Below, piece by piece: positions 1 to 64,000 of a stretch of DNA of 64,000 nucleotides. Within the stretch, counting starts at the first letter, position 1. Every line of letters begins with the position of its first letter. The DNA lies in NCBI GenBank assembly GCA_001786765.1, contig MFTH01000010.1, forward strand, positions 34,105 through 98,104, in the 5' to 3' direction. The position numbers and the translations under genes are program-made. Source of the stretch: Candidatus Nomurabacteria bacterium RIFCSPHIGHO2_01_FULL_37_25 (GTDB lineage: Bacteria > Patescibacteriota > Minisyncoccia > Phycocordibacterales > UBA9973). The notes beneath the pieces are model-generated. The model saw only the letters and a list, made by a program, of their open reading frames with translations. It was not told where the DNA came from and did not search any database.

Positions 1-188
1 ATGAAACACAATCTATTGATCAATTCTCTTATGGAGTTTCAGATCGAGGAGCATCTATCAGAATTCCAATTGCGTCAGTTCAAAATGGGTGGAAAGGTTG
101 GCTGGAAGACCGAAGACCGAATTCTGCCGCTGACCCTTATAAAGTTGCCGCTAGGATAATTAAAACAGTAAAAACTGTAAAACTATAA
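1..188 (+). CDS. Glutamine synthetase, C-terminal fragment (type II-like); 5' partial at window edge
   Basis: Frame 3 translates to ...FSYGVSDRGASIRIP...GWKGWLEDRRPNSAADPY..., ending at TAA 186-188; this matches the conserved C-terminal motifs of GSII-type glutamine synthetases. Confidence 0.5.
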   Translation, partial: ETQSIDQFSYGVSDRGASIRIPIASVQNGWKGWLEDRRPNSAADPYKVAARIIKTVKTVKL

Positions 189-332
189 ATTTGCAAAAAA
201 ATTATCTTTTGTGTAATCCCATTAGATACTCTAATAAAAAATTTATATAATATTTTCCCCTATATTTTACTTTTATTTATATCTCTGATACATTCTTTGA
301 TGAGTATCTAACGGGACAGATACTTAATTTTT

Positions 333-2618
333 ATGAAATTACTTATCGTTGAATCACCATCAAAAGCAAAAACAATTGAAAAATATTTAGAAAATATTTC
401 TACCTCAAGAGCGGACAGATTTACTGTGCGCGCATCTGTGGGACATATTCGCGATCTGCCAAAATCAAATAAAACAGCGATAGATATAGAAGCCGGTTTC
501 GTTCCACATTACGAAATTTCTAAGGGTAAAGAAAAAATTATCCACGAATTGCAAGAGTTAGCCGAAAAATCAAAAGAGATAATACTCGCGACTGATCCTG
601 ACCGTGAAGGAGAAGCTATCGCTTGGCATATAGAGACACTTTTGAAAAAAGATAAAAAAATAAATGCGCCAATACAAAGAGTGGCTTTTTATGAAATAAC
701 TAAAGAAGCGATAGAAGAAGCGCTCAAACACCCGCGCAAGATTGATACTAATTTACGCAAAGCTCAAGAAGCGCGTCGAGTATTGGACCGGCTCGTGGGA
801 TATGATCTCTCTGGTCTCATTTGGAAAAAAGTGCGATACGGACTTTCGGCCGGTCGTGTTCAATCTCCCGCATTGCGTATAATAATGGAACGCGAGCGTG
901 AAATTCGCGCATTTATTCCGGAGAAATTTTGGAGAATTCTCGGACTTTTTGAAACCGAAAAAGGCGAAAAGATTACTTTAGAATGCAGTGAAGAACCTCG
1001 CGATCAAAAATTAGTTGAAAAAATATTAGAGATAGGAAAAAAAGAAAGTTGGATAATAAAAGATGTGAAAGAGTCAGAACAAAAACGCTCCCCTCGCGCG
1101 CCTTTTACTACTTCTACATTACAACAAACGGCAAGTTCACGCTTAGGCTACTCTCCTTCACGCACTATGCAAATAGCCCAAAAACTCTACGAAGCTGGAC
1201 ACATAACATATATGCGAACTGACAGCACGAATCTGTCTCTGGTCGCTCAAACACAAATAATTGCATTCATTAAAAATAAATATGGTGAAGAATACGCAGA
1301 GTCAAGAATTTACAAAACTAAATCTAAAAACGCCCAAGAAGCCCACGAAGCAATACGTCCTACACATATAGAAAACCTTACCGCTCTCAGTGAAGACCAA
1401 GACAGATTATACAGATTGATCTGGGAGCGCGCTGTGTCTTCGCAAATGACTGATGCAAAATTATTAAAAACCAAAATTTTGGCAAATGTTAAAGTCGCGG
1501 AAGCTTCCGCAATTCCAGATTTTTATGCTAATGGTTCTCGTTTGCTTTTCCCCGGCTGGCTTGCGGTAGACAAGGATGCGCGGGGCGATGATGTAGAATT
1601 GCCTAAATGCAGTGTTGGAGAAAAATTAAAATTGTTAAACCTTATAAATGAAGAAAAATTTACTGAACCATTAGGCAGATACAGTGAAGCAGGATTAATT
1701 AAAGAACTCGAGGCTAGAGGCATAGGCAGACCGTCCACTTATGCGTCTATTATGAAAACAATTGAAGAGCGAGGTTATGTTAATAAAGAAGGAAAAACAT
1801 TGTTTCCCACAGATGTCGGTGAAGTTGTGTCGGATTTCTTGGAGAAACACTTTATGAATTATATCTCTGACAGCTTTACGGCTGAAATGGAGGATAAACT
1901 CGACGAAATATCAGAAGGTCAGCGTGAATACGAAAAAACGCTCAAAGATTTTTACGGACCATTTCTTAAAGACATAAAATTAAAAGAAAAACTAGAGAAA
2001 GCTACAAATCTAGGTGAGGCGCCAGAGAATATAAAATGTCCAAAGTGTGGAGAGAAAATGATTATAAAACTTTCTCGCGGAGGTAAATTTTATTCTTGTT
2101 CAAAATATCCAGACTGTGATGGAGCTCTGATGCTAGATGGCACAGAATTACAAGGTTCCAAAGAAACTGGAGAATTATGTCCTAAATGCGGTGTTGATGA
2201 AAAAGATTTGCCCCGCGAAGCTTCAGCGAAATGGGGCGGAAAACTCGTTATCAAAGAACGACGCGACGGCACTGGCACTTTTATCTCTTGTTCTCGCTAT
2301 CCAAAATGTAAATTTATAAAAAGCGATGAAGCTGACGAAATGAAAAAAAGGACGGGTGTGATGTGTCCTATCTGCAAAACTGACCTGCCTGCCGGTAGGC
2401 AGGGAGATATGAGTGAACGCCGTGGGAGATTTGGTATTTTTTATTCTTGTTCAAATTATCCTGAATGTAAATTCGCAATCAAAGCCAAACCGACAGGCGC
2501 AATATGCAAAGAGTGCGGAAGCCTGATGATGCAAGGCACAAAAACTATTCCCGAACGTTGTTCAAACAAGGCTTGCAAAATGCACAACCCTCATAAAATA
2601 ACAAAAATTGAAAAATAG
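333..2618 (+). CDS. topA: DNA topoisomerase I with four C-terminal C4 zinc-ribbon repeats
   Basis: Toprim N-terminus (LLIVESPSKAKTIEKYL), active-site region, repeated CPxC...SCSxYPxC ribbons; ends with TAG. Confidence 0.95.
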   Translation: MKLLIVESPSKAKTIEKYLENISTSRADRFTVRASVGHIRDLPKSNKTAIDIEAGFVPHYEISKGKEKIIHELQELAEKSKEIILATDPDREGEAIAWHIETLLKKDKKINAPIQRVAFYEITKEAIEEALKHPRKIDTNLRKAQEARRVLDRLVGYDLSGLIWKKVRYGLSAGRVQSPALRIIMEREREIRAFIPEKFWRILGLFETEKGEKITLECSEEPRDQKLVEKILEIGKKESWIIKDVKESEQKRSPRAPFTTSTLQQTASSRLGYSPSRTMQIAQKLYEAGHITYMRTDSTNLSLVAQTQIIAFIKNKYGEEYAESRIYKTKSKNAQEAHEAIRPTHIENLTALSEDQDRLYRLIWERAVSSQMTDAKLLKTKILANVKVAEASAIPDFYANGSRLLFPGWLAVDKDARGDDVELPKCSVGEKLKLLNLINEEKFTEPLGRYSEAGLIKELEARGIGRPSTYASIMKTIEERGYVNKEGKTLFPTDVGEVVSDFLEKHFMNYISDSFTAEMEDKLDEISEGQREYEKTLKDFYGPFLKDIKLKEKLEKATNLGEAPENIKCPKCGEKMIIKLSRGGKFYSCSKYPDCDGALMLDGTELQGSKETGELCPKCGVDEKDLPREASAKWGGKLVIKERRDGTGTFISCSRYPKCKFIKSDEADEMKKRTGVMCPICKTDLPAGRQGDMSERRGRFGIFYSCSNYPECKFAIKAKPTGAICKECGSLMMQGTKTIPERCSNKACKMHNPHKITKIEK

Positions 2619-2650
2619 ACAGTGTATAAATTTAGATATATAATTCTCTT

Positions 2651-4126
2651 ATGAAAAATGCATATGACGTCGGAGAAATACTAAAATTGATGGGAAAAAT
2701 AAATAAGAAAGAAGAAGAACTTATAATAAAAGCTTATAGGTTTGCGCAGCGCGCGCATGAAGGTCAAAAAAGATTAAGCGGAGAACCTCATTTCACTCAC
2801 CCTTTTGAAACAGCCAAAACTTTAGCTTCACTGGGTATGGACGCGGAAACAATCTCGGCCGGATTAATGCATGATGTTCTGGAAGATACTAAGACAGGAG
2901 AAGAAGAAATGAGAAAAGAATTTGGAGAAAATATAGTTTTTCTAGTAAATGGCGTGACAAAACTTGGAACTTTGAAATATAGAGGACACGAAAGACATGT
3001 GGAAAGTTTGAGGAAATTCTTTGTGGCGATGGCAAATGATCTACGCACAGTTATCATAAAGTTTGCCGACAGACTGCATAATTTAAAAACTTTGGAATTT
3101 TTAAGAGAAGATAAAAGACGTAGGATTGCCATAGAATCAATCGAAGTGTATGCGCCACTGGCTAACCGTCTAGGTATGGGAAAATTTAAAGGCGAACTGG
3201 AAGACGCCGCTTTTCCGTTTGCTTTTCCAGAAGAATATAAACAAACCGAAGAAATAATAAAAGAAAAAAAAGATTTATATGAAAAAAACTTAGACGAAAT
3301 ACAGAAAAAGCTTCGAAAAGAATTGAATAAAAACAAAATCAAAGTGGTGGAAATAAATTATAGAATGAAACATAAGTACAGCTTATGGAAAAAACTCTTA
3401 AAGCGCGAAATGGATATAGAAAAAGTATATGACCTGATCGCTTTGCGGGTGGTAGTAGAAAGCATAGAAGAATGTTATAGAGTGTTAGGAATAATACATT
3501 CCCTTTGGAATCCATTACCCGGCAGGATAAAAGACTACATCGCGGTGCCAAAACACAATGGCTACCGCTCCATTCACACCACTATTTTCACCGGTTCGGG
3601 CGGAATCGCAGAAATTCAAATACGAACAAAAGAAATGCATGCCGAAGCGGCTTATGGTATCGCGGCTCATTTCGCCTACAAAGAACAAGGAAATAAAAAA
3701 GTGGAAAATGATAAATCAAAATTCAAATGGATAGAAGAATTAAAAAATTTGAATTACTCTCCGGATGAACCAAAAAAATTCATTGAGCATTTAAAGATGG
3801 ATTTTTTTAATGATCGCATTTTCGTTTTTACACCCAAGGGGGATGTAATAGATATGCCAGAGGATTCGTGTTCGCTTGATTTTGCTTATTTGATACATTC
3901 GGATATCGGAGAACATACCTTTGGCGCAAAAGTCAACGGCAAAATGGTTCAGCTTTTTACAAAATTAAAAAACGGAGACATTGTGGAAATAATAACTAAA
4001 AAAGATTCCAGACCGTCCAGAAAGTGGTTAGAATTCGTAAAAACTTCTGTCGCTAAAAAACATATAAGATCATATCTGGAAAAAAACACCTTACTTGCTA
4101 GGCTTAAATCTTTCGGTCGTTCTTAA
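2651..4126 (+). CDS. rel: Small bifunctional (p)ppGpp synthetase/hydrolase (RelA/SpoT homolog; HD + synthetase + TGS, no ACT domain)
   Basis: HD motif HDVLEDT, synthetase motifs (YRSIHTTI), TGS-like C-terminus. Confidence 0.88.
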   Translation: MKNAYDVGEILKLMGKINKKEEELIIKAYRFAQRAHEGQKRLSGEPHFTHPFETAKTLASLGMDAETISAGLMHDVLEDTKTGEEEMRKEFGENIVFLVNGVTKLGTLKYRGHERHVESLRKFFVAMANDLRTVIIKFADRLHNLKTLEFLREDKRRRIAIESIEVYAPLANRLGMGKFKGELEDAAFPFAFPEEYKQTEEIIKEKKDLYEKNLDEIQKKLRKELNKNKIKVVEINYRMKHKYSLWKKLLKREMDIEKVYDLIALRVVVESIEECYRVLGIIHSLWNPLPGRIKDYIAVPKHNGYRSIHTTIFTGSGGIAEIQIRTKEMHAEAAYGIAAHFAYKEQGNKKVENDKSKFKWIEELKNLNYSPDEPKKFIEHLKMDFFNDRIFVFTPKGDVIDMPEDSCSLDFAYLIHSDIGEHTFGAKVNGKMVQLFTKLKNGDIVEIITKKDSRPSRKWLEFVKTSVAKKHIRSYLEKNTLLARLKSFGRS

Positions 4127-5142
4127 ACGCTAAAATTAGAAATATTATATAAATCACTATCATCCCCGCCTGCCAATTGGCGGGCAGGTTTTTTAATTTC
4201 TTCTTTTGATCTATCATCGATCGGCGTATCTTCAATTTCTATATCAGATTTGTTTTTATTGATGTAGTTTTGAAGCATTTCCGCTTGCGCCGGCAAGATG
4301 TTTGATTTATTTTCACTGTTTGATTTATTTATCAAACTCAAAATAGTCCGCAGGTCTTCTATGGAAAAATAATCTATCTTGATTTGTCCGCCTAATTCTT
4401 TTCTGTCAATATGCACGCGGGTGCCTAATTTTTCTTGAAATTCTTCTTCGAGTTCAGTTATTTCTGGATCTGGCATAAACTCTTTCTTGCGTACTCGGTC
4501 ATAAGCTATTTTCCTTGCTAGTCTTTCCGCTTCACGCACGGTAATTTTTTTATATACAATTTCTTTAAATAATACTAACTGCTCTTCTCCATGATCGGCT
4601 AACATTAGTAATGGTCGTGTATGACCTTCGGTAATTTTACCTTCAGACAAACCGGCTATTATTTCTTCGGGTAAAGTTAAAATACGCAAAGAGTTAGACA
4701 CATATTCCCTACTCCTGCCCATTTTTTTTGCAATCTCATTATGAGTAAATTTAAATTCATTAGCTAATCGAAAAAAAGCGCGAGCGCGATCAACAGCATT
4801 CAAATCTTCACGTTGCAAGTTTTCAATAATGGCGAGTTCAAGCTTCATAATAGCAGTGTCCCCAGCTCGGATTATAACTGGCACTTGCGAGACTCCAGCC
4901 AAAATAGCCGCGCGCAATCTGCGTTCACCTGCTATGAGCTCATATTCAGTAACTAGTCCACCTCCATCTTTTTCCACTTCCATGCGAGAAACTGTCAACG
5001 GCTGGAGCACTCCGTATTGTTTTATGGAATCAGATAAATCTTGCAGACGCATTTCATCAAAATCCCGTCTTGGTTGATATGGGTTGGGTTTTATTTTATC
5101 GGTGTCAATCCAGAAAATTGAATTTGAATATAAATTAGACAT
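4123..5142 (-). CDS. parB: ParB/Spo0J-like partition protein
   Basis: ParB box LIAGERRLRAA, HTH region, C-terminal extension. Confidence 0.82.
   Translation of the reverse strand: MSNLYSNSIFWIDTDKIKPNPYQPRRDFDEMRLQDLSDSIKQYGVLQPLTVSRMEVEKDGGGLVTEYELIAGERRLRAAILAGVSQVPVIIRAGDTAIMKLELAIIENLQREDLNAVDRARAFFRLANEFKFTHNEIAKKMGRSREYVSNSLRILTLPEEIIAGLSEGKITEGHTRPLLMLADHGEEQLVLFKEIVYKKITVREAERLARKIAYDRVRKKEFMPDPEITELEEEFQEKLGTRVHIDRKELGGQIKIDYFSIEDLRTILSLINKSNSENKSNILPAQAEMLQNYINKNKSDIEIEDTPIDDRSKEEIKKPARQLAGGDDSDLYNISNFSV
4164..4194. terminator. GC hairpin (CCGCCTGCC..GGCGGGCAGG) plus T-run between convergent rel and parB
   Basis: Stem-loop followed by TTTTTT; bidirectional position. Confidence 0.6.
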
Positions 5143-5215
5143 AAAGTCATTCTAACACATAAAGAATTTTTTAAAATTGATTTTTAAGTATTTTTGTGTA
5201 AAATGTGTGGATACT

Positions 5216-5302
5216 GCCCAGGTGGCGGAATTGGTAGACGCGATAGACTCAAAATCTATTGATGGCAACATCATGAGAGTTCGATTCTCTCCCTGGGCAC
5301 CA
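5216..5302 (+). tRNA. tRNA-Leu(CAA), long variable arm, CCA encoded
   Basis: Acceptor GCCCAGG/CCTGGGC, anticodon loop CTCAAAA, T-loop GTTCGATTC; preceded by TTGATT-17-TAAAAT promoter. Confidence 0.85.
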
Positions 5303-5437
5303 GAAAGGAAAAATTATGTTATACTAAATATAGTCACCAAAACCGCAAAAGAACCCGGAGAAAAACACTCGGCTCGCCTGCCCGCCTCTGGAGGGAACCA
5401 TATTTTGAATTTTGGGGGAAGAAAATTTTTTAATCAT

Positions 5438-6259
5438 ATGAATTCAAAAAAGATAATATTGATTATAGTTTCCTTAGTTCTTGTAGCTGGAGTTGGTTTT
5501 TATTTTTATGGCTTACCACCTATAAAATACTGGACTAAAAATCCGACCAACTTTGAAGAATGCAAAGAAGCTACACGAGGATTTATCATAAAAACATTAC
5601 CGGCCCAATGCGAGTTTCGAGGACAGAATTTTGTGGACCAATCGCAATAGACTCCACCAGTAACAACAAATAATCCTCCAGTAACCACGACAGAGAATCC
5701 TTCTCTATCAGCAGATAAAAAGAGTGTCGTTGCAGATGGTAAGGTTTTGTTAGCCATTGATAATGATACAATTTTTAATTGGTTCAAAACCGAAAGCCAG
5801 TTATGTGATGGATACAATCTAACCAGCAATCCTGATCGCAAGATGTTTTGTGAAAACAAAACATCTTTCAAGAACCAAACTAAATTTGCCTCAGTTGTTG
5901 TTTCTCCTGATAAAATGAAAATTGGTTTTACCATAGAAAGCGATACGTTGTCTCCTGATAAAGTTGTTGGCATTTTTTTACGCTCTACCAATAAAGTTAA
6001 TATTCTGACCAATTACTATCTCGGAAATGAATTTATTAGTTTTTCTCCGAGTGGTGCCAACTTTGTTTATCAAAGTGGCTGTTTTGAGGGAATATGCGGA
6101 CTGTTTGTCAAAAATTCCGAAACCTTTGCTATCAAAGCTAGTTTGAATAATCCCGAGTTTGCCGATTACAGAAGTCAGAATGCCATTTTTGTAAGATGGA
6201 TTTCAGACAATCAAGTTGAATATAAACTTGGGACAGAATTAAAACAAGAGTCGTTTTAA
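5438..6259 (+). pseudogene. Secreted membrane-anchored protein with PT-rich linker, interrupted by an in-frame TAG at 5648-5650 (N-terminal part 5438-5650, remainder 5651-6259 in the same frame)
   Basis: ATG 5438, TM anchor, in-frame amber stop, then TPPVTTNNPPVTTTENPS linker and a globular domain with no internal ATG before 5747. Confidence 0.4.
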
Positions 6260-6451
6260 TTCTGAATTTTAGTCGCCAAAGAAAAACTTGCCCGTCCGCC
6301 GAAGTTTTAACGAAGGCGGGAAATTGTCACTCGCCTCGCTAGCGCTATGGCGAAGCGGGTCGGTGCGGCTCCCCACCTGCGCCGAAATGCGTTCGGACTA
6401 ATTCAAGACTCTAAGTCGAAATTAATTATTAACTTTGCTATAATTAAACAT

Positions 6452-7051
6452 ATGAATCAAAAAGGATTTGTGAATATTGTTTTGATTGTGGTAATTGTAA
6501 CCGTTACCGCTATTGGTGGGTATTTTGCTTTTGTTAAAAAGTTGAGACCAATTGCTCAACAACCAACACAAACTCCTATTCAAACACCTACAGTATCTCC
6601 AACGTCTCCCCAGACCAAACCTGTCACTACCACAGTTCAAAATCCGGTAGTTAATAAATGGAAAACTTTCCAAAACAGCCGTTTTGCTTTTCAATTTGAA
6701 TATCCAACAGAATGGAGCGTGTTGGATAAGCTGGACGACCCATACGGTGTTAATTTTTGGTTGACGGAAAAGAATTCTGCTGCCGTAATCATGGATGTAG
6801 AAAGTGGGATAAATTTGTCGGTTATGGGGGTTTCTTATTGTGGCGCATACCCACAAGATAAAAGATGTGAATCTTTGAAAACTGAAAGCGATGGCTATGT
6901 AACCATTGACTGGAACGTAAGCGGAGGAGCCAACGCTATGTTTAGCTCGCAGAACGATACTTATGGGGTGAGTTTTACTTTGCATAAAATAAATTCTGAT
7001 ACAAAAGCTATTTTCAAAAAAGTTCTTTCGACTTTTAAATTCTTAAAATAA
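6452..7051 (+). CDS. Hypothetical secreted protein with prepilin-like N-terminus (QKGF...hydrophobic) and PT-rich linker
   Basis: MNQKGFVNIVLIVVIV... then QQPTQTPIQTPTVSPTSPQTKP linker; same architecture as the upstream gene; ORF-track start 6347 is probably too early. Confidence 0.5.
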   Translation: MNQKGFVNIVLIVVIVTVTAIGGYFAFVKKLRPIAQQPTQTPIQTPTVSPTSPQTKPVTTTVQNPVVNKWKTFQNSRFAFQFEYPTEWSVLDKLDDPYGVNFWLTEKNSAAVIMDVESGINLSVMGVSYCGAYPQDKRCESLKTESDGYVTIDWNVSGGANAMFSSQNDTYGVSFTLHKINSDTKAIFKKVLSTFKFLK

Positions 7052-7198
7052 TTTGCCGTCAAACCTGCCTGCCGGTAGGCAGGGAAAAACTTAAAATAAA
7101 GTAGCAAAAAAAAAACAGCAAATCCTGTAAAAAAGTTATCCCCACCAGTTGAATAATGATAAGTTGCATTATCTCGTATATGAGATATACTATTTGGT

Positions 7199-8716
7199 AT
7201 GCAAACACAAACAGAACAGCAAAAAATAGGCTATTTTATTAAAGAATTACGCGAACATCGCGGGATGACACAAAAGCAATTCGCCAAAATGTTAAACACT
7301 TCCCAAAGCTCAATTCCCCGAATGGAAAAAGGTGAGCAGAATTTCACGACAGAATTACTTTTAAAAATAAGCAATGTTTTAGACCACCAGATAGTTTCTA
7401 TAAATGATTCTATTGATTTCAAAGTTAATGGAGGAAAAAAATTAAATGGAACTATTAAAACAAATTTTTCAAAAAACGGTTCTGTCGGACTTTTGTGCGC
7501 TTCTCTTCTAAATAGTGGCAAAACGACACTCCATGGTATTGCCCGGATTGAAGAAGTTTATAGAGTAATTGAAATTCTAGAGAGTATCGGAGTGACAGTC
7601 AAATGGATTAATCAAAACACTTTGACAGTCATACCTCCAAAGAAATTTAATTTAGAAAATATTAATATTGACTCAGCAATAAAAACACGTTCAGTTGTTA
7701 TGCTAATAGGACCACTCATTCATAAGTTGTCTTCTTTTTCTCTTCCACATCCCCATGGTTGCAATCTAGGCAAACGCACAATTGCGGCGCATATATTTGC
7801 ATTAGAAAAACTTGGGGTAAAAATAAAAACTACCGCAAAAAATTATGAGATAACTAAAGGGAAACTCAAAAGAGGAGAAATAGTGATGTATGAATCCGGA
7901 GACACTGCTTGTGAAAACGTTTTGACAGCTTCTGCCCTTATTCCGGGTACTACAAAAATAAATTTCACCAGCGCAAACTACATGGTGCAAGAAGTATGTT
8001 TTTTTCTTGAGGTGTTAGGAGTAAAAATTGACGGAATTGGCGCCTCGAGTTTAACTGTTCATGGAATAGCTCATATAAATAAAGATGTTGAATATTGGAA
8101 CAGTGAAGACCCGATCGAATCCATGATGTTCATTTCCGCCGCAATCGGGACTGATTCACATATAACCATCACCCGCGCTCCTATAGATTTTTTGTCTCTA
8201 GAAATAGAAAAATTAAAGAGAATGAATTTGAAATATAAAATTTCAAAAATTTATCATTCTTATAATGGTCGTACTAAACTCGCTGATATAGAAATCTTTC
8301 CAAGTAAATTAAAAGCCTTAAATGACAAGCTTCATTCCAACCCTTACCCGGGAATAAATATAGACAACCTGCCATTTTTTGTGCCGATTGCCATAAAGGC
8401 CAAAGGTCAAACGATGATTCACGATTGGGTTTATGAAAATAGAGCAATATATCTGACAGAATTAAATCGTTTAGGCGCTGATATCACTCTGGCTGACCCT
8501 CATCGTCTATATATAAATGGCGGAACACCACTGAAAGGAGCTCAGGTCGTCTGTCCCCCAGCTTTGCGTCCATCAATGGTGATTCTTATTTCAATGCTAG
8601 GAGCTAGCGGAACTTCAATCCTGCGAAATGTTTATATGATAAATCGTGGTTATGAAGAAATTGCAGAGAGGCTGAATTCTATCGGCGCAGATATTAAAAT
8701 AATTAAAGGGAATTAA
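7199..8716 (+). CDS. murA: UDP-N-acetylglucosamine 1-carboxyvinyltransferase with N-terminal XRE-type HTH domain fused
   Basis: N-terminal HTH_3 (GMTQKQFAKMLNTSQSSIPRMEKG), then full MurA (active-site Cys in HPHGCNLGKR, C-terminal RGYEEIAERLNSIGADIKIIKG). Confidence 0.8.
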   Translation: MQTQTEQQKIGYFIKELREHRGMTQKQFAKMLNTSQSSIPRMEKGEQNFTTELLLKISNVLDHQIVSINDSIDFKVNGGKKLNGTIKTNFSKNGSVGLLCASLLNSGKTTLHGIARIEEVYRVIEILESIGVTVKWINQNTLTVIPPKKFNLENINIDSAIKTRSVVMLIGPLIHKLSSFSLPHPHGCNLGKRTIAAHIFALEKLGVKIKTTAKNYEITKGKLKRGEIVMYESGDTACENVLTASALIPGTTKINFTSANYMVQEVCFFLEVLGVKIDGIGASSLTVHGIAHINKDVEYWNSEDPIESMMFISAAIGTDSHITITRAPIDFLSLEIEKLKRMNLKYKISKIYHSYNGRTKLADIEIFPSKLKALNDKLHSNPYPGINIDNLPFFVPIAIKAKGQTMIHDWVYENRAIYLTELNRLGADITLADPHRLYINGGTPLKGAQVVCPPALRPSMVILISMLGASGTSILRNVYMINRGYEEIAERLNSIGADIKIIKGN

Positions 8717-9645
8717 TGCACCTTTTGAAAAATAACTTTTTGCGGGGTTTCGAGCCGGGCGGGGCGAGAATTATAGTTATCTTGGGCCAAACTGCCACAG
8801 GGAAAAGTGACTTGGCGGTAAAAATTGCCAAAAAAATAGGCGGAGAAATAATTTCAGCTGATTCAAGACAAGTTTATAAAGGACTCGATATTGGCACTGG
8901 TAAAATTACAGAAAAAGAAATGCAGACCATACCGCATTATCTGCTGGATGTTGCAAATCCCAAAAAACAATTTACTGTAGCGCAATATAAAATCCTGGCA
9001 GATAAAAAGATAAAAGAAGTAATTGATAGAGATAAAATACCGATACTTTGCGGTGGTACAGGATTTTATATTGATGCGGTAACAAAAGGTATGATTTTTC
9101 CAAAAGTTCCACCAAATAAAAAATTAAGAAAAGACTTGGAACAAAAAACAGCTGAGACTCTTTTTAATATCCTGAAAAAATTAGATAAAGATAGGGCAAA
9201 AAGTATAGATTCTAAAAACAAAGTCCGGTTGATAAGAGCAATTGAGATAGCTAAAGCTTTAGGTGAAGTCCCTAAAATTACGGAGGCAACGCCTCCGTAT
9301 AAATTTATAAAAATAGGGTTAAAAGTTCCAGAGAAAACTCTAAAAAGAAAAATAAGAATCAGACTACGCAAGCGCATACGAAGTGGTATGGCGATAGAGC
9401 TTTACAATCTTCGTAAAGCTGGAGTGCCGTGGAAAAGATTCATTGAATTAGGTTTCGATCAAAAGTATATTGCATTATTTTTGCAAGGGAAAATATCTAA
9501 TAAAGAAATGCTAGAAAAACTTTTTAAAAGTAATTGGCAATACGCAAAACGCCAGATGACTTGGTTCAAACGCGACAAAGAAATTAAATGGTTCTCCCCT
9601 GTTTCTTACAAAAAAATAAAAATCTATATAGAAAATAAACTTTAA
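8716..9645 (+). CDS. miaA: tRNA dimethylallyltransferase
   Basis: P-loop GQTATGKS, ADSRQVYKGLDIGTGK, HYLLDV motifs. Confidence 0.9.
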   Translation: MHLLKNNFLRGFEPGGARIIVILGQTATGKSDLAVKIAKKIGGEIISADSRQVYKGLDIGTGKITEKEMQTIPHYLLDVANPKKQFTVAQYKILADKKIKEVIDRDKIPILCGGTGFYIDAVTKGMIFPKVPPNKKLRKDLEQKTAETLFNILKKLDKDRAKSIDSKNKVRLIRAIEIAKALGEVPKITEATPPYKFIKIGLKVPEKTLKRKIRIRLRKRIRSGMAIELYNLRKAGVPWKRFIELGFDQKYIALFLQGKISNKEMLEKLFKSNWQYAKRQMTWFKRDKEIKWFSPVSYKKIKIYIENKL

Positions 9646-10241
9646 GATTTTCTTTCTTTTTTCTCTTTTATAGTTTCGTAAACAATAGGTAAAACTGAAA
9701 CTAAAACAATCAATATAACAACATACGAAAGATAATCTTTAATCTGTGGAAATATTTGGCCCAAAAAATATCCTAAAAGAGTAACACTTGTTGACCATAA
9801 AAAAGAACTTATTAAACTATATTTGATAAACAAACTATATTTCATATGCGCAATTCCCGCCACTATGGGTACGAATGTTCGCGCTATTGGCACAAAACGA
9901 GAAAATATTACAGTAAACTTTCCGTGTTTGTCAAAAAAATTATGTGTTTTATTTATGTGTTCTTCTTTTAGAATTTTTCTAAAAAAATAAAACTGGTTTA
10001 GTTTTTTTAAATTAATACCTATTTCATACCCCATTATTCCACCAAGAAAAGTACTAATAAATATAAGAGGAATTAAAAAATAAATTTTTAATTCAAAAGC
10101 GTAAGCCAAAAGCCCCGCAGTAAAAAGCAAACTATCCCCGGGTAAAGCAAAAAATATCCCAGATTCTAAAAAAACAATGATAAAAATTCCTAGATATCCG
10201 TAGGTGGTAATAAGATATGGAATGTTGAAAAGTTGAGTCAT
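9642..10241 (-). CDS. DedA/VTT-family membrane protein
   Basis: Polytopic membrane protein with DedA-like LPGDSLLFTAG motif. Confidence 0.75.
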   Translation of the reverse strand: MTQLFNIPYLITTYGYLGIFIIVFLESGIFFALPGDSLLFTAGLLAYAFELKIYFLIPLIFISTFLGGIMGYEIGINLKKLNQFYFFRKILKEEHINKTHNFFDKHGKFTVIFSRFVPIARTFVPIVAGIAHMKYSLFIKYSLISSFLWSTSVTLLGYFLGQIFPQIKDYLSYVVILIVLVSVLPIVYETIKEKKERKS

Positions 10242-10352
10242 AAAATAATTTCAAATCCTGGAATGGAACACTATACAAAACATTGTTCTTAGGTGAAATA
10301 ATATTTTTCGGGACTTTAATATTGTAAATTAATTTAATAAATCAGCCGAGAA

Positions 10353-10571
10353 TTATAAATCATCGACCTTCAAACCGGTATGTTTTGCTATGCGCGATAA
10401 CATTTTTGAACCAAGTTCATCGTTGTTGTTAAAAGCCCAAATATAATTCGCATAGCCCACTTTTTCGAGTACCATGTGCGACGAACTTTTATGCCTTTTT
10501 ATTTCCCAGCCAATTTTAATCAGAGCTCTAAAGACTTTGCCTGCTTTACTGCTTGGCCACTTATTATTCAT
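10353..10571 (-). CDS. hicA: HicA-family toxin (mRNA interferase)
   Basis: ~70 aa, GW..R..SHMVLEK...H.G pattern of the YcfA/HicA family; 4-nt overlap with upstream hicB. Confidence 0.7.
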   Translation of the reverse strand: MNNKWPSSKAGKVFRALIKIGWEIKRHKSSSHMVLEKVGYANYIWAFNNNDELGSKMLSRIAKHTGLKVDDL

Positions 10572-10792
10572 GACAAAGAGAAAGCAATATTAGAAAATCC
10601 AAAAACTTTATTACTTGTGTTTTCTTCTATTTCTTCCGCAATGATTCGAAACGTAAGCGCTTCCACATTTGCTTGAGCCTGTTCTTGAGTATCACCATAT
10701 GCAAGCACGCCCGGAATTTCGATAACTTCAGCAATCCACCTGCCATCTGTTTCTTGTTCTGTTTCTATTGTATATTTACGTTCGTTTAACAT
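10568..10792 (-). CDS. hicB: HicB-family antitoxin (UPF0150)
   Basis: YTIETEQETDGRWIAEVIEIPGVLAYGDTQEQA, typical HicB N-terminal domain. Confidence 0.7.
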   Translation of the reverse strand: MLNERKYTIETEQETDGRWIAEVIEIPGVLAYGDTQEQAQANVEALTFRIIAEEIEENTSNKVFGFSNIAFSLS

Positions 10793-10844
10793 AGGTATAT
10801 TTTAATATAGAAAAATTATTATTGCAAGCAACTTTTTTAATATG

Positions 10845-10915
10845 CGGGCGATGAGAGAATTGAACTCCCGACGTCGGTTTTGGAGACCGAAGTTATACCA
10901 CTTAACTAATCGCCC
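10845..10915 (-). tRNA. tRNA-Trp(CCA), CCA not fully encoded
   Basis: Reverse complement GGGCGAT...TCGGTCTCCAAAACCGA...GGGAGTTCAATTCTCTCATCGCCCG; anticodon CCA. Confidence 0.85.
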
Positions 10916-10984
10916 TTATTTTGAAAACCAAACAATAAAGAACGACCAAAGCCGTCTCTAGTATAACAGAAAAGTGAGCAAAAT

Positions 10985-11143
10985 CTACTTTTTGGCCTCT
11001 TTATGCTTAGTTTGTTTACGGCACCAATTGCAGTATTTTTTGAGCTCGATTTTTTTAGTAACGAGTTTCTTGTTTTTACTAGACCAGTAATTTATTCGTT
11101 TACAAGTCTCACAGGCAAGTTTTATAAGTCTATCTTGTGACAT
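10985..11143 (-). CDS. rpmG: 50S ribosomal protein L33
   Basis: 52 aa MSQDRLIKLACETCKRINYWSSKNKKLVTKKIELKKYCNWCRKQTKHKEAKK; classic rpmG/tRNA-Trp neighbourhood; below the ORF-track length cutoff. Confidence 0.8.
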   Translation of the reverse strand: MSQDRLIKLACETCKRINYWSSKNKKLVTKKIELKKYCNWCRKQTKHKEAKK

Positions 11144-11178
11144 AGATAGATATTAGTATAAAATTTTACTAAAAGCAA

Positions 11179-12321
11179 CTACTTAATGACCCTCGGCAGT
11201 AGCGAACTAATGCGAGTAGTTATCTCATAATTTATGGTGTCTAATTTGTTTGCTATTTCTTCTGCTGTAATTTCTTCCTTATTTTGGCATCCTAAAATTA
11301 CCACTTCATCTTCAATTTTTACATTAACCAAATGACTTATATCAACTGTGAACATATTCATTGATACTCTTCCAATAATTTCACATCTAGCGCCTTTTAT
11401 TAAAACTTCCCCCTTATTTGAAAGACCACGATCTACCCCGTCAGCATAACCTTGTGGAATTATAGCTATTTTTGTTGTTTTTTTTGTTTTATAAGTCAAT
11501 CCATATCCGATAGTGTTTCCTTTCGGTAAAATTTTAATTTGCGCGATTTTTGTTTTCCAAGACATTATCGGTTTTAAATTAAATTCAGAATTTTTATATG
11601 TAGATTTCAAGTATTCTGATGGCCACATACCATAAATAGAAAGACCGAGTCTCACAATAGAATTAATTCCTGTATTTTTTTCGTAAATTAAAGTACCAGA
11701 ACTTGCAGATATATGCGTCTCTAGATTTTTGAATCCATATGCATACGCAAGGCTTAAAGCTTTTTTATATTCGTTAATTTGCTTTTGCGCATGAGTAAAA
11801 TTGGCAGTGTCTTCGATGTTTGCAAAATGCGCGTATATGCCAGAAAATTTTATATATTTACTTTTTTTTATCTCTCGAAATAGTTCCGGTAAATCACACA
11901 ATAAAAACCCTTCCCGCCCCAGATACGCGTCAAATGGAATATGGATTTCTTGTCTTGTTTTAAGTTTTTGCGCTGTTTTGTTCAACTCTCTTAATTGTTC
12001 AATTGAAAAAATAGCCAATGTGCATCCTAGTTTCATTATCTCGATTAGATCTGTCTTTTGCACATACCCAAAAAGCAAAACTGATCTTTTGCTTACTTTA
12101 CGTAATAATTTTAATTCTTCGAGACTGTTTACAAAAAAGTAATCTACATATGGCTCAAGAATTTTGGCGACCTCATTCTGCCCATGACCATAAGCATTGC
12201 CTTTTATAACCACAGAAATTTTAGTTCCTTTTTTTATTAAATTCCTAAAATGCTTAACATTATGAATCAAATTTTTTTTAGAAATTTCAATATAAGAAAG
12301 TGGTAATTTTTTCTTTAACAT
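11179..12321 (-). CDS. alr: Alanine racemase
   Basis: PLP-lysine motif VVIKGNAYGHG, two-domain Alr architecture. Confidence 0.88.
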   Translation of the reverse strand: MLKKKLPLSYIEISKKNLIHNVKHFRNLIKKGTKISVVIKGNAYGHGQNEVAKILEPYVDYFFVNSLEELKLLRKVSKRSVLLFGYVQKTDLIEIMKLGCTLAIFSIEQLRELNKTAQKLKTRQEIHIPFDAYLGREGFLLCDLPELFREIKKSKYIKFSGIYAHFANIEDTANFTHAQKQINEYKKALSLAYAYGFKNLETHISASSGTLIYEKNTGINSIVRLGLSIYGMWPSEYLKSTYKNSEFNLKPIMSWKTKIAQIKILPKGNTIGYGLTYKTKKTTKIAIIPQGYADGVDRGLSNKGEVLIKGARCEIIGRVSMNMFTVDISHLVNVKIEDEVVILGCQNKEEITAEEIANKLDTINYEITTRISSLLPRVIK

Positions 12322-12334
12322 ATTGGTATGATAT

Positions 12335-14752
12335 TTAATATCCTTTATTTTTTATCAAAAGCTCTAAAAATTCTTTTGGAAATATTGGTTTTTTTTCAGC
12401 TAATGCTTGATGATATAAAACCGTTGAAGGAGTAAGCCCCGGTAGAGTATTAATTTCAATTATTATAATATTGCCTGTTTTAATATGAACAAAGATGTCT
12501 ATTCTCGCATAACTCTTAACACCGACTCTCTCAGCAACCATTTCAATCAAACTTTTAACCTTATTTAAATTCTTTTCTGAAATAATTTCTTTAGGTGGTG
12601 GAGTAATGTTCACACCAGTACCTCCTTGAAATTTTTCTTCTACGCTTAATATCGTGTCTTCAGCAATGGTAATGGACGGTGAAAATGATCTGATTTTACC
12701 GTTCTCTTCAAAAACTCCAACTGTCATTTCCACATATCCGCTTTTAGGAATGTGTTTGATTTTGCCCCCATGCACTTTTAATTTATCCGTCTCAATAAAT
12801 GATTCAAAAATAATGTCTTGCACTTTTCCTTCAGGCATATCAATACTATTGATCTGATTTGTGAAAGTGTGTGGCTTGGCCACTTTAACTTTGTTTTTTA
12901 TTAAAGAAATATAAGTAGCCAAATCTTTTTTATTAAAAAGTCTAACCACGCCGGCTGAACAACCATCGCCCCTAGGTTTGCCAATAATCGTTTTTGTGCC
13001 AAATCTCTTTATAAGCATGTTCCAATGTGACTCTATGAGAGTATCATCCATATTGTTCGGAACATCATTTATCTTAAAAAGGGCATGCGAAGCAATGCTC
13101 ACATGTTCAATTTCTTCACTTTCTATTTTTTCATTTATCGCCCATTTATCCATACACAAATGAGAAGTAACGCTATCAGGTCCGTTGAAGATAACTTTTT
13201 TATCTTCTAAAATTTTCTGGATAGTGCCATCTTCACCTATCCCCCCATGTAAAGCTAAGAAAATAAATTTATGCTTTGTTATGACTTCATCCAAAGAATA
13301 TTTTTTAGGTATAAAAAAATCTTCAGTGGTGTCGGATTTTTCTAAACATAATTTTATTTTTATTTTTTCAATAAGATAAGAAAGCCTCTTAACATTTTTT
13401 TTCGCATTTTTAGCATTTTGAATTATTTCCTCAACAGTGTGATTGAGAATGTATGAGTAAGGAAGCTCCCAGACTTCTTTTTTTGGACCCAATAAATAAG
13501 GATAAGGTTTATAAATAAAAGAGCTACGTAATTTAAGCCAGACATTTGTGCCACTCATCAGTGAGACTTGCCTTTCGGCTGTTTCTCCGCCAAAAAGCAC
13601 TGCTAAAGGCTTGCGTTTTTTAGTAATAAAAATATTCTCGACAGATGTTTTAATTTTTCGACGTATAAACGCATTGTTCACAATATAGCGAAAAATATCT
13701 TGATGTGAAAAGCCAATTCTAGAGGATTGCTGAAACAAGAAACTATTCTGCTCCATACCAGAAATAGGATTAAAATCAGAAAACCAAATATTCCCGTCCG
13801 GCATTAAAAAACCATCAAAACGCGCGAAATCCCGCATACCAAAAACAGAAAATAATTGTTCTGCTTCAATTTGAATTTTTTCAATAATTTCGTTGCTAAA
13901 TCTCGGGGGACAATGATAAGTAACTTGATTGGTCGGCAGATATTTTTTACGAAAATCAAAAAATTGATTTTGATCATACTTCATTTCTACCTCTGAAGGT
14001 ATAAGAGCAACAGGCCTATTAAATTTGTTTTGTAATATAATTACGGTAAATTCTTTTCCATCAACAAAAGGCTCTATCACTACGCGAGTGTCTATACGCT
14101 TACTAAATAAACTTAAAGTCGCCTCAACTGCGTCTTTAATGTTCTCCACAGAGAAAACACCAATACTAGACCCACCAGAAGCTGGTTTTACTATTGCGCG
14201 ATTTATTTTTTCTTTTTTCCAGAATTTATTTACCTTGTTGATAATTTCTTTTTTAGTATCAGTAATTTTTATAACAATAGAATTCGGAGCATAAAAATGA
14301 AGTGAACGAAGATATTCATTTGCTTTATATTTATCAAAAGATATTTTGCAACTTTTTGATGAAGATCCGATAAATTGAATCCGATGTTTTTCTAAAAAAC
14401 TTTGAATCTCTCCGTCTTCACCAAATGATCCGTGAATACAAGGGAAAACAATATCAACACTTTTTAAAATACGAACAAGCGCTGATTCTTTTAGTTTGGA
14501 TTTATTGTCCAACTTAAAATCAAAATCGCTTGGAGTATTGGAATACAATTGAGCAATGGATATTTTATAAGGCTTTTTATGTTCATTGAAATAAATTGGA
14601 ACAATTGTCACATTTTGACTTCCCAGGTGATCTAAGACACTTCGAGCAGAGTTCATAGATATACCCCTCTCTAGCGATGGCCCACCACATAATACAGCTA
14701 CAGAAACTTTTTCATCTTTATTTTTTATGGATTTTTTATACATTTTTTGCAA
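12335..14752 (-). CDS. ddl: Tandem D-alanine--D-alanine ligase fusion (two complete Ddl/ATP-grasp modules in one 805-aa protein)
   Basis: Two Ddl N-domains (VAVLCGGPSLERGIS...; LAVLFGGETAERQVS...) and two HG.FGEDG motifs; adjacent to alr. Confidence 0.75.
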   Translation of the reverse strand: MQKMYKKSIKNKDEKVSVAVLCGGPSLERGISMNSARSVLDHLGSQNVTIVPIYFNEHKKPYKISIAQLYSNTPSDFDFKLDNKSKLKESALVRILKSVDIVFPCIHGSFGEDGEIQSFLEKHRIQFIGSSSKSCKISFDKYKANEYLRSLHFYAPNSIVIKITDTKKEIINKVNKFWKKEKINRAIVKPASGGSSIGVFSVENIKDAVEATLSLFSKRIDTRVVIEPFVDGKEFTVIILQNKFNRPVALIPSEVEMKYDQNQFFDFRKKYLPTNQVTYHCPPRFSNEIIEKIQIEAEQLFSVFGMRDFARFDGFLMPDGNIWFSDFNPISGMEQNSFLFQQSSRIGFSHQDIFRYIVNNAFIRRKIKTSVENIFITKKRKPLAVLFGGETAERQVSLMSGTNVWLKLRSSFIYKPYPYLLGPKKEVWELPYSYILNHTVEEIIQNAKNAKKNVKRLSYLIEKIKIKLCLEKSDTTEDFFIPKKYSLDEVITKHKFIFLALHGGIGEDGTIQKILEDKKVIFNGPDSVTSHLCMDKWAINEKIESEEIEHVSIASHALFKINDVPNNMDDTLIESHWNMLIKRFGTKTIIGKPRGDGCSAGVVRLFNKKDLATYISLIKNKVKVAKPHTFTNQINSIDMPEGKVQDIIFESFIETDKLKVHGGKIKHIPKSGYVEMTVGVFEENGKIRSFSPSITIAEDTILSVEEKFQGGTGVNITPPPKEIISEKNLNKVKSLIEMVAERVGVKSYARIDIFVHIKTGNIIIIEINTLPGLTPSTVLYHQALAEKKPIFPKEFLELLIKNKGY

Positions 14753-14855
14753 AAAATTATTTTTAATACACCCTTTAATATAAAGGAAAAAATAAAAAAG
14801 TCAAAAAATAATGTGGATAACTTAATTTTTTTGCAAAAAAATAAGTAGAAAGTTT

Positions 14856-15578
14856 TTAAACATTTATTATTGCACTTTGAAGATCTCTAGGAACTTTAGT
14901 TAGATTCTTATAGCCATTTTTTGTAATTAAAATCATGTCTTCAATTCGCACTCCGCCGAAACCTTTTAAATATATTCCGGGTTCAACAGTCACCACACAA
15001 CCCGCTGGAAGAATATCTTCACTTTTTGGTTTTAAATTTGGCCATTCGTGAATGACGGTGCCTACCCCATGACCAAGACCGTGTTTAAAATTATTTTTAA
15101 ATTTTTTAGCCAAAAATTCTCTTGCTATTTTATCTATCACTTTTGCTCTTCTTTCCCCTTTTTGTATTTTCTTGATGGCTCTATTTTGGGCTTCTAACAC
15201 TGCTAAATATATTTTCTTTTGTTTAGCATTAGGTTCGCCAAAAAAATATGTACGGGTCATGTCGGAACAATAATGATTTACAGTTGTGCCAATATCAAAC
15301 ATTATTATGTCGCCTTTTTTTAACTTAGTTTTATTAGGTTCGTTATGAATGTTTGCTGTATTTTTACCAAAAGCAACTATAGGAGGGAAAGATAATACCG
15401 GCGCGCCTAACTTTATAAATCTTTTTGTTATAAATTCTGCTATCGCTGATTCTGTAACATTGATCTTTAATTTTCCTAAAGCTTCTCTTAGCACTCTCTC
15501 GCTGATTCTTTGCGCTCTAACTATGTTCGCCAGTTCCCTTTTACTTTTTACTGCCCTGACTTCCTGAATCAATTTCAT
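14856..15578 (-). CDS. map: Methionine aminopeptidase type I
   Basis: M24 motifs FDIGTTVNHYCSDMTRTYF, HGLGHGVG. Confidence 0.88.
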   Translation of the reverse strand: MKLIQEVRAVKSKRELANIVRAQRISERVLREALGKLKINVTESAIAEFITKRFIKLGAPVLSFPPIVAFGKNTANIHNEPNKTKLKKGDIIMFDIGTTVNHYCSDMTRTYFFGEPNAKQKKIYLAVLEAQNRAIKKIQKGERRAKVIDKIAREFLAKKFKNNFKHGLGHGVGTVIHEWPNLKPKSEDILPAGCVVTVEPGIYLKGFGGVRIEDMILITKNGYKNLTKVPRDLQSAIINV

Positions 15579-15641
15579 TTTTTATATTTTACTTACAACT
15601 CTGCGATAGCAGAGATATAAGTATTAAGGGTATATTAAATA

Positions 15642-16757
15642 TTAAAACAATTTAGTTACATCGTAATAAGTGATAATCAGCATCAAAAGTATTAAAATAC
15701 TAAAACCAATCATATTGATAGCATTGACTACCTTTGGATTAATGCGCGAACCTTTTATTTTTTCAATCAATAAAAAGAAAAGTCGCCCGCCATCTAACGC
15801 CGGGAAAGGAAGCAGATTTATAATTGCAAGATTAACAGAAATAAGCGCCATAAAAGACAGGAGATAAACAAAGCCGAATTCATAAGCATTGCCTACTATA
15901 CCCACTATGCCCACAGGACCTGTAACTGACGCAAAGCTACCTTTGCCGTATAATCCATCTACAACAAGCGTATAAAGTCCCAAAACTGTATCTTTAACCA
16001 CAAACAAAGTGAGACGCATTCCTTCTTTAAAAGCTGAAAAAATAGGTAATTTTGCTATTCCAATCATATCCATAGATATGCCTATTCTAATTTCTCCATC
16101 GATAGAATCTTTATGTGGTATTACTTTTGTAATATGAACATTTTTGTCTTTTCCTCGCAGATATCCTATTTCAATTTCTTCTTCTGGATGCAAAGTTATA
16201 AAAGATTTCAAAGTATTGGGATTAATATTATCCAAACCTGTCTGTCCATAGAGAGCAACTGGAGTTTTTACTGAAATTATTTTATCTCCTGACTTAAGAA
16301 GAGCTTTATCCGCAGGAGAATCAACCATAACAGAAACGACTGTCAAATTCACATCGTCTAGCTTATAACCTAACGGTTCACTGCCGACAGACGTCGGAAA
16401 TCCAGACATAAAACCAATAGAAAATAAAATCCAGGCCAATATAAAATTCGCAAATACTCCAGCAAATAAAACTATGGCTTGTTTCCATTTTGCTTTATTA
16501 ACAAAACTTCTTTCCTTGTCAGGACCACTTGTGTTTTCATCATCCGGATTTTCACCAAAAATTTTCACAAATCCGCCAAGCGGTAAAAGATTGAAAGTAT
16601 ATTCTGTCTCTCCATATTTGCGACCAAATAATTTCGGTGGAAAACCAAAACCAAATTCATCAACTCTAATATCAAACTTCTTCGCAGTAAAAAAATGTCC
16701 AAACTCGTGAACTACGACTAACACTAAAAGAATAATCAAAAAAATTAAAATATTCAT
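15642..16757 (-). CDS. rseP: RIP metalloprotease RseP (site-2 protease, M50)
   Basis: HEFGHF zinc motif, PDZ region, LAIINLLPFPALDGG. Confidence 0.85.
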   Translation of the reverse strand: MNILIFLIILLVLVVVHEFGHFFTAKKFDIRVDEFGFGFPPKLFGRKYGETEYTFNLLPLGGFVKIFGENPDDENTSGPDKERSFVNKAKWKQAIVLFAGVFANFILAWILFSIGFMSGFPTSVGSEPLGYKLDDVNLTVVSVMVDSPADKALLKSGDKIISVKTPVALYGQTGLDNINPNTLKSFITLHPEEEIEIGYLRGKDKNVHITKVIPHKDSIDGEIRIGISMDMIGIAKLPIFSAFKEGMRLTLFVVKDTVLGLYTLVVDGLYGKGSFASVTGPVGIVGIVGNAYEFGFVYLLSFMALISVNLAIINLLPFPALDGGRLFFLLIEKIKGSRINPKVVNAINMIGFSILILLMLIITYYDVTKLF

Positions 16758-16814
16758 CCTGTTAAAAATTCACTAATAAATAATATTTTATTGCGATATG
16801 TATTTTCCATGTTT

Positions 16815-17366
16815 TTATCCCATTACTTCCTTTTGTTTTTTCTCAAAACTTGCTTCTAAATTTCTGTTTATTTCATCAACAATCTTTTGTAATTCTTCTT
16901 TTGCTTTGAACTTTTCATCTTCTGTTAATTTTCCTTCTTTTTGTTTTGCCTGAATATCTTCCCAAATACGCTCGCGCTCGCGACGCGCTGTAATCCTCTC
17001 TCCCTCTAATTTTTCTTTTAAGACTTTTACTAGAGTCTGTCTCGTTTCCGTAGTTAACTGTGGAAAAATAACCCTAAGACCTAAATCATCAGTAGCAACT
17101 GAAAGACCTAAGTTAGCGCCAACTATAGCTTTTTCTATGTCTTTAATTTGACTTTTATCCCACGGCGCAATACGTAAAGTCTTCGGGTCTTCAATGGAGA
17201 TGTTGGCTATATTATTTAACGGAACATGCGAACCATACGATAAAACATTCACTCCATCAAGCACCATAGGCGACGCTCGTCCGATGTTTAATTGACTGTA
17301 TTCTTTGCCCAAAAATTCCTCTACTTTTTTTAATTCTATTTTAAAATTTGAAAAATTATATTGCAT
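16815..17366 (-). CDS. frr: Ribosome recycling factor
   Basis: Full-length RRF homology. Confidence 0.93.
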   Translation of the reverse strand: MQYNFSNFKIELKKVEEFLGKEYSQLNIGRASPMVLDGVNVLSYGSHVPLNNIANISIEDPKTLRIAPWDKSQIKDIEKAIVGANLGLSVATDDLGLRVIFPQLTTETRQTLVKVLKEKLEGERITARRERERIWEDIQAKQKEGKLTEDEKFKAKEELQKIVDEINRNLEASFEKKQKEVMG

Positions 17367-17378
17367 ATTTTTATTGTA

Positions 17379-18158
17379 TCACAAATTAGGAACTATTAAC
17401 GCCACAGATTCCATCAAAGTCTTAACGGAACTTCCGGGCATACGGAGAAATTCTCTAACTTTGAAAAAATGTTGCAAGCAAATTTGTAAAGAATTTTGAA
17501 CAATGTGGGTCCCGCTCGGTACTCCGAGAAGGGTCAAGCCGGAAAAATTCTTTACAAATTTGCTATGCAAAACAGCTTCTAATATATTTAAAAATTTTAG
17601 AGCTTTTGAACGAGTAGAATCTAAAGCAACAATTTCGTTGCCCTCCGCATCTTGCTCTTCTGTTTCGATTAATAATTCTTTAATAAAATCTATTCTTTTC
17701 TGTAAAGGCATACTGATAAATTTCTCTGCCTCTTGCCTTTCCATAGCTAGGTCTTCCATAGCTAGGTCTTGCCTAGCTGGAATTACGTAAAATCTAGAAA
17801 CAAGAGTCTTTAAGAGAGAATTAGCATCCGGCGCAACTAGAAAAAAATGCGTATTTTCTATTGGCTCCTCAAACATTTTCAGTAAAACATTTTGCGCATC
17901 TAAAGAAAAACTATTGACACAAATAACGAATATCTTTTTCTCGGAAGTAAAACTTTTATCCGTTGACATCGCGCGCAAATTAAATGCTTCATCTATTTTA
18001 AAATTATCAATTGTAATCTGACAAAAATCAGGGTTACCGGAAATTTTAATATTTAAATCTCTGCAGAATTTCAGTATTTCCGGCACAATGTTGTTTTTGT
18101 CCCCTTCAATAAGATAGGCGTGGTGTAAATTGTCTTTGTCTAAATGTTCTTTTATCAT
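17379..18158 (-). CDS. holB: DNA polymerase III delta-prime-like subunit (short)
   Basis: HAYLIEG motif and AAA-like N-domain; contains an in-frame DLAME-DLAME 15-bp tandem duplication. Confidence 0.65.
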   Translation of the reverse strand: MIKEHLDKDNLHHAYLIEGDKNNIVPEILKFCRDLNIKISGNPDFCQITIDNFKIDEAFNLRAMSTDKSFTSEKKIFVICVNSFSLDAQNVLLKMFEEPIENTHFFLVAPDANSLLKTLVSRFYVIPARQDLAMEDLAMERQEAEKFISMPLQKRIDFIKELLIETEEQDAEGNEIVALDSTRSKALKFLNILEAVLHSKFVKNFSGLTLLGVPSGTHIVQNSLQICLQHFFKVREFLRMPGSSVKTLMESVALIVPNL

Positions 18159-18188
18159 ACTGTTTATAAAATTGAAAACAATTTATTT

Positions 18189-19202
18189 CTACCTTTTATT
18201 TAAGAATGTTTTTTTGTACACATCCAAATGTTCGAGCGCTATGCCTGTGCCCTTAACTACGCAAAAAAGCGGATCCTCAGCCAAAGTCGCTTTCACCCCT
18301 ATTTTTTGATAAACCAAGTCAGTAATATTCCGCAAGAGAGATGACCCTCCAGTCATTATAATCCCTTGATCTATAATGTCCGATGCAAGTTCTGGCGGAG
18401 TTTCTTGCAACACATCTTTGATTGCTTTTATTATTTGTTTTAATTCTCCGTCTATCGCGCGCACTATTTCATTAGTTCCCACTCGCGCAGATCTAGGCAA
18501 CCCTTGAATGAAATCTCTGCCTTTTATGGTTACACTAAGTTCTTCCTCTAAAATTACAGCCGCGCCGATTTTTATTTTTACTTCTTCTGCTGTTCTGTCG
18601 CCTACTATTAAATTAAAAGTTTTTTTGATGTAATCAGCTATCGCTTGATCTATTTTATTCCCAGCGCATTTAACAGATGTAGAAGACACAATTCCACCGA
18701 GAGAGATAACTGCCACATCAGTTGTGCCCCCACCTATATCGACAACCATATGACCTTTTGATTCATAAATCGGAATACCAGCGCCAATGGCCGCCAATAT
18801 CGGCTCTTTTACCACATAAGCATTCTTTGCGCCTGCGCGTATTGTCGCTTCTATGACTGCTCTCCTTTCAGTAGAAGTAATACCGGCTGGAACCGAAACC
18901 ATCACATCCGGTTTTAAAAAATTAAACTGCCCCATCGCTTTATTTATAAAATAATACAACATCGCTTCTGTCACACGATAATCCGCAATGACGCCATCTT
19001 TCATCGGACAATAGACGATAATGGATTCTGGCGTTTTGCCAATCATGTCTTTAGCTTCAAAGCCAATAGCTAAAATCTTATTATCTTGTTCCGAAACTGC
19101 CACCACAGAAGGTTCATTTAAAACGATTCCCTTGCCGGGCAAAAGCACCAGAGTATTGGCTGTTCCTAAATCTATGCCTAATTTTTTTGTAAAAATACTC
19201 AT
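18189..19202 (-). CDS. mreB: Rod shape-determining protein MreB
   Basis: Actin-fold motifs GIDLGTANTLV, DIGGGTTD. Confidence 0.95.
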   Translation of the reverse strand: MSIFTKKLGIDLGTANTLVLLPGKGIVLNEPSVVAVSEQDNKILAIGFEAKDMIGKTPESIIVYCPMKDGVIADYRVTEAMLYYFINKAMGQFNFLKPDVMVSVPAGITSTERRAVIEATIRAGAKNAYVVKEPILAAIGAGIPIYESKGHMVVDIGGGTTDVAVISLGGIVSSTSVKCAGNKIDQAIADYIKKTFNLIVGDRTAEEVKIKIGAAVILEEELSVTIKGRDFIQGLPRSARVGTNEIVRAIDGELKQIIKAIKDVLQETPPELASDIIDQGIIMTGGSSLLRNITDLVYQKIGVKATLAEDPLFCVVKGTGIALEHLDVYKKTFLNKR

Positions 19203-19284
19203 CCCGTTAGAAGCAAGCCGCAGTCAAAAAACCACGACTAAACTCAATCATAGCTATTAAATTGCGACCACAGCTTCTAACGGG
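19203..19284 (-). promoter_or_regulatory. 5' leader inverted repeat CCCGTTAGAAG...CTTCTAACGGG enclosing ~60 nt, 3' arm abutting the mreB ATG
   Basis: 11-bp perfect inverted repeat; member of a family of five (see findings). Confidence 0.5.
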
Positions 19285-19326
19285 ACTCATAAAAGTAATA
19301 TATCATATATATGTTAAAATAAAAGT

Positions 19327-19662
19327 ATGAATGATGAAGAGAAAAATGACGCAAAAGATGGACTCGAAAATCCTTTCAAAGGATACTTGGCAAATTTGCA
19401 AAAACATAAATCTGCTATCAACCCAGTTCACGAGATCGTGAACTGCTACTACAAAATGAACGGATGGGAAAAAATGCCGAAAGAATTTTATACAGGAAGA
19501 TACGCTTACAACAAGCTAGCAAGTGAAGCTAAAAAATTATATGAAGCATGCAATGAAGTTTTAGATGACTGTATTTGGGCTTTAGATAAAATGAAGTATT
19601 TGGCAGAAAAAGGAAAATTCGACTGGTCTATCATTACCTGCTTGAAACATAAGTTGAAATAG
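19327..19662 (+). CDS. Hypothetical protein
   Basis: ORF with coding-like composition; no recognisable motif. Confidence 0.35.
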   Translation: MNDEEKNDAKDGLENPFKGYLANLQKHKSAINPVHEIVNCYYKMNGWEKMPKEFYTGRYAYNKLASEAKKLYEACNEVLDDCIWALDKMKYLAEKGKFDWSIITCLKHKLK

Positions 19663-19712
19663 TTTGCGAATTTTTTTATGTGTGTTATAGTCCTAATGAA
19701 AGGAGAGTAGAT

Positions 19713-19907
19713 ATGCAACATTATTTGTACATACTCTATGATGGGGGAAACCCCCGGGTGGTTTTCTTTGAGGGAGAAAAAAACGTAATTCTAGCTCGGC
19801 AACGAGCCGAGCGAGAATACGGAGAAGGAGGGAGGTTGTTCGTGGAGCTGGAGAAAGAGGAACAACCTCCAGCAACTGATGAAGAAATGATGGAGGAGCA
19901 TTATTAA
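19713..19907 (+). CDS. Hypothetical small acidic protein (GC-richer)
   Basis: ORF followed by a strong nested terminator; ATG at 19713 is the likely start. Confidence 0.3.
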   Translation: MQHYLYILYDGGNPRVVFFEGEKNVILARQRAEREYGEGGRLFVELEKEEQPPATDEEMMEEHY

Positions 19908-19918
19908 TACTCAAACAC

Positions 19919-19970
19919 ACCCGCCCGGGTGGGAGAGAACCTTCTCCCAACGGAGCGGGTTTTCTTTTTG
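19919..19970 (+). terminator. Rho-independent terminator (nested GC stem ACCCGC...GCGGGT plus TTTTCTTTTT)
   Basis: Inner hairpin TGGGAGAGAACCTTCTCCCA, outer stem, T-run. Confidence 0.65.
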
Positions 19971-20025
19971 TACTACGAAACATAAATTGAGATAACTTCT
20001 TAAGATTTCCGCATATGCAGAAATC

Positions 20026-20817
20026 TCACGAAACAATCACCGTAAACTCCCCTTTTTGTTTAACAGGGTTTTGAATTAAGTAATCTAAAATTTCTTTCGG
20101 CGTACCGGTTTTCAATTCTTCATAAATTTTTGTCAGTTCACGGGCGATACAGACTTTTTTATTGGGGCAAAATTTAGTGAGTGATTCTAAAGTTTTTAAA
20201 ATTCGATGTGGAGATTCGTAAAATACCATTGTTCTTTTTGATTCGGCAATTTCCTTAAATAAAGTTTCTCTGCCTTTTTTATGCGGTAAAAATCCTAAAA
20301 AAGTAAATTCGTGTGTCGGCAATCCAGAAGCAGAAAGCGCAGTGATAACAGCACTTGGTCCTGGTATAGGAATCACATCTACGACTATGTTAACATTCTC
20401 TGCGATAGCAGAGTTTGTTAAAAAGTTAAATTTTTCTCTAAACCCTTTAGAAGAAGGGTGAAGCGATTCAGCTTTGTTGAATTTAGCTTTTATCTCTGAG
20501 ACAAGCATAGCGCCAGGGTCTGATATCGTGGGAGTGCCAGCGTCAGAAACCAATGCCAAATTTTTCCCCCCTTCCAATAACTCAAAAATCTTTGCTAATT
20601 TACTGTTTTGTCTAGAGTTTTTCCCGGCAACATCGTCAGACGGATAGCTCATCGTTGGCGTATTAATATTGTATTTTTCTAAAATTTTTTTCGTCTGTCG
20701 CGTATCCTCACACAATATCAGATCAACACTTTTTAGTGTTTCAATCGCTCGGAGTGTGATATCCTGCAAATTCCCTATCGGCGTGGCAATAACATAAAAT
20801 TTAGACATTTTGATCAA
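20026..20817 (-). CDS. rsmI: 16S rRNA 2'-O-methyltransferase RsmI (tetrapyrrole-methylase family)
   Basis: YVIATPIGNLQDITLRAIETLKSVDLILCEDTR N-terminus. Confidence 0.85.
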   Translation of the reverse strand: MIKMSKFYVIATPIGNLQDITLRAIETLKSVDLILCEDTRQTKKILEKYNINTPTMSYPSDDVAGKNSRQNSKLAKIFELLEGGKNLALVSDAGTPTISDPGAMLVSEIKAKFNKAESLHPSSKGFREKFNFLTNSAIAENVNIVVDVIPIPGPSAVITALSASGLPTHEFTFLGFLPHKKGRETLFKEIAESKRTMVFYESPHRILKTLESLTKFCPNKKVCIARELTKIYEELKTGTPKEILDYLIQNPVKQKGEFTVIVS

Positions 20818-21071
20818 TTATACACATCATGGTCTCCTATAGCCAACAAAACTATTTCTTTTTTAGATTCATATTCAAATACAATACGTATTTTATAATT
20901 TACAGAAAAACTCCATTTATCTTTCATCGGTCCATGAAGTTTGTGAATTTTTAATACTGTCTGATCAGTAGAATTTTTAAAAATATCAATCTTAGATAAT
21001 ACTTCATCAAAAAGACTTTGCTCTAATTTATTAATTTGCTTAATAAACGAAGGCTTGAAAGATACTTGCAT
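20814..21071 (-). CDS. RelE/ParE-family type II toxin
   Basis: 85 aa, KIHKLHGPMKDKWSFSVNYKIRIVFEY...IGDHDVY pattern. Confidence 0.7.
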   Translation of the reverse strand: MQVSFKPSFIKQINKLEQSLFDEVLSKIDIFKNSTDQTVLKIHKLHGPMKDKWSFSVNYKIRIVFEYESKKEIVLLAIGDHDVYN

Positions 21072-21078
21072 AACATTA

Positions 21079-21288
21079 TTATTTAAATTTTTTCACTAAA
21101 TCCTTTAAATCCCCACGAAGAGTTGACTCTCGTTCAGCGCGAAGAACAGCGGCGACTGCTTCTTCTTCTGTAAGACGCTCTAAAGCTTTGCGCATAACTG
21201 CGGCTCTATTATTCGCGACACCAGACTTTACTAAATAATCCAAAGATAATTCTAATTTTGAATTCAAAGGCACAGATATTGTTGACAT
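21079..21288 (-). CDS. Ribbon-helix-helix (CopG/ParD-like) antitoxin
   Basis: 69 aa, ISVPL beta-strand plus helices; directly upstream of the RelE-like gene. Confidence 0.6.
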   Translation of the reverse strand: MSTISVPLNSKLELSLDYLVKSGVANNRAAVMRKALERLTEEEAVAAVLRAERESTLRGDLKDLVKKFK

Positions 21289-21379
21289 ATGATTATATAA
21301 TATTAACTTATAATACTATTATATAGTATAGTTTGATTATGAAATAGTCAAGTTAATCAGTACACTTTCATTCATATCT

Positions 21380-21871
21380 TTATCTCCTATATTTTCTAGC
21401 GCGCCATTTATCAGCGATTTTTACACGAGTAAGTGATCGCTCGAGTTCCGCTTCAAAATGTTCAAAATCTACATGTTCTTTATTCTGCATAGCCACCTTC
21501 ATCTCTTCTGCTCGAGTTTTTGCTTTTTCTATTTTCTCGTCTGAAATTTCAAATACATGTTCTGCAAAATCAGCCAAAATAGCCACTTCTGTCACATAAT
21601 CTAAACTTTTCCCCGACGCTTCTGGTCGGGGTTCCGACCCTTCTAGGCATCGGGATTTTATTTCCACAAAACCACCAGAAACTGCCATTGGTATATTCTC
21701 GCCTTTTGAGATTCCCACCACATCTCCCGAAGCAAGACCCACAATAAGAGGTATGTGCCCCGGCAAAACAGAGATTTCACCCTCCGTAGTGGGTATAACA
21801 ACTTCATCCACCATCTCTTCTAACACAAGACGTTCTGGGGTAACTATTTTTAATTTTAATTGTTTTGCCAT
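21380..21871 (-). CDS. atpC: ATP synthase F1 epsilon subunit (probable start MAKQLKLKIV; ORF track extends to 21949); carries a 17-aa in-frame insertion encoded by a GC-rich double hairpin
   Basis: Epsilon beta-sandwich and C-terminal helices; inserted SRCLEGSEPRPEASGKS segment encoded by 21611-21655. Confidence 0.85.
   Translation of the reverse strand: MAKQLKLKIVTPERLVLEEMVDEVVIPTTEGEISVLPGHIPLIVGLASGDVVGISKGENIPMAVSGGFVEIKSRCLEGSEPRPEASGKSLDYVTEVAILADFAEHVFEISDEKIEKAKTRAEEMKVAMQNKEHVDFEHFEAELERSLTRVKIADKWRARKYRR
21611..21655. repeat. GC-rich double-hairpin palindromic element (family P2), in-frame inside atpC
   Basis: CCCCGACgcttctgGTCGGGG plus a second CCGAC..TCGGG hairpin; ~60% GC in an AT-rich gene; copies at 47574-47618 and 36083-36122. 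Confidence 0.7.
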
Positions 21872-21997
21872 ATGTTTTTTGAAAATAAAATAGTTCTTTA
21901 GAAAAGCCTTGCGCAGGCTGTCGAGCCGAGCAGTTCGCTGGCGTAGCAACGCCAGATAGATTGCTTTTATAAAGAATCTATTTTATTTTCAAAGAAA

Positions 21998-23377
<1,380 letters not shown>

Positions 23378-23401
23378 TTATAATAAATTATTGTGTTCAT
23401 A

Positions 23402-24298
23402 TCAGCTAACTGATGCCATTCCAGCGCTAATTTCTGATATTTCCCGCGTAATATTCGACTGACGGGCTTTGTTAAACACTAAAGTTAAATCATCTATCAT
23501 TTCTCCACTTGCCTCTGATGCGTTTTTCATAGCTATCATTCTACTAGACTGTTCGGAAGCGTTTGATTCAAGAAACATTTGGTATATCTGCATTCTGGTT
23601 AATTTCTCCGCTAAACTTTCGATTAATTTTTCTTTATCTCCCTCAAATAAATAATCAATCTTAGTATTTTTTGCGAGATCTTCTTCTTTGTCCAAGGATT
23701 CAATTAGGTTTTTTAAATCTGTTTTATGAACGGGCAATATTTGTTTCAAATTTGGTTTTTGGGTCAAAGCAGAAATAAAATCCGTATAAGCAACTAAAAC
23801 TTTGTCATAATTTTCTTTTTTGTATTCATCAATCACCATTTTCGAAACAGGTAGAATACTAGAGAGAGTTATATCATCTGCCAAGTCAGTAAAACTCGCG
23901 ACAATGTTCCTGCCTAAACGACGCATGCCGACATCTCCCTTTTTCCCGATTGAAAGAATGTCTATATTAATATTTTTATTCTCTGACTTCAATAATAAAA
24001 TAGCTTTCTTGATGACTTGCGCATTATAGACTCCACACAAACCCCTGTTTGAGGTTATCAACACTAGTAAAACATTTTTTATTTTTCGTTCTGTAAAAAG
24101 CGGGTGAGCTAACTCTTCTAAATTTTTAGCAATAGAAGTTAAAATCTCCCAAGAATATTCGGCATATAGTCGGCTAGCCAAAGCGCTAGAAACTGCGCGC
24201 TTCATCTTTGAAGCCGCCACCAACTCCATCGCCTTGGTGATTTTTTTTGTATTTTTGATACTCTTTATTCTTCTTTTTATTTCCTTTGTGCCTGCCAT
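23402..24298 (-). CDS. atpG: ATP synthase F1 gamma subunit
   Basis: Gamma-subunit homology. Confidence 0.9.
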   Translation of the reverse strand: MAGTKEIKRRIKSIKNTKKITKAMELVAASKMKRAVSSALASRLYAEYSWEILTSIAKNLEELAHPLFTERKIKNVLLVLITSNRGLCGVYNAQVIKKAILLLKSENKNINIDILSIGKKGDVGMRRLGRNIVASFTDLADDITLSSILPVSKMVIDEYKKENYDKVLVAYTDFISALTQKPNLKQILPVHKTDLKNLIESLDKEEDLAKNTKIDYLFEGDKEKLIESLAEKLTRMQIYQMFLESNASEQSSRMIAMKNASEASGEMIDDLTLVFNKARQSNITREISEISAGMASVS

Positions 24299-24302
24299 AA
24301 AA

Positions 24303-25823
24303 TTATATAAAAGATTTTTTGAAATCTGCTATCACTTTTTTTAACTCTTCTTCTCCTTTTTCACTCCACATTTTCTGTTCTTTTATTTCTTTATAAAAGT
24401 TCTTGGCATTAGCTTCGCTATAATCTATCAATCCAGCCTCAAAAGTTTTAATTTTTTCTACTGGAACATCATCCATAAAACCTTTAGTCAAAGCATAAAA
24501 CACCACAATCTGATGCTCCATTTTCATTGGAGAATATTGAGATTGTTTTAATATTTCTATTGATCTTTTTCCCCTTTCGAGTTGGCGTTTTGTAGATTCA
24601 TCTAAATCAGAACCGAATTGCGCAAAAGCTTCAAGCTCTCGATACTGCGCAAGGTCTAGTTTCAAAGTTCCAGCCACTTTTTTCATAGCTTTTATTTGCG
24701 CATTTGAGCCGACACGAGACACAGAACTTCCGACATTGACCGCCGGACGAATACCTTTATAAAATAAATCAGTTTCTAAGAAAATCTGTCCATCAGTGAT
24801 AGAAATCACATTTGTCGGAATATAAGCTGTAATGTCTCCCGCTTGGGTTTCAATAATTGGAAATGCGGTGATTGACCCTCCGCCATATTTTTCATTTCTT
24901 CGACAAGCGCGTTCAAGCAAACGAGAATGTAAATAAAAAACATCTCCCGGATAAGCTTCACGCCCCGGCGGACGACGAAGAAGCAGAGAAATTTCACGAT
25001 AAGCTACCGCATGTTTTGAAAGGTCATCATAAATAATTAACACATCTTTGCCTTGATCCATAAAATATTCCGCAATTGAAACTCCGGTATACGGAGCAAT
25101 ATAAGAAAAAGCGGCTGATTCAGAAGCGCCAGCTGACACGATGACCGTATAGGCCATCGCTCCGCCTTCTTCTAAACGGACTTGGAGTTTTCTAAGTTTA
25201 GAATCTTTTTGACCGATTGAAACATAAACACAAATCATATTTTGACCTTTTTGATTTAAAATCGCATCGATTACAAGCGCAGTTTTCCCAGTCTGACGAT
25301 CGCCAATGATAAGTTCACGCTGACCACGACCGACGGGAATAATAGCGTCAATGGCTTTAATCCCAGTCGCGACAGGCTCACTCACGCTTTGTCTGGTTAT
25401 AACCCCGGGCGCAACTTTTTCAATCGGATAAGCCGAAGGTCCTGAGTTTTTCGAAGGATTATCTGCTTTTATAATTCCCTTGCCATCAATCGGGGTACCG
25501 ATAGCGTTCACCACTCTACCTATGATAGAATCAGAAACCGGAACTTCAAGAATTCTGCCAGTTGCTTTGACTTGATCGCCTTCTTTTATTTTTGAATAAT
25601 CTCCTAATATGATAACTCCCACGGAGTCTTCTTCAAGATTCAACACCACACCCACTTCAGCATTCGGAAAAGTAACCATTTCAGAAGATTTAACATCAGA
25701 AAGACCAGAAATTTTGGCAATACCGTCAAAAACCTCAATCACATTGCCGACTTTTTCTACTTTGAGAATAGATTTGAAGTTTTCAATTTCCTTTTTTAAG
25801 TTTTCTACAATGTGATTATTCAT
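24303..25823 (-). CDS. atpA: ATP synthase F1 alpha subunit
   Basis: Walker A GDRQTGKT and full homology. Confidence 0.97.
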
Positions 25824-26229
25824 ATTCAGTTTTTAAATGTTCTTGTAATTTATAAATTTTATTTTTAAGAGTCAAGTCGATTAATTCATTGTTCACTTCC
25901 ATATTGAATCCTCCTAATAATTTATCGTCGAGGTATTCTAAAAAAATAAATTCTTTGTCTCCGTAACGCTTTTTTAATATTTTTTCCAAATGGTCTTTAT
26001 GGTCATGACTTAATTTATATTTGCTCCAAATTTTTACTTCCACAACACCATTTGCATGATTGACTATATTATTCAAACTCTGAAGTATGTTTTTACTTTT
26101 AGACAACATCCTGCGACGAAATAAAAAATTCACAACATTTTTTATAACGGTGTGTTGTTCTGTGGTATGTTTATCCTTCACCGCCAAATATATGGCGCGA
26201 GCTATGTTATTGTTTGAAACAGTAGCCAT
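25816..26229 (-). CDS. atpH: ATP synthase delta (OSCP) subunit, short
   Basis: Operon position between atpF and atpA; OSCP-like helical protein. Confidence 0.7.
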
Positions 26230-26231
26230 AA

Positions 26232-26723
26232 TTATAAATCTTTTAATTCTTGCAATACTTTTTCATCGAAATTCTTGTCGTTTTTGGCGCCCAGTAATTT
26301 TTCCGTAGCCAACATAACCAAAGACACAATTTCATTTTTAGCTCCTTCGACTAATGCTTTTTTGTCAATTTCCATTTGCTCAATTCTCTTTTTTGTCCAC
26401 TGCTCATTATCCATTTTTATTCTATCCAGATTTTTTGCTCTCAATTGTTCTAAATCTTTTTGAAGTTCTTTTTGGGCGTCTATGCTTATTTGTCTTAATT
26501 TTATTGTATTCTTGTCATATTCTAGAGTAGCTTTTTGCAACAACTCGTTAGATTTTTTTGCATCGCTAAGACCCATTTCTATCTTTTCTCCCCGCTCTTT
26601 CATAAGTTTACCAAGAGGCTTGAGCGCGTAAAAATACAAAACAACAAAAACAACTCCGAAATTAATCGCCTGAGTTATAATTATTTTCCAATCTATGTGA
26701 AATGTGGAAATAATTGATTCCAT
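26232..26723 (-). CDS. atpF: ATP synthase Fo b subunit
   Basis: N-terminal TM then long charged helix. Confidence 0.85.
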   Translation of the reverse strand: MESIISTFHIDWKIIITQAINFGVVFVVLYFYALKPLGKLMKERGEKIEMGLSDAKKSNELLQKATLEYDKNTIKLRQISIDAQKELQKDLEQLRAKNLDRIKMDNEQWTKKRIEQMEIDKKALVEGAKNEIVSLVMLATEKLLGAKNDKNFDEKVLQELKDL

Positions 26724-26733
26724 TTCACTTTTA

Positions 26734-26973
<240 letters not shown>

Positions 26974-27046
26974 TTAAATAATAATATTTTTTTCCAACAA
27001 AGACGAGCAAACGCCTTTGGAGGAAACTTCGACTAATAATTTATAA

Positions 27047-27892
27047 CTAAACTGAAACTAATTGTTTTTCGTGATGTTCGGCATCATGCTCATCATGGTC
27101 TGTAGCTGAAATCGTAAAATAAACAACTAGCAACATTGAGAATATGAGCGCTTGAATCACTCCCACAAGTATTTCCAAAAAAAGAAAAGGTATCGGAATG
27201 ACATATGCCACGAGGGCTGCCATAGATGCCAATAAAACTTCCCCGGCAAATACATTGCCAAAAAGACGAAAAGAGAGTGAAGCGATTTTGGCAAATTCAC
27301 CGATAATCTCTAACAAGCCAACAAAGAACGTGACTGGAGCTGTAACAATCACCATTTTATCTCTTTTTATTTTGGTAAATATTTCTCCAAGCACCTTTAG
27401 ATTAACATATTTGTTAAAAGTTTTCCAGATGCCAATCGAAAAAATGCCAAAGAGGTTCGCTCCCACCACCGCCATCACCGCAAGCGCGATTGTTGTGTTC
27501 ATGTCCGCTGTGCCTCCGCGAAGAAATGGAATAAAAGAAAGTCCGTGTTCCCCTTCTTCTATAAGTCCAAAACCGCCAAGTGGAAGTATCCCGAGCCAAT
27601 TATTAATAAGAATAAAAAAGAAAACCGAAATAGCAATGGGGAAAATTTTCATAGAAAGCGCACGGCTATTTGTCACTTGGTCACACAGTGACAAAGCGCC
27701 ATCCACAATAATTTCAAAAATACTTTGTAATTTGTTGGGAATTTCTTTTAGTTGAATTCGTAAGACAAATGCTAAAATTATAATAATCCCCACAACTATC
27801 CAAGAAGAAAAGAGCGCGTTAGTGACAGTAAAATTTCCAAAGTGAAATATCGGTTCCGCAAATAATGTAATTTCGTGAGATATTTTTTCCAT
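27047..27892 (-). CDS. atpB: ATP synthase Fo a subunit
   Basis: Polytopic membrane protein with conserved Arg region (FRLFGNVFAGE). Confidence 0.9.
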   Translation of the reverse strand: MEKISHEITLFAEPIFHFGNFTVTNALFSSWIVVGIIIILAFVLRIQLKEIPNKLQSIFEIIVDGALSLCDQVTNSRALSMKIFPIAISVFFFILINNWLGILPLGGFGLIEEGEHGLSFIPFLRGGTADMNTTIALAVMAVVGANLFGIFSIGIWKTFNKYVNLKVLGEIFTKIKRDKMVIVTAPVTFFVGLLEIIGEFAKIASLSFRLFGNVFAGEVLLASMAALVAYVIPIPFLFLEILVGVIQALIFSMLLVVYFTISATDHDEHDAEHHEKQLVSV

Positions 27893-27895
27893 AAA

Positions 27896-28144
27896 TTATT
27901 TTTCCTTATTTAAATCTTTTAATTCTTTAACATATTTTCGGATAACTCGCACAATGCCAAAACATGAAAACAAAAAACCAAACAGAGCCAGAACGAGGAA
28001 TATGACCGGCTTCGTCCCGTAATGTTTGTCTAACATCTTACCAAATATTAGAGCTAAAACAATAGGAAATGCGATCCATGTAGAAACTTGAGTAAATAAA
28101 AAAACAGCTGGTTGCCAATATCTTTTATTTTTATTTTCTTCCAT
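27896..28144 (-). CDS. AtpZ/AtpI-like small membrane protein preceding the atp operon
   Basis: 82 aa, two TM helices, position upstream of atpB. Confidence 0.45.
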   Translation of the reverse strand: MEENKNKRYWQPAVFLFTQVSTWIAFPIVLALIFGKMLDKHYGTKPVIFLVLALFGFLFSCFGIVRVIRKYVKELKDLNKEK

Positions 28145-28149
28145 GTGAA

Positions 28150-28365
28150 CTAATTATACACTTTGCACAAACTTTTTTCGAGGGGAATTGGTCTAGTTTT
28201 TAAGTAGTGAAAATAATCCTTATCACTCTTGAAAGTATTTTCGCCGTGTATTATGAATAGTTGTGTTTTCTTTTTCATAAATCTAATATATCTATCTTGG
28301 AACGGCTTAACTTCTAATTTTTTCTTTCCATCTTTCATTATATTCTGCTCGTGTTTCTGATTCAT
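28150..28365 (-). CDS. Hypothetical small protein (possibly a gene fragment)
   Basis: 71-aa ORF, no clear domain. Confidence 0.25.
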   Translation of the reverse strand: MNQKHEQNIMKDGKKKLEVKPFQDRYIRFMKKKTQLFIIHGENTFKSDKDYFHYLKTRPIPLEKSLCKVYN

Positions 28366-28370
28366 TCATA

Positions 28371-29336
28371 TTATTTCAGCATCTGTGTTATCAAAGAAAC
28401 CATCAAATCTTTTTTGTTGGGATTACTCTCAGCAATTAGAAGTGTGAGTGCTGTAAGCGCATTTGGATTTATTTTTCTTATGGTTTTTATTCTCGTCTTC
28501 TTTAGAAACCAAATAAAAGCAAAAGCGCCAGAGCGTTTGTTGCCATCTATAAACGGATGATTTTTTACCATAAAATACAGCAAATGCGCCGCCTTTTCTT
28601 CAATGGTTTTATAAACTGGATTTCCGTCAAATGCTTGCATTACATTACCAACTATCCCTTCAACGCTCCCCTTCTTTCTTTCTTGAGCAAAAATATCTGT
28701 CATGTCGCCAGTTTTCATTAATTCTTTGCGTAAATTCAAAATTCCATTCATCAATTCTTCACCATTCAACTTGATTGATTTTTTATTCACACCAATCGGG
28801 CTTAAAGTCTCTTTATCGTACGCATCAAGCGATACCCAAGTACTAGAAAATTCTTTAATTAATTCAATCACTGCTTTTGGGTCAAGTGTAATATGCTCTG
28901 GTAATAACATTTGAATATCACCCACCGACTTCATAAAGGCATCATAATTATTCCCAATTTGTTTGCGATTTATTGTATAACCTTTAACAATATGTTCACG
29001 AATAATTTTCGTAGCCCATTTACGAAATTCCATTGCGCGTTTTGAATTAGTTCTGTAACCAACGGCTAGGATAATATCAAGAGAATAAACATTCACTGGT
29101 TTATCTGAATTTGTAATGTGCATTTTTTGCACATTGCTTTTTCCATCAATTTCCCGATCTTTGAGAATGTTCTTTATATGTTTTGTAACAACGGAACGAT
29201 CGGTTTGAAAAGCTTTAGCAATTTGAGCTTGTGTGGCCCAAATTGTCTCTTTCTTAAAATCCCCCCGAAGTTCTATAGCTCCGTTTTTTGCTTGATAAAT
29301 TACAATATTATTTTGTATAATTTTCTTCTTCATCAC
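28371..29336 (-). CDS. RhuM-family virulence protein with C-terminal Fic/DOC domain
   Basis: RhuM N-domain (TQAQIAKAFQTDRSVVTKHIKNIL), Fic motif HPFIDGNKRSGAFAFIWFL. Confidence 0.75.
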   Translation of the reverse strand: MMKKKIIQNNIVIYQAKNGAIELRGDFKKETIWATQAQIAKAFQTDRSVVTKHIKNILKDREIDGKSNVQKMHITNSDKPVNVYSLDIILAVGYRTNSKRAMEFRKWATKIIREHIVKGYTINRKQIGNNYDAFMKSVGDIQMLLPEHITLDPKAVIELIKEFSSTWVSLDAYDKETLSPIGVNKKSIKLNGEELMNGILNLRKELMKTGDMTDIFAQERKKGSVEGIVGNVMQAFDGNPVYKTIEEKAAHLLYFMVKNHPFIDGNKRSGAFAFIWFLKKTRIKTIRKINPNALTALTLLIAESNPNKKDLMVSLITQMLK

Positions 29337-29549
29337 ATAATTTTTACCACATTAAATCATTACTGTAAATGCTTCATCTGGTGCATTCAACCACTATAAA
29401 ATCAAGAATTATGTGTGTAAAATCCATAGTTTTGTTGGGTGATGTTATCTTAACCTTTACGCGAAATTATTTCAAATAAGGTGAAGTGTTTTCTTCAGGG
29501 ATTGGTTTTTGGGCTGTATTTTGGTCATTGGGTATATTTTATATATTAT

Positions 29550-30398
29550 CTATTCACAAAACACCACTTCTTCTACGGGAATTTCTAATTGCTCCGCAAA
29601 CCAAGCTCTTGCCGTTTCCTGATCACCCAATGCATCAACCAATTTATTTTCAAGCGCAAGTGCGCCGGGCATTGAAGAACCATCAGCAAGTTTCGCAACT
29701 TGCTCAACTGGTAAATTTCTATTTTCCGCGACTTCTTTTATAAATTGCTCGTGATAGATTTTTAAATCGCGTTCAATCAAATCTCGCTCCGCAGGTGTAA
29801 GTGGCTTATCAGGATTTCCATAATCTTTAAATTTTGCGGATGCAAGCGAAACATATTGCAACCCTTCTTTAGTATTTTTGGCAGTATTTTCTAAATAAGA
29901 CAGGGTGATGCCGATACTTCCCACATCAGAAAGAGGAGAAGCGATTATTTTTTCAGCGCCTGTGGCTAAGAGATACGCGCCCGAAGTTCCCATTTCCCGT
30001 ATAAGAGCTACAACTGGTAATGAAGAATTTTTGAATCCATTTGCAATAATTTCTGAAGCAACTGGCGAACCACCACTAGAATCAATGCGAGCTAAAACAC
30101 CTAGGACATTCGGATCACTTTCAGCCCATCGAAGTGTATCCAGTGTATCGTCAGGATTCGTTGAAGGGGGCATTTCGTTTCCACTTCCGTCCTCATAAAC
30201 TCCAGCATAAGGGACAATATCTCCAGTTATTGGAATTACAGCAATGTTGCAAGAACCATCACTTATCATTGTGCTTGCGTTATATCCACTCCATTCGTCA
30301 TGCCATGAACCAAATATTCGAAGTCCAACAGCAAATACGACAATTATCGCTAAAGCCCATAGCGTAATTATTTTTAGTTGTGGCTTAATTGTTTCCAT
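29550..30398 (-). CDS. sppA: Signal peptide peptidase SppA (S49, 36K type)
   Basis: N-terminal TM, S49 catalytic-serine region (IASPLSDVGSIGI). Confidence 0.8.
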   Translation of the reverse strand: METIKPQLKIITLWALAIIVVFAVGLRIFGSWHDEWSGYNASTMISDGSCNIAVIPITGDIVPYAGVYEDGSGNEMPPSTNPDDTLDTLRWAESDPNVLGVLARIDSSGGSPVASEIIANGFKNSSLPVVALIREMGTSGAYLLATGAEKIIASPLSDVGSIGITLSYLENTAKNTKEGLQYVSLASAKFKDYGNPDKPLTPAERDLIERDLKIYHEQFIKEVAENRNLPVEQVAKLADGSSMPGALALENKLVDALGDQETARAWFAEQLEIPVEEVVFCE

Positions 30399-30705
30399 AA
30401 GGTTAATTTTAGCATTTTTAATGCTTACATAAAAGTTTGATTTAAAAAAGATACAATTTCTCTATATCATTATTTTTTCTTTCTGATATACTTTAGAAGT
30501 ACTTTTATGCTTTCTAAAACATCATTAATTTCTAAATTTTCAAAATTATTACTCACCATAGAATTTTTAGTGGCAATTTGCTTGACATTGCACCTGTGGG
30601 AAACTTTGACTTTTGAATTAAATTTTGTTAGTATTTAGGTAAGCAAGTAATTCCCCGAACGTGAGGCTCCGTATGGTTCCTCTATATAGCGTTCGGGGAT
30701 TTGCT

Positions 30706-31356
30706 TTATCCAAAAAGTGGATTTTCCTCAACAATATCAGATTTAATAATATTGTAATAACTCTCATCTCCATGTTCATATTTCCTAAATATCGCCCACG
30801 ACAACATATCAACAACCTGTAAGGCCTTTTCTTGTGTTGTAGATTTTATTTCAATATCTATATCAATTTTGTGATTATTTTTTGTCTGACTTTTTAGGTA
30901 AGTAGTGAAATTTTGATTCAAAAACTTGTTTGTCTCTCGTCGTGAAGCAATCAGAGAAATTTTCTCGTCAGTGGGAATAAGTTTTTTAGTATAAACACGA
31001 TCTAAAAGAATATTTGTGACATAATTATATAAAACCTGTTTCTCATCTTGTAGTTTTGTATATACTTTTTTCTTATTCAAATATATAACTAGAACATTTG
31101 ACATGTTTTTCTCTCTAAATAAATTCAGCAATTTTTGTCTTGTCTTTGGAGTTTCCTTGAAAGCATGCAAGACCCCGTTATGATTTTTGACTTCAGTTTT
31201 TGAAAAACCTTTAAAAATCTTTTTTACAATTCTTTCGATTAAAACCTTCTCTTTTACAAATAAAAAAGTGATAATAAAATATTTTGAAGTTTTTTTCTTC
31301 TTAAAATTAAAACCAAGATCCCCGCTTTCGTCTAGGAATATATACGCCATTGTCAA
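30706..31356 (-). CDS. DUF3800-family protein
   Basis: N-terminal IFLDESGDLGF motif characteristic of DUF3800. Confidence 0.6.
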   Translation of the reverse strand: MTMAYIFLDESGDLGFNFKKKKTSKYFIITFLFVKEKVLIERIVKKIFKGFSKTEVKNHNGVLHAFKETPKTRQKLLNLFREKNMSNVLVIYLNKKKVYTKLQDEKQVLYNYVTNILLDRVYTKKLIPTDEKISLIASRRETNKFLNQNFTTYLKSQTKNNHKIDIDIEIKSTTQEKALQVVDMLSWAIFRKYEHGDESYYNIIKSDIVEENPLFG

Positions 31357-31376
31357 ATATTTCTTGAAACTCTTTT

Positions 31377-31943
31377 TTAACTACCTATTTTTATTGATAA
31401 TATTTTTTCAAAAAAACTAATAATGGAATAAGTCATTAAACCAACAAAAAAATTTATAGATGGTAAGAGGTGGTAAAATAATATAGACTTAGGTTCAGAT
31501 ATATTTTCATTAAAAATTACAAATATCAACAACGATGAAAATAATATAAATATTGAATAAGAAAAATAGGCTAATTCTATGTCTTTCCCAGATTTTTCCT
31601 TAAAACCACTTGAAATAAAAATAAAATTACGAACAAGTAAACCAAGTAATCCTGTTGCTAAACTTAATACAAACCAGCCAATTAAGGTAAAATCAATAAT
31701 GAAATTCCAGGGACATAAAATAACTAATGCAAATAAAAATAAAGCGATAATTATACTAACTAACCATTTCGAAACTTTGTCACGCTCGGGCTTATAATCT
31801 TTTTTCTTATCCCAATTTTCGCACTGTTCTTTTATAAACTTCTTTATAGACTTTTCTTCGCCTTCAATTTCAATGATATTTTTGTTTTTATCTATCTTAA
31901 TTTTGGTCATATGTGTGCATAAATTTCTTTTAATATTTAACAA
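31377..31943 (-). CDS. Hypothetical 4-TM membrane protein
   Basis: Charged N-terminal region then four hydrophobic helices; co-operonic with the flanking genes. Confidence 0.45.
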   Translation of the reverse strand: MLNIKRNLCTHMTKIKIDKNKNIIEIEGEEKSIKKFIKEQCENWDKKKDYKPERDKVSKWLVSIIIALFLFALVILCPWNFIIDFTLIGWFVLSLATGLLGLLVRNFIFISSGFKEKSGKDIELAYFSYSIFILFSSLLIFVIFNENISEPKSILFYHLLPSINFFVGLMTYSIISFFEKILSIKIGS

Positions 31944-31949
31944 ACAATT

Positions 31950-34418
31950 CTATTTCAGCAGTTCGTATTCAAACAATTTTGGCTGGATTTTTGTTTCATA
32001 ATATTTATTAAGTTTTGTTTTTAAAGCTAATAGTTTTGTATTTAGTTGAGGATGATCATAAATTATTATTTCATTTTCATCTTTATGGTTAGTATTGAGC
32101 TCATTGTCTATTTGATATGTTCCATAAGTGTATTTGAAATTGTAATTTTTGATTTTCTTAGCCTCACTTAACACTTCCTTGAATGAAGCTAAAAGTTCTT
32201 TTTCTGATTCTAAAAGTTTAAATGATTTCAATTTTTCCGTGGCAACCGTTTTACCATCAAAACATAATTCATTTCGATAAAATCTGCCATCGGAACCATC
32301 GAATGATCTGCACTTATTGAAATAAGATAGACACGTATAAATTAAACAGGATTTTAGAAAATCCTTATCATACGTATAAGCACTGCCACCATCAGATGTC
32401 TTGAAAATGGTACCTTTCTCCCACCAACGACTACCTGAATCATATTTACCAGCCGCAAAAAGTGGTAACTTTTCTAAATAATTACCGGTATGTATATAAA
32501 AACCATGACCATCATACAATCCGCAACGAACCATTGTTGTTGCCAGTCTAGGATGATCAAACCCGAACTCTCTTGAAACTAAATAACCGAGTATGGATTT
32601 ATTGAAGATTGGTTTAATCGAGGCCTTAGTATACTGCTTTTGTGTTTCTCTCCCATCTAACTCAAGTAGAACTCCGACATCATCACTGTTTGTTGCTTCA
32701 TATTTATCATATAATTTACTAATAAGATTATGCGCTTTTTTTACTTTAACCTTATGTAGAGGTGAGATATTCAAAACATTGGTATTTGAGGTACCTTGTA
32801 TATCTATATCGTAAGCCATTAATATAAGTTCTTCCTTTTTCTCATCTAAGTTTTGCCATAAAATACAACTGATTGCCGATGGACCAGCATGAAAATGTAC
32901 ACGATTAAACAAGAATCCATCAATAAATTTATGATCTCCGAGACTAAGCGATTTCCAGTACTTGATAGGACTAAACAATATAAAATAATCATCTGTTTTA
33001 TTTAGATAATATTTATAAGCACTTGAAATAAAAAGATTGGATAAGTCATTTAGTGCTGGTCCTTTTAACTCTCCTCGCAATTGTTCTTTTACATAACTCG
33101 TATAACCCTTAGTTGCATTGGTATGGCTATTGCTTGCAGTATCACGAAATGGTGGATTTTCTAATAAAATAATATTAATTTTTTTATCTTTTACAAAATT
33201 ATTCAACTCAAAAATAGAGTTAATATACTCCTTACTCATTTTTATTTTTCCTTTGCCGAGTATAAATTGCTCACTCAGTGCATCACCCCCATTAACTAAG
33301 GCCTCCTTACCAGAAATTTCACCTGGAGGCGGAATAATCATTTTTACTTTGTTGCCGATGCGTTCATTTAAAACAACCCATTCTTTCAATTCATAGGTGT
33401 TAACAATGGCGTGAGATAATTCATTGTCAAAAATATAATCTCTGATTTTAGTTTTTGTTGGAAATTTTTCAAGGTATTTAAGAGTTATTTGATTAACATC
33501 ATCAAGTTTTAATCTTTTTAGTATGTGGGGGATAAAGTTTGCTTTTTCTGAAATATATTTTTCAATAAACTCATCTGATAAATATTTTTGCAATTCACCA
33601 ATAGTAATATCATTTACCTGTTTATCAGTTAAGAATTCCAAAAGATTGCCGGTTCCAGCGCAACGATCAAGAATAATATAATCATTACTTTTCGGAATCT
33701 GAGCAATAGCTTTACGCACAAGCTCAATGGCTTTTTTGCAGTAGCTAGGAGGCGTATAAAAAGCACCGAGCTCCTTGCGGTGCATCTTATCATTTAGAAG
33801 ATCCATTATATATTTAAAGTCTTTTTCTTCTCCTTTCCATGGATAAATGAACCTTTTAAAATATTTTGGCTCACGAAATTCTTCAAATAATTTAATCTTA
33901 GTGGCTTTAGGATTTTCAGAATAAAAACGATTGGACCAACCGACAACGTCATAGATATCGATAGTCACTTTAGTAAAATTGTTTGTTTGCACTAATTCAA
34001 TGATGCGTTGAATTCCGACTGGTTTATCGTATTTAATAACCTCCGGTTTTATTATTGTACTAAACTTATCATTGCCCTTACTAGCAGCGCCGATAAAAGG
34101 AGGACAGTTAATATATTTATTGGCAAAATCTTGAGACTTAAAGAGGTAGGCAATTTCTTGATTCAGATCTACTAATAAAATGTTTGCAGGAATACTAACA
34201 CCCTTGACACGCATATGGTTTAGATATTTTAGCGCTTGAAAAAGGGTGGTATTGATATTATTTATGTTAAGTTTAAATTCAAATATATTTCCATTATAGA
34301 TACCGTCAGTATTGTTGCTAAGTTCGGTATCTGTAATACCAAATTTACCAAAAAATTCAATTTGCCCTTCGCGCTCAGATAGAAAATTATTTACAGATTT
34401 AAATGTTTTTTTTATCAT
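31950..34418 (-). CDS. MmeI-like type IIG restriction-modification enzyme (N-terminal PD-(D/E)xK-like D-x8-EFK, gamma-class N6-adenine methyltransferase core, C-terminal TRD-like region)
   Basis: Motif X GAFYTP, motif I DRCAGTGNLL, motif IV LLENPPF; N-terminal DGIYNGNIFEFK resembles the MmeI D-x9-ExK nuclease motif. Confidence 0.65.
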   Translation of the reverse strand: MIKKTFKSVNNFLSEREGQIEFFGKFGITDTELSNNTDGIYNGNIFEFKLNINNINTTLFQALKYLNHMRVKGVSIPANILLVDLNQEIAYLFKSQDFANKYINCPPFIGAASKGNDKFSTIIKPEVIKYDKPVGIQRIIELVQTNNFTKVTIDIYDVVGWSNRFYSENPKATKIKLFEEFREPKYFKRFIYPWKGEEKDFKYIMDLLNDKMHRKELGAFYTPPSYCKKAIELVRKAIAQIPKSNDYIILDRCAGTGNLLEFLTDKQVNDITIGELQKYLSDEFIEKYISEKANFIPHILKRLKLDDVNQITLKYLEKFPTKTKIRDYIFDNELSHAIVNTYELKEWVVLNERIGNKVKMIIPPPGEISGKEALVNGGDALSEQFILGKGKIKMSKEYINSIFELNNFVKDKKINIILLENPPFRDTASNSHTNATKGYTSYVKEQLRGELKGPALNDLSNLFISSAYKYYLNKTDDYFILFSPIKYWKSLSLGDHKFIDGFLFNRVHFHAGPSAISCILWQNLDEKKEELILMAYDIDIQGTSNTNVLNISPLHKVKVKKAHNLISKLYDKYEATNSDDVGVLLELDGRETQKQYTKASIKPIFNKSILGYLVSREFGFDHPRLATTMVRCGLYDGHGFYIHTGNYLEKLPLFAAGKYDSGSRWWEKGTIFKTSDGGSAYTYDKDFLKSCLIYTCLSYFNKCRSFDGSDGRFYRNELCFDGKTVATEKLKSFKLLESEKELLASFKEVLSEAKKIKNYNFKYTYGTYQIDNELNTNHKDENEIIIYDHPQLNTKLLALKTKLNKYYETKIQPKLFEYELLK

Positions 34419-34524
34419 AAATTTATTTCAAAAGTTCATCCGCAGAAACCCCTAACGCTTTTGCTAATCTCATAAAAAAACGGATTCGTTTCATATTTTA
34501 CCCTAGTTTTTGATTCGTTCATAA

Positions 34525-35676
34525 TTATTTTTCGGCGCCACTAAACAAGCTAACATATTCATCATAAATATATGATTGACCATATTTCTTATCTTTATCT
34601 TTTGGAGTAAGAATCCCTATTTTTATAAATCTATCAATAACAGTCTGTGCTCCTGCGCGAGTAAACCCTGTCCATTTTTGAACGACAGTATTGTTTACGA
34701 TCGGTTGTCCGTAAAGTTTAGGTAAAACTTTAATGGCGCTTTCTGATGCTCGCTTACCCAATGTCTGTACTTTTCCCATATCCTGTTGGCGTAGCATGGT
34801 GATTTTGCCAACAATATCAATCGCCTCATTAGCAATCTCAATAACTCCATCAAGAAAAAAATCCACCCAATCAGACACAACCCCATGATGATAACCAAAA
34901 AGCTTCTCGTAATAGAGTTGCTGATGTTTCTTGAAGTAAGATGATAAGAAAAGTACCGGCTTCTCAAGAAATTTTTCTTTCCATAAATAGAAAGTGATGA
35001 GCATGCGACCCGTCCTGCCATTTCCATCAAGAAAAGGGTGGATTGTCTCAAATTGCGCGTGCAAAAGACCCGCCTTGATAACGGTCAAGGTCCCATCTTC
35101 ATCGTGCATATAATTCTCAAGATCGGTAAGCGCTTTATGCATCGCATCTACCGGAGGCGGTACAAATCGCGCGTTGTCGGGCCGAGTTCCTCCAATCCAG
35201 TTTTGAGTTTTACGAAACTCGCCAGGATCAGAAAAGTGAGTAGCTCTGGCTTTGTGCATCAATTTTTCGTGAAGTTCTCGGATGAACCGCAGAGTTAAGG
35301 GAAAGTCATCCGCCACTATGCGCTTCATTCCATAATTTAAAGCCTTAATGTAATGCAAAATATCATCAACATCTTCAGGAATGTTTGTATTGATTTTGAC
35401 TTCCGCCTCAATGGCATCAATCATCGTCGCCATAGTGCCCTCGATTTGGCTTGACGAGGCGGCGTCTTTGCGTAAGTACATAAGCAAGAAAAAATCAGCG
35501 TCAGGCAAAAGCTTGGTGATGCCATCTAATTTGCCAAGGAGCCGTGTTGCTTCGTTGTTTTTCTTAAGAATTTTTGAATCAAAATCAAAATTCTCTTTTG
35601 GCGGAAAAGGATTAGGAATAAAGGCTTTAAATCCTTCTTTTTGCTCTTTATTTATGCCAATTTGTATTGATTTCAT
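34525..35676 (-). CDS. Fic-family protein (AMPylator-type)
   Basis: HPFLDGNGRTGRMLITFYLW Fic motif, Fic_N region, C-terminal wHTH. Confidence 0.85.
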   Translation of the reverse strand: MKSIQIGINKEQKEGFKAFIPNPFPPKENFDFDSKILKKNNEATRLLGKLDGITKLLPDADFFLLMYLRKDAASSSQIEGTMATMIDAIEAEVKINTNIPEDVDDILHYIKALNYGMKRIVADDFPLTLRFIRELHEKLMHKARATHFSDPGEFRKTQNWIGGTRPDNARFVPPPVDAMHKALTDLENYMHDEDGTLTVIKAGLLHAQFETIHPFLDGNGRTGRMLITFYLWKEKFLEKPVLFLSSYFKKHQQLYYEKLFGYHHGVVSDWVDFFLDGVIEIANEAIDIVGKITMLRQQDMGKVQTLGKRASESAIKVLPKLYGQPIVNNTVVQKWTGFTRAGAQTVIDRFIKIGILTPKDKDKKYGQSYIYDEYVSLFSGAEK

Positions 35677-35712
35677 AAGGTTTGTTTCTATCTTTTTTAT
35701 AATGTATACAAC

Positions 35713-35860
35713 TTTGAATTACGAAACTCGTCGAAGGCATGTCTTTTTTAGGGGGTTTCGAGGCTGTCGAGCCGAGAACTTCAGGATTTTTTAAGCTTAA
35801 AAAAATCCGTACCCTAGAAAAAGACATGCCTAGAAAGAGTTTTGTAATTCATGATATACA
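35713..35860. mobile_element. MITE-like element copy 1 (~148 bp, 17-bp TIRs TTTGAATTACGAAACT / AGTTT[TC]GTAATTC[AA])
   Basis: TIRs flank a core with GGCTGTCGAGCCGAG and the perfect palindrome GGATTTTTTAAGCTTAAAAAAATCC. Confidence 0.75.
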
Positions 35861-35979
35861 AAGTATAGCAGTTTGTATCTTTTTGGTCAAGAGATGTATA
35901 CAAACCTACGATTCCCCACTAAACGCCTTATTCATCGTGAATTACCTCATTTTTCACTCGTTCCCTCTGAAGTTTCGAT

Positions 35980-36054
35980 TGGTGAGCGTGGATGGAATCG
36001 GACCATCGGCCTCTGTCTTATCAGGACAGCGTTCTACCACTGAACTACACGCTC
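35980..36054 (-). tRNA. tRNA-Ile(GAT) with atypical T-loop (TCCGATT), CCA encoded
   Basis: Reverse complement GAGCGTGTAGTTCAGTGGTAGAACGCTGTCCTGATAAGACAGAGGCCGATGGTCCGATTCCATCCACGCTCACCA; canonical cloverleaf but C at the usually invariant U55. Confidence 0.65.
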
Positions 36055-36082
36055 ATACTTAAATTTTAAAATGACACTGAAA

Positions 36083-36122
36083 GCCGACGATTCTGTCGGC
36101 TCCCCGACCAAATGCGTCGGGG
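36083..36122. repeat. Intergenic copy of the GC-rich double-hairpin element (family P2)
   Basis: GCCGACgattctGTCGGC and CCCCGACcaaatgcGTCGGGG. Confidence 0.65.
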
Positions 36123-36147
36123 CTACACGCTCAAAACTTGTGAATTA

Positions 36148-36300
36148 CGAAACTCGTCGAAGGCATGTCTTTTTTAGGGGGTTTCGAGGCTGTCGAGCCG
36201 AGAACTTCAGGATTTTTCAACCTGCCTGCCGGCAGGCAGGGCTTCGAAAAATCCGTATCCTAGAAAAAGACATGCCTAGAAAGAGTTTCGTAATTCAAAG
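36148..36300. mobile_element. MITE-like element copy 2 with nested CCTGCCTGCCGGCAGGCAGGG palindrome replacing the central AAGCTT hairpin
   Basis: Same TIRs and core as copy 1; 36221-36241 carries the P1 palindrome. Confidence 0.75.
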
Positions 36301-36335
36301 TCAAAACATAAACAAATATAACATAAACAAAACAA

Positions 36336-36365
36336 AAAACCACCCAAGGTGGTTTTTTGTTTAAT
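36336..36365. terminator. Bidirectional rho-independent terminator (AACCACCCAAGGTGGTT flanked by A and T runs)
   Basis: Perfect hairpin with poly-T on both strands, downstream of the RRM gene. Confidence 0.7.
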
Positions 36366-36404
36366 CTTTTGTCTAAATATAAACCCACGCTAAGCGTGAT
36401 AAGT

Positions 36405-36725
36405 TTAGTATTCTCGGCGTCCACCTCCTCCCCCATAACCTCCTCGGTCATTGCCTCCACTTCTTGGTGGTCGAGCTTCCATAGGGCGAGCTTCATTGAC
36501 AGTAAGTTTACGTCCTTCGAATTCTTGGTCATTAAACATAGAGATAGCTTTTGTTGCTTCATCCTGTGTTGCCATTTCTACGAATCCAAAACCTTTTGAA
36601 CGACCAGACATCTTGTCCATAATAATCACAGCAGATACAACTGATCCTGCTTGCGCGAAGAGCTCTTTCAGAGCGTCTTCTTGAGTGCTGTAAGGGAGTC
36701 CCCCTACATATAGCTTTGTAGCCAT
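36405..36725 (-). CDS. RRM-domain RNA-binding protein with Gly/Arg-rich tail
   Basis: RNP-2 LYVGGL, RNP-1 KGFGFVEM, C-terminal RGGYGGGGG. Confidence 0.85.
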   Translation of the reverse strand: MATKLYVGGLPYSTQEDALKELFAQAGSVVSAVIIMDKMSGRSKGFGFVEMATQDEATKAISMFNDQEFEGRKLTVNEARPMEARPPRSGGNDRGGYGGGGGRREY

Positions 36726-36972
36726 ATTGTTACTTCTTCCTTTTTTACGAAAAAGGACAAAAAACTACTTAATAAAACGTAGAAACTCTTTCGCTTAAGT
36801 GAGAAACTACCTAGATAGTGTAATATAAAATAAATTAAAACGCAAACAATTTACTAACTTTCTATTTCTCATCTTAAAGAACTTTTACACAACTAGCGAG
36901 TACATTAAAAAAAGTTATTTTTTTGTTTTTGTTTCTTTTTTCATACGACTAAAACTAAGCAGAAATTCTGGT

Positions 36973-37449
36973 TCATTCTTTCATGCAAACATCCCTACAA
37001 ACTTTTACACCGTCCTCATTGGCGCAAGACAAACATTCAGAGGAAAGTTTACAGTTGTAAGTAACCTCTGTGGGTTTATAGCCCTTTAACATATTAATTG
37101 TAATATCTTCTGCTGGATATTCATATTGTTGCGCAGTAATATACCCGGCCTTTTTTGACATCAAATTGGCAGAACTCCCAACCCTGTATAAAATCTGAAA
37201 ATAACCTAAAGAATCTGTGTGTACGCTATTCACATACATTTTATCCCACACAATGTTGCCATTTTGGAAACCCCAACCAACTTGGTTTACAGAAACTTCT
37301 GCATTATTTATAACTTCGTTAGTCCCACAATCGCGTACATAGCCACTAATAACTTTCTCGCGACGAGTGTAAATAAAAAATACTGTAATAACCAAGATAA
37401 GAATTAATCCTAGAAACAATCTTGTTTTTGAAGTAAATAGTAAATTCAT
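36973..37449 (-). CDS. Hypothetical membrane-anchored Cys-rich secreted protein
   Basis: N-terminal TM, eight Cys in the C-terminal part. Confidence 0.4.
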   Translation of the reverse strand: MNLLFTSKTRLFLGLILILVITVFFIYTRREKVISGYVRDCGTNEVINNAEVSVNQVGWGFQNGNIVWDKMYVNSVHTDSLGYFQILYRVGSSANLMSKKAGYITAQQYEYPAEDITINMLKGYKPTEVTYNCKLSSECLSCANEDGVKVCRDVCMKE

Positions 37450-37461
37450 AAGAATGTAATT

Positions 37462-37535
37462 GACTCAATAAATTTCTGAATTACTTTGAATTATATCACA
37501 CCCATCTATAAGGGATACTAAAAGATAAAGTGGAT
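37462..37535. promoter_or_regulatory. Repeated promoter/5'UTR cassette, copy A (GACTCAATAAATTTCTGAATTACTTTGAATTATA..CACAC..ATAAGGGATACTAAAAGATAAAGTG)
   Basis: ~75-bp near-identical copy at 38860-38934, partial copy at 38090-38127; contains TTGAAT..TATAAG promoter-like hexamers. Confidence 0.5.
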
Positions 37536-37538
37536 AAA

Positions 37539-37829
37539 TTATTTCAGATTTATTTCAAGCTTCTCTACCCGCACAGTTAGATTATCTATTTTTCTATCAT
37601 AAGCTACATGGTCAGTATACAAAGTGGAAATATTGTCTCTGAAAGATTTACTATCTTCGTGTACCGCTTTAATTTCTTTCAACACTACTTGCAATACATC
37701 TCCTTGAGTTTTTTGTGTTTTCAAGTCTGCTTTTGTAGCCATCTTATTTTCTAACCTCTCAAAACTATTATTCATTATAATAACTAGTTTATCGATGGTC
37801 ATCTTTTTAGTTTTTGTTTCTTTTTTCAT
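37539..37829 (-). CDS. Hypothetical coiled-coil protein
   Basis: 96-aa ORF, heptad-like pattern; its 5' end and upstream region are partly duplicated at 36925-36951. Confidence 0.35.
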   Translation of the reverse strand: MKKETKTKKMTIDKLVIIMNNSFERLENKMATKADLKTQKTQGDVLQVVLKEIKAVHEDSKSFRDNISTLYTDHVAYDRKIDNLTVRVEKLEINLK

Positions 37830-38207
37830 ACTCCTGAATCATACTAAACACTATTTTTTATGCAAACTATGGATTACTCTTCCTTCTTCTCTACTTGATG
37901 ACTTAGAAAAGGAATAACGTGCATCTTGAGACGCACGTCATTAAAAACTACCACCGTAGAGTCCTGAAAAAGAATATTACGGCGAGATAAAAAACGACAC
38001 TAAAAACCACAATACCTAGAATTTCCATCACAAAAAACCCCTTTCTTCTGGATGTACTGTGTTGTTTTTTTGTTACATCCGCCGGTTAATATATCACAAA
38101 GATACTAAAAGATAAAGTGGATTACTCAATGTCTTTCGTAATATGCTCGATATTTTATACTCCGCTAAGCCATATCTTATTTTGATTTTTTGTAAATCTG
38201 ATCATGA

Positions 38208-38831
38208 TTACTTAGTAAATTTAAAGGTTTTAGCTATCTGGCGGGCCACATTTATTCTTTCCTCCCCATCTTTAGAAGGAAAGGTGCCAAAACTATAACC
38301 CGTGTTATCCTTTACAAAGATTGTCGAAATACTAATATTCTGAAATCTATCCGTTACAACTATTTCTTTTGCTGGCAGTCCAGAAAAGATACTTTCTTTC
38401 CAATTTAAACTGGCATCATATTTATTTTTTAGAAACTCTTGTAAATTTGTCTGATCAGGATAAACACTTAAGCCTATATGAAACTTATATGTTGGCTCAC
38501 TTGATGGACGAAGAGTAACAATAGTAGATCTAACACCATAATTGTCATTATCTTCTAGCCAATCATCCGGATACTTAAACTCAAACCCATACTTTTCATT
38601 GCGATAGGTTTTCCAATTTACGGTTTCATCTTTAATAGGATCAATAAGTAGTAATGTTTCACCACTTTTCTTCTCAACCACATCATCTGATACTTGAACA
38701 TTATCCCCTATTGGTACTTGAGTACCTTTGCCCCCATTTAGAAAAAAACCCATCTTCAAAACTCCCACACCTAAAATGGCTACAATGCCGACTACGACGA
38801 GTATGCCGATAAAGCCAAATCCTTTTTGCAT
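38208..38831 (-). CDS. Hypothetical secreted protein with prepilin-like N-terminus
   Basis: MQKGFGFIGILVVVGIVAILG resembles a class III (type IV pilin) signal but lacks Glu5. Confidence 0.45.
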   Translation of the reverse strand: MQKGFGFIGILVVVGIVAILGVGVLKMGFFLNGGKGTQVPIGDNVQVSDDVVEKKSGETLLLIDPIKDETVNWKTYRNEKYGFEFKYPDDWLEDNDNYGVRSTIVTLRPSSEPTYKFHIGLSVYPDQTNLQEFLKNKYDASLNWKESIFSGLPAKEIVVTDRFQNISISTIFVKDNTGYSFGTFPSKDGEERINVARQIAKTFKFTK

Positions 38832-38859
38832 AAAATAAAAAATAATTTGTTAATAATAC

Positions 38860-38934
38860 GACTCAATAAATTTCTGAATTACTTTGAATTATACCACACA
38901 CATCCATAAGGGATACTAAAAGATAAAGTGTATT
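38860..38934. promoter_or_regulatory. Repeated promoter/5'UTR cassette, copy B
   Basis: See 37462-37535. Confidence 0.5.
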
Positions 38935-39913
38935 ACTCGTCTTCCCCCACTAATCCAGAATCAAGTGTGGCAATGATCTCCCCCATGTCGCCTTCCATGA
39001 TTTTTGGCAAATTGTGCCAAGATTTTTTGATACGATGATCGGTCACACGATCTTGTGGAAAGTTATAGGTGCGAATTTTCTCTGATCTATCGCCAGTGCC
39101 TATTTGGTCTTTACGCTCTCCCGCATACTTTTTTGCTTCTTTTTCTTCTTCTAACTGCTGTAATTTCGCAGATAAAATTTGCATCGCTTTTTCACGATTT
39201 GCGAGCTGACTTCTTTGATTACTTGAACGCACATCAATGCCAGTAGGCTTATGAATTAACCGCACAGCTGTTTCAACTTTGTTCACATTTTGTCCGCCTT
39301 TTCCTCCTGAGCGAGAATATTCCATTTCCAGATCAGCCGGATTAATTTCAAAATTTACTTTTTTTCTAATTGGAAGCACCGCCACCGACGCAGTGGAAGT
39401 ATGCACTCGGCCATTTTTCTCCGTCGCAGGTATTCTCTGCACTCGATGCACGCCTTGCTCATAACGCATTTTTTTATACACATTGTTATTTTTGTCTTTG
39501 CCTTTAATTTCAAAACTCGCTTCTTTATAACCACTCAAGTCGCTTTTGGATTCATAATTTGTTTTCCATTCCCAATTTTCCATTTCAGAAAATTTTTCAT
39601 ACATATGCGCTAACTCCCAAGCAAATAAAGAGGCTTCATCTCCACCGGCTCCAGCTCTCACCTCAAGCACTATTTCATTTGAAAAATCTTCCTTTGCTTC
39701 TTCTTCTTTATCTTTATCTAAAATTTCTTGTATTTGTTTTTCTACTCCTTCTTTTTCCTCCTGAATTGATTTCAGTTCGGCTGCCGCCATTTCATGCAAA
39801 GTTTCATCACTTGCCAACATTTCTCGCACTTCAGATTCTTGACGTTCTAAACGCTGAAGCGACTCCGCAAGATAACTCGTACGGTGGTCTTTTTTTAATT
39901 CTTCAATATTCAT
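38933..39913 (-). CDS. prfA: Peptide chain release factor 1
   Basis: GGQ motif, PAT tripeptide (RF1 type). Confidence 0.93.
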
Positions 39914-40132
39914 TTATTTTTTTATTTTCGCAGTTGCGGCGCTACGTTTTTTAAATCTTTCCACACGTCCAGCGGTGTCTATGATTTTTTCATTACCAGT
40001 ATAAAAAGGGTGGCATTGACTACAAATTTCTATTTTTATTTCAGGCATAGTTGAACCAACTTCAAAAACCGCTCCGCAGGCGCAAGTGGCTTTAGTCTTT
40101 ATATCATATTTAGGGTGTATGTCTTTTTTCAT
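39914..40132 (-). CDS. rpmE: 50S ribosomal protein L31
   Basis: [10 protein letters not shown]-terminus, CxxC zinc motifs. Confidence 0.9.
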
Positions 40133-40252
40133 CCCGTTAGAGATAGGAAACCTTTGGATTTCCGTACATAAAATTATTTTTTATAAACCGAATCAACCAT
40201 TATTATTAAATATTTCTCCTTGACCCCATTAAACTAATTGATCTTTAACGGG
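40133..40252 (-). promoter_or_regulatory. 5' leader inverted repeat (CCCGTTAAAGA...TCTCTAACGGG-ATG) of rpmE
   Basis: 11-bp arms (one mismatch) enclosing ~100 nt; 3' arm abuts the start codon. Confidence 0.45.
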
Positions 40253-40281
40253 ATTCATTATCTAGAGAGATTATCATGATT

Positions 40282-41637
40282 TTAGTTGGAAAGCAAATCA
40301 ATGTTCGCTTGAATATTTTCTTTTAATTTTTTAACACTTCGACTATAACTGCAGGAAGAGCCCCCAGAACCATAATATTTACAAGCTGCTTTATTCTGCG
40401 CGCTCTGACTTGCGCCTACAGCTCCAAGATCAGTAAGATACATACTAGAAGCCATAAAAGCGTCTTCTGGAGACCATGGATTCGGATAATGTTTTAGAAT
40501 ATCTTGCAAACGATCAATAAATAACTTCCATGTAGAAGGTATAAATTGGGCTGGCCCCATGGCTCCACCCCACCCCACAACCCCGGCAATCGGACAAGAA
40601 ACTGCTGTTTGGAAAGCATTTAATTTAAGCTCTGTCGTGATTTCTAAAAATGGCCCTACATCACGAGTGGGTTTCATCACATTTGAAAATGGTGTTCCTG
40701 TATTTTTCCCTACACCTGCTCCTGTTTCAGTATTTGTCAAATAACATTGTCCAACATTTGCGCCAAGATTGCTCTCTTGAGTAAGAATTGCGAGCAAGAA
40801 AGCAGGGTCAATGCCTAGACTTGCTTTTGCAACATTGGCATATGAAAGCGCTGTACCGAAATCAATTTTTTGTGAAATACCAGCCAAATTAAAGAGGGCG
40901 CTACGAATTTTGTCAGCTTGGATTTTTTTCTGCGTCGCCAGTTTCTGATATTCCATTTCTTTATTTTTAGAAATAGCTAAAAGTTGTTTTTTTTGAGCTT
41001 CAGACTTAGCGACGGTTTTTTGCGTGCTCTCTAATTCTTCTTTTGCGTCAGTTTCAGCGTCTTGTTTTTTTTCTAAATCTTGTTTAACAACTTCATTTTG
41101 AGTTTTGATGCCTCTGATAATATCCACTGAATCTTTAACCGCTTGTTTAATGGAAGCGTAAGATTCTAAATCACCATAAAAATCCGAAATATCTTCATTG
41201 GATAAAATCAAATGCACTAGATTTTCTTCGCCAAATTCATTAGTTTTGCGTAAAAGTTGAGCGAGCGACTCATGTTCGCGCTCTATTTTATTTGTTAGTG
41301 ATTTAATGGTGCTTACCCTCTCCGCAATATTTACTTTTAATTGAGCGATGATGAGCGCTCGCGCTTTTATTTTTGTTTTGAGAGCATTAATCTGGCTAGT
41401 CAAATAATCCACATCCCCTTTGATAGTACCGGTTTGCTTTTGCTGTTCTTTTTGTTTATTTAATAAATCTGCAAGTTGAGCTTCAATCTGTGTAAGTTCA
41501 CTGCGACAATAATCTTTTTCAGACTGAGTAGAAGATGTTTTTAAAGTTAAACAATCAAAAACGGCTCCCGCTTTATATATGGATATGCTTAAAAAAAGGA
41601 AAAAAATAAAAATAAAAACCATGGTTCTTTTCACCAT
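40282..41637 (-). CDS. Secreted coiled-coil protein with C-terminal lytic-transglycosylase-like domain
   Basis: Signal/TM, long coiled coil, C-terminal AILTQESNLG...GAMGPAQFIPSTW resembles SLT-type catalytic regions. Confidence 0.5.
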   Translation of the reverse strand: MVKRTMVFIFIFFLFLSISIYKAGAVFDCLTLKTSSTQSEKDYCRSELTQIEAQLADLLNKQKEQQKQTGTIKGDVDYLTSQINALKTKIKARALIIAQLKVNIAERVSTIKSLTNKIEREHESLAQLLRKTNEFGEENLVHLILSNEDISDFYGDLESYASIKQAVKDSVDIIRGIKTQNEVVKQDLEKKQDAETDAKEELESTQKTVAKSEAQKKQLLAISKNKEMEYQKLATQKKIQADKIRSALFNLAGISQKIDFGTALSYANVAKASLGIDPAFLLAILTQESNLGANVGQCYLTNTETGAGVGKNTGTPFSNVMKPTRDVGPFLEITTELKLNAFQTAVSCPIAGVVGWGGAMGPAQFIPSTWKLFIDRLQDILKHYPNPWSPEDAFMASSMYLTDLGAVGASQSAQNKAACKYYGSGGSSCSYSRSVKKLKENIQANIDLLSN

Positions 41638-41663
41638 AGTCTTTATTATAGCATAAAATTATA

Positions 41664-42344
41664 TTATTTTTTTTCTGTCTTTTCTTCTTTGGTTGATGTA
41701 GCGACAGCTTCTGCGTCTTCAGCTCCTTTCTCTTCTTTTTTGCCCTTCTTTTCAACCTCAATGGCAGATAAATCAACCGATGCGGTAACTTCTTTTTCTT
41801 CTACTTGCGCAATAATAGAAGCGACAACTTCAGCGCCGGAAGTGACAGCCACAACACCGTCCGGCAATTTTATATCGGAAACTAAAATATTATTTTCAAG
41901 ACTTTTAAGCGAAGAAATATCGACTGTTAAATTATGCGGCAAGTCTTTCGGTAATGCTTCTATCTCAATCTCATGAAGCACTTTAACGAGATTCCCAATT
42001 CCACTTTTAACAGCGCCGGCTATGCCTTCAAAAACAAGTGGCGCTTTAATGCGTATCTTCTTTTTCATATCTATAGCCAAAAAATCTACATGTATCGGCT
42101 CGTCTGTCACTGGGTCAACTTGAACTTCATGAATAAGCGCGTCTACATCGCCATTTGCAGTTGAGATTTTGATAGCAGAAGACTCCCCCGCATCTCGCCA
42201 GATTTTTTTAAATTCAATATTCGATAGCGTTACAGAAGTGGTAGTTTCTCCCGCGCCATAAAACACAGCTGGAATTTTCCCGGATTTTCTTAAAAAACTT
42301 AATTTAACATCTTTGTCTCTCTTGTCAGCTTTGATTATAAACAT
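41664..42344 (-). CDS. rplY: 50S ribosomal protein L25 (Ctc form) with K/E-rich tail
   Basis: L25/Ctc N-domain homology. Confidence 0.85.
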   Translation of the reverse strand: MFIIKADKRDKDVKLSFLRKSGKIPAVFYGAGETTTSVTLSNIEFKKIWRDAGESSAIKISTANGDVDALIHEVQVDPVTDEPIHVDFLAIDMKKKIRIKAPLVFEGIAGAVKSGIGNLVKVLHEIEIEALPKDLPHNLTVDISSLKSLENNILVSDIKLPDGVVAVTSGAEVVASIIAQVEEKEVTASVDLSAIEVEKKGKKEEKGAEDAEAVATSTKEEKTEKK

Positions 42345-42438
42345 AAAAATAGTATACAGAAAAAAAAGAAAAAAGCAACTTTATACGCTTAATAAATAAC
42401 TTTTATTTTAATTCTTATGTTATATTAATTAAGCTTGT

Positions 42439-42515
42439 CCCGTTAGAGATAACGGAATTAATGCTATGTTATATAATTAACTCACAAAAAAATATTTATG
42501 AAAATCTCTAACGGG
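42439..42515 (+). promoter_or_regulatory. 5' leader inverted repeat (CCCGTTAGAGAT...ATCTCTAACGGG-ATG) of rnr
   Basis: 12-bp perfect inverted repeat enclosing ~55 nt; 3' arm ends at the rnr ATG. Confidence 0.5.
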
Positions 42516-44564
42516 ATGAAAAAAAACCAAATAAAAAGACTCGAGGGTATCATGTCTATTTCCTCAAAAGGCGTTGGATATGTAAAAGTTCCAGAATTGA
42601 AAGAAGATATAGAAATTGATTCAAAATACTTGAATACTGCTATGCATGGAGATACTGTGGAAATCATTTTACATCCTAAAGAAAAAAGTCGCTCCGCTTA
42701 TGCCAAAGGCTACGGCGAGAGAAAACAAACAGCCGAAGTATCAAAAATAATTTCTCGTATTAAAACTTGTTTTGCCGGGGTTTTAGAATCGGAACCCTCT
42801 AAGTTTGGAACAAAAAATAATATTTATTTTTTGAAACCAGACGATACGAAAATGTACACAGATATTTTGATACCTGAAAGAGCGTTGCACGAAGCGAAAG
42901 CGGGGCAAAAAGTTTTTGTGGAAATAGTTTCATGGGAAAATGCAAACAAAGCGCCAGAGGGAAAAGTAATTAAAATTTTAGGTCAACCCGGAGATAATGA
43001 TACAGAAATGCATGCAATCGCCATGGAAAAAGGTTTTGATAGCGAATTTCCAAGAAAAGTGAAAGATGAGGCTAAAAATATCTCCGCCCACAATAAACAC
43101 GCGTCAGACAAAAAAGAAAATGATTATGCGGAACGACGCGATTTTAGAAAAATCTTAACTTTCACTATTGACCCAATAGACGCAAAAGACTTTGATGATG
43201 CAATTTCTTTCCAAGAATTAAAAAATAGCGAATACGAAATAGGTATTCATATCGCTGACGTTTCGCATTATGTAAAAGTCGGTAGCGCTCTTGATGATGA
43301 AGCGCGCCAGCGTGGAACTTCGGTGTATTTAGTAGATAGAACAATACCCATGCTCCCAGAAGAACTATCAAACGATTTATGCAGTTTAGTGCCAAATAAA
43401 GACAGACTCACAATGAGCGCAGTTTTTATAATAGACAAAAATGCCAAAATAAAAAGTGAGTGGTATGGACGCACTGTGATACATTCTCAAAAAAGATTTA
43501 CTTATGAAGAGGCTGGCGAGACAATCAAAAAAGCTAATGCTCCGCTCCATAAAGAATTATCAATCTTAAACAATCTGGCAAAAAAATTAACTTTAGATCG
43601 ATTTGCGCAGGGAGCAATATCTCTAGACCAAGAAGAAGTAAAATTTGTATTAGATCCTAAAGGAGTACCGATAAAAGTGGTGGTGAAAGAGCGTGGTGAT
43701 TCAAATAAGTTAATTGAGGAATTTATGCTTTTAGCTAATAAAAAAGTGGCTGAAGTATTATCTCCAAAATTATTTCAAGAGCGTCCTGATAAAAAAGCGG
43801 AAAAAGAAAATAGCGTATCTCTTTATCGCATACACGATTTACCCAGTAAAGAAAAAATGGCGGATTTGGCTTTTTTCTTACAAAGCTTGGGACACAAAGT
43901 AACTCTCCGAGATGGAATTATCCCCAGTTATGAGATAAATAATCTTCTGAAAAAATTAGCGGGGAAAAATGAAGAAAATACTGTGCAACGAGCAGTAGTG
44001 AGGTCTATGGCTAAAGCAATTTATTCCACTAAAAATATAGGACATTATGGGCTCGCATTTCCTTATTATACTCATTTTACTTCTCCAATTAGAAGATACC
44101 CAGACATTGTGGTGCATAGATTGCTCAATGATTATCTTGCAAAGAAAAAAGTTGGAAAAACCTCGCCCGACTCCCCCGTAAATATATGGCCAAAAGAAAA
44201 ATTGCTTGAATATGAAAAAATTGCCAGAATTTCATCCGAACAAGAAAAGCGCGCTTCTGACGCCGAAAGAATTTCAATAAAATACAAACAGGTTGAATAT
44301 ATGAGCAAACGTCTTGGAGAAAGTTTTGTGGGAGTGATAAGTGGCATAACAGAATGGGGTATTTATGTGGAAGAGATAGAAACCAAATGTGAAGGATTAG
44401 CGCGAGTGCGAGATATGAAAGACGACTTTTACATTTTTAATGAAAAAAAACTTGAATTGACTGGACAAAAAAACAAAAATAAATACCGTTTGGGTGATCG
44501 TGTTAAAATAAAAGTAAAGGGAGTTGATTTAGAAAGAAAAACAATAGACTATGTTTTGATATGA
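42516..44564 (+). CDS. rnr: Ribonuclease R (cold-shock, RNB and S1 domains)
   Basis: RNB catalytic motifs, C-terminal S1; ORF track begins at 42498, the second ATG at 42516 is more likely. Confidence 0.88.
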   Translation: MKKNQIKRLEGIMSISSKGVGYVKVPELKEDIEIDSKYLNTAMHGDTVEIILHPKEKSRSAYAKGYGERKQTAEVSKIISRIKTCFAGVLESEPSKFGTKNNIYFLKPDDTKMYTDILIPERALHEAKAGQKVFVEIVSWENANKAPEGKVIKILGQPGDNDTEMHAIAMEKGFDSEFPRKVKDEAKNISAHNKHASDKKENDYAERRDFRKILTFTIDPIDAKDFDDAISFQELKNSEYEIGIHIADVSHYVKVGSALDDEARQRGTSVYLVDRTIPMLPEELSNDLCSLVPNKDRLTMSAVFIIDKNAKIKSEWYGRTVIHSQKRFTYEEAGETIKKANAPLHKELSILNNLAKKLTLDRFAQGAISLDQEEVKFVLDPKGVPIKVVVKERGDSNKLIEEFMLLANKKVAEVLSPKLFQERPDKKAEKENSVSLYRIHDLPSKEKMADLAFFLQSLGHKVTLRDGIIPSYEINNLLKKLAGKNEENTVQRAVVRSMAKAIYSTKNIGHYGLAFPYYTHFTSPIRRYPDIVVHRLLNDYLAKKKVGKTSPDSPVNIWPKEKLLEYEKIARISSEQEKRASDAERISIKYKQVEYMSKRLGESFVGVISGITEWGIYVEEIETKCEGLARVRDMKDDFYIFNEKKLELTGQKNKNKYRLGDRVKIKVKGVDLERKTIDYVLI

Positions 44565-46504
44565 AACAAAATCTAAATCAAAAAACTTTACAGATAATTA
44601 AATTATTTTTTTGGACGCTATTTCCTATCATCTTAGGTGTTTTTCTTGTTTCACTTGTAATAATCATTTTTAATAAAATTAATTATGCGAAAATACAGGA
44701 AACAGGAAACAACACAGCAATAGCCATACAATCTCTAACTCCAGAAGAAATAAAAGAAGAAAAACCCAGATATTTCTATTTAAATAATGCTAGTGAAGAG
44801 CCTAAGGTCGGAGCCATTGCGTACTTGGTCGGAGACTTGAATACAGGCGAAGTAATACTGTCAAAAAATCAGAATCAGAAATTTCCAATCGCTTCTGTTT
44901 CTAAACTTATGACTGCATTGGTTACAAGAGAGATAACAAATCAAAATGATGTTGCGCAAGTAAGCAAAAAAGCTTTAGCCACAAAGGGCACAAATGGCAA
45001 TCTCCGGGTAGGAGAAAAAATAAAAACTACAGATTTATTATATCCCCTTCTTTTAGAATCAAGCAACGATGCCGCAGAAGTGCTCGCAGAACATTTTGGA
45101 CGAGACATTTTTATAAAAAAAATGAACCAACAATCTGAAATATTAAAAATGTCAGAAACATTCTATAAAGACCCGAGCGGGCTGTCAGAGAAAAATCAAT
45201 CAACCGTTTCAGATATATTTAAGTTAGTTGGATACTTGAATCAGCAAAAGAAAGATTTATTAGAGATAACAACAAAGCGAAGTTATTCAAATAAAAAACA
45301 CAGCTGGTCAAATATCAACCAATTCATACAAAAAGACGGATATTTTGGCGGCAAAAGCGGATATACAGACCCCGCTAAACAAACTGTCGTTTCTCTTTTC
45401 AATCTACCCCTTGGCCAAACGGGCTATCGCCCTATCGCTATCACTTTATTGCAAAGCGCTGATCGACAGAGGGACGTGGAAACTATTTTAAAATATTTAA
45501 ATAAAAATATATATTATGGAGGATCAGCCGATGCGAATACAAACTGGGTGGAAGAAAGGGTTGGTATGCCAAATATTAAAGACTTGGATTTCGTAACACT
45601 AGCTTTCGGGGGTGATATAATGCTTGATCGCGGAGTAAAAAATTCAGTCAGAAAAAATTTCAACAATGATTACTCTAAACTTTTTGAAAAACCAGATTTG
45701 GTTAACTTATTAAAAAAAGTTGACATTATCTTTGCTAATCTGGAAGGCGCAGCCTCAGATAAAGGCGCGGATTTAAAAAATTTATATTCTTTCAGGATGG
45801 ATCCGACGGTTGTCCCAGCTTTAAAAAATGCAGGTATGAGTATCTTGTCAGTAGCTAATAATCATATCGGGGACTTCGGTCGTATTGCTTTTATTGACAC
45901 ACTTGGGCTCTTAAAAGAAAATGAAATACTTTACACCGGAGGAGGAATAGATAAAACAGAAGCCGAAAAGCCTGTGATTATTGAAAAATACGGAATAAAA
46001 ATTGGATTTCTTGGTTTCTCAGACAAAGGACCGGACTACATGATAGCGGATAAAGAAAAAGCGGGCATACTTCTTGCAAATGATCCAAACTTTGATGAAA
46101 TAATAAAAAATGCTAGCGAACAAGTTGACTACCTGGTTGTCTCATTTCACTTTGGCGAAGAATATCAAACAAAACACAATGAAAGACAGAAATATCTGGC
46201 TCATAAAGCCGTGGACAATGGCGCAAAAATAATAATAGGACACCACCCGCATGTTATACAAGACACAGAAATTTATAAAAATAGTTTCATCATTTATTCA
46301 CTCGGAAATTTTATTTTTGATCAAACATTCAGCGCTGAAACCATGGAAGGTATGCTCCTTAATATTAAATTATGGAGAGACAGAAATATGACAGTTAGAA
46401 AAGACATACTAAAATTAAATAAAACTTTCCAACCGGATAAAATCATCAAAGGCAAAGAGGAAAAGATAAAATTTGAAGATACAAAAATACAAGAAAGATT
46501 ATGA
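44561..46504 (+). CDS. Fusion of D-alanyl-D-alanine carboxypeptidase (S11) with CapA/PgsA-type metallophosphatase domain
   Basis: SxxK motif (ASVSKLMTALV) in the N-half; CapA-like GGDIMLDRGV, HHPH motifs in the C-half. Confidence 0.7.
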   Translation: MKQNLNQKTLQIIKLFFWTLFPIILGVFLVSLVIIIFNKINYAKIQETGNNTAIAIQSLTPEEIKEEKPRYFYLNNASEEPKVGAIAYLVGDLNTGEVILSKNQNQKFPIASVSKLMTALVTREITNQNDVAQVSKKALATKGTNGNLRVGEKIKTTDLLYPLLLESSNDAAEVLAEHFGRDIFIKKMNQQSEILKMSETFYKDPSGLSEKNQSTVSDIFKLVGYLNQQKKDLLEITTKRSYSNKKHSWSNINQFIQKDGYFGGKSGYTDPAKQTVVSLFNLPLGQTGYRPIAITLLQSADRQRDVETILKYLNKNIYYGGSADANTNWVEERVGMPNIKDLDFVTLAFGGDIMLDRGVKNSVRKNFNNDYSKLFEKPDLVNLLKKVDIIFANLEGAASDKGADLKNLYSFRMDPTVVPALKNAGMSILSVANNHIGDFGRIAFIDTLGLLKENEILYTGGGIDKTEAEKPVIIEKYGIKIGFLGFSDKGPDYMIADKEKAGILLANDPNFDEIIKNASEQVDYLVVSFHFGEEYQTKHNERQKYLAHKAVDNGAKIIIGHHPHVIQDTEIYKNSFIIYSLGNFIFDQTFSAETMEGMLLNIKLWRDRNMTVRKDILKLNKTFQPDKIIKGKEEKIKFEDTKIQERL

Positions 46505-46536
46505 GTAGACTCTGTATATGATAAAATTACTCATCT

Positions 46537-46570
46537 GTCTAAGATTTCCGCATATGCGGAAATCTTAGAC
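46537..46570. repeat. 34-bp perfect palindrome GTCTAAGATTTCCGCATATGCGGAAATCTTAGAC (family P3) between convergent genes
   Basis: Perfect dyad; related copies at 20003-20026 and 52081-52106 with half-site 51429-51447. Confidence 0.8.
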
Positions 46571-46572
46571 TC

Positions 46573-47181
46573 TTAGACATGGTATCCGGCTTTTGTAAGC
46601 AATTCTTTTAATAAGTGTATCGGCATACCAACGATACTTTCTTCGTTACCCTCAATTTTTTTAACATAGGGTCTTAAAATGGGATGCTGAACACCAAAAC
46701 CACCAGCTCGACCAAGCGGATCTCCAATTTTTATAAAATTTTCAATTACAGACTCTGAAAATGGATTCCAAAAAACTTGCGCCTTAGCAACACCCTCATA
46801 ATATACTCCTGTGGCAGTGTTAAAGATAACAATGGCTGTTACCCCTTCCGGAGCCACGCCTGCGCTATATTCTCTCAGAAATTTACGCGCTTCTTCTTCC
46901 GACTCCGGTTTTTCCCTCAGTTTTCCATTACACACTGCAACAGCATCAGAAGTAATAAGAAGGGCTGGCTCGTTAATTTTTGATATAAGAACATTCGCCT
47001 TAGCCCTCGCTAGCAAAAGCGGTCTTTTATATGGATCATTCTCTATGATTTCTTTTTCATCTAACTCAGGAATTAAAACTTCAAAAACATAACCCGCTTT
47101 TTCCATGAGATCCTTTCTATATTTAGAAGATGAGCCAAGAATTAATTTCATAAAATTATTTCGCAATTTGTGTAGCTTCAT
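46573..47181 (-). CDS. maf: Maf-like nucleoside triphosphate pyrophosphatase
   Basis: Maf-family homology (LILGSSSKYRKDLM...). Confidence 0.82.
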   Translation of the reverse strand: MKLHKLRNNFMKLILGSSSKYRKDLMEKAGYVFEVLIPELDEKEIIENDPYKRPLLLARAKANVLISKINEPALLITSDAVAVCNGKLREKPESEEEARKFLREYSAGVAPEGVTAIVIFNTATGVYYEGVAKAQVFWNPFSESVIENFIKIGDPLGRAGGFGVQHPILRPYVKKIEGNEESIVGMPIHLLKELLTKAGYHV

Positions 47182-49339
47182 TAAATTTTACAGAGAGAAG
47201 TTTAGAGGCTCCATTTGCGCCTATTGTGACTCCATAAAGCACTCCAGCGCGAGACATCGTCTCGCGGTTGTGAGTAACGACAATAAGCTGTGAATGTTTA
47301 GAGAGTTTCTCTAACATATCACCGTATTTGCGCGAATTTGCTTCGTCAAGCGCGGCATCGGTTTCATCCAATACCAAAAACGGTGGCGGATTTACTTGAG
47401 ACATAGCGAAGAGAAGGGCTATAGATGTGAGCGACCTCTCTCCGCCTGAGAGCGCATGAAGCTCTTTGACTTTTTTGTGAGGAAGCTTCACATTTATTTC
47501 TATTCCCTGTTCGAGCACGGATTCTTCTTCATCAATAAAGTCTTCCTCTAATTCTATATCTTCATAATTTTTTCCCGACGCTTGCGGTCGGGACCCCGAC
47601 TCCTCTGGGCGTCGGGACTTTTTATTTTCAACAACAATAGCAAGAGAACCTGTACCCCCATCGAACATTAGAGAAAAGAATTCTTGAAATTCCACATTTA
47701 TCTTTTTGATACCCTCTTTAAACTCTACATCAATTTTCTCTTTCAATTCTGCTATAAGCTTTTGTAATGATTCAACGCTTTTTGTTAAATCTTCTAATTC
47801 TTTTGCTAAAAATTGGTCCCGTTCTGAGACTTCTTTAAATTCTTTCAAAACCTCTGCTCCACTACCAACACCGGTATCTTCTAATTTTATTTTTAGGCGT
47901 TCAATTTTTTTCTTTAGTTCTTCTTGAGTAATTTCTTCTGCATTACCCTTTTTAATTTCATAATCTTTATAAGACAAAACAAGAGCTCCAATGAGCGCGA
48001 CGCCTTCTTTGATCTCATTATGAAAAGCTTCTGTCCGATTTTTTAAATTTCCCTCTTTGATAATTACCAACTCTAAAGCCGAAGACAGCTCCTGATGCTT
48101 AACTTTGAATTTAAATTTTTCTTTTTCAAGATCACGCAAAGATTCTATTTCTTTGTTTATCTCTTGCTTTAATGCTTCTATTTGCGCATTTAATTCTTTT
48201 TCTTTATTTTCTATATCTCGCGCCTCCTCTAGAAGACTAGACTGCGAAACTTTTAATTCTATTAGTTCTTTCTCGTTATTCTCTTTATTTTCTATTTGTT
48301 CTTTATTTATTTCTCCTAATTCTTTTCCGCATGTTGGACATCTGCCTAAGAGACCTCCGAGTTTTACTCTATTATTTTTCGCTTCTATCATTCCTTCTAT
48401 TCTGCCGAGCTTGCGTTCTATCTCATTCTTTAGCACTCTAATTCCACTCATTTTTTTCTCAACAATTTTTAATTCTTCAATTTTCTTATTCCCCTTAATA
48501 GAATTGCCGACTTCAATATCATGAATCTTGGGAGTTATCTGTTTTAGTTCATCGTTAATTTTATTTCTTTCGACTAACAAGCCAGATAATTCTAAATCTA
48601 AATAAATACTTTCTTTCTTGAAATATTCTCTATAGAAAGTCGAGAGCTCAATCTGCATTTCTTTCACTTTCTCAAGCTTCTCTACTTGTTTCTTCAAAAA
48701 ATTAAAATGCGGGGCGTTTTCTCTTCGTAACATTACTACTTCTTTCATATTATTAGATGTTCGTTCCAACTTGCGCTCGGATTCTTTTATTTTATATTGA
48801 TATATCTTAAGCCCGAGCGCATCTTCCACCATTTCTTTTCTATCTTTTGGACTCGCATTTAAAATCCTATCCGCTTCGCCTTGCGAAATAATATGATGCC
48901 CAGAGGAGCCGATGTTTACAGAAGCTAAAAGATTATGAACATCTTTTAACCTTACTTCTTCTCCATTTAGAATATATTTATTTAATCCGTCAGAATGCAC
49001 CTCGCGAGAAATAATGATGGTGTCATAATTTAGATTTATATTTTCCCCCGTATCATTTTCAAGTTTAAAAATTTTATCGGAATTATTGAAATATATCGCG
49101 ACATTTGCTCTGGAGCCTTTAGACAAGCTTTTTGACCCTTTGAAAATAAGATCAAGTCCCGACTTTCCACGCATTGACTTCATTGATTGTTCACCTAAGA
49201 CATAACGAAGAGCCTCCACTACATTAGATTTTCCAGAACCATTGGGACCGACGATGCAAACAATAGGACTCTCAAATTCCAAAACAGTTTTTTGAGCAAA
49301 AGATTTAAAACCATTTATTTCAAGAGTTTTGAGCCTCAT
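47156..49339 (-). CDS. smc: Short SMC-type ATPase (727 aa) with CxxC (CPTCG) at the coiled-coil apex in place of a canonical hinge; contains an in-frame GC-rich element insertion
   Basis: SMC N-head (FKSF, GPNGSGKSN), C-head LSGGERSLTSIALLFA...LDETDAALD...LYGVT; CPTCG near residue 335 of 727; inserted SRRPEESGSRPQASGK encoded at 47574-47618. Confidence 0.75.
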   Translation of the reverse strand: MRLKTLEINGFKSFAQKTVLEFESPIVCIVGPNGSGKSNVVEALRYVLGEQSMKSMRGKSGLDLIFKGSKSLSKGSRANVAIYFNNSDKIFKLENDTGENINLNYDTIIISREVHSDGLNKYILNGEEVRLKDVHNLLASVNIGSSGHHIISQGEADRILNASPKDRKEMVEDALGLKIYQYKIKESERKLERTSNNMKEVVMLRRENAPHFNFLKKQVEKLEKVKEMQIELSTFYREYFKKESIYLDLELSGLLVERNKINDELKQITPKIHDIEVGNSIKGNKKIEELKIVEKKMSGIRVLKNEIERKLGRIEGMIEAKNNRVKLGGLLGRCPTCGKELGEINKEQIENKENNEKELIELKVSQSSLLEEARDIENKEKELNAQIEALKQEINKEIESLRDLEKEKFKFKVKHQELSSALELVIIKEGNLKNRTEAFHNEIKEGVALIGALVLSYKDYEIKKGNAEEITQEELKKKIERLKIKLEDTGVGSGAEVLKEFKEVSERDQFLAKELEDLTKSVESLQKLIAELKEKIDVEFKEGIKKINVEFQEFFSLMFDGGTGSLAIVVENKKSRRPEESGSRPQASGKNYEDIELEEDFIDEEESVLEQGIEINVKLPHKKVKELHALSGGERSLTSIALLFAMSQVNPPPFLVLDETDAALDEANSRKYGDMLEKLSKHSQLIVVTHNRETMSRAGVLYGVTIGANGASKLLSVKFNEATQIAK
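47574..47618. repeat. GC-rich double-hairpin palindromic element (family P2), in-frame inside smc
   Basis: CCCGACgcttgcgGTCGGG and CCCCGACtcctctgggcGTCGGG. Confidence 0.7.
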
Positions 49340-49354
49340 ATTCTGTATTTTCTA

Positions 49355-50050
49355 TTAATCCATCCAATTTTTGACTTTTAATGCCATTTCAGCGGCTTTT
49401 TGTTCCGCTTCCTGTTTTGATTTACCACGACCTTCAGCTATCAAATTAGACCCAAAAAAAATACCGACTGTAAAATGTTTATCATGGTCTGGACCTGATT
49501 CACTGAGAACTCTGTACGCTGGCGTAAGGTTTATAAATTCCTGCGCTTTTTCCTGCACTAGAGATTTTGCATCACGCCAAAGTTTCTTTGCCACTATTTC
49601 TTCTGTTTTAGGTAAAAGAGATTCGCGTACAAATTTATCTACTGCCTTTATTCCTTGATCCAGATATAAAGCCCCGATATACGCTTCATATGTATTTGCT
49701 AAAATATATTGCCTTGCTTTGCCATTGTCCTTTTTCTCACCCTTGGATAAAAGCAGATAATCATTCATGCCCATAACTGTCGCAACCTCAGAAATAATGA
49801 CAGCGTTGACCAAAGCTGAACGCAAAGCGGTCAATTCCCCTTCTGTGCAATTTGGATATTTTTTGTAAAGAAAATCAGTTACGATAAGTTCCAGCACAGC
49901 ATCACCCAAGAATTCTAAACGCTCATTGTGTGACAGCTTGGTTGATGCATTCTCATTTATGTAAGAACGATGTATAAAAGCCTGCTCTAACAAACTCTTA
50001 TTTTTAAAAATTATCTTAGTTTTTTTCTCAAAATTTGAAAACTGAATCAT
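49355..50050 (-). CDS. rnc: Ribonuclease III
   Basis: ERLEFLGDAVLEL signature plus dsRBD. Confidence 0.92.
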   Translation of the reverse strand: MIQFSNFEKKTKIIFKNKSLLEQAFIHRSYINENASTKLSHNERLEFLGDAVLELIVTDFLYKKYPNCTEGELTALRSALVNAVIISEVATVMGMNDYLLLSKGEKKDNGKARQYILANTYEAYIGALYLDQGIKAVDKFVRESLLPKTEEIVAKKLWRDAKSLVQEKAQEFINLTPAYRVLSESGPDHDKHFTVGIFFGSNLIAEGRGKSKQEAEQKAAEMALKVKNWMD

Positions 50051-50061
50051 ATTTTTTATTT

Positions 50062-51072
50062 TTATTTTTTAAGCTTATCAACTTTTTTTTCATTCCCCTT
50101 TAATATATGAACTGCTTTTGCAATAAGCGGAATAATATCATTATAAATACGAAGCTCCGGCACTTCTGTCATCTCAAACCACCTAGCGCCATCAAGTCCA
50201 CCAGACTTTTCTAGCTCCAATTCTTTATACTCGCTATATGCCAAAAAGTAAACAACCTTCTTCAGACTTTTACCACGCTCTGGATGTGTCGCCACATATT
50301 CATTCCTTCCAAGTTCTTCTTTTATTACAATATCCAACCCAATTTCCTTTTTAATCGTTTTTATCGTGGCTTCTTTTATATCTTGATATTCTTCAGCTTT
50401 GCCTTTAGAAAGAGTCCAGTAGCCAAAGACGTCGTGCACAAATGCAAATAAAATAGTATTATCGGTTCCTGATTCTGAACTATTATATGAACCAGTAGGC
50501 TTTTTCGCATATACTAATGCGCCCACTAGATTCTCAACTGGCAATTGAGTAACATCTATTACTTCTTTCTGCTTTTTAGATTCAACATCATTTATATTTT
50601 TTTGATATGTTTTTTTATGTCCTTTGTCGGGCTCGCCTATTTCTTTGTAAACTGCGCCGAGCACACCATTTACAAATTTACCAGAATTTTCCCCGCCGAA
50701 AGTTTTAGCTAATTCTATAGCTTCATTGATTGCCACTTTCGGAGGCACCTGGGACCTATCACCAAACAAAAGTTCAGTTAACCCAATTCGTAGGATATTT
50801 CTATCAACAATAGAGATTTTATCTACCGGCCAGTCTGGCGCAGCCTTTTCCATAATCTCATCAATTATCACTCGCTTTTTTAAAATTTTATCGATTAAAG
50901 AAAATACAAAGGGATCTTCCTCAATCCCAGGAGCAAATTCTTTTAAATTTCTATTTAATGCCGTCTTTATATAGTCGTCAACAAAACTATCCCCTTTTTT
51001 TTCTATAGGTAAGAAATCCCACTCAAAAAGCGTTTGAAGCACTATTGATCTTGAAAGGTGCCTATTTGCCAT
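50062..51072 (-). CDS. nusB: NusB-like N-terminal domain fused to C-terminal NUDIX hydrolase
   Basis: NusB motifs (VDRNILRIGLTELLF, KFVNGVLGAV), then NUDIX box GKAEEYQDIKEATIKTIKKEIGL. Confidence 0.75.
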   Translation of the reverse strand: MANRHLSRSIVLQTLFEWDFLPIEKKGDSFVDDYIKTALNRNLKEFAPGIEEDPFVFSLIDKILKKRVIIDEIMEKAAPDWPVDKISIVDRNILRIGLTELLFGDRSQVPPKVAINEAIELAKTFGGENSGKFVNGVLGAVYKEIGEPDKGHKKTYQKNINDVESKKQKEVIDVTQLPVENLVGALVYAKKPTGSYNSSESGTDNTILFAFVHDVFGYWTLSKGKAEEYQDIKEATIKTIKKEIGLDIVIKEELGRNEYVATHPERGKSLKKVVYFLAYSEYKELELEKSGGLDGARWFEMTEVPELRIYNDIIPLIAKAVHILKGNEKKVDKLKK

Positions 51073-51094
51073 AAATTAATGAACAAAATGAGAT

Positions 51095-51319
51095 TTATTT
51101 TTCTGCTTGTTTTGCCTTTTCTTTCTTTTGTTTCTTTTCTGCTTTTTTGACTAAATCTAAAACTTTCTTTCCTCGATAAAAACCACAAGACGGACACACT
51201 ACGTGACGTCTTTTCAAAGCTTTGCAATTTTCACATTTGGAAAAACTTGTACTAGCTAAAGCGTGGTGAGAACGCCTATTTCCTGTATGCGATTTTGTGC
51301 TCCTCATTCGTACTACCAT
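51095..51319 (-). CDS. rpmF: 50S ribosomal protein L32
   Basis: MVVRMRSTKSHTGNRRSHHAL plus CxxC. Confidence 0.85.
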   Translation of the reverse strand: MVVRMRSTKSHTGNRRSHHALASTSFSKCENCKALKRRHVVCPSCGFYRGKKVLDLVKKAEKKQKKEKAKQAEK

Positions 51320-51459
51320 AATATTTATATCCTAACATATTAGAAGCGAAATGCAATTTTTTTTCAATTTTCTATAAGTTTATGATTGCCAGAAAGTAAA
51401 CGTCTTCTTATTTTTTCCCAACTTTTACGCATATGCTAGAATCTTATGAAAAAGATAAA

Positions 51460-52080
51460 TTAAAATAAATGAAAATTTTTCTTTAACTTTTCTTCTCTTA
51501 AGAAGTTTTCTACAGTCAAAACCTCCACATATTTCCCCACTCCAAAGAAATCAGCAATAAAGATTATTTCGTCTTCACAAGGATAAGGATAAATCCAAGC
51601 GGATTTTTGAAATTGGAAAAAATTTAATTCTTTCAAATGATACCGTAATGCTTCTCTACCTTTTGTAAATCTCATCGGAATATCAAACATAACTAATCTC
51701 CATTTGCTATCCCATCTTTTTGGCTTGTTAATCTTCATCAGCTCAATATCGAAAGCTCTGAGTCTCGTATTTCCTTTTTTAGTAATTTTTACTATAGTTT
51801 TTCCGTTCTTGTCAGCGACATATTCTATGAGTTTTTGACGTCTAATATTATCAATAGCGCTTTGTATTTGTTTTTTAGAATACTTTTTAGATCCTTCAAA
51901 CATCTTAAAACATTGCACTGCATTACCCATAACTCCTGCGCCCAACACCAGCATAGGCATTAAAGATACAGCCAACACACAAAGAGCAACTGTGGAAATT
52001 TTTGCTTCAGTTGTATCAGACTCTAAAAAATCTTTTAATCTCTTTGAATACCCTGCTTTATTATTTTTTCCCATATACAT
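51460..52080 (-). CDS. PaaX-family-like regulator (N-terminal TM segment, wHTH, PaaX_C-like W..W.L..FDIP...LR..L...F.....S.W..P) bracketed by inverted half-palindromes
   Basis: RWDSKWRLVMFDIPMRFTKGREALRYHLKELNFFQFQKSAWIYP matches the PaaX C-terminal pattern; IRs at 51429-51447 and 52081-52099. Confidence 0.45.
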   Translation of the reverse strand: MYMGKNNKAGYSKRLKDFLESDTTEAKISTVALCVLAVSLMPMLVLGAGVMGNAVQCFKMFEGSKKYSKKQIQSAIDNIRRQKLIEYVADKNGKTIVKITKKGNTRLRAFDIELMKINKPKRWDSKWRLVMFDIPMRFTKGREALRYHLKELNFFQFQKSAWIYPYPCEDEIIFIADFFGVGKYVEVLTVENFLREEKLKKNFHLF

Positions 52081-52107
52081 AAGATTCTAGCATATGCGGA
52101 AATCTTA

Positions 52108-52245
52108 GGTAAATAATGCCTCCTTTTTATAGCTCATATGGAGGGCAGGGGCTTGCGCCCCTGCCCTAGAGAGGAAGGGGAAAGTCGATTGAATGGGCTA
52201 GGGGGGTCAGCAACTATTGTTGCTGACCCCCCCCTCCCAAAATAT
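52108..52245 (+). other. GC-rich highly structured element upstream of thrS (two perfect long hairpins inside a GGAGGG/CCCTCC outer stem)
   Basis: GGGCAGGGGCttgcGCCCCTGCCC (10 bp) and GGGGGGTCAGCAACtattGTTGCTGACCCCCC (14 bp). Confidence 0.5.
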
Positions 52246-52264
52246 TATTAACAAAAAATAGATA

Positions 52265-54043
52265 ATGTGTGATATTATAAATAACATAAATTATATGAAC
52301 GAAAATAATAAACTGCAAAATTTAAGACATACTTTAGCCCACTTACTCGCCGCATCTATAAGGGCAATTTATAAAGATTCTCAAAATGCCATTGGTCCGG
52401 CCATAGACGATGGCTTTTATCAGGATTTTGAGTTGGTTGAACCAATTTCCGAAAATGATTTACCAAAAATAGAGAAAAAAATGCGAGAGCTTTTGAAAAA
52501 GTGGAACGCTTTTGAAAAACGAGAAGTAACCCCGCAAGAAGCAAAAAAAGAGTTTGCTTGGAATAAATACAAAGTTGAATTAATTGAAGAATTTGCAAAA
52601 GACGGGAAAAATCTGACTTTCTACACTTGTGGTGATTTTATAGATTTGTGCAAAGGAGGACATTTAGAAAATCCTAGTAAAGAACTTCCGTTTGACGCTT
52701 TCAAACTAGACCGTGTGGCCGGAGCTTACTGGCGTGGAGATGAAAAGAATAAAATGCTTACGCGTATTTATGGTTTAGCCTTTGAAACCAAAGAAGAATT
52801 AGACGCATACATAATGCAAAGAATAGAAGCAGAGAAAAGAGACCACAGAGAGTTGGGCAAAAAATTAGAATTATTCACTTTTGATGAAGAGGTCGGGAAG
52901 GGTCTGCCTATTTGGTTGCCAAAGGGAAATATAATTAAAGAAGAATTAGAAAATTGGGCAAAAGAGACAGAAAAAAAATGGAATTACCAAAGAGTCACGA
53001 CCCCAATAATCACAAAAGAAAATTTGTTTTACACCTCTGGGCATTTGCCTTTATACAAAGAAAGCATGTATGCGCCTATATCTATCGAAGAAGAAAATTA
53101 CTATATAAAACCGATGAATTGTCCTTTTCATCATAAAGTATTTTCTGCCCTTCCCAGAAGTTATAAAGATTTGCCTCTTCGTCTGGCAGAATACGGATGG
53201 TGTCATAGATATGAAGATTCTGGAAGTCTTTTTGGGCTGATGAGAGTGCGTGGAATGCAAATGAATGATGCTCACATATATACAACACAAGAGCAAGCGA
53301 TAAATGAATTTGTGGATGTAATAAGATTGCACGAATATTATTACAAAGTGCTTGATATAGATAAATATGAGATGGAATTGGCTTTGCGAGATCCAAAAAA
53401 AATAGATAAATATCATGGCGAAGAAAAAGATTGGAAAATGGCAGAAGAAATGACAATAAAAGCTATGGAACTCTCAGGAGTGCCGTTTAAGATAGTCCAT
53501 GAAGGAGCCGCCTTTTACGGACCAAAAATGGATTTCCAAATATATTCTTCTATCGGCAGATCTTTCACTGCTTCAACAAATCAATTAGATTTATACATGG
53601 GTAAAAGATTCAAGTTAGAATATACAGACAAAGATGGGTCTAGAAAAACACCATTTATAATACACCGAGCTCCGCTTGGAACCCACGAAAGATTTATTGG
53701 ATTTTTAATAGAACACTTTGGCGGCGCCTTCCCTCTTTGGCTTTCGCCTGTACAGGTCAAGGTCATACCCGTGCGGGAAAATCATAATGAATACGCGAGA
53801 AAAATTTTTGAATCATTAAGAGAAAATAATATCCGCGTAGAACTTGACGAAGGAGACCAAAACCTAGGCACGAAAGTTCGTGACGCTAAAAATAACAAGC
53901 TACCCTACTGGATAGTCGTCGGTGATAAAGAAATTGAAGCGAATAAAATAACTTTAGAATCACGCGATTCCGGTCAGCTTGGGCAAATGAGTCGCGAAGA
54001 ACTCATAAAAAAACTTTTGGAAGAAATAAAGAATAAAAAATAA
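52265..54043 (+). CDS. thrS: Threonyl-tRNA synthetase lacking the N-terminal TGS domain
   Basis: Editing/SAD HxxxH (HTLAHLL), class II motifs, anticodon-binding domain. Confidence 0.9.
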   Translation: MCDIINNINYMNENNKLQNLRHTLAHLLAASIRAIYKDSQNAIGPAIDDGFYQDFELVEPISENDLPKIEKKMRELLKKWNAFEKREVTPQEAKKEFAWNKYKVELIEEFAKDGKNLTFYTCGDFIDLCKGGHLENPSKELPFDAFKLDRVAGAYWRGDEKNKMLTRIYGLAFETKEELDAYIMQRIEAEKRDHRELGKKLELFTFDEEVGKGLPIWLPKGNIIKEELENWAKETEKKWNYQRVTTPIITKENLFYTSGHLPLYKESMYAPISIEEENYYIKPMNCPFHHKVFSALPRSYKDLPLRLAEYGWCHRYEDSGSLFGLMRVRGMQMNDAHIYTTQEQAINEFVDVIRLHEYYYKVLDIDKYEMELALRDPKKIDKYHGEEKDWKMAEEMTIKAMELSGVPFKIVHEGAAFYGPKMDFQIYSSIGRSFTASTNQLDLYMGKRFKLEYTDKDGSRKTPFIIHRAPLGTHERFIGFLIEHFGGAFPLWLSPVQVKVIPVRENHNEYARKIFESLRENNIRVELDEGDQNLGTKVRDAKNNKLPYWIVVGDKEIEANKITLESRDSGQLGQMSREELIKKLLEEIKNKK

Positions 54044-54047
54044 CCTA

Positions 54048-54190
54048 GTTTGAATTACGAAACTCTTACTTGGCATATCTTTTTCTAGGGTACAGATTTT
54101 TTGAAGCTTAAAAAATCTTGAAGTTTGCTCGCCGTCGCTCGCAAAACCCCCTAAAAAAGACATGCCTGCGACAAGTTTCGTAATTCAAAG
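54048..54190. mobile_element. MITE-like element copy 3 (opposite orientation, ~85% identity to copy 1), followed by a degenerate partial copy at ~54205-54275
   Basis: Same 17-bp TIRs TTTGAATTACGAAACT...AGTTTCGTAATTCAAAG and AAGCTT-centred internal hairpin. Confidence 0.75.
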
Positions 54191-54337
54191 TTAATTAGTA
54201 TAAATTCCAAAAAAACTCGTCGCAGGTGTAGTTTTTGGTAGACATTGCGCAGGCTGACGAGCCGAGCATAGCAAATTTTCAGCAGAAAATTATGCGTGTC
54301 TAACAAAAATTATACCGAGAAAGAGTTTTTTTGGAAT

Positions 54338-55249
54338 TTACAAACTTAAAGCCATTTTTGATTTCCAAAAAAAGAAAGCAATTATGAACATTGTCATAAG
54401 CGGAGATAAATATTCTGGAATATGAAAATCAAAACTATGCAATATCATAATAATACCTAGCACCAATATAGAATACATCGCGCCATTTTTTAAATAAACA
54501 TATTTTTTAATTCGTTCTATATTGCTGATGGTGACCTGTCGCACCAATAACGCGCCAAAACCATTTCCAATTAAAATCAAAGGCACAGAGAGAGTAAAAG
54601 CAAAAGCGCCGAGCACTCCGTCAATAGAAAAAGTGGTATCAATTATTTCTAAAAAGAAAAGTTTGCTCAAATCCGAATGCGCGCTACCAAGCAATTTCCT
54701 TTCCTGTTCTTCGGCATTTTGTTTGAAACCATGAGTAATAAAAAATAAACTTGAGCCGACGACAGCTCCAAAGCCCATTATGTTACTCTCTTTGAGCGCA
54801 AACCAAGAAATAATTGCAAGTAAAACAGAAACTACAGCATAAAACCAAACTCCTTTTGACATGAAAAATTTCTCTGTCCTCGGTAAACCAAGCTTTTTAT
54901 CTTCTAGAAACAGCCAATGTAAAAATAAAAACAAAAGAAAAACTCCGCCAGCGACGAGCAAAATTGGCGCGGATTTTTCTATGGATTCCAGAACCACAGG
55001 GTCAGAAGACCAAGCCGCTGAAAAAATCTGCATTGGGCTAAGACTTGTGTTAAAAGCCCAAATTATAGCAAAAGGTAAAAGCCCACGAACTAAAAATACC
55101 GCAATAAACATTCCCCAAGTTAGAAACCACCTCCGAGCGCGAGAGCCCATGGTGGAGAGCACCTCGGCATTTATAATAGCATTATCCACAGACGAAACTG
55201 CTTCAAAAAGCGAGAGACCAATGATAGTAATAAGGGCGGAAAATAGCAT
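54338..55249 (-). CDS. TerC/DUF475-family integral membrane protein
   Basis: SVDNAIINA motif, ~8 TM helices. Confidence 0.65.
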   Translation of the reverse strand: MLFSALITIIGLSLFEAVSSVDNAIINAEVLSTMGSRARRWFLTWGMFIAVFLVRGLLPFAIIWAFNTSLSPMQIFSAAWSSDPVVLESIEKSAPILLVAGGVFLLFLFLHWLFLEDKKLGLPRTEKFFMSKGVWFYAVVSVLLAIISWFALKESNIMGFGAVVGSSLFFITHGFKQNAEEQERKLLGSAHSDLSKLFFLEIIDTTFSIDGVLGAFAFTLSVPLILIGNGFGALLVRQVTISNIERIKKYVYLKNGAMYSILVLGIIMILHSFDFHIPEYLSPLMTMFIIAFFFWKSKMALSL

Positions 55250-55466
55250 TTAAATATTAATATATAAATTTTTTGCCAAGATTTTTATAAAAACTCTTTT
55301 ATTTTTTCCTGAAAAAAAACCTGCATATCGCTCTTTGACTCTTGCTTTTTAATCCATATAATATTTTCATCGTCTAAATCTTCAGGTGATGTTAATTGCT
55401 CACAAAAAAGCGCATTTATCCCAAACTTTTTTTGTTTCTTGATTTAGAGATTCATAATGCATATTA

Positions 55467-55709
55467 TTATGATTTAAACATTATATTTGCTAATTTTATT
55501 GCGGAAGGTCTGATAGCTGAAACAGAGATATTGTTGAGTGTTTTTTGAACTTCAGAAACACCATAAAAAGATTTTATCCATCGCCAATGGTCTAAATCCC
55601 CATACGCAATGGTATTTGTAATAATCGTATTCTTCATCGTTTTTGGATCGCATTTTTCAAAATCATATGACCAAAGAATGGAGCGAAATATTTCGGGTAG
55701 CCTTTTCAT
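55467..55709 (-). CDS. Hypothetical small protein (possible remnant)
   Basis: 80-aa ORF, no motif. Confidence 0.2.
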   Translation of the reverse strand: MKRLPEIFRSILWSYDFEKCDPKTMKNTIITNTIAYGDLDHWRWIKSFYGVSEVQKTLNNISVSAIRPSAIKLANIMFKS

Positions 55710-55747
55710 ACTTGTATATTATAACAACAAATAAGCGGCAAAAATAC

Positions 55748-55952
55748 TTGACTTTTTCATTTTATTGTGCTATACTATAAGGGTAATAAGGTCTTTGAAA
55801 ATATAATATGTTTCGAGTTATTCTTGAGTGGTTCGCCCATCAAGTAGCTAAAGAAATTTAGCTCTTTGCTCGGCGAACGACTCGAAAAATAAATCCATTC
55901 CGACGAAAGTCGGAATACAACATGCGTCTATGAGGCGCAAAGGGAGAAGGAA
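55748..55952 (+). promoter_or_regulatory. Promoter (TTGACT-17-TATACT) plus ~170-nt structured leader, copy 1
   Basis: Near-identical promoter and colinear leader at 57351-57556, with compensatory stem changes. Confidence 0.65.
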
Positions 55953-56672
55953 ATGGAAACCAAGAAAAGACGGCGGAATCCCTGGGGCCCAGTTTTAAAA
56001 AATCCAAAGGCAACACAGGACACTGCAGTTGGGACTGCAGTTCCACCGCCACAGAAGAAACAAAAGATGGTGGAATGGCTGGTGGGGGGGATATTTATTT
56101 TTCTGGTCCTGGTATGCGGATTCTACTTTGAGTTCGCGTACCGAGTCCTGGCTGTAGTTGGGCTCGGGATCACCATGGCTGTACTCATGGTACAGTCTAT
56201 CTTCTCCGAGAAAGAGGTGAGTTTTTGGACCACCTTGGGAAAGGTTGTTGGAAACAACAACTGGATTTACTGGTGGATCTTCTTGTCTGGGATGGCTTGT
56301 CTCCTGATAGGATTTTTCTCAAACAACATTCCGAGAAAAATCTATACGGTGCTTGTCATAATAGACAATCCTGTAAGTCCCGGTAATTGGAGTAAGGCCG
56401 CAGAGAGTCTTACTCTAGAGGACCCTTTTAAAAACAACGACGACAACCCCTTCCTCGCAACAAACGAAGGAACTCAAGGCAGTTCCCTCTTCGCAGGAGA
56501 GGAGGCGAAATGGGGTTTCGCCGGTCTTCAATTCCTCTTGCTGGCTCTGCCAGCAAGGTTCGTCTCTTACTGGGACGAAATGAAGAGGAAGGCGAAAAAA
56601 AAGGAGAAGGGCCAGAGCTGGATTAGCTGGTTCTTCAGCCACGTCCTCTTTGAATTAATCTGGCCTGGGTAG
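55953..56672 (+). CDS. Hypothetical polytopic membrane protein (GC-rich island)
   Basis: GC-rich ORF with SD AAGGGAGAAGGAA before the ATG; several TM helices. Confidence 0.5.
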   Translation: METKKRRRNPWGPVLKNPKATQDTAVGTAVPPPQKKQKMVEWLVGGIFIFLVLVCGFYFEFAYRVLAVVGLGITMAVLMVQSIFSEKEVSFWTTLGKVVGNNNWIYWWIFLSGMACLLIGFFSNNIPRKIYTVLVIIDNPVSPGNWSKAAESLTLEDPFKNNDDNPFLATNEGTQGSSLFAGEEAKWGFAGLQFLLLALPARFVSYWDEMKRKAKKKEKGQSWISWFFSHVLFELIWPG

Positions 56673-56693
56673 GTAATAGAGGAGACCAAAAAT

Positions 56694-57206
56694 ATGCCGA
56701 GAATCTTCATAATGTTGGTGGTGTTGGTGCTTTCAATTTACTCTTTTGGATGCGGGGGGGAGAATAAGTATGAAAAGACCATAAGTTCTGCTGAAAAGCA
56801 GGACAGGGATAGCCCCCCTGCAAATTATGAAGAGGCGCAAAAACGCTTCAACCAAGTAGCCAAGTATCTTGACTACTTGGAGAAGCATCCGGAGAGTTCT
56901 TCCCCAGAACTCACAGCAAGGGCAAAGGCCCTGCTGGATAGCCGTAAAGCGGCGGCTATGGCTAAAGGATGGAATGTCGCCGCCGGAGCGCTAGAGAAGG
57001 TAGTGCAAAAGGCGAAGGAAGTGGCGAAGGAAGTGCTGGGCACCATTGGCGTCACAGACCTACCCAGCGCTGCCAAAAAGGTCGAGGAGGCAAGAGATTG
57101 GGTCCTTAGGGACCCGGAAAGAGAAGAACAGTTCTCCTGCAAGGATATCGACGGTAACCCCGTCGACGTCACGAAGGAAGGTTTTGCCCATCTCTGCGTA
57201 AGGTAG
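56694..57206 (+). CDS. Hypothetical lipoprotein (GC-rich island)
   Basis: Signal peptide with lipobox-like ...YSFGC, helical body. Confidence 0.5.
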   Translation: MPRIFIMLVVLVLSIYSFGCGGENKYEKTISSAEKQDRDSPPANYEEAQKRFNQVAKYLDYLEKHPESSSPELTARAKALLDSRKAAAMAKGWNVAAGALEKVVQKAKEVAKEVLGTIGVTDLPSAAKKVEEARDWVLRDPEREEQFSCKDIDGNPVDVTKEGFAHLCVR

Positions 57207-57264
57207 AAAGGAGGAAAAAACTTACGCAGGTGGGGAGGGTGCGCGACCCTATAACGCGCAAATT

Positions 57265-57298
57265 GGGCGGACTCAGAAATGAGTACCGCCCTTTTTTT
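57265..57298 (+). terminator. Rho-independent terminator
   Basis: GGGCGGactcagaaatgagtaCCGCCC plus TTTTTTT. Confidence 0.75.
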
Positions 57299-57350
57299 AT
57301 TTTAATATTATAAAATAAGGATAAAATAGCTTTTTTGTCAAGATTAAACC

Positions 57351-57556
57351 TTGACTTTTTCATTTTATTGTGCTATACTATAAAGGTAATCAGGTCTTTG
57401 AAAATATAATATGTTCTGAGTCATTCTTGAGCAGTTTGCCTATCAAGTAGCTAAAGAGATTTGGCTCTTTGCTTGGCAAACGAGCTCAAGGAATGGAAAC
57501 TTCTCTGGTGAAAGCCAGAGTACAAATGCGTCATCTTGACGCGAAAGGAGTCCACA
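57351..57556 (+). promoter_or_regulatory. Promoter (TTGACT-17-TATACT) plus ~170-nt structured leader, copy 2
   Basis: See copy 1; the ORF-track ORF 57469-57702 lies inside the leader and is probably not coding. Confidence 0.65.
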
Positions 57557-58654
57557 ATGTGGACATTGATTATTTTATTAGCGGCCAGTTACTGGGCATC
57601 CACTGGGATACCCGGGTGGCCGTTGTCAACATGGCAGACGTCCCTGGTGGCGGGAGCCCTATATGGGCTCTATCGACTGGCGTGCTGGATGCAGTGGATT
57701 GATGGTGGCCATCATACCACCACACCAGTTAGCACCGCCGCCGGACACAGTGGAGGAAGTGGTGGTATGTGGGGAGGGATACCAAAGCTAGGACTTTGGT
57801 ACGTTCTCACAACCGCCCTAATGATGATAGGTACATACATAGTCAACGTGCAAAACGTTGACATGTTTATGTATTTCATAACATTAGGGGGACGGTCGTG
57901 GATTTATCCTTTATCCACAACGGATGCTATCCTCTGGACGTCTACCCTGGCTCTCATGTCAGCGGTCGCCTGGCTAGCAGTGGAGGGGAGATGGCGACCG
58001 GCTGGATGGATATTCGGGATAACCTTTATAACTCTCCTTGTTTTTAGGGAGTTCGGTCCGTTCTTCGAGGCGATCCGGCCGATCCCGAGCTCCGGTCCTG
58101 TCACGCCGGGCATCGGCGAAAGTCAAGAGAGGGCGGACCTGAACGCCGCCCTAGTCAAGCGAGGAGCGCTCCCCGTAGCGGGGGAGGTGGTGGCCAAGTT
58201 TGGGTTCGGGGAGGTAGACCCAAAGGAAGGTTTCCTCCTCGGCCTGGTTTCCCGAGGGTGGGTGTGGTGGATGGGCGCACCCACCTACGACCCCAAGAAG
58301 GGGGCAGTCCTGGGGAGATTGTATCAGTTTTGGGAATGGGCGGCTGGAGAAAGCCCACTCCCATCTCGCGCGCCGGCGGTAGTGTTTTCCCCCACCCCTG
58401 CGCCGGCGGGACCGCTGAGAAGCTGTTCCGTCCCCTGCGAGATGTGGGTGGATTGGGAGGAGGACATCAAAACGGGTGGGCGAGACGTTTTGGTCCTCTT
58501 CCACGGAAAGGAGGAATGGTTCCGCCTTTCCGGAGGGAATGAAAAGGATATCCCCAGGGAGGTTTTCTCCCCCGGCAAGGCAAAGTTTGCTTTGCCGGAC
58601 GACGGCGACGACGCGTCGCCCATAATGGTAAAAATTTTCGCGGCGAAAAAATAA
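57557..58654 (+). CDS. Hypothetical polytopic membrane protein with Pro/Gly-rich C-terminal region (GC-rich island)
   Basis: ATG at 57557 preceded by AAAGGAG; ~8 TM helices; ORF-track start 57536 is a TTG upstream. Confidence 0.5.
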   Translation: MWTLIILLAASYWASTGIPGWPLSTWQTSLVAGALYGLYRLACWMQWIDGGHHTTTPVSTAAGHSGGSGGMWGGIPKLGLWYVLTTALMMIGTYIVNVQNVDMFMYFITLGGRSWIYPLSTTDAILWTSTLALMSAVAWLAVEGRWRPAGWIFGITFITLLVFREFGPFFEAIRPIPSSGPVTPGIGESQERADLNAALVKRGALPVAGEVVAKFGFGEVDPKEGFLLGLVSRGWVWWMGAPTYDPKKGAVLGRLYQFWEWAAGESPLPSRAPAVVFSPTPAPAGPLRSCSVPCEMWVDWEEDIKTGGRDVLVLFHGKEEWFRLSGGNEKDIPREVFSPGKAKFALPDDGDDASPIMVKIFAAKK

Positions 58655-58740
58655 AAATTTTTACCGCGAGCGCCTGACCAGCGCAAACGAGGTCAGAAAG
58701 GAGAAAGGCCACAATCGCGTCTGGCCAACGCACACAAAAG

Positions 58741-58773
58741 GGCGTCTCAACGAGACGCCCTTTTCTATTTTTA
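58741..58773 (+). terminator. Rho-independent terminator
   Basis: GGCGTCTCaacgGAGACGCC plus TTTTCTATTTTT. Confidence 0.8.
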
Positions 58774-58783
58774 CTAAACAGAA

Positions 58784-59107
58784 TTATGGATAATCAGGTA
58801 AATCTACTATCCCTTGTTCAGGATCTATCCCTTCTATGTTTGGGAAGGTGCTCAATATAACTCCAAGAATAGTCCAGACACCCATCATGATAGTCAATCC
58901 GACAACACCCCAAAGCATATGGCTCTTCCCGGTTGTCTTTTTCTCGTCATTACTCTGATTGTTAATGAATTGAAACATACCGAAAAGAAAATACGCCAAC
59001 GCTAAAGCGAAGAGCAACAGAATAAGCGGGTTTATAATTTCTCTATTAACATTCGCTATAAAACTATTCACGCTCGCATAAGCTATCTTTGTTTCAAATA
59101 AATCCAT
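58784..59107 (-). CDS. TrbC/VirB2-like pilin-family small membrane protein (paralog 1, no signal peptide)
   Basis: Two TM helices separated by a short charged loop; shares its core with the four downstream paralogs. Confidence 0.5.
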   Translation of the reverse strand: MDLFETKIAYASVNSFIANVNREIINPLILLLFALALAYFLFGMFQFINNQSNDEKKTTGKSHMLWGVVGLTIMMGVWTILGVILSTFPNIEGIDPEQGIVDLPDYP

Positions 59108-59118
59108 TGATTCTAAAA

Positions 59119-59511
59119 CTAGAAAGGAGTGGTTGGAAAAGTGATAGTTTGAGGATTTGTATCAATTCCAAAAGTGTTTGTTAGAATCTTTACGAGTCCC
59201 CATACGGTAACAATAACAGCCAAGCCAATTATGCCAAATATTATTCTGTCTCGTCCTTTCTTTTTTGCTTCTGCATCATCTCCAATAACATAAGAAATTA
59301 CTCCCCATACAAAGTAAATGACCCCTAAGATAATTATAATAGGAACAATTTGAGTAAAAAGTTGAGCTATCTTACATAAGATAGCTTCAATTGTGCCTGT
59401 ACCCACACTAGCACAATTAGTAGAAGTACCCCCCGTCGTCACCTGCGCCAATGCCATAACAGGCGCTAGACCTAAAACAAAACCCGACAAAACAATTAAT
59501 TTCTTTTTCAT
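59119..59511 (-). CDS. TrbC/VirB2-like pilin-family protein (paralog 2, with signal peptide)
   Basis: Signal peptide, then IIILGVIYFVWGVISYVIGDDAEAKKKGRDRIIFGIIGLAVIVTVWGLV core. Confidence 0.55.
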   Translation of the reverse strand: MKKKLIVLSGFVLGLAPVMALAQVTTGGTSTNCASVGTGTIEAILCKIAQLFTQIVPIIIILGVIYFVWGVISYVIGDDAEAKKKGRDRIIFGIIGLAVIVTVWGLVKILTNTFGIDTNPQTITFPTTPF

Positions 59512-59622
59512 CCCGTTTAGAAATTATGATATCCGTACATTACCTTTAGGTATATAAAGAAACACAATTCTTACTTTTATAATTTCTCCCGTTTTCTAAA
59601 TTTCTAACGGGATTCAAAACGA
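59512..59622 (-). promoter_or_regulatory. 5' leader inverted repeat (CCCGTTAGAAATT...AATTTCTAAACGGG-ATG) of pilin paralog 2
   Basis: 13/14-bp arms enclosing ~80 nt; 3' arm abuts the ATG. Confidence 0.45.
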
Positions 59623-59726
59623 CTTTGATAATAATTAATAATACTTAATAAAGAACTACCATGCTATTGTACCACAAACAGTATCAAAAAAGAAAGCAAG
59701 CCCCGTCTGAATAAAGACGCTGAAAG

Positions 59727-60302
59727 TTATGGGGGTGGTGTCTTAACTTGTGGAATAAAACTAGTGTTAATCCCAAAGGTAGTACCTAGTATTTCAACCA
59801 ACCCCCAAACGGAAACCATCACCGTCAAAGCAATCAACCCCCAAAGCATAAATTGCTTGCCTTTTTGCTTTTTCGCCTCTTCGTCGCTTTTGATAACATA
59901 CTGCACCACACCCCAGACAAACATCACCATCGCTAAAGCGAAAATAAGAGGAATGATAGCGTTGTTAATAATGGTGGTGATATAACACACAAGGTCTTGA
60001 AATCTCGGATAGGGACCAAGAGTTTGGCAAGTGTCTATGGGCTCAAAGACGGGCCCAGTTGCATTTGTAAGCCCGAAAGTTTCAGCAATAATGCTTACAA
60101 GTCCCCATACAGACACAATAACAGTCAAGCCAATGATGCCATATATTATTCTATCTCTCCCTTTCTTTTTTGCTTCATCACCGCCCCCTATAACATACTG
60201 CACCACGCCCCAGACAAAATAGACCACTCCTAAAGCAACCAAAACAGGAATGATTGAACTAAGAATATTATACGCCTCAAATATTAAATCCTCTATGGTC
60301 AT
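59727..60302 (-). CDS. Tandem-duplicated TrbC/VirB2-like pilin-family protein (two complete core modules in one ORF)
   Basis: Two copies of ...LGVVYFVWGVVQYVIGGGDEAKKKGRDRIIYGIIGLTVIVSVWGLV... / ...LAMVMFVWGVVQYVIKSDEEAKKQKGKQFMLWGLIALTVMVSVWGLV... Confidence 0.55.
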   Translation of the reverse strand: MTIEDLIFEAYNILSSIIPVLVALGVVYFVWGVVQYVIGGGDEAKKKGRDRIIYGIIGLTVIVSVWGLVSIIAETFGLTNATGPVFEPIDTCQTLGPYPRFQDLVCYITTIINNAIIPLIFALAMVMFVWGVVQYVIKSDEEAKKQKGKQFMLWGLIALTVMVSVWGLVEILGTTFGINTSFIPQVKTPPP

Positions 60303-60320
60303 GATTTTAATTCTTAAATT

Positions 60321-60731
60321 TTACGGTCCAAGCTCGGTAACGGTAGCTGATATGAGTTCTGCGATAGCCCACGACCCTAAGAGTATCGCCGCGCCGATCA
60401 AAGTATATAAGAGAGCGTTTTTAGCTTTAGTTAATTTTTCTGAATTGCCCATCGCTGATACAAAAAGAAAACCGCAATAAATGACAGCCAGAGCGACAAT
60501 GGGAATGCCTATTTTTAGCACACCTTCTAAAAGAACCTTGATAAATTCCTGAATGGTATTTGTGCTTATTGGGTTGCAAATTTTATCTTTACAAAGGTCA
60601 GAAGGAGTAGTACCCTGAATAGGTTCAGGAGAAGTAGTCTCTGCAAAAGAAAGAGCTGGCGCCGTAATCAAAAAAGCCATTAAAATTATTCGAAATAAAT
60701 TTTTAGTCAGATTTTTCTTAAAAAAATTCAT
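60321..60731 (-). CDS. TrbC/VirB2-like pilin-family protein (paralog 4; likely start MNFFKKNL)
   Basis: Signal peptide, core IPIVALAVIYCGFLFVSAMGNSEKLTKAKNALLYTLIGAAILLGSWAIAELI. Confidence 0.5.
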   Translation of the reverse strand: MNFFKKNLTKNLFRIILMAFLITAPALSFAETTSPEPIQGTTPSDLCKDKICNPISTNTIQEFIKVLLEGVLKIGIPIVALAVIYCGFLFVSAMGNSEKLTKAKNALLYTLIGAAILLGSWAIAELISATVTELGP

Positions 60732-60759
60732 ATTTAGATTACTTATATTATACATCATT

Positions 60760-61170
60760 TCAAAAAAATCTATCAATATCCTTATAACCTAAAATTGATA
60801 GTAAGGTTTTAACAATAAGCCAAGCGGCGGCGGCAAGGACAAGCCCGATAACGGCATTAGTAAAAATATTCTTTGCTTTTCCCCTAGCTTCTGTACTACC
60901 GCCAGAAGTTACGAGTTTAAAACCAGCGTAAAAGAACATTATGGCGGCGATAGGTATAGCCATATAGAAAAGAATAAAATCAATAATATTGTTTATAAGC
61001 TTCATAAAAGCGGTGAAATTGCATGGCTCCGCAATTGTTCCACTATCATCTGGAGTATTATTGCAAGGAACCAACCCTTTTAATGGATCAAAAGCGGCAA
61101 AAGAAATAACAGGCGCCACAAGCATTAAAAACACAGCGAGGGAAATAAAAAATTTTGTTGTTTTTGTCAT
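60760..61170 (-). CDS. TrbC/VirB2-like pilin-family protein (paralog 5)
   Basis: Signal peptide, core IPIAAIMFFYAGFKLVTSGGSTEARGKAKNIFTNAVIGLVLAAAAWLIV. Confidence 0.5.
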   Translation of the reverse strand: MTKTTKFFISLAVFLMLVAPVISFAAFDPLKGLVPCNNTPDDSGTIAEPCNFTAFMKLINNIIDFILFYMAIPIAAIMFFYAGFKLVTSGGSTEARGKAKNIFTNAVIGLVLAAAAWLIVKTLLSILGYKDIDRFF

Positions 61171-61217
61171 ATGATTTTATGAAATCATTTTATACAATCG
61201 TCCATTAAAGCGCTACA

Positions 61218-62516
61218 TTATCTTAATAATAACAACCCCAACTTGGAGCTTGCGTCAGAAATCGCATTTTCAACGGTCAGATTATTTGAGAGCACTTTAT
61301 CAATCATATTGCGAAAAATGTTGTCTGTGTCTGCGGGTGACGGGTCAAGCCAGCTCCTCGCATAAAGCGCTGAATCATAAAAAATTGAAGAATAGCTATC
61401 AGTCGGCTTCACCTTGAGTAAATCTCGGCGCGCTGGCGCCGTCCCGGTGGCTAAAGCGAACTTGGAAGCAAAATCCCCGGCAGACAAGAGTCCAGCCGCT
61501 GTAAAAGCAGTGTTGAAGTTCTTCGAAGAAGAGAGTATTGCTATCCCTGTTACATTAGCGCCAGTTAACTTAAAAGTAGAATCTTTTATTTGAGGCATTG
61601 GAGCAACTCCAAAATTTTGATTTGGATTTTTATTTACCAAAGACGCAAGCTCGCTCGCAAATCCAAAATAAAATATTAAATCTTCTCTTGAAAATACATT
61701 ATTAGAATTCGAAAATGACCTATTCCAAGAATATACGTCTTTATTTGGGTCAGCGAAATCCGTATAGAATTTTAAAATTTCGCTAAGATTATATTTTGGA
61801 TTAGCTGAAAGGGCGCTCAAACTAGAATTAAAAATTCCATTTTTCTCCAAAACGATTTTATTTCCTGCCTGCATAAAAAGAGTAGTTAAAATAGTTTTGG
61901 CATTAATAACATTTGAAAAATGTCCAAACGCAATCGCGCTTTTTATTATTTTATTTGAATCATCTTTTTTAGTAAGTTTCAGCGCAAGGCTAGTCAAATC
62001 ATCCCAAAAAGCCGGAGGATACACTACCCCATCCGCATCAAGAAGACTTCGATTATAATACATCATAAGAGGGTCAATAGATAAGGGAAAAGCTAGAACA
62101 CCTTTGGAGGTCAAAAATACTTCCCCTGCGCCGGCAAAATTATTCTTAAATGAAGCAAGTGGATAACTAGCATATGGAATGGAAATAATTCTATCAATAT
62201 AATGAAGGGCTAAATTGTCCGGCAAGAGAAACATATCAGGCCCAGAACCCGATGCTAAAGCTTCAAGTAAATCTTGGTCAAAACTTTCCGCTCTTTTTTG
62301 CGTATATTTCACAATAAAAGTAGGATTAGCTTTATTAAATTCCTCGAGAAGTGGAGACATGATATTGTCACCTACCGTTCCCCATAAGACAACAGTGCCG
62401 AGAACTCCCGGTTTGTTTTGCTCTCCAATTGGTATCGCGCCAGAAAAAACTAAAACACCAAAAATAGCTAAGACGATGAAAACAATTGTTATTATAAGTT
62501 GAAAATTTTCTTTCAT
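61218..62516 (-). CDS. ABC transporter substrate-binding protein (family 1, sugar-type)
   Basis: N-terminal TM/signal, SBP_bac_1-like fold motifs. Confidence 0.75.
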   Translation of the reverse strand: MKENFQLIITIVFIVLAIFGVLVFSGAIPIGEQNKPGVLGTVVLWGTVGDNIMSPLLEEFNKANPTFIVKYTQKRAESFDQDLLEALASGSGPDMFLLPDNLALHYIDRIISIPYASYPLASFKNNFAGAGEVFLTSKGVLAFPLSIDPLMMYYNRSLLDADGVVYPPAFWDDLTSLALKLTKKDDSNKIIKSAIAFGHFSNVINAKTILTTLFMQAGNKIVLEKNGIFNSSLSALSANPKYNLSEILKFYTDFADPNKDVYSWNRSFSNSNNVFSREDLIFYFGFASELASLVNKNPNQNFGVAPMPQIKDSTFKLTGANVTGIAILSSSKNFNTAFTAAGLLSAGDFASKFALATGTAPARRDLLKVKPTDSYSSIFYDSALYARSWLDPSPADTDNIFRNMIDKVLSNNLTVENAISDASSKLGLLLLR

Positions 62517-62634
62517 CCCGTACGAAATAGGACGCGTACGCTTGCACTACAGTTGTCCTTTTTATTATTTATAATATATTTAATCGGTTTCATAATTTTG
62601 TTTACTTTCATGCGTCCGCGATTTCGTTCGGGAT

Positions 62635-63150
62635 TCATTTCTTTATAAATATCATACCATAATGATGCTCGCCGGCGTTAATATCTCTATCAAAAACAAA
62701 ACCTTTTTTTTCAAACATTTCACGAGCTTTATTTTTTGGAATAATGGTTGTTGCATTCATAATTTGAGACTGCGACCAATCAATCAACAATACTCGCCCA
62801 TTTTGTTTTAATATTCTTTTTATTTCTTCGATGAACACCTCTTTGTTTTCCACTTGGAAAAGAACGTTGGAAGCAATAACCGCATCTACGATACTATTAC
62901 CTATTTTTGTTCCTTCAATTTTTTCAACATCACCCCAGAGAATTTCTACATTATTTAAACGGGCTTCTGTTATTTTGTTTTTTATTGTGTTCAAAAAATC
63001 TTTATTTATCTCAACAGCATAGACTTTTCCTTGAGGTACCATCGCCCCCGCGGCGACAGAGTAAAAACCAGTTCCTGCGCCCAAATCCGCCACAATGTTA
63101 TTTTCCTTTAGTCCAAAAGCTTTTAAATTTTTTATTGGATCGGTGAACAT
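62635..63150 (-). CDS. Class I SAM-dependent methyltransferase
   Basis: Motif I DLGAGTGFYS, small Rossmann MTase. Confidence 0.75.
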   Translation of the reverse strand: MFTDPIKNLKAFGLKENNIVADLGAGTGFYSVAAGAMVPQGKVYAVEINKDFLNTIKNKITEARLNNVEILWGDVEKIEGTKIGNSIVDAVIASNVLFQVENKEVFIEEIKRILKQNGRVLLIDWSQSQIMNATTIIPKNKAREMFEKKGFVFDRDINAGEHHYGMIFIKK

Positions 63151-63212
63151 CTATACATTATAGTATTAAAAAACTTAATTTGCATTGAAGTTATTAACAA
63201 AAAACCTTGATG

Positions 63213-63880
63213 TCAAAGAGACACTTTGACATAATACAGTGAATGAGTAATAGAGATTATAAAAAATTTAATATTGGATCAATAGCTCACATTTACAACA
63301 GAGGAAATAACAAGGAAAAAATATTTTTTGATGATCAAGATTACAGAGCTTTTCTTTTTAGACTTGCTTTAGTTTTAGGATTTGACCAAAAAGAATTACA
63401 AAACGAAAACTTGTTAAGTATGCCTTATTCCAGAATACGAATTGAATTTAAAGGAAAAAATAAATTCAAAATACATGCTTTTTGTCTTATGCCAAATCAT
63501 TTTCATTTATTAATTGAGCAAGTTGGAGATACCTCAATTTCAAAATTAATTTCAAAAGTCTGTTCAAGTTATTCTAAATATATAAATAAAAAATATAAAC
63601 GTGTTGGACATACTTTTCAAGATTGTTTTAAAGCTGTAATTATTGAGAATAATCCTCAACTAATGTGGGTTTCGTCTTATATCCACATGAATGCAGTAAA
63701 AGATGGTTTGGTAAAACACCCTTCTGAATATTTATGGAGTAGTTACAACGATTACACTTCCCTCAGAAATTTACCGTTAGTTACAAAAGAATTATTAATA
63801 GAAACTTTTGGCGATGAGAAAAATTTTATAGAACAAACATTGAATTTTAGTGTCAAAGTGTCTCTTTGACACCCTTACCT
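63213..63880 (+). mobile_element. IS200/IS605-type element carrying a RAYT-like Y1 transposase, flanked by complementary hairpins
   Basis: Left hairpin TGTCAAAGagacacTTTGACA (63215-63235); right GTGTCAAAGtgtctcTTTGACAC (63855-63877), the reverse complement of the left. Confidence 0.7.
63243..63869 (+). CDS. tnpA: IS200-like / REP-associated tyrosine transposase (HuH Y1)
   Basis: HuH motif LMPNHFHLL, catalytic Tyr region (WSSYNDY), ~200-aa RAYT-length form. Confidence 0.78.
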   Translation: MSNRDYKKFNIGSIAHIYNRGNNKEKIFFDDQDYRAFLFRLALVLGFDQKELQNENLLSMPYSRIRIEFKGKNKFKIHAFCLMPNHFHLLIEQVGDTSISKLISKVCSSYSKYINKKYKRVGHTFQDCFKAVIIENNPQLMWVSSYIHMNAVKDGLVKHPSEYLWSSYNDYTSLRNLPLVTKELLIETFGDEKNFIEQTLNFSVKVSL

Positions 63881-63898
63881 TTGACATATATGCACTAT

Positions 63899-64000
63899 TT
63901 AAAGCTTTTTGTAAATATCCCAATTCTTGTTTGAATCTCGAATAAATCCATCTATTTGAAAAGATAAAAATTCTAAAGCACCAAAATAAATTCCTCCGTG
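63899..64000 (-). CDS. C-terminal end of an unidentified gene (3' partial at window edge)
   Basis: Open frame ...HGGIYFGALEFLSFQIDGFIRDSNKNWDIYKKL ending at TAA 63899-63901. Confidence 0.25.
   Translation of the reverse strand, partial: HGGIYFGALEFLSFQIDGFIRDSNKNWDIYKKL

Follow-up and report, generated by a model that had tools for sequence, protein, structure and literature searches.

How does a short palindrome come to lie in frame inside an essential gene, and can a sequence of some 20 nucleotides be a mobile element in its own right? These questions are raised by topA in the window, which here means the whole 64-kb stretch of Nomurabacteria DNA that was analysed. The initial annotation described a 21-bp palindrome in the third C4 zinc ribbon of this gene, encoding DLPAGRQG, and proposed a family of small mobile palindromes able to land in coding sequence. 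The palindrome is real, with the 21-mer exact at 2384-2404, and the core of the proposal is supported by empty and filled versions of the topA and MITE sites, by copies nested within one another and by in-frame copies in housekeeping genes elsewhere; three subsidiary claims need correction. We conclude that the palindrome is probably one copy of a mobile DNA element, ultra-small and non-autonomous: a 20-nt palindromic sequence that we name P and that has two master forms, C and T. The features of the window that concern P are as follows.

333..2618, + strand: topA, the host gene, encoding a type IA topoisomerase of 761 aa with four C-terminal zinc ribbons
2383..2403, + strand: in-frame insert of 21 nt in topA, made of A plus the 20-nt P in its T form and encoding DLPAGRQ
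7064..7083, + strand: second copy of P, T form, intergenic, 12 nt past the stop of hypothetical ORF 6347..7051
36141..36299, + strand: MITE copy that hosts the third copy of P
36221..36240, unstranded: third copy of P, C form, inserted at the MITE centre
35710-35851 (+ strand) and 54051-54192 (- strand): sister MITE copies, which serve as empty sites

The C form of P is the perfect palindrome CCTGCCTGCCGGCAGGCAGG, and the T form is CCTGCCTGCCGGTAGGCAGG; both are built from tetranucleotide repeats in inverted order. Ten base pairs form in the hairpin of the C form, and nine plus one G.T in that of the T form, which keeps its pairing through this wobble on one strand only. As DNA, the hairpin has an energy of -7 to -8 kcal/mol (-7 kcal/mol for the topA copy). 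The central bases are GCCGGC in 42 copies and GCCGGT in 14, and each other near variant occurs at most twice. No stop codon is present in any of the six frames of the C form, and the T form has a single one, TAG, in one frame.

Within the window, the 21-mer CCTGCCTGCCGGTAGGCAGGG occurs exactly at 2384-2404 and at 7064-7084, and 36221-36241 differs from it by one mismatch that turns the first 20 nt into a perfect palindrome. Accordingly, the T form is found at 2384-2403 and 7064-7083, and the C form at 36221-36240. Shuffles of the window give 0.00 expected matches to the 21-mer, and a chance origin of these copies is excluded. The second copy had been described as the same palindrome lying between genes just past a stop codon, which is exactly what is found there, and it shares its A...GA flanks with the topA copy. 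There is no empty site for it because the neighbouring ORFs are lineage-specific (ORFs 5177-7051 are missing in the relatives examined). An Rfam scan of the window matched no family, and among the 20 window ORFs scanned there is no transposase or RAYT.

The gain of P can be followed at two of the three sites. TopA, recognised by PF01751, PF01131 and PF01396 (assigned on homologues 80-100% identical), carries DLPAGRQG between CPIC and ...SCSNYPEC of the third ribbon, DLPAGRQ following the CPIC zinc knuckle and preceding the first strand. DNA comparison with about 40 orthologous loci reveals an empty site, AAAACTG|GAGATAT, without the 21-nt insert; A plus P entered between both G's of a Gly codon. 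Although an insertion had rightly been recognised here, its coordinates had been given as 2384-2404; compared with the empty sites, the insert spans 2383-2403 (ACCTGCCTGCCGGTAGGCAGG), with 2382-2402 as an equivalent placement. At the MITE, alignment of the three copies shows that exactly 20 nt separate AA from GCTT in the filled copy and that nothing was duplicated or deleted, and the register of the repeat comparison shifts across the P copy from 426 to 446. The third copy of P is therefore nested in a MITE, as the initial annotation had stated, but P was added to the element and did not replace its central hairpin. Taken together, and at the level of sequence comparison, the empty sites in about 40 topA loci and in two sister MITE copies show that P was gained.

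The topA site appears to have been reached by P in several Nomurabacteria lineages. Five topA lineages carry P at the same position and differ at their junctions when compared at the DNA level: the window allele is A plus the T form, L338 has G plus the T form, and L335, L336 and L337 have A plus the C form with GAG changed to GAT. In L339, another palindrome occupies the same site. The nearest relatives of every carrier, at 90-95% identity, are without the insert; the insert is thus found in orthologous topA genes, but in a patchy manner, with differing junctions and with the closest relatives empty. Part of this recurrence could be due to precise loss or to short-tract recombination, and not to P being gained several times. 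The extra A or G at in-frame junctions indicates that some insertions were not exact. In the AlphaFold2 model of TopA, a low-confidence model with a mean pLDDT of 60, residues 683-688 form a coil with pLDDT below 50, which weakly supports a placement of DLPAGRQ in a loop.

The way in which P sits in DNA was further examined over 129 copies, whose flanks are unrelated except at positions -1 and +1. Among 48 T-form copies, 46 have a purine at position -1, and 43 have G or T, but none A, at position +1. The suggestion that a target-site preference be looked for thus led to a simple pattern: P sits with a purine on its 5' side and G or T on its 3' side, often as G|G, with no longer motif. A conserved 4-5-nt target motif, such as a Y1/HUH transposase would leave behind, is not present in the 129 flanks, and the T form has no orientation bias relative to neighbouring genes. 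Terminal inverted repeats with a target-site duplication, as in a MITE derived from a DDE transposase, are not seen, since no bases are duplicated in the MITE copy or the self-nested copies. In at least five cases (L020, L026, L059, L065 and L109), one P copy is interrupted by a second one, and no base has been gained or lost. Judged from these junctions, P enters DNA as an exact 20-nt block and without target-site duplication. Flanking stems of at least 6 bp surround 10.6% of P copies versus 2.3% of random positions, and about 10% of the copies lie at the tips of pre-existing hairpins, such as the MITE centre, other P copies and tRNA-like arms. No larger element is shared around P, as clustering of the flanks returned small groups only, and the idea that P represents the separated terminal repeats of a bigger transposon was rejected, half-sites of that kind not being found. 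When the 1,802 ORFs in the 8-kb flanks of 120 loci were clustered, no family recurred beyond common housekeeping types.

Beyond the window, P was found in more than 120 genome stretches, a lower bound, that represent at least ten phyla, as well as in 47 viral stretches, so it is far from being unique to the three window sites. Two control palindromes matched in composition and design gave 0 and 0 matches versus 47 for P, and chance is excluded for P in the sequence collections. The host genomes range from 26 to 72% GC. P-like copies, one to three bases off the perfect form, are scarce, with only about 5 in 950 kb of related loci, and only a few loci outside the window have a pair of P copies less than about 100 nt apart. 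The copy number per genome looks low, which is unusual for a selfish repeat. Among viruses, one contig with six P copies encodes only unannotated or structural proteins, and no exact P occurs among 50,697 records of cultured phages. Although most copies are intergenic and coding DNA is strongly depleted of P, in-frame copies occur in other lineages in FtsK, Trp/Tyr-tRNA synthetase, ribosomal protein S6, ScpB, a histidine kinase and RmlB, and nearly all coding copies are read in the LPAGRQ frame. One viral tRNA-Met gene contains a genuine P insertion; disruption of tRNA genes in L021, L052 and L242 was considered and discarded, only 5' tRNA fragments being present there. No description of P was found in the literature: full text was searched for the DNA string, for either half of it and for the peptides that it encodes, with nothing relevant returned, and a broader search gave only papers on REP, MITE and organellar palindromes.

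Three further GC-rich segments of the window lie within topA and parB.

2210..2237, + strand: an imperfect GC-rich palindrome other than P, within the ribbon 2 loop of topA and belonging to GVDEKDLPREASAKWG
4165..4188, - strand: 24-nt GC-rich quasi-palindrome in frame in parB, encoding PARQLAGG and distinct from P
4280..4298, - strand: second small GC-rich in-frame insert in parB, encoding ILPAQA

An extra segment in the second topA ribbon had been noted as a possible decayed copy of the same palindrome. It is an insertion, of 7 aa relative to the GEKKGKSGG common to most orthologues, but it consists of a different palindrome, one that folds weakly (z = -0.07), and the same loop carries other, unrelated palindromes in the relatives L138, L178 and L136. 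Similarly, a hairpin at 4164-4194 had been read as the rel/parB terminator (ParB and RelA/SpoT are assigned by Pfam). The + strand of this hairpin, at 4164-4189, does match the terminator consensus behind the rel gene; the hairpin lies, however, inside the parB reading frame as a 24-nt insert, and PARQLAGG is missing from 12 ParB orthologues. The 24-mer has no match in viral contigs and was rejected as a dispersed family on that ground. At the position of ILPAQA, a GC-rich island, 12 of 12 ParB orthologues have a six-residue gap.

Could P instead be remade de novo wherever it is seen, by replication slippage and fold-back (template switching) on CCTG/CAGG-type tetranucleotides, with convergent copies in different phyla? 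Its tetranucleotide design invites this idea, as do the many copies within stuttering, short-tandem-repeat-like intergenic DNA, a viral contig whose end consists of P-like 21-nt units in tandem, the pairing of few copies per genome with a very wide host range, and the slight variation of the coding junctions. We nevertheless regard it as quite unlikely, because the two control palindromes of the same composition and design have no match at all, the four central bases are conserved though not needed for pairing, and the empty topA and MITE sites hold no CCTG seed. A functional cis-element under selection, be it a protein binding site, an RNA hairpin, a terminator or a stabiliser, would have to occur in unrelated contexts with no conserved neighbouring gene, within essential coding regions, MITEs, other P copies and tRNA-like sequences, and in a patchy manner among near relatives. 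This makes such a function unlikely, even though P is near-invariant across phyla and mostly intergenic, with some copies right after stop codons, as at 7064, and though the related hairpin at 4165-4189 fits the terminator consensus. As for termination in the window, all three copies are without a T-run behind them on the + strand, none has the make-up of an intrinsic terminator on the strand of its upstream gene, and the 7064 copy is absent from the list of terminator-like sites; the topA copy is on that list for its reverse strand (2403-2384, tail TCAGTTTTGC), but this site falls inside topA coding sequence.

Vertical inheritance of DLPAGRQ as an old, conserved part of TopA that was lost in some lineages is very unlikely. 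Seven of 120 close homologues do have an insert at this position, but it is missing in the other 113 and in the roughly 40 DNA loci, the carriers are dispersed, with empty sites in the nearest relatives of each, and differ among themselves in junction bases and in the form of P, and the same 20 nt lie between genes and in a MITE within the same window. It is hardly conceivable, finally, that the insert arose as an artefact of sequencing, adapters or assembly common to many metagenome projects. P is a short perfect palindrome, like some linkers, and its carriers are mostly metagenome-assembled genomes; yet cultured isolates carry it as well, Winogradskyella, Flagellimonas, Olivibacter, Longitalea and Flavivirga among them, and so do the assemblies of many projects. 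Moreover, coding copies add a multiple of three bases in one preferred frame, coding DNA is strongly depleted, and one topA allele is common to five contigs, the full-length members of that cluster all being 761 aa long.

A mobile P thus remains the reading that we favour, and its movement can be outlined as follows. The moving form would be a single-stranded hairpin that is handled in trans. Our tentative choice for the agent is a putative sequence-specific enzyme encoded elsewhere; somewhat less likely is that enzymes of replication and repair do the work, by switching templates or by capturing the hairpin at a nick. Insertions surviving in an essential gene would be only those whose length is divisible by three, whose reading frame contains no stop and whose position is a tolerant surface loop, and such a filter would account for an insert of 21 nt, for the preferred LPAGRQ frame and for the topA hot spot. 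P seems to have no evident host function, its effect in TopA presumably being to add seven residues to a zinc-ribbon loop. A bolder and doubtful extension is that P is a pan-bacterial selfish hairpin and, at 20 nt, the smallest known transposable unit, which needs no protein of its own, spreads by means of ubiquitous enzymes of replication and repair or of a single enzyme that is widely shared, travels from phylum to phylum with phages and other mobile DNA, and continually seeds loops in essential proteins, arms in tRNA-like genes and hairpins in other repeats.

If one 20-nt sequence truly moves among Patescibacteria, Bacteroidota, Planctomycetota and viruses, it sets the lower limit to the size of mobile elements and points to a mobilising activity that is shared but unrecognised, or else to a general pathway of hairpin insertion. 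P also shows how essential proteins such as TopA, ParB, FtsK and S6 gain new surface loops in one step. For annotation, such inserts account for odd GC-rich 'LPAGRQ' segments in the proteins of AT-rich genomes, and they can be mistaken for terminators, as at 4165-4189. Since several carriers are cultured Bacteroidota, the mobility of P is open to experimental test.

We know of no transposition system that explains an identical 20-mer across phyla, but several known families share part of its features. REP/REPIN sequences, mobilised by RAYT tyrosine transposases, are GC-rich dispersed palindromes of 20-40 nt that are mostly extragenic, non-autonomous and presumed to move as hairpins, and P, a short GC-rich hairpin-forming palindrome, is like them in these respects. 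It differs in being a perfect dyad, neither end of which bears an unpaired GTAG or CGTC tag in 129 copies (the GTAG of the T form is internal, and the C form has none), in its low copy number, and in window copies that are single (3 in 64 kb) and not arranged in inverted pairs. No RAYT gene was seen near P, no gene family recurring in the 8-kb flanks of 120 loci. Furthermore, REP sequences vary between species, whereas P is identical across phyla. REP copies occasionally lie inside genes, notably replication and repair genes, in a paper that also mentions Rickettsia palindromic elements, or RPE (PMC3733652). Like RPE, P forms an in-frame palindrome in conserved proteins (topA here; FtsK, S6, ScpB, a tRNA synthetase and RmlB elsewhere). 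RPE are palindromic repeats of about 100-150 bp, not known outside Rickettsia, that lie in frame in protein-coding genes including housekeeping genes and add a peptide segment with the protein not being destroyed; P, in contrast, is 20 nt long, of unrelated sequence and present in at least ten phyla. GC clusters and double-hairpin elements of mitochondria are GC-rich palindromes that spread in AT-rich genomes, nest and are sometimes in frame in coding sequence, but they are organellar and different in sequence, and P occurs in genomes of 26-72% GC. The absence of target-site duplication and the presumed dependence on a single-stranded DNA hairpin recall IS200/IS605, which inserts 3' of a fixed 4-5-nt target that stays beside the element, whereas P has a one-base preference on each side and no orientation bias. 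The small dispersed repeats (SDR) of heterocyst-forming cyanobacteria, about 21-27 nt long, are reportedly mobile according to Elhai et al. in 2008; they have hairpin potential, are nested in one another and are revealed by presence and absence between related genomes. SDR form lineage-restricted families with other sequences, and to our knowledge neither cross-phylum spread nor in-frame insertion into essential genes has been described for them; in its very small size, hairpin potential, nesting and presence or absence between relatives, P is like an SDR.

A search of the window (36% GC) recovers the 21-mer CCTGCCTGCCGGTAGGCAGGG exactly at 2384-2404 and 7064-7084 and with one mismatch at 36221-36241, where the first 20 nt form the perfect palindrome CCTGCCTGCCGGCAGGCAGG. 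Shuffles of the window give an expected 0.00 matches, confirming the three occurrences described in the initial annotation. We refer to the 20-nt palindromic element as P, which has a C form (the perfect palindrome) and a T form (the GGTAGG variant). Its copies in the window are as follows:

2384-2404: copy 1, within ORF 333..2618 (TopA, a type IA topoisomerase with four C-terminal zinc ribbons)
7064-7084: copy 2, starting 12 nt past the stop of ORF 6347..7051
36221-36241: copy 3, inside a MITE

Copy 1 is translated as DLPAGRQG in the third zinc ribbon of TopA. TopA similarity assigns the organism to Candidatus Nomurabacteria (Patescibacteria), and an identical TopA protein is recorded in the Rifle groundwater bins RIFCSPHIGHO2_01_FULL_37_25 and RIFCSPLOWO2_01_FULL_36_16. 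Among 80 topA loci fetched from metagenomes, about 40 read CPxCK(T/K)GD(I/M)SERRGRFG (for example, TGTAAAACTG joined directly to GAGATATAAGC) and have no insert, while the window junction is TGCAAAACTG-ACCTGCCTGCCGGTAGGCAGG-GAGATATGAGT. Comparison with these empty sites places the inserted bases at 2383-2403 (or 2382-2402, given a G/G ambiguity); the insert is 21 nt, namely A plus P. The MITE provides another empty site, as its three copies align base for base: the sisters at 35710-35851 and 54051-54192 read TTTTTTAA followed by GCTT without P, and the copy at 36141-36299 carries exactly P between AA and GCTT, with 0 bases duplicated or lost. P was therefore added to the MITE centre, and the earlier idea that it replaced a central hairpin fails. 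For the copy at 7064, no empty site was found among relatives, because these lack ORFs 5177-7051 and the tRNA-Leu gene; parB directly adjoins murA in at least 10 related loci. In the window, 5150-7190 holds tRNA-Leu(CAA) and three hypothetical ORFs without Pfam matches between parB and murA, and it may be an integrated element with the intergenic P copy on its right edge. MurA (7199-8716) has a Cro/C1-type HTH domain at its N-terminus.

The same topA position has been struck repeatedly. An insert is present there in 7 of the 120 closest TopA proteins, and insert-site DNA was obtained for four of the seven (L-numbers denote fetched loci; four-digit P-numbers, TopA homologues):

Window topA: ...ACTG + A + P (T form) + GAGAT
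L338 (P0114): ...AAAG + G + P (T form) + GAGAT, with one additional upstream Ile codon
L335 (P0005), L336 and L337 (both P0033): ...GG + A + P (C form) + GATAT, Asp to Tyr
L339 (P0093): the same position is occupied by another palindrome, CTGCCCGCCGACCGGCGGGG

The nearest relatives of each carrier (90-95% identity) have no insert, and synonymous sites directly beside the insert differ between L335 and L336, which argues against a shared recombination tract. From these alignments we read that this one position gained an insert independently at least three or four times; precise loss from the empty relatives, instead of repeated gain, is conceivable. We read the target as a G/G site combined with a structurally tolerant turn. 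In the AlphaFold model of TopA, which is of low confidence (mean pLDDT 60), residues 683-688 and the extra segment of ribbon 2 (622-634) are placed as coil of pLDDT<50, lying between the zinc knuckle and the first strand. That ribbon-2 loop reads GEKKGKSGG in most relatives and GVDEKDLPREASAKWG in the window, and holds quite different GC-rich palindromes in other lineages (L138, L178, L136). Its DNA at 2210-2237, once suspected to be a decayed older copy of P, belongs to another family and is a weak, imperfect palindrome.

Looking for copies beyond these three, a scan of one genome per species found exact P in at least 120 stretches, against a chance expectation of about one match for a 20-mer in 596 Gb. 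A further 47 stretches come from the viral collection, where two control palindromes matched to P in composition and design (halves swapped, or T replaced by A) had 0 hits each; 50,697 cultured-phage records held 0 exact copies. Among the matches listed, with taxonomy from record titles, carriers include Patescibacteria of many classes, Bacteroidota, Omnitrophota, Planctomycetota, Nitrospirota/Thermodesulfovibrionia, Chloroflexota, Bdellovibrionales, delta- and gammaproteobacterial MAGs, Ignavibacteria and Stahlbacteria. Cultured Bacteroidota with P are Winogradskyella, Flagellimonas, Olivibacter, Longitalea and Flavivirga, and the local GC of carriers spans 26-72%. When the six central bases are allowed to vary, the matches listed contain GCCGGC 42 times, GCCGGT 14 times and other near variants at most twice, counts that are rough because the scan took in previously fetched loci; P appears to have two discrete master forms. 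The C form is often also seen as a 22-nt perfect palindrome, A-P-T. A viral contig (L245, IMGVR_UViG_3300025106_000007) carries at 3915-4142, up to the contig end, a 21-nt P-like unit, CCATGCCTACCGGCAGGCAGG, repeated in tandem at least 11 times. Other short perfect palindromes are also common to loci of different phyla, including TCCGCCAGCTGGCGGA (L021 2857, L022 160, L046 966, L014 3331), TCCCGATAGCTATCGGGA (L057, L073, L092) and CCGAACG..CGTTCGG (L054, L106, L138); an 18-nt extension of the first gives 6 viral matches. A wider class may exist, with P as its most abundant member.

Entry of P is precise, 20 nt long and free of duplication, and takes place between a purine and G or T; the anatomy of the insertions was drawn from 130-180 copies. 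Target-site preference extends to one base on each side and no further: of 48 T-form copies, 46 are preceded by a purine, and the base that follows is G in 29, T in 14 and A in 0. The two biases are independent of each other, and the flanks are otherwise mutually unrelated. Hairpin tips are enriched as targets, with stems of at least 6 bp flanking 10.6% of copies versus 2.3% of random positions; examples are a terminator-like hairpin loop (L110), larger inverted repeats (L036, L113) and the window MITE. Five copies sit at the centre of another P (L020, L026, L059, L065, L109), the outer one still totalling 20 nt, and several lie in tRNA-like D-arm fragments. In the viral contig IMGVR_UViG_3300033148_008720 (L231, 2284-2303), P occupies the variable loop of a tRNA-Met(CAT), and its removal restores a perfect tRNA-Met; in that position the hairpin would imitate the long variable arm that class II tRNAs possess. 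A widespread composite element, CCCCTCTCC-loop-GGAGAGGG...GGGGTGAGG, likewise contains P (L225 977; L226 332 and 4512; L097 1291; L017 3114; L076 1626). Intergenic copies often lie amid stuttering, degenerate 7-8-nt tandem repeats (e.g. L050, L058, L071, L080, L090, L098, L105, L202), sometimes as inverted blocks on both sides.

About 10-20% of copies lie inside an ORF that reads through them, almost all in the LPAGRQ frame; the perfect form has 0 stop codons in six frames, and the only coding copies to survive are those that add a multiple of three bases and keep to a frame without stops. Hosts include FtsK, Trp/Tyr-tRNA synthetase, ribosomal protein S6, ScpB, glycosyltransferase, RmlB and a histidine-kinase ATPase domain, where the L097 composite is translated whole and in frame (SLSFGEGQ-GLPAGRQG-EVR). 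Together with the topA and MITE empty sites, these hosts support the initial proposal of small mobile palindromes able to land in coding sequence, and P is likely a mobile, non-autonomous hairpin insert. Its active form is probably a single-stranded hairpin: in the abundant T form a G.T wobble is kept on just one of the strands, and the unpaired central CCGG is rarely mutated. That these unpaired bases are conserved suggests that a sequence-specific factor recognises them in trans. Entry could instead proceed by general replication or repair, such as template switching at hairpins or hairpin capture at a nick, which would fit the lack of a linked gene (no recurring family was found in the 8-kb flanks among the matches listed), carriers that include phages and genomes of about 1 Mb (a complete WWE3 genome, L052, is 897 kb), the extreme host range and the varying coding junctions (+A, +G). 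The T form has no orientation bias relative to neighbouring genes. Each of these two routes is tentative, and distinctly less probable than mobility itself.

Other inserts and repeats in the window, with the parB gene that hosts two of them, are:

4123..5142, minus strand: parB (Pfam ParB_N, HTH_ParB, ParB_C)
~4280-4298: second parB insert, 6 residues, GC-rich, ILPAQA
21604-21681: double-hairpin repeat within the ATP synthase epsilon ORF (189 aa), read through
47566-47643: double-hairpin repeat within the SMC ORF, read through
36082-36122: related double-hairpin copy, intergenic, adjoining tRNA-Ile

The hairpin at 4164-4189, annotated initially as a P-related rel/parB terminator, does match the terminator consensus on the plus strand behind the RelA/SpoT gene, because the adjoining Lys-Lys codons, which read AAAAAA on the parB strand, provide a T-run, but it lies within parB and encodes PARQLAGG, absent from 12 orthologues that read EEIKK followed by DD. 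Its sequence differs from P, it forms two alternative 6-bp stems unlike the perfect dyad of P, and it has 0 matches in viral contigs. The double-hairpin family consists of two adjacent GC-rich hairpins, YCCCGAC-N7-GTCGGGR then CCGAC-N9-11-RTCGGGA, and resembles double-hairpin elements of mitochondria. A 24-nt near-perfect palindrome, AGATTTCCGCATATGCGGAAATCT, has four copies (19982-20026, 46521-46565, 52061-52105, 51413-51469), all at gene boundaries with AT-rich, similar flanks, and could be operator-like or promoter-associated. An island at 55900-58700 with 45-48% GC, against 36% for the genome, is probably foreign DNA; its ORFs 55953-56672, 56694-57206 and 57536-58654 have no Pfam match. 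At 12335-14752, two parts of an 805-aa ORF match D-Ala-D-Ala ligase, so that the ORF appears to be a tandem fusion.

Among known systems, P was rejected as a MITE for want of target duplication and as an IS200/IS605-type element for want of a target motif. Cyanobacterial SDRs share with P their small size and nesting. The nearest named class is that of REPs, GC-rich palindromes of 20-40 nt, some within replication and repair genes (PMC3733652). Unlike REPs, which are species-specific, P is common to many phyla, and it has no GTAG/CGTC tag, high copy number, paired arrangement or visible RAYT gene nearby. RPEs likewise insert in frame into housekeeping genes, but they exceed P in length about fivefold and are confined to a single genus, and mitochondrial GC clusters resemble P in their behaviour in AT-rich genomes. 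In open-access full text, no paper was found with the P sequence or its peptide. The kind of element is already known; what is new is that a single 20-nt sequence is common to many phyla and to viral contigs and enters essential genes, in frame, time and again.

What the first reader, a model, noticed from the sequence alone, without database searches (positions are those of the whole stretch)
21611..21655. GC-rich double-hairpin mini-element inserted in-frame into atpC (and smc), RPE-like
A ~45-nt GC-rich element made of two short hairpins (CCCGAC-N7-GTCGGG twice) lies inside the atpC coding sequence. On the coding strand it adds SRCLEGSEPRPEASGKS between the beta-sandwich and the C-terminal helices of epsilon. 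A near-identical element inside smc (47574-47618) encodes SRRPEESGSRPQASGK, and a third copy is intergenic (36083-36122). Reading frame is preserved in both proteins. This looks like a mobile palindromic element that colonises ORFs the way Rickettsia palindromic elements do, which I have not seen described for this kind of AT-rich, small-genome lineage.
Basis: seen in the sequence. Interest (0 to 1): 0.82.

Follow-up and report, generated by a model that had tools for sequence, protein, structure and literature searches.

The report
In-frame double-hairpin repeat in CPR genes
A 45-base GC-rich double-hairpin repeat has been inserted, in frame, into surface loops of essential genes (ATP synthase epsilon, SMC) of this tiny Nomurabacteria genome; the same repeat occurs all over the Patescibacteria, so it is a real Rickettsia-palindromic-element-like selfish repeat in a group where I found no published description of one.

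Summary
Window 21611-21655 is exactly a 45-nt insertion in atpC. Most of the relatives' loci that could be read have a 6-7-aa AT-rich linker there (K|KNEEG). The insert sits between AAA|AAA with no target-site duplication. A second copy, 78% identical, lies in frame in smc (47573-47617). A third, 40-nt copy is intergenic (36083-36122).

The family is widespread in Patescibacteria. Of 120 genome hits to the double-hairpin pattern, 66 are named CPR lineages. About a third of copies lie deep inside housekeeping ORFs (atpG, holB-like, hisS, pth, rplC).

Across 22 copies, covariation supports two separate hairpins: 98% of cells paired, 7 pairs with compensatory changes, 0 of 500 shuffles as good. 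A single long hairpin is not supported. ORF-resident copies have lengths that keep the frame. The long-loop hairpin comes first in the coding direction, and an A-R motif abuts its 5' side.

Two strains 98.4% identical over 4.9 kb differ in length only by one 24-nt hairpin.

The mobilising enzyme is unknown. A conserved RAYT (Y1 transposase) gene lies in the window, but it is flanked by a different hairpin (GTCAAAG-N5-CTTTGAC).

Verdict: a new member of a known kind (intragenic REP/RPE-like elements), of moderate interest.

The parts
21611..21655 (-). 45-nt double-hairpin element inserted in frame in atpC. On the coding strand it reads TCCCGATGCCTAGAAGGGTCGGAACCCCGACCAGAAGCGTCGGGG and encodes SRCLEGSEPRPEASG. 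The long-loop hairpin has partly decayed.
   Evidence: It is exactly the block absent from the no-insert orthologues L126 and L127 and from the 64 no-insert atpC loci. nhmmer E=2.4e-8. Fold -25 kcal/mol, z -4.65. AlphaFold pLDDT is below 50 at residues 79-89.
21380..21871 (-). Host gene atpC (F1 epsilon, 163 aa).
   Evidence: Pfam PF02823 (E=7e-20) and a sub-threshold match to PF00401 (E=9.3e-4, 19.8 bits, curated cut-off 24.6). 100% identical to P0001 of Candidatus Nomurabacteria RIFCSPHIGHO2_01_FULL_37.
47573..47617 (-). 45-nt double-hairpin element in frame in the smc-like gene. On the coding strand it reads TCCCGACGCCCAGAGGAGTCGGGGTCCCGACCGCAAGCGTCGGGA and encodes SRRPEESGSRPQASG.
   Evidence: nhmmer E=5.4e-12. 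It lies in a hypervariable K-rich/acidic loop between FFSLMFGGG and GIEINVSLP; only P0136, P0154 and P0200 of 120 relatives share it.
47156..49339 (-). Host gene: SMC-like ATPase (727 aa).
   Evidence: Pfam SMC_N, E=7.7e-59.
36083..36122 (.). Intergenic 40-nt copy of a shorter-loop subfamily (GCCGAC-GATTCT-GTCGGC, TC, CCCCGAC-CAAATGC-GTCGGGG). It lies 29 nt from tRNA-Ile and next to a MITE-like repeat.
   Evidence: nhmmer E=2.2e-3. Fold z -4.9. A similar variant occurs in L065.
63243..63869 (+). RAYT-like Y1 (HUH) transposase gene. It is context only: the class of enzyme that could move such hairpins. No link to the CCGAC element was shown.
   Evidence: Pfam PF01797, E=1.4e-13. Weak match to E. 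coli RayT. 6803 homologues, of which the top 120 are at least 70% identical; JGI names some 'REP element-mobilizing transposase RayT'. Conserved synteny in relatives.
63212..63230 (.). Hairpin GTCAAAG-AGACA-CTTTGAC upstream of the RAYT gene. This is the RAYT's own flanking hairpin and belongs to a different family from the CCGAC element.
   Evidence: The same hairpin flanks the RAYT gene on both sides in L209-L211.
63852..63870 (.). Inverted partner hairpin GTCAAAG-TGTCT-CTTTGAC, overlapping the 3' end of the RAYT ORF.

Best explanation
The feature is a copy of a short, non-coding, selfish palindromic repeat of the REP/REPIN/RPE kind. The family is spread across Patescibacteria.

Anatomy. The unit is about 45 nt and consists of two adjacent GC-rich hairpins built on the core CCGAC...GTCGG. 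Hairpin A has a 7-bp stem, a bulged G, 3 further base pairs and a 3-nt loop (consensus GAA). Hairpin B has a 7-bp stem and a 6-7-nt loop.

Shown:
- It entered atpC at the DNA level, as a precise 45-nt insertion between two Lys codons (AAA|AAA), with no target-site duplication.
- Copies with the same consensus sit in unrelated genes (smc here; atpG, a holB-like gene, hisS, pth and rplC in other genomes) and between genes.
- The two-hairpin structure is kept by compensatory changes across copies.
- Near-identical strains differ by the loss or gain of one hairpin.

Inferred:
- Copies spread by a structure-dependent copy-and-paste step on single-stranded DNA, most likely carried out by an HUH/Y1 (RAYT or IS200/IS605-like) enzyme acting in trans. 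This would insert the element in one orientation, 3' of an A-A/G motif.
- Genic copies are translated. They persist only where selection allows: lengths that are multiples of three, GC-rich sequence mostly free of stop codons, and hydrophilic Ser/Arg/Pro/Gly/Glu peptides in Lys-rich surface loops.
- After insertion the copies decay, by AT-biased mutation (as in the window's atpC copy) and by slippage between the repeated CCCGAC arms.
For: Insertion:
- The atpC DNA alignment shows exactly 45 extra nt. The count of A residues at the site is the same in filled and empty alleles, so there is no target-site duplication.
- 64 of the 84 readable atpC loci from relatives have a 6-7-aa linker and no insert.

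A repeated family:
- 5 hairpins in the window against 0.05 expected.
- The 45-nt consensus is shared between classes: 22 copies have a mean column identity of 85%.

Genic copies:
- 23 of 74 doublets lie deep in ORFs of at least 150 aa.
- In relatives, copies lie in atpG and a holB-like gene, and in hisS, pth and rplC.

Structure:
- For the two-hairpin fold, 98.1% of cells are paired, 7 pairs show changes on both sides (37 cells), the covariation score is 0.316 against 0.120 for shuffles, and 0 of 500 shuffles reach it.
- The alternative long-hairpin fold has no compensatory change, and its outermost pair is unpaired in 12 of 22 copies.

Frame filter: 19 of 21 ORF copies have a core length of 2 mod 3, against 23 of 51 other copies (Fisher p=4.5e-4).

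Orientation and target:
- The long-loop hairpin comes first in the coding direction in 17 of 21.
- An A-R dinucleotide abuts the 5' side of the long-loop hairpin in 55 of 73 copies, against a 17% background.

Recent change: L125 and L123 are 98.4% identical over 4861 nt, and their only indel is the 24-nt hairpin in atpC.

Tolerated position: the insert is a low-confidence loop in the AlphaFold model (pLDDT below 50 at residues 79-89).

HUH enzymes exist in this lineage: a RAYT gene lies in the window, is flanked by its own hairpins, and is conserved in relatives.

GC hairpins do insert in this genome: a 20-nt CCTGCC hairpin of another family is nested in one MITE copy and absent from its closely similar sister copy (83 nt at 98% identity and 57 nt at 93%).
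Against: - No enzyme is linked to the CCGAC family. The window's RAYT and its relatives are flanked by GTCAAAG-N5-CTTTGAC hairpins, not CCGAC ones. No Y1 gene lies near CCGAC doublets in about 70 CPR loci.
- No new insertion event was caught. The only strain-level polymorphism seen is a one-hairpin indel.
- The distribution of the atpC insert on a crude NJ tree is patchy. It could mean repeated gain, precise loss or recombination; the tree cannot tell these apart.
- The frame-length statistic is partly circular, because 'ORF copy' was defined by an uninterrupted frame.
- Translation of the insert is inferred, not observed.
- Only 3 copies are visible here, because the source genome is not available whole.
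Confidence: 0.72

Rival explanations
1. The copies are real insertions, but they spread without a dedicated transposase. Possible routes are gene conversion or recombination between related genomes, template switching during repair at A-runs, or slippage that creates and duplicates hairpins.
For: - No cognate enzyme was found.
- The one-hairpin indel lies between direct CCCGAC repeats, which is typical of slippage.
- Most insert-bearing atpC alleles share a Tyr/Phe just after the insert, which no-insert alleles lack. This fits a single origin passed on by descent or recombination.
- The mechanisms of RPEs and of CGTC-type REPs are also unknown (PMC3733652).
Against: - The same 45-nt consensus occurs in unrelated genes and in different CPR classes. 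That needs a copying step from a template, not local slippage.
- There is a directional A-R motif at one end.
- Structure-preserving covariation fits selection for a hairpin-recognising machinery.
Confidence: 0.2
2. The hairpins are kept because they serve the host. As an mRNA structure they might pause translation between folding units or stabilise the transcript. As a peptide they might act as a flexible loop in epsilon and SMC.
For: - Strong predicted structure (z -4.3 to -5.0).
- Covariation maintains the hairpins.
- The orientation bias follows the coding direction.
- The insert is retained across diverged atpC alleles (69-78% protein identity).
Against: - The same element sits in unrelated genes and in intergenic DNA.
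- Most relatives lack it.
- The window's atpC copy is decaying by transitions that break pairs.
- One hairpin can be lost with no other change.
- At least five unrelated palindromes occupy the same atpC site in other lineages, which points to a tolerant site rather than a needed function.
Confidence: 0.06
3. The segment is an intervening sequence that is removed, as a mini-intron, a translational bypass element or an intein-like segment, so the protein is unaffected.
For: GC-rich hairpin inserts that ribosomes bypass are, from my own knowledge, reported in yeast mitochondria. The hairpins here are stable.
Against: - Every genic copy examined keeps the frame and lacks stop codons, which would be unnecessary if the segment were removed.
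- No Rfam family, intron families included, matches.
- 15 aa is far too short for an intein.
Confidence: 0.02
4. It is an ancestral linker or an assembly artefact, not an insertion.
For: None beyond the starting possibility.
Against: - Empty sites exist in 64 of 84 readable loci from relatives.
- Filled alleles were recovered independently from NCBI, ENA, JGI and Logan assemblies.
Confidence: 0.01

Closest known systems
Rickettsia palindromic elements (RPE)
   Same: Repeated palindromic DNA in a small, AT-rich genome. It is inserted in frame into unrelated housekeeping genes, adds a peptide that the fold tolerates, and has no identified transposase (PMC10969869; PMC3733652).
   Different: The classic RPEs are reported as about 150 bp and as encoding conserved peptides (PMC10969869). 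This element is 45 nt (15 aa), consists of two tandem GC-rich hairpins, and occurs in a different phylum. Sequence relatedness to RPEs was not tested.
Intragenic REP dimers of the GTAG- and CGTC-tagged REP superfamilies (Di Nocera et al. 2013, PMC3733652)
   Same: Hairpins of 20-40 nt, mostly arranged as dimers. Some lie inside ORFs, where dimers encode 20-30 aa. Genes for DNA metabolism and RNA-binding proteins are often hit. CGTC-type REPs lack a dedicated transposase.
   Different: There is no unpaired GTAG or CGTC tag. The stem and loop geometry differs: 7-bp GC stems against 8-9 bp with A/T as the first pairs and a CCA tail. The fraction of copies inside ORFs appears much higher here.
REPIN-RAYT systems (Bertels and Rainey 2011; from my own knowledge)
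   Same: Doublets of short palindromes. A single-copy, vertically inherited RAYT gene is present in the same genome and is flanked by hairpins in inverted orientation.
   Different: The RAYT here is flanked by GTCAAAG-N5-CTTTGAC hairpins, not by the CCGAC doublet. Covariation supports two separate hairpins, not one long REPIN hairpin.
IS200/IS605-derived hairpin mini-elements (PATEs; from my own knowledge)
   Same: A hairpin at each end, no target-site duplication, and oriented insertion next to a short motif.
   Different: No parent IS carrying the same ends was found. At 45 nt the element is much shorter.
GC clusters, double-hairpin elements and repetitive hairpin-forming elements of AT-rich mitochondrial genomes (yeast, Allomyces, sponges; PMC4478555, PMC2800124)
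   Same: GC-rich hairpin repeats described as mobile DNA in mitochondrial genomes (PMC4478555, PMC2800124), mechanism unknown. That such elements also enter coding regions is from my own knowledge, not from the parts of those papers read here.
   Different: These are organellar genomes with unrelated sequences. This is an analogy only.

Membership tests
REP / REPIN-RAYT | A short (20-40 nt) imperfect palindrome that forms a stable hairpin | tested here: met
   Two hairpins of about 20-24 nt. Fold z-scores -4.3 to -5.0. Covariation supports them.
REP / REPIN-RAYT | Many dispersed copies per genome | tested here: inconclusive
   3 copies in 64 kb and about 9 further sites in 595 kb of relatives. 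However, there are 0 in 60 kb of three other relatives, and the whole source genome was not available.
REP / REPIN-RAYT | A conserved unpaired GTAG (or CGTC) tag at one end | tested here: not met
   The flank consensus is T-Y-A-R followed by the stem. The CGTC that does occur is part of the stem and loop, not an unpaired tag.
REP / REPIN-RAYT | A cognate RAYT gene flanked by the same repeat | tested here: not met
   The RAYT genes of the window and of L209-L211 are flanked by GTCAAAG-N5-CTTTGAC. The L003 RAYT is flanked by a GTAG-type REP. No RAYT flanked by CCGAC doublets was found.
REP / REPIN-RAYT | The doublet folds into one long hairpin (a REPIN) | tested here: not met
   The long-hairpin fold has 0 compensatory changes, and pair 1-45 is unpaired in 12 of 22 copies.
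Rickettsia palindromic elements | A palindromic repeat inserted in frame in unrelated ORFs | tested here: met
   Found in atpC, smc, atpG, a holB-like gene, hisS, pth and rplC.
Rickettsia palindromic elements | Sequence homology to the RPE-1 to RPE-10 consensus sequences, and a length of about 100-150 bp | not tested
The 45-nt length does not fit the classic RPE-1 class (PMC10969869).
MITE (cut-and-paste type) | Terminal inverted repeats plus a target-site duplication | tested here: not met
   There is no target-site duplication at the atpC site: filled and empty alleles have the same number of A residues.
IS200/IS605-derived mini-element | Hairpin ends, no target-site duplication, and oriented insertion 3' of a short specific motif | tested here: inconclusive
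   No target-site duplication. An A-R motif abuts the long-loop hairpin in 55 of 73 copies against a 17% background. The motif is only 2 nt long, and no parent IS was found.
CGTC-tagged REP families 1-4 (PMC3733652) | Stem of 8-9 bp with A/T as the first two pairs, loop of 4-5 nt, CCA tail | tested here: not met
   The consensus CCCCGACGCCCGAAGGGGTCGGGG/TCCCGACCGnAAGCGTCGGGA has GC stems of 7 bp and loops of 3 and 6-7 nt.

The most novel reading that the evidence does not exclude
The CCGAC double hairpin may be one of several still-active hairpin repeat families, moved by domesticated RAYT-type or as yet unknown HUH enzymes. On this reading, the families together are a major, phylum-wide source of the lineage-specific loop insertions seen in Patescibacteria housekeeping proteins. 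They would insert preferentially at Lys-codon A-runs, so these reduced genomes would gain new peptide loops through selfish DNA rather than point mutation.
Probability: 0.3. Interest if true: 0.75.

Novelty: new member of a known kind. Interest (0 to 1): 0.55.

Why it matters
- It explains a class of odd, low-complexity Ser/Arg/Pro/Gly inserts in CPR proteins. Such inserts can disturb alignments, phylogenomic markers and domain calls. Here, for example, the Pfam epsilon domain match is cut at position 70 of 80.
- It shows that even roughly 1-Mb episymbiont-type genomes carry proliferating palindromic repeats together with RAYT genes.
- It provides natural filled and empty alleles of essential genes (F1 epsilon and gamma, SMC, the holB-like gene) for studying how selfish DNA creates protein loops.
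- It offers a testable link to single-strand HUH transposition.

Tried and rejected
- Rfam at gathering thresholds found only three tRNAs and no family at the elements.
- A scan of viral contigs with the double-hairpin pattern gave 20 hits. All are in contigs of 53-74% GC, with unrelated sequences or tandem arrays. None belongs to this family.
- I looked for a gene bracketed by two doublets, as a candidate autonomous element, in L017, L039 and L065. The intervening genes are EF-Tu, S10 and L3; EF-Ts and S2; and signal peptidase, Pth and HisRS. These are ordinary housekeeping genes.
- phmmer searches with E. coli RayT and with the window's RAYT against all ORFs of all loci held found only the window's gene and one in L003. 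Neither is next to a CCGAC doublet.
- The single long-hairpin (REPIN-like) fold was tested and rejected.
- An NJ tree of atpC without the linker was too weakly resolved to decide between a single gain and repeated gains.
- A precise empty site for the atpG and smc copies could not be defined, because those loops are hypervariable.
- Four literature searches for a CPR/Patescibacteria description returned nothing relevant.

Full report
**1. What is in the sequence**

The window is AT-rich (32-40% GC over most of its length). Its atpC product is 100% identical to a protein of Candidatus Nomurabacteria RIFCSPHIGHO2_01_FULL_37, so the source is a Patescibacteria (CPR) genome.

The three reported sites exist. 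The motif CCGAC-N5-12-GTCGG occurs five times against 0.05 expected from shuffles, and all five lie in the three elements. An nhmmer profile of the family finds no further copy in the window.

- The atpC copy (21611-21655) and the smc copy (47573-47617) are each 45 nt. Both lie on the coding (minus) strand, in frame and without stop codons.
- They encode SRCLEGSEPRPEASG and SRRPEESGSRPQASG. I counted 10 differences in 45 nt by hand, so they are 78% identical; one search gives 72% over 78 nt including flanks.
- The third copy (36083-36122, 40 nt) is intergenic, 29 nt from tRNA-Ile.
- All three fold far better than shuffled sequence (z -4.3 to -5.0).

**2. It is an insertion**

Homologues of epsilon range from 147-148 aa to more than 170 aa, and all the length variation sits at one site.

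At the DNA level, the no-insert relatives L126 and L127 read GTA AAA | AAA GAy. The window and L121, L125, L128 and L129 carry exactly 45 extra bases at the bar. The number of A residues at the site is the same in filled and empty alleles, so there is no target-site duplication.

Of the 84 atpC loci from relatives that could be read, 64 have the 6-7-aa AT-rich linker K(K/Q)NE(E/K)G and no insert.

The two relatives most similar to the window outside the insert (P0015 and P0022, 82-83% protein identity) lack it. Insert-bearing alleles are 69-78% identical. A crude NJ tree does not make the carriers monophyletic. Most carriers share a Tyr/Phe just after the insert, which is weak evidence for a single origin. 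I leave open whether the insert was gained once or several times.

In smc the element lies in a hypervariable K-rich/acidic loop between FFSLMFGGG and GIEINVSLP. Only three of 120 relatives carry the same peptide.

**3. Where it sits in epsilon**

The AlphaFold model (mean pLDDT 73.8) places the insert in an unstructured loop between strands 58-75 and 92-105, with pLDDT below 50 at residues 79-89. The Pfam beta-sandwich match stops at profile position 70 of 80. The insert is therefore in the turn of the last beta-hairpin of the N-terminal domain.

**4. It belongs to a family spread across Patescibacteria**

Of these, 66 are named CPR lineages: Saccharibacteria 21, Nomurabacteria 7, and also Paceibacterota, Kaiser-, Kerfeld-, Berkel-, Taylor-, Adler-, Yanofsky-, Wolfe-, Doudna- and other groups. 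Most of the remainder are high-GC actinobacterial matches that do not resemble the family. I infer, from general knowledge and not from a measurement here, that CPR make up only a small share of the bases scanned.

A 45-nt subfamily has the consensus CCCCGACGCCCGAAGGGGTCGGGG TCCCGACCGnAAGCGTCGGGA. Its 22 copies, from different classes and different genes, have a mean column identity of 85%.

**5. Structure**

Counted on those 22 copies:

- Two-hairpin fold: 98.1% of cells paired, 7 pairs with changes on both sides (37 cells), covariation score 0.316 against 0.120 for shuffles, and 0 of 500 shuffles as high. The slid controls are far lower.
- Alternative fold (outer stem plus central hairpin): no compensatory change, and its outermost pair is unpaired in 12 of 22 copies.

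The covarying positions were not part of the search pattern. The invariant CCGAC/GTCGG cores were, so they carry no weight. The result says that copies which propagate or persist keep two separate hairpins.

**6. Genic copies**

- In about 1 Mb of low-GC loci, 23 of 74 doublets lie deep in ORFs of at least 150 aa, against 67% of random positions.
- In the 595 kb that was not selected by the pattern, the sites outside atpC fall in atpG (three relatives), a holB-like delta-prime gene (two sites) and smc. Three sites are intergenic.
- In Saccharibacteria and other groups, copies sit in hisS, pth and the C-terminus of rplC.
- Core length is 2 mod 3 in 19 of 21 ORF copies and in 23 of 51 others (p=4.5e-4). 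This fits a frame filter, but it is partly circular, because an ORF copy was defined by an uninterrupted frame.
- Different reading frames are used: S-R-R... in atpC and smc, P-T-P... in atpG.
- The orientation is biased: the long-loop hairpin comes first in the coding direction in 17 of 21.
- An A-R dinucleotide abuts the 5' side of the long-loop hairpin in 55 of 73 copies, against a 17% background. At the other end the figure is 32 of 73. At the atpC and smc sites this motif is the end of a Lys codon (AAA, AAG).

**7. Dynamics**

- L125 and L123 are 98.4% identical over 4861 nt. Their only indel is 24 nt, one hairpin of the atpC element, lying between the repeated CCCGAC arms.
- The window's atpC copy carries three transitions relative to the consensus, and these weaken the long-loop hairpin. 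That is what AT-biased decay of a resident copy would look like.
- The same atpC site holds at least five other unrelated GC palindromes in other lineages (L130, L151, L196, L156 and a 75-nt one in L133).
- Another palindrome, encoding NLVVGVPSGTPTT, occurs in atpG of relatives, and closely similar NLVVG(V/L)PSG peptides occur in atpC of others.

So these loops are tolerant landing sites for several repeat families.

**8. Mechanism**

The shown steps are given in sections 2 and 4 to 7. The mobilising step is inferred.

Hairpin dependence, the absence of a target-site duplication and an oriented end motif fit single-strand HUH/Y1 transposition, as in REP-RAYT systems and IS200/IS605.

The window does encode a RAYT-like protein (63243-63869; PF01797, E=1.4e-13). 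It has 6803 homologues, and the top 120 are at least 70% identical. In three relatives it lies between the same methyltransferase gene and gyrA.

In all four genomes, however, this gene is flanked by ATGTCAAAG-N5-CTTTGACAT hairpins, not by CCGAC doublets. A second RAYT, in L003, is flanked by a GTAG-type REP. No Y1 gene was found next to a CCGAC doublet. The enzyme therefore remains unknown, and spread without a transposase is a live rival.

**9. Comparison with what is known**

- In-frame palindromic repeats are known as Rickettsia RPEs (PMC10969869).
- Intragenic REP dimers encoding 20-30 aa are known in Opitutus, Rickettsia and others (PMC3733652).
- GC-rich hairpin repeats described as mobile DNA in mitochondrial genomes are an analogy (PMC4478555, PMC2800124).

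The CCGAC doublet fails the defining tags and geometry of the GTAG and CGTC REP superfamilies. It fails the cognate-RAYT test and the target-site-duplication test for MITEs. I therefore file it as a new family of a known kind, not as a member of any named family.

I found no description for CPR in four full-text searches. That is not proof that none exists.

**10. Verdict**

Novelty: new member of a known kind. Interest is moderate (0.55). The element itself is ordinary in kind. Its phylum-wide spread, its high genic fraction in essential genes and the co-resident RAYT systems are worth a focused study.

Noticed in passing
window 63212-63870; L209-L211 around position 10000; L143, L153, L158, L166, L173, L186, L207: A conserved single-copy RAYT gene, lying between a methyltransferase gene and gyrA in relatives, is flanked on both sides by ATGTCAAAG-N5-CTTTGACAT hairpins. 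The same hairpin lies inside a conserved coding context (the C-terminal region of a holB-like gene, read as MSK..FDI) about 3 kb from atpC in several relatives. This looks like a second hairpin family associated with a RAYT that also enters ORFs.
   Followed up: partly
window 35715-35858, 36141-36304, 54051-54194: A MITE-like palindromic repeat of about 145-165 nt with terminal inverted repeats (TGAATTACGAAACTC...GAGTTTCGTAATTCA) is present in three copies. Copy 2 carries a nested 20-nt hairpin, CCTGCCTGCCGGCAGGCAGG (36220-36242), that is absent from copy 1, which is otherwise very similar (83 nt at 98% identity and 57 nt at 93%).
   Followed up: partly
window 2383-2405 and 7063-7085: Another GC hairpin family, ACCTGCCTGCCGGTAGGCAGGGA. 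One copy is in frame inside a zinc ribbon of topA (CPICKTD-LPAGRQG-DMSERRGRFG) and one is intergenic. A related hairpin fills the atpC site in L130 (LPAQAG).
   Followed up: partly
L130, L133, L151, L156, L196 (atpC linker); L153, L160, L198, L166 (atpG linker): The same loops of epsilon and gamma hold several unrelated GC-rich palindromes in different lineages. Examples are a 17-bp-stem hairpin encoding NLVVGVPSGTPTT in atpG (L153, L160, L198), with closely similar NLVVG(V/L)PSG peptides in atpC of other relatives, and a 75-nt long hairpin in L133.
   Followed up: partly
L003 2814-3573: The RAYT gene of a 57%-GC Nomurabacteria MAG is flanked by GTAG-type REPs (ATGTAGGACGTACGACGTCCTACAT). It also carries a copy of that REP in frame inside its own ORF (3008-3040).
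   Followed up: no
window 55953-58654: A GC-rich island (45-48% GC, against about 35% elsewhere) holds three ORFs with no Pfam hit and an internal 134-nt repeat (55747-55880 and 57350-57483, 90% identical). It may be foreign DNA.
   Followed up: no
window 19982-20026, 46521-46565, 52061-52105: A shared 45-nt repeat containing the palindrome AGATTTCCGCATATGCGGAAATCT lies at three gene ends. It looks like a terminator or another repeat family.
   Followed up: no
window 20814-21288: Two small ORFs lie between atpC and the TP_methylase gene, which are adjacent in relatives. One has a weak, sub-threshold HigB/RelE-like toxin match (E=1.3e-4); the other is a putative partner with no Pfam hit. This may be an inserted toxin-antitoxin module.
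   Followed up: partly
window 58784-61170: An array of paralogous genes for T4SS-pilin-like proteins (PF18895). It accounts for direct repeats D1-D3 and is conserved upstream of the SBP-methyltransferase-RAYT block in relatives.
   Followed up: no

What the first reader, a model, noticed from the sequence alone, without database searches (positions are those of the whole stretch)
28371..35676. Defence-like island: RhuM/Fic, MmeI-like type IIG RM + membrane protein + DUF3800 operon, second Fic
Between the atp operon and the MITE/tRNA-Ile hotspot lie a RhuM-Fic/DOC protein and a second full-length Fic. Between the two Fic genes is a tight three-gene operon (gaps 6 and 20 nt), with sppA lying just outside it. 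Gene 1 of the operon is an 822-aa MmeI-like enzyme: a D-x8-ExK nuclease motif plus a gamma-class N6-A methyltransferase. Gene 2 is a 4-TM membrane protein and gene 3 a DUF3800 protein. A type IIG enzyme co-transcribed with a membrane protein and DUF3800 is not a standard RM arrangement and may be an uncharacterised multi-component defence system.
Basis: partly seen in the sequence, partly recalled or inferred. Interest (0 to 1): 0.62.

Follow-up and report, generated by a model that had tools for sequence, protein, structure and literature searches.

The report
Lone restriction enzyme beside DUF3800–RNA module
The supposed three-gene defence operon is really a patchwork: a stand-alone, so far unannotated restriction-modification enzyme, an orphan membrane protein, and a self-contained DUF3800 nuclease gene paired with a small structured RNA that habitually lodges next to restriction systems.

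Summary
The 822-aa protein has a type IIG/IIL build: an N-terminal PD-(D/E)xK nuclease fold (D38-x8-E47-x-K49, conserved family-wide), a gamma-class N6-adenine methyltransferase (FYTP, DRCAGTG, NPPF) and a hypervariable segment at 541-630. It matches no Pfam, NCBIfam, PADLOC or PDB sequence profile, MmeI models included. Its family (540 clusters at 50% identity) spans many phyla and small Limosilactobacillus plasmids.

The three-gene system is not conserved. In 48 distinct loci of the 822-aa family the membrane protein never recurs. DUF3800 recurs once, behind an IS1595 transposase. A syntenic Nomurabacteria locus carries a different gene in that slot. None of 80 DUF3800 loci carries the 822-aa gene or the membrane protein.

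All 80 do carry a ~70-nt structured RNA abutting the DUF3800 stop codon. It covaries strongly, is absent from Rfam 15, and G·U asymmetry plus a conserved TTGACA-N17-TATAAT promoter show convergent transcription. This module sits next to, or inside, type I, IIG and III restriction operons in about 13 of 45 loci.

Verdict: a mosaic defence islet. The multi-component reading is largely refuted. A looser DUF3800-RNA link to restriction systems is real and unexplained.

The parts
34525..35676 (-). SoFic-type Fic protein (383 aa; Fic_N + Fic; motif HPFLDGNGRTGR). An independent single-gene candidate abortive-infection toxin.
   Evidence: Pfam Fic_N 1e-20 and Fic 3e-20. PADLOC SoFic 9e-108 over the full length. 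The NCBIfam SoFic equivalog scores 125 bits, below its cut-off of 550.
34423..34494 (-). Truncated remnant of an XRE-type helix-turn-helix gene (MKRIRFFMRLAKALGVSADELLK), ending 4 nt before the 822-aa gene's start codon.
   Evidence: Sequence and translation. It resembles by eye the C-terminus of the intact 69-aa XRE regulator directly upstream of the homologue in L021 (PHROGs transcription regulators at 6e-16).
31950..34418 (-). 822-aa single-chain restriction-modification-like enzyme from an unannotated family: N-terminal PD-(D/E)xK nuclease, helical linker, gamma-class N6-adenine methyltransferase with a 268-330 insertion, a hypervariable putative target-recognition segment, and a conserved C-terminal helical domain.
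   Evidence: No hit in Pfam, NCBIfam, PADLOC or PDB sequences. Over 1,643 homologues and 540 clusters at 50% identity. Fold matches to BpuSI, DrdV, LlaGI, MmeI and type I methyltransferases. hhalign to an Eco57I-type methyltransferase gives 80% probability with motifs X, I and IV aligned. No companion restriction-modification genes within 4 kb in 51 loci.
34272..34307 (-). Codons for D38-x8-E47-x-K49, the putative PD-ExK catalytic motif.
33147..33668 (-). Methyltransferase core, from motif I (D251-R-C-A-G-T-G257) to motif IV (N421-P-P-F424). Motif X (FYTP220-223) lies just upstream.
   Evidence: A weak PHROGs 'DNA methyltransferase' hit covers residues 213-279 (E 9e-4).
32529..32798 (-). Residues 541-630, the least conserved stretch of the protein and the putative target-recognition domain.
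   Evidence: Identity to the query is 0.27-0.42 here, against 0.65-0.84 in the catalytic blocks. L027 shows a mosaic identity of 74% before residue 547 and 58% after residue 556.
31377..31910 (-). Orphan membrane protein (177 aa from the ATG; 188 aa from the upstream TTG). It has a charged N-terminal ~48 aa followed by 3-4 hydrophobic helices.
   Evidence: Only two clusters exist among 5.8 billion proteins: itself and a 45%-identical Colwellbacteria protein. That homologue has an unrelated context. Hydropathy. Local GC is about 25-28%.
30706..31350 (-). DUF3800 protein (214 aa; invariant N-terminal D-E-S-G-D). The literature describes the domain as an RNase H-like fold.
   Evidence: Pfam PF12686 at 2e-13. 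2,189 homologues. Conserved residues. The RNase H-like fold is stated in PMC10910872.
30639..30708 (+). Conserved ~70-nt structured RNA gene convergent to DUF3800. Three nested helices (P1-P3) carry conserved internal-loop nucleotides. Its 3' end abuts the DUF3800 stop codon.
   Evidence: Model R1 scores 81.8 bits, E 2e-21. Covariation: 219 double-sided changes against 72±8 in shuffles, and 87.8% paired against 30-43% in slid registers. Antisense to DUF3800, the 99 A·C mismatches become G·U pairs (95.9% paired) and the free energy is lower in 53 of 53 sequences. Present in 80 of 80 DUF3800 loci. No Rfam match.
30606..30634 (+). Sigma-70-type promoter for the RNA (TTGACT, 17-nt spacer, TAGTAT, with TG before the -10 box).
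   Evidence: The same TTGACn-N15-19-TAnnnT arrangement occurs in 30 of 51 loci, against 0.1±0.3 in shuffles and 1 on the other strand. An extended -10 box occurs in 37 of 68 loci, against 5.1±2.2.
29550..30398 (-). SppA signal-peptide peptidase. A housekeeping neighbour that is not part of any system. It serves as the anchor gene shared with the syntenic locus L011.
   Evidence: Pfam S49 at 1e-32. TIGR00706 at 2e-45. 82% identity to L011 9351-10187.
28371..29336 (-). RhuM N-terminal domain fused to a Doc-type Fic domain (HPFIDGNKRSG). Matches the PADLOC candidate system PDC-S23.
   Evidence: PDC-S23 at 3.6e-104 over the full length.

Best explanation
The region is a mosaic defence islet in a Candidatus Nomurabacteria genome, assembled from independent modules. 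It is not one operon-encoded system.

(1) The 822-aa protein is a self-sufficient single-polypeptide restriction-modification enzyme of the type IIG/IIL kind, from a widespread family that no current profile library recognises. The following steps are inferred. The variable segment at about 541-630 reads an asymmetric DNA site. The gamma-class domain (FYTP, DRCAGTG, NPPF) methylates an adenine with SAM to protect host DNA. The N-terminal PD-ExK domain (D38/E47/K49) cuts unmethylated incoming DNA at a distance set by the helical linker, probably needing more than one bound enzyme as in MmeI, DrdV and BpuSI.

(2) DUF3800 and a convergently transcribed ~70-nt structured RNA form an autonomous protein-RNA module. 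This module travels between genomes and preferentially settles beside or inside restriction operons. I infer that the RNA binds or regulates the RNase H-like DUF3800 protein, in an antitoxin-like or cofactor role. The module may act as an RNA-controlled back-up effector or as an addiction element.

(3) The membrane protein is a lineage-restricted orphan caught between the two.

(4) The SoFic-like Fic and the RhuM-Doc protein are separate single-gene toxins.

The three genes may be co-transcribed here, but that is an accident of insertion.
For: Architecture of the 822-aa protein:
- Motifs are invariant or near-invariant.
- hhalign aligns motifs X, I and IV with an Eco57I-type type IIG enzyme.
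- Residues 541-630 are hypervariable.

It stands alone and is mobile:
- Every locus has different flanks: a ribosomal S10/L3 operon, mreBC, recJ, glycosyltransferase genes.
- The family spans more than 10 phyla.
- It occurs on small Limosilactobacillus plasmids, including a 9-kb L. reuteri MOBP plasmid.
- No companion methyltransferase, R or S gene lies within 4 kb in 51 loci.
- Small MazE/AbrB-type or XRE regulators sit directly upstream in some loci.

It has no fixed partner:
- The downstream gene varies: AAA_15/21, PemK, DUF4357, CBS, DUF2130, RNase_H_2 superfamily, TspO, or unknown.
- The membrane protein occurs in 0 of 48 loci and DUF3800 in 1 of 48.
- The reciprocal count is 0 of 80.
- The syntenic locus L011 carries other cargo.

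DUF3800-RNA module:
- The RNA is present in 80 of 80 DUF3800 loci. It occurs only after DUF3800 in 627 kb of other loci and in the window.
- Covariation is strong. Strand evidence comes from G·U asymmetry and a conserved promoter.
- Restriction-modification neighbours include hsdR-hsdS-DUF3800-RNA-hsdM in L098/L101, hsdM-DUF3800 in L130, an Eco57I-type type IIG enzyme in L139/L134, and type III Mod/Res in L066.
- Restriction-like genes make up 12 of 77 immediate neighbours against 2 of 94 at rank 4 or beyond.

Literature: DUF3800 genes associate with 11 other RNA motifs (PMC5737381), and the domain has an RNase H-like fold (PMC10910872).
Against: - No enzymatic activity was measured.
- The target-recognition assignment rests on variability alone.
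- The three genes are closely spaced on one strand with no terminator between them. Co-expression, and therefore some functional interplay in this organism, cannot be excluded.
- DUF3800's recurrent restriction-modification neighbourhood, and its presence near a second 822-family gene (L020), could mean a real functional link rather than co-localisation in islands.
- The neighbour-enrichment test used seed proteins picked from proximal genes. The loci are metagenomic and partly related to one another.
Confidence: 0.7

Rival explanations
1. The type IIG-like enzyme, the membrane protein and DUF3800 form one co-transcribed multi-component defence system. The restriction enzyme would sense or cut DNA, and the membrane protein and DUF3800 would act as effectors.
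For: The genes share a strand, have gaps of 6-39 and 20-26 nt, and have no terminator between them. DUF3800 neighbours restriction genes elsewhere. L020 also has DUF3800 within 1.3 kb of an 822-family gene.
Against: The triad occurs only in this one population. The membrane protein is absent from all 48 other distinct loci, and its only homologue sits alone. In L020 an IS1595 transposase on the opposite strand separates the two genes. The syntenic L011 replaces both genes with an unrelated 239-aa gene. GC differs between the parts.
Confidence: 0.07
2. The DUF3800-RNA module is a genuine accessory of restriction-modification systems in general. It would be a 'restriction-linked' guard comparable to PrrC or RloC in type I loci. 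Here it would cooperate with the 822-aa enzyme, for example by firing when the enzyme is inhibited. The membrane protein would be irrelevant.
For: The module is embedded inside type I operons, with start/stop overlap to hsdS or hsdM (L098, L130). It is also adjacent to type IIG and type III systems. Proximity enrichment is 12/77 against 2/94, p = 0.0016. The window and L020 add a fourth kind of restriction enzyme.
Against: About 70% of DUF3800 loci show no restriction gene among the nearest neighbours. Association with many unrelated restriction types fits island co-localisation as well as it fits function. No mechanism is demonstrated. DUF3800 also associates with CRISPR and retron loci in the literature.
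Confidence: 0.2
3. The 822-aa protein is not a restriction enzyme. It could be an orphan or regulatory DNA (or RNA) methyltransferase with a non-catalytic or repurposed N-terminal domain, or a mobile selfish methyltransferase-nuclease unrelated to defence.
For: No profile library calls it a restriction-modification protein. MmeI relatives lacking nuclease activity are known (PMC2731913). The methyltransferase active-site regions are poorly modelled.
Against: D, E and K of the PD-ExK motif are conserved down to 26% identity. The nuclease fold matches type IIG/IIL and HsdR nuclease domains. The family shows a hypervariable segment, rampant horizontal transfer, plasmid carriage, and upstream controller-like regulators typical of toxic restriction genes.
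Confidence: 0.1

Closest known systems
MmeI family / DrdV (type IIL single-chain restriction-modification enzymes)
   Same: Both have an N-terminal PD-ExK nuclease with D…ExK (MmeI D70-x9-E80-x-K82; here D38-x8-E47-x-K49). Both have a helical spacer, a gamma-class N6A methyltransferase and a C-terminal specificity region in one polypeptide. Neither has a flanking methyltransferase or a consistent neighbour gene (PMC2731913).
BpuSI / Eco57I-type type IIG enzymes
   Same: BpuSI is the best structural match for both the whole protein and the isolated nuclease domain. The methyltransferase motifs align by hhalign with an Eco57I-type enzyme.
   Different: hmmscan gives no Pfam HSDR_N, Eco57I or TaqI_C hit. 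The nuclease domain does not align in the profile-profile comparison.
DUF3800-I to DUF3800-XI RNA motifs (Weinberg et al. 2017, PMC5737381)
   Same: A structured, covarying non-coding RNA tightly linked to a DUF3800 gene. It can lie on the opposite strand and ends in a U-rich terminator-like tail.
   Different: It matches no Rfam 15 model, on either strand, in the window or in 20 other loci. Rfam 15 includes at least DUF3800-I and DUF3800-IX. I could not check whether Rfam holds all eleven motifs. This motif is specific to a Patescibacteria-centred DUF3800 subfamily.
Restriction-linked accessory genes: PrrC in EcoprrI, RloA/RloB/RloC in type I loci (from my own knowledge, not tested here)
   Same: A nuclease-type gene is inserted between hsd genes of a type I operon (L098, L130), and the partner restriction system varies.
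   Different: DUF3800 is unrelated in sequence to these genes as far as tested here. It carries its own RNA gene and is also found away from restriction genes.
Type I/III toxin-antitoxin systems with RNA antitoxins: convergent sRNAs such as RatA/SR4, and ToxIN (from my own knowledge)
   Same: A protein gene is paired with a small RNA gene. Here the RNA is convergent and ends at the 3' end of the protein gene.
   Different: There are no tandem RNA repeats as in ToxIN. The protein is a 214-aa RNase H-like protein, not a small membrane peptide. Toxicity has not been shown.

Membership tests
Type IIG/IIL single-polypeptide restriction-modification enzyme (the kind) | PD-(D/E)xK endonuclease domain with conserved catalytic D…(D/E)xK in the same chain | tested here: met
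   D38/E47/K49 are invariant and at least 90% conserved in 26-53%-identity relatives. The N-terminal model hits the BpuSI, DrdV and HsdR nuclease domains and other PD-(D/E)xK nucleases.
Type IIG/IIL single-polypeptide restriction-modification enzyme (the kind) | Gamma-class N6-adenine methyltransferase motifs in the order X - I - IV | tested here: met
   FYTP220-223, D251..AGTG257 and NPPF421-424. hhalign aligns them with an Eco57I-type enzyme at 80% probability. Fold hits include TaqI, HsdM, CamA, MmeI and BpuSI.
Type IIG/IIL single-polypeptide restriction-modification enzyme (the kind) | Target-recognition domain within the chain | tested here: inconclusive
   A hypervariable stretch at 541-630 lies between conserved blocks, and L027 shows mosaic identity. 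No fold-level match to a known target-recognition domain was obtained.
Type IIG/IIL single-polypeptide restriction-modification enzyme (the kind) | Works without a separate methyltransferase, R or S gene | tested here: met
   No homologue of HsdM, HsdR, HsdS, Eco57I-type or N6_N4 methyltransferase lies within 4 kb in 51 loci. The gene sits on a 9-kb plasmid in which no other restriction-modification gene is annotated.
Type IIG/IIL single-polypeptide restriction-modification enzyme (the kind) | Site-specific methylation and cleavage at a fixed distance | not testable with these tools
   Needs biochemistry or methylome data.
MmeI family (Pfam MmeI_N, MmeI_hel, MmeI_Mtase, MmeI_TRD, MmeI_C) | Sequence-profile match to the MmeI domain models | tested here: not met
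   No Pfam hit at E<=0.01. At E<=10 the only hit is a spurious DUF4174 match. No PDB sequence hit to 5HR4 or 7LO5, even with a profile.
MmeI family (Pfam MmeI_N, MmeI_hel, MmeI_Mtase, MmeI_TRD, MmeI_C) | Overall fold superimposes on MmeI/DrdV | tested here: inconclusive
Eco57I/BpuSI-type type IIG | Pfam HSDR_N nuclease + Eco57I methyltransferase + TaqI_C target-recognition domain | tested here: not met
   None of these models hits the protein. They do hit the true Eco57I-type enzymes in L139 and L134. Only a remote profile-profile match covers the methyltransferase region.
DUF3800 (PF12686) | Match above the Pfam gathering score | tested here: met
   51.5 bits against a cut-off of 21, covering profile positions 1-149 of 149. 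All listed homologues carry PF12686.
DUF3800-associated RNA motifs (Rfam DUF3800-I, -IX and others) | Conserved, covarying structure next to a DUF3800 gene | tested here: met
   Present in 80 of 80 loci. 14 of 21 pairs show double-sided changes, and the covariation score is 0.47 against 0.16 in shuffles.
DUF3800-associated RNA motifs (Rfam DUF3800-I, -IX and others) | Match to an existing Rfam covariance model | tested here: not met
   No hit at the gathering score, at E<=10 in 1.65 kb, or at E<=1 in 20 other loci.
SoFic defence protein | Full-length match to the SoFic model plus the Fic motif | tested here: inconclusive
   PADLOC SoFic 9e-108 over 15-379, and the HPFLDGNGRTGR motif is present. 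The NCBIfam equivalog scores 125 bits, below its cut-off of 550.
PADLOC candidate PDC-S23 (RhuM-Fic/Doc) | Full-length match to the PDC-S23 model | tested here: met
   3.6e-104, residues 4-321 against profile positions 3-324 of 327.
Proposed three-gene system (type IIG + membrane protein + DUF3800) | Conserved co-occurrence of the three genes in other genomes | tested here: not met
   The membrane protein occurs in 0 of 48 loci and DUF3800 in 1 of 48. The reciprocal count is 0 of 80. The membrane protein's only homologue is isolated.

The most novel reading that the evidence does not exclude
DUF3800 and its convergent structured sRNA form a new class of RNA-controlled nuclease module. The RNA would act as antitoxin, cofactor or guide. 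The module would be functionally coupled to restriction-modification systems of several types, including the previously unrecognised type IIG-like family found here. It would serve as a back-up or guard effector that fires when restriction is subverted.
Probability: 0.2. Interest if true: 0.75.

Novelty: new variant of a known kind. Interest (0 to 1): 0.5.

Why it matters
Three things follow.

First, a large family escapes every profile library used for annotation and defence prediction: Pfam, NCBIfam and PADLOC. The family has 540 clusters at 50% identity, spans many phyla and occurs on plasmids. It has the full architecture of a single-chain restriction-modification enzyme. Candidate Phyla Radiation bacteria are reported to rely mainly on restriction systems rather than CRISPR (my own knowledge). 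Missing such a family would bias defence inventories. Single-chain enzymes with swappable specificity are also useful tools.

Second, DUF3800-associated RNAs have been a puzzle since 2017. This work adds a well-supported motif with a defined strand, promoter and terminator-like tail, and with perfect linkage to its protein. It also adds a context clue: the module is embedded in type I, IIG and III operons. Together these make a toxin-antitoxin or guard hypothesis directly testable.

Third, the case is a caution. Tight spacing on one strand in an island is not evidence of a system.

Tried and rejected
- Sequence-level assignment of the 822-aa protein failed. Pfam at E<=10, NCBIfam, PADLOC, and PDB phmmer and profile searches gave nothing. 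The only hits were a weak PHROGs 'DNA methyltransferase' match and a remote hhalign match.
- Phage origin was rejected. There is no phage-genome hit, and viral contigs hold only distant fragments.
- BREX, DISARM and type ISP readings were rejected. No helicase, PglZ or other partner is adjacent.
- A fixed downstream partner was rejected. The neighbours are heterogeneous.
- The apparent truncation of the gene in the NCBI assembly (704 aa in L059) is a scaffold gap of Ns, not phase variation.
- The RNA motif as a plain terminator or an mRNA 3'-UTR element was rejected. Unpaired nucleotides are conserved, the G·U asymmetry favours the opposite strand, and that strand has its own promoter.
- Promoter scans for the three protein genes are uninformative in this AT-rich DNA: 43 sites found against 35±6 expected.
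- The profile search of DUF3800 against PDB sequences gave no hit.

Full report
**Observation.** The window matches a Candidatus Nomurabacteria population from the Rifle aquifer. Over the 822-aa gene it is identical to GCA_001786035.1 contig MFVJ01000033, apart from that assembly's scaffold gap. The downstream intergenic region is also identical.

- RhuM + Doc-type Fic, 28371-29336
- SppA, 29550-30398
- DUF3800, 30706-31356
- a membrane protein, 31377-31943
- an 822-aa protein, 31950-34418
- a Fic_N + Fic protein, 34525-35676

The stated gaps of 6 and 20 nt hold for the longest ORFs, which start at TTG. With the ATG starts used in public gene calls they are 39 and 26 nt. The atp operon, tRNA-Ile and two MITE-like copies with 34-nt terminal inverted repeats are also present. 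GC drops to 25-28% over the membrane and DUF3800 genes. It is about 32% over the big gene and 41% over the Fic gene, which suggests separate origins.

**The 822-aa protein.** It has no hit in Pfam (even at E<=10), NCBIfam, PADLOC or PDB sequences, either alone or as a profile. Public records call its relatives 'hypothetical protein'.

It nevertheless belongs to a large coherent family. More than 1,643 homologues share words with it. An exhaustive search finds 540 clusters at 50% identity. The family spans Patescibacteria, Bacteroidota, Rickettsiales, Mycoplasmatota, Elusimicrobiota, Planctomycetota, Bacillota, Campylobacterota, Desulfobacterota, Actinomycetota and a nanoarchaeon. It also occurs on small Limosilactobacillus plasmids.

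The conserved residues are D38, E47, K49, Q61, FYTP220-223, D251, AGTG254-257 and NPP421-423. They are invariant among 37 relatives of 55-84% identity. They stay invariant or at least 90% conserved in 27 sequences of 26-53% identity.

- An AlphaFold model (pLDDT 71.5) finds BpuSI, DrdV, LlaGI, CamA and BsaXI with Foldseek.
- A profile-profile comparison aligns motifs X, I and IV with a genuine Eco57I-type type IIG enzyme at 80% probability.
- Residues 541-630 are by far the least conserved, as expected of a specificity domain.

The protein therefore works like a type IIG/IIL single-chain restriction-modification enzyme. It is not a sequence member of the MmeI or Eco57I families as currently defined.

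**Is there a three-gene system?** I fetched 48 distinct genomic loci of the family and several metagenomic ones.
- The flanks differ in every locus: between ribosomal S10 and L3, after mreBC, after recJ, among glycosyltransferase genes.
- A closely linked same-strand downstream gene is common, but its identity varies: AAA_15/AAA_21, PemK, DUF4357, CBS, DUF2130, RNase_H_2 superfamily, TspO, or unknown.
- tblastn finds the window's membrane protein in none of these loci and DUF3800 in one, L020. There DUF3800 lies upstream, separated from the big gene by an opposite-strand IS1595 transposase.
- The membrane protein has only one other homologue among 5.8 billion proteins. That Colwellbacteria gene sits next to IF-2/RbfA and a NUDIX gene.
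- Locus L011, from another Nomurabacteria, keeps the big gene followed by sppA (82% identity). An unrelated 239-aa gene fills the gap between them.
- Conversely, none of 80 metagenomic loci of the DUF3800 subfamily contains the 822-aa gene or the membrane protein.
- No other restriction-modification gene lies within 4 kb of any 822-family gene.

The big enzyme stands alone.

**The DUF3800 module.** The DNA directly after the DUF3800 stop codon is more conserved than the protein.
- An alignment of 53 copies supports three nested helices. It shows 219 double-sided compensatory changes against 72±8 in shuffles, and 87.8% pairing against 30-43% in slid registers. All six P1 pairs and seven of nine P2 pairs covary.
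- A covariance model finds exactly one strong copy in each of the 80 DUF3800 loci. It finds one in the window at 30639-30708. In 627 kb of 822-family loci the only copy is the one after L020's DUF3800.
- Rfam 15 has no match on either strand.
- On the DUF3800 sense strand there are 99 A·C mismatches and 9 G·U pairs. On the opposite strand these swap, pairing rises to 95.9%, and the folding energy is lower in 53 of 53 copies.
- That opposite strand carries a conserved promoter immediately upstream of the motif. TTGACn-N15-19-TAnnnT occurs in 30 of 51 loci against 0.1±0.3 in shuffles. An extended -10 box occurs in 37 of 68 loci against 5.1±2.2. In the window the promoter lies at 30606-30634.

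The RNA is therefore an independent small gene convergent to DUF3800, ending in a U-rich tail at the stop codon. This fits the published observation that DUF3800 genes are accompanied by diverse structured RNAs of unknown function (PMC5737381). It also fits the report that DUF3800 has an RNase H-like fold (PMC10910872).

**Link to restriction systems.** Among the two nearest genes on each side of DUF3800 in 45 loci, the most frequent Pfam families are N6_Mtase, ResIII, DEAD, Eco57I, HsdM_N and HSDR_N. Methylase_S also recurs. Examples:
- hsdR-hsdS-DUF3800-RNA-hsdM, with overlapping stop and start codons (L098, L101)
- hsdM-DUF3800…hsdS (L130)
- Eco57I-type type IIG enzyme with DUF3800 (L139, L134)
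- RadC-DUF3800-Mod (L066, L077), with Res next in L066
- DUF3800-hsdR-hsdM (L141)

Restriction-like genes make up 12 of 77 immediate neighbours but 2 of 94 at rank 4 or beyond (p = 0.0016). One caveat is that the seed proteins came from proximal genes. The link is not specific to this enzyme family, and it does not involve the membrane protein.

**Mechanism.** What is shown: domain architecture, motif conservation, independence of the modules, and the RNA's structure, strand and promoter.

What is inferred: the big enzyme methylates an adenine in an asymmetric site and cleaves unmodified DNA at a distance. The RNA binds or regulates the DUF3800 nuclease, in an antitoxin-like or cofactor role. 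The module exploits or backs up restriction loci.

Small MazE/AbrB-type genes (L006, L012, L027) or an XRE gene (L021) lie directly upstream of some homologues. The window keeps only a truncated XRE remnant. This suggests controller-type regulation, typical of toxic restriction genes.

**Verdict.** The region is a mosaic defence islet. Its two noteworthy contents are an unannotated family of type IIG-like enzymes and a DUF3800 + convergent sRNA module with a new RNA motif and a recurrent, unexplained association with restriction operons.

Noticed in passing
window 34423-34494 (-); L021 2462-2671; L006 7823-7996; L012 5559-5726; L027 5823-5990: Small DNA-binding genes sit directly upstream of 822-family genes. 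L021 has an intact XRE HTH, and three close relatives have MazE/AbrB-type 55-aa proteins. The window retains only the last ~20 codons of an XRE gene. This looks like controller-type regulation that has decayed here.
   Followed up: partly
L001 10488, L007 10446, L009 5625, L018/L020 ~8440-8480, L021 5133, L024 3517, L027 8452, L011 8402: Many 822-family genes are followed within 3-50 nt by a same-strand gene of ever-changing identity: AAA_15/21, PemK, DUF4357, DUF2130, RNase_H_2 superfamily, TspO, CBS, or unknown. The position behaves like a cargo slot downstream of the enzyme gene.
   Followed up: partly
L004 7049-15805; L005: In one Patescibacteria genome the 822-family gene, a 23S_rRNA_IVP gene and several small ORFs are inserted between ribosomal protein genes S10 and L3. 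This is normally an uninterrupted operon.
   Followed up: no
window 35715-35851 and 36141-36297, flanking tRNA-Ile 35980-36054: Two copies (93-98% identical) of a ~140-160-nt element with 34-nt terminal inverted repeats bracket the tRNA-Ile gene at the edge of the islet. They look like MITEs.
   Followed up: partly
L027 6001-8444: This homologue is 74% identical to the window protein up to residue 547 but only 58% after residue 556. This suggests recombinational exchange of the C-terminal specificity half.
   Followed up: no
L143 (L. reuteri pAN417D, 9,085 bp, MOBP) 6557-9022; L144 (L. oris plasmid) 6248-8641: Cultured-organism homologues (32-36% identity, about 800 aa) sit on small plasmids, next to an IS30 transposase in one case. 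They are annotated as hypothetical. They offer a tractable route to test the family's activity.
   Followed up: partly
L011 3190-5821: Upstream of the syntenic Nomurabacteria homologue lie Fic/DOC, HD, DUF2726 and NYN-domain genes. This is another defence-island-like set at the same chromosomal position but with different content.
   Followed up: no
L066 1072-6524; L077 584-5932; L096 4179-7717: RadC (JAB) genes repeatedly sit next to the DUF3800-RNA module in restriction loci: RadC-DUF3800-RNA-Mod(-Res) in L066/L077, and DUF3800-RNA-RadC-HsdM in L096.
   Followed up: no
window 34395-34418 (-): The 822-aa gene begins ATG ATA AAA AAA ACA, an A8 run right after the start codon. Such runs can mediate phase variation in restriction genes, but they are also expected by chance in 32% GC DNA. 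No length variants were examined.
   Followed up: no

Follow-up and report, generated by a model that had tools for sequence, protein, structure and literature searches.

Two short elements beside a resident tRNA-Ile gene in a Candidatus Nomurabacteria genome belong to a new MITE family with a conserved structured core

The window, a stretch of 64,000 nucleotides from contig MFTH01000010.1 of Candidatus Nomurabacteria bacterium RIFCSPHIGHO2_01_FULL_37_25, holds a tRNA-Ile(GAT) gene that lies between two copies of a short repeated element (Table 1). The copies have the same orientation, are 426 bp apart, and agree at 98% of positions across 83 nt and at 93% across 57 nt. Copy 1 lies 35 nt upstream of the start codon of a Fic gene and downstream of a promoter-like site, and is probably within the Fic 5' untranslated region. 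Copy 2 is placed between the terminator of an RRM gene (36330-36362) and the tRNA gene. Pairs of GC-rich hairpins resembling the pair next to copy 2 are found at 21611-21655 of the window and at 2996-3075 of one comparison locus (L043). The original prediction, made from the letters of this DNA, described two MITE-like copies with a minus-strand tRNA-Ile(GAT) and a GC-rich double hairpin between them; each of these parts is real, with the coordinates of the two copies corrected as in Table 1.

The copies had been assigned 17-bp terminal inverted repeats (TIRs). Their ends are indeed inverted, but the arms are longer than this, reaching 34 nt at 85-88% complementarity in each copy and 34-38 nt at 85-89% overall; in the family to which they belong (c1) the outermost 3 nt are dimorphic. 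The body of copy 1 (TGAATT...AATTCA) occupies 35715-35851. The palindrome that had been seen nested in copy 2 is there, and sets copy 2 apart from the family consensus; it was inserted without duplication and recurs at 7064-7083 and 2384-2403. It is found in intergenic DNA and, at 2384-2403, in frame within a protein-coding ORF. A 26-nt arm probe matched the window three times against an expectation of zero, the third match being copy 3, immediately after the stop codon of a thrS-like ORF (52265-54043). The element, 143-163 bp at the tRNA locus, has no coding capacity: its only ORFs are spurious read-throughs of the hairpins, and conservation tracks base pairing, not codons.

Table 1. Positions, in window coordinates, of the elements and of the features around the tRNA-Ile gene
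Feature	Position	Strand	Description
MITE copy 1	35712-35854	+	143 bp; triplet CTT, 137-bp body TGAATTACGAAACT...AGTTTTGTAATTCA, triplet TGA
Left target-site duplication of copy 1, TATACAA	35705-35711		right duplication at 35855-35861
Promoter-like site TTGACC-17-TATACT	35862-35890	-	reads toward copy 1 and the Fic gene; consensus match only
tRNA-Ile(GAT)	35980-36054	-	ARAGORN and Rfam tRNA (71.9 bits); resident, outside the mobile element
Two GC-rich hairpins	36083-36122	-	between copy 2 and the tRNA gene; terminator-like on the minus strand
MITE copy 2	36138-36300	+	163 bp; triplet TTG, body 36141-36297, triplet AAG
Nested palindrome CCTGCCTGCCGGCAGGCAGG	36221-36240		exact 20-nt insert in the apical loop AAGCTT of hairpin B, copy 2
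MITE copy 3	54048-54190	-	inverted; third arm-probe match; 85-87% identical to copy 1 (85% over 142 nt)
Element e4	54201-54340	+	same architecture and inner arm (AAACTCGTCGCAGG / GAGAAAGAGTTT); different termini; type-2 core; nhmmer E 1.5e-20
Element e5	21878-21993	+	type-3 core; unrelated arms TTTGAAAATAAAATAG; fills the atpD-atpC spacer

Scanning the metagenome with the arm pattern gave 33 c1 loci, which BLAST and comparison of the flanks resolved into 26 distinct insertion contexts, so that the TIR-bounded unit is not confined to the tRNA locus. The majority of these copies are 95-99% identical to copy 1, and the older ones 81-92%. The exact TIR pattern had no match in species-representative genomes or viral contigs. 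When the copies were aligned on the 137-bp body, each end was seen to carry 3 extra nucleotides, beyond which lies a 7-bp direct repeat; this repeat is exact in all seven positions, and at the same offset, in at least 10 of the 19 aligned copies (about 0.002 expected by chance), and in several further copies it is shifted by one base. The repeats include TATTATA, TCTTTAA, ATAAAAA, TTCCATA, TTGGTAA, TAAGTAA, TTTTACA, ATATTTT and the TATACAA of copy 1. A short flanking repeat, ATACAA, had been suspected at copy 1; the repeat is present, its length being the full 7 bp, TATACAA, in the pattern common to the whole c1 family. Copy 2 has its own repeat, TCAAAAC, at 36131-36137 and 36301-36307, and that of copy 3 has decayed (TAACCTA / TTAATTA); copy 3 is an older insertion.

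Empty sites in related genomes were found for two copies. Locus L038 is filled (ATAAAAA-TCG-[body]-AAG-ATAAAAA), and at the corresponding position L056 is empty and carries a single ATAAAAA, the entire insert, terminal triplets included, being absent. L055 is likewise filled where L056 is empty with a single TTGATAT. These filled and empty pairs establish that the terminal triplets are part of the inserted DNA and that the 7-mers are true target-site duplications (TSDs). The elements are thus small and non-coding, have TIRs and a TSD of fixed length, and occur as dispersed copies that are present in one genome and absent from another. Copies 1-3 belong to a true mobile element, a non-autonomous DNA transposon of the MITE kind, as the 26 contexts, the TSDs and the empty sites together confirm, and the c1 family has amplified recently in several co-occurring Nomurabacteria-like genomes, where its targets are 7 bp of AT-rich intergenic DNA.

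The terminal triplets fall into an uneven set of combinations: TCG..AAG in 9 copies, CTT..CGA in 8, CTT..AAG in 4 and TCG..CGA in none (p = 0.005, Fisher test). The 137-bp body thus seems able to lie either way round within an unchanging hexamer junction, AAG|TCG, a pattern that simple cut-and-paste transposition does not predict. Which triplet isomer a copy has did not correlate with its internal SNPs or with the orientation of the flanking genes.

The core of the element folds as a three-way junction with a hairpin A (GGCU-GNCG-AGCC, flanked by G/A residues), surrounded by conserved unpaired residues, and a variable hairpin B. Copy 1 folds at -64.6 kcal/mol (z -9.6) on the core strand versus -55.7 on the other. 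Covariation was tested in 43 cores of types 2 and 4. In these, 92.6% of the cells form pairs, a share that drops to 75.6% when the cores are shuffled and to 35-50% when the partners are slid, and the covariation score is 0.447 versus 0.149, a value reached by none of 500 shuffles. Compensatory changes occur at 8 of the 10 pairs of hairpin B in the same cores, and the outer pairs of hairpin A switch between C-G and A-U and between G-C and U-A. Type-1 elements, copies 1 and 3 among them, agree with this, and in copy 3 as in the copy at L052 the sequence of hairpin A has changed and the hairpin has been kept. The mismatches that are tolerated depend on the strand. Read on the core strand, the arms contain 39 G·T pairs versus 14 A·C (p = 0.0008), and hairpin B contains 16 G·U versus 1 A·C (p = 0.0003). 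The covariation of the stems and this tolerance of G·U on one strand suggest that one strand is selected for its fold, whether in the form of RNA or of single-stranded DNA.

Known RNA motifs do not account for this core. At Rfam 15 gathering scores only the tRNA passes and no family is returned for the elements, and searches by E-value with all five elements of this architecture in the window gave merely weak, generic matches to plant miRNA hairpins. A hammerhead ribozyme (core CUGANGA ... GAAA) was considered and rejected, since CUGNCGA in hairpin A has A, U or G at what would be the invariant A6, and none of the hammerhead models matched in the Rfam searches. A K-turn reading of the core was rejected by inspection and by Rfam.

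The core reaches well beyond the c1 family. Searched with an nhmmer profile, the window yields five elements and no more, copies 1-3 together with e4 and e5; the latter two share a 24-nt core with copy 1, and their arms are different or partly similar. A scan of genomes with a 20-nt degenerate core pattern returned at least 116 loci; among the matches listed, about 90 are in AT-rich Patescibacteria MAGs and 26 are chance matches in GC-rich genomes. In viral contigs the core patterns gave nothing, or chance matches in GC-rich sequence. The hosts are genomes of Paceibacteria/Nomurabacteria-type Patescibacteria. Housekeeping proteins of the window share 60-90% identity with their counterparts in Candidatus Nomurabacteria and Paceibacterota MAGs, and orthologous housekeeping proteins among the superfamily loci are 45-94% identical, which puts the spread of the superfamily roughly at class or order level. 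The label 'Saccharibacteria' that some loci bear is doubtful, since the housekeeping proteins of these loci match those of Nomurabacteria loci at 74-84% identity.

Within the superfamily the core comes in a few types and hardly varies inside any one of them, and the outer arms, of 15-30 nt, vary from element to element in sequence and are nevertheless 94% Watson-Crick paired. Orthologous sites in related species that have no element lack the arms as well; two such empty sites are in the window, at about 18.2 and 26.7 kb. Arms matched nearby sequence at 3 loci versus 5.4 expected. The arms therefore travel with the element. Insertion into hairpins that were already present was ruled out, as the arms are missing at empty sites, and so was an origin of the arms as an inverted duplication of the flank, as they do not match nearby sequence and are missing at empty sites. 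A TSD is found in 3 of 63 old superfamily members, with 0.46 expected. Variable arms around a conserved core are the reverse of a textbook MITE and sit ill with sequence-specific recognition of TIRs.

Taken together, we regard it as likely that the unit at the tRNA locus is a 143-bp MITE, a long imperfect hairpin with inverted arms of about 35 nt and a three-way-junction core; that copies 1 and 2 inserted separately beside a resident tRNA gene; that the element is moved in trans; and that it is one lineage of a superfamily that shares the core. Copy 1 inserted between the promoter-like site and the Fic start codon and copy 2 between the RRM-gene terminator and the tRNA gene, and the 20-bp GC-rich palindrome entered the apical loop of copy 2 later. 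Mobilisation would be by a transposase encoded elsewhere. The fixed 7-bp TSD and the TG...CA ends of the body point to a DDE-type enzyme making 7-bp staggered cuts as the candidate. No autonomous element and no long-range TIR pair was found in the 1.15 Mb of fetched loci, and when the ORFs beside the elements were clustered in search of a partner that recurs, only housekeeping genes came up. Three genes near copies were considered and set aside as unrelated to the ends of the element: an IS481-like rve transposase in L031, a serine recombinase in L054 and a TraD-like gene in L062. Folding of one strand might serve mobilisation or a role in the host, for example as a stable or processing hairpin in transcripts.

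If the host role were the chief one, the elements would be functional structured RNAs, either small RNA genes or hairpin modules of mRNAs, that are retained by the host, with mobility secondary or ancient, and the copies flanking the tRNA gene would be terminators, insulators or processing sites. The core covariation, the G·U bias and the conserved unpaired residues around hairpin A would all be expected of such an RNA, as would arms that are 94% paired while the TSDs of old copies have decayed. The same operon spacers have also been filled in several species. Downstream of rpsT, three species carry type-1 elements and one further species a type-3 element. The atpD-atpC spacer is occupied by type-3 elements in the window and in L176 and by a c1-like element in L031; its occupant in L064 is of type 2 and points the opposite way. 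As the last case illustrates, orientation relative to genes varies even inside the atp spacer, and over four classes of orientation relative to the flanking ORFs the counts are 29, 17, 13 and 12 (29 versus 17, p = 0.10); this variability argues against a simple cis-acting RNA role. The presence and absence of elements among close relatives, the recent c1 burst of 95-99% identical copies with TSDs, and the lack of a match to any Rfam family also count against a host-retained RNA, which we consider possible and, on balance, doubtful.

A bolder view, which keeps the elements mobile, can be put forward tentatively, at a strength well below that of the MITE reading. The elements might be a mobile structured nucleic acid specific to Patescibacteria, whose covarying three-way-junction core, absent from Rfam, is the functional part, acting either as a new protein-binding or catalytic RNA or as a one-strand recombination site like attC. 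The arms would then be free to change because only their pairing matters, the flipping of the body would reflect an unconventional insertion chemistry, and the copies flanking the tRNA gene would be one recently amplified lineage.

The window itself contains a gene that could suggest another way of moving as single-stranded DNA. The IS200-like gene at 63243-63869 encodes a Y1_Tnp protein, and the elements might be REPIN-like hairpin doublets moved as single-stranded DNA by this RAYT/IS200-like Y1 transposase. They are long hairpins, their one-strand folding tolerates G·T as would suit such an intermediate, their arms are recognisable by structure and not by sequence, and small GC-rich palindromes insert in their hairpin loops. 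Transposition of the IS200/IS605/RAYT (Y1) type makes no TSD, whereas c1 has 7-bp TSDs backed by empty sites; no fixed tetranucleotide adjoins the insertions, and no hairpins matching the elements were found around the Y1 gene. We judge this route improbable, and the earlier remark that set the gene at 63.2 kb aside as no obvious partner holds, given the family to which its protein belongs. Less probable still is a SINE-like retroelement that passes through a plus-strand RNA hairpin and inserts by target-primed reverse transcription. Selection for structure on one strand with G·U pairs, and short TSDs, would fit, yet the TSD is of fixed length (7 bp), the ends are precise on both sides with no 3' tail, and no reverse transcriptase was seen near the copies, whose neighbours were clustered mostly without annotation; we know of no precedent for such an element in bacteria.

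Returning to the MITE reading, the history of the tRNA locus can be read from a second genome, Candidatus Nomurabacteria RIFCSPHIGHO2_02_40_30 (locus L137), in which prfA is followed by the RRM gene and its terminator, tRNA-Ile(GAT) comes 25 nt after the terminator, and a response-regulator gene lies 40 nt further on. The RRM protein is about 95% identical between this locus and the window (an approximate reading), and the DNA is 86% identical over 433 nt. At this locus there is no element, no GC-rich hairpin pair and no Fic gene, an arrangement which indicates that the tRNA gene is resident and that its surroundings gained the Fic block, the hairpins and the elements as additions. Copies 1 and 2 are separate insertion events, since their TSDs differ (TATACAA and TCAAAAC). 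All contigs that encode an identical RRM or Fic protein have the same structure, and no empty allele of the locus was found among them.

The original prediction had proposed that a composite arrangement of this kind might mobilise or duplicate the tRNA, the two copies serving as the ends of a unit that carried, or could carry, tRNA-Ile. Two copies in the same orientation do bracket the gene, and copies elsewhere likewise have tRNA genes nearby: tRNA-Asp is 38 nt from the copy in L050 and tRNA-Phe 21 nt from that in L056, and the copy in L030 is inside a tRNA cluster. Each copy, however, has its own TSD, so that the outer flanks of the supposed unit are unlike, TATACAA on the left and TCAAAAC on the right; the unit of element, tRNA and element is found only in contigs of this one locus; and the second genome has the tRNA beside the RRM gene with no element. 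The closeness to tRNA genes is, on a rough estimate, about what the share of tRNA flanks in a small intergenic space predicts. The composite is thus contradicted, and we give it very little credence. That the two copies came from a local tandem duplication of the intergenic region, or are chance hairpins, which their separation of merely 426 bp and shared orientation might suggest, is refuted by the unrepeated sequence between them, the 26 unrelated flanking contexts elsewhere and the distinct TSD of each copy, and its probability is negligible. The locus itself is ordinary, a resident tRNA gene that gathered two insertions.

A recombination hotspot had been offered as the alternative to a composite. 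In its favour, the flank of one copy is joined to that of a different copy in one metagenome contig (L046), and numerous contigs break off within copies; this lends the idea some weak support, and both the join and the breaks could be artefacts of assembly. Repeats are expected to interrupt contigs, and numerous short groundwater metagenome contigs from this strain end within one or other of copies 1 and 2. Because the copies interrupt metagenome assemblies and may also mis-join them, they are of practical concern where the quality of CPR genome bins is at stake.

The elements form a new family of MITEs, unusual in having a core that is conserved and structured, and the superfamily of hairpin elements to which it belongs is apparently undescribed, as a full-text literature search found no published account of MITEs or of such elements in CPR/Patescibacteria genomes. 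CPR genomes are tiny and tightly packed, and an element that fills operon spacers and 5' untranslated regions is therefore likely to affect expression. With its covariation and its G·U bias on one strand, the core is a concrete candidate either for a recombination site that is read by structure or for a structured RNA of a new kind, and it is this conserved core of the superfamily, not the tRNA locus, that is the part worth following up.

Several known systems resemble the elements in part. The nested 20-bp palindrome recalls the Rickettsia palindromic elements in being found both between genes and in frame within an ORF (at 2384-2403), and differs from them in being far shorter, GC-rich and in another clade. 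For the elements themselves, the likeness to integron attC sites is that recognition would rest on a folded single strand whose structure is conserved and whose stem sequence is largely free. The ends of attC are conserved and its centre is variable, it occurs in cassette arrays beside an integrase, and it makes no TSD; none of these features (cassette array, integrase, conserved ends, lack of a TSD) is seen for the elements here. REPINs and their RAYTs share with them the hairpin doublets, the one-strand folding and, in this window, a Y1 transposase gene, but REPINs have a conserved REP head and no TSD, whereas the elements here have 7-bp TSDs and empty sites.

The closest parallels are MITEs of other bacteria. 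Correia elements (NEMIS) are Neisseria MITEs of about 100-160 bp with conserved 26-bp TIRs and a TA duplication. Like the elements here they have inverted ends and many near-identical copies adjoining genes. They are transcribed together with these genes, as the elements here probably are, and their RNA forms long hairpins; they differ, by description, in having neither a conserved internal junction nor variable arms. ERIC sequences, or IRUs, are imperfect palindromes of about 127 bp in enterobacteria and vibrios. They too are non-coding, hairpin-forming and intergenic, often within operons and in either orientation, are MITE-like with no known transposase, and keep their sequence between species while acquiring extra segments at internal sites. 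The distinction from ERIC is likewise one of description only, the elements having no Rfam match. Membership in the ERIC or Correia type was rejected because the TSD is 7 bp and not TA. ERIC is reported to target TA, whereas the elements described here make 7-bp TSDs, combine a conserved three-way-junction core with variable arms, and have Patescibacteria as their hosts.

Hairpin B, one of the two stems of the element core, has an AAGCTT apical loop in which nested insertions recur across several elements in the window and in related loci. These insertions are mostly GC-rich palindromes, such as CCCCGCCATGGCGGGG in the related locus L031, and include a 105-nt hairpin in L032/L062 and an insert of 10 nt in L055. 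The loop resembles a hot spot at which very small, loop-targeting insertions accumulate. The 20-bp GC-rich palindrome CCTGCCTGCCGGYAGGCAGG occurs 3 times in the window, versus 0 expected: one copy is read in frame as part of a zinc-ribbon ORF (..CPICKTDLPAGRQGDMSERRGRFG..), another falls between genes, and MITE copy 2 carries the remaining one as a nested insert (36221-36240). We observed a similar palindrome at L108:4578.

Differing members of the superfamily, in differing orientations, fill the atpD-atpC spacer in 4 species, and AAAATTAAAATAG, which stands beside the copy in L031 that resembles the copy 1 family, looks like the remnant arm of an older element. A fragment comprising an inner arm and a hairpin-A variant makes up codons ~8-18 of the miaA-like ORF (start 8717), where an element remnant seems to have been incorporated into the 5' end of the gene.

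MITE ends were found directly upstream of Fic-family genes in two cases, one being MITE copy 1 and the other a solo left end of ~50 nt in L045. The Fic block at the tRNA locus looks like an acquired island, because both Fic and the 822-aa neighbour are absent from the corresponding locus in the related Nomurabacteria sequence L137. Pairs of GC-rich hairpins, in which CCCCGAC..GTCGGGG is accompanied by a second stem, are also recurrent, and in 2 cases a MITE copy lies a few tens of nt away; the pair in L043 looks like bidirectional terminators.

Coordinates of repeats, insertions and associated genes
Feature	Window	Related loci
Hairpin-B loop insertions	36221-36240	L031:3950-3985; L055:1797-1943; L096; L129; L032/L062
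Palindrome CCTGCCTGCCGGYAGGCAGG	2384-2403; 7064-7083; 36221-36240	
Elements in atpD-atpC spacer	21878-21993	L031:3907-4062; L064:~6470-6590; L176:~6310-6460
Element fragment, TTTTTGCGGGGTTTCGAGCCGGGCGGGGCGAGAA	8737-8770	
Fic gene	34525-35676	L045:3904-4797
MITE end before Fic	copy 1	L045:3762-3810
GC-rich hairpin pairs	36083-36122; 21611-21655	L043:2996-3075
Palindrome AAGATTTCCGCATATGCGGAAATCTT	19982-20026; 46521-46565; 51413-51469; 52061-52105	
206-aa ORF	51460-52080	
74-nt direct repeat, 95% identical	37462-37535; 38860-38933	
27-nt partial copy of 74-nt repeat	38101-38127	
134-nt direct repeat, 90% identity	55747-55880; 57350-57483	
Direct repeats of 93-193 nt, 61-74% identity	59168-60265	
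Y1_Tnp ORF (RAYT/IS200-like), Pfam E 1.4e-13	63243-63869	

At least 10 metagenome contigs terminate within copy 1 or copy 2 (contig ends in L014-L029), and comparison with L030 and L059 showed that metagenome contig L046 fuses flanks from two different MITE copies, the left of one with the right of the other. The repeat breaks CPR assemblies and may render them chimeric.

Two of the 4 copies of AAGATTTCCGCATATGCGGAAATCTT in the window bracket a 206-aa ORF, homologues of which adjoin a different palindrome in L039/L047, an operator-like arrangement. The 74-nt repeat copies and the 27-nt partial copy lie upstream of three small minus-strand ORFs and may be promoter or leader sequences common to them. 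The 134-nt repeats and those of 93-193 nt look like paralogous gene segments. The flanks of the RAYT/IS200-like Y1_Tnp ORF carry no obvious REP hairpins; this ORF could be connected with the small GC-rich palindromes.
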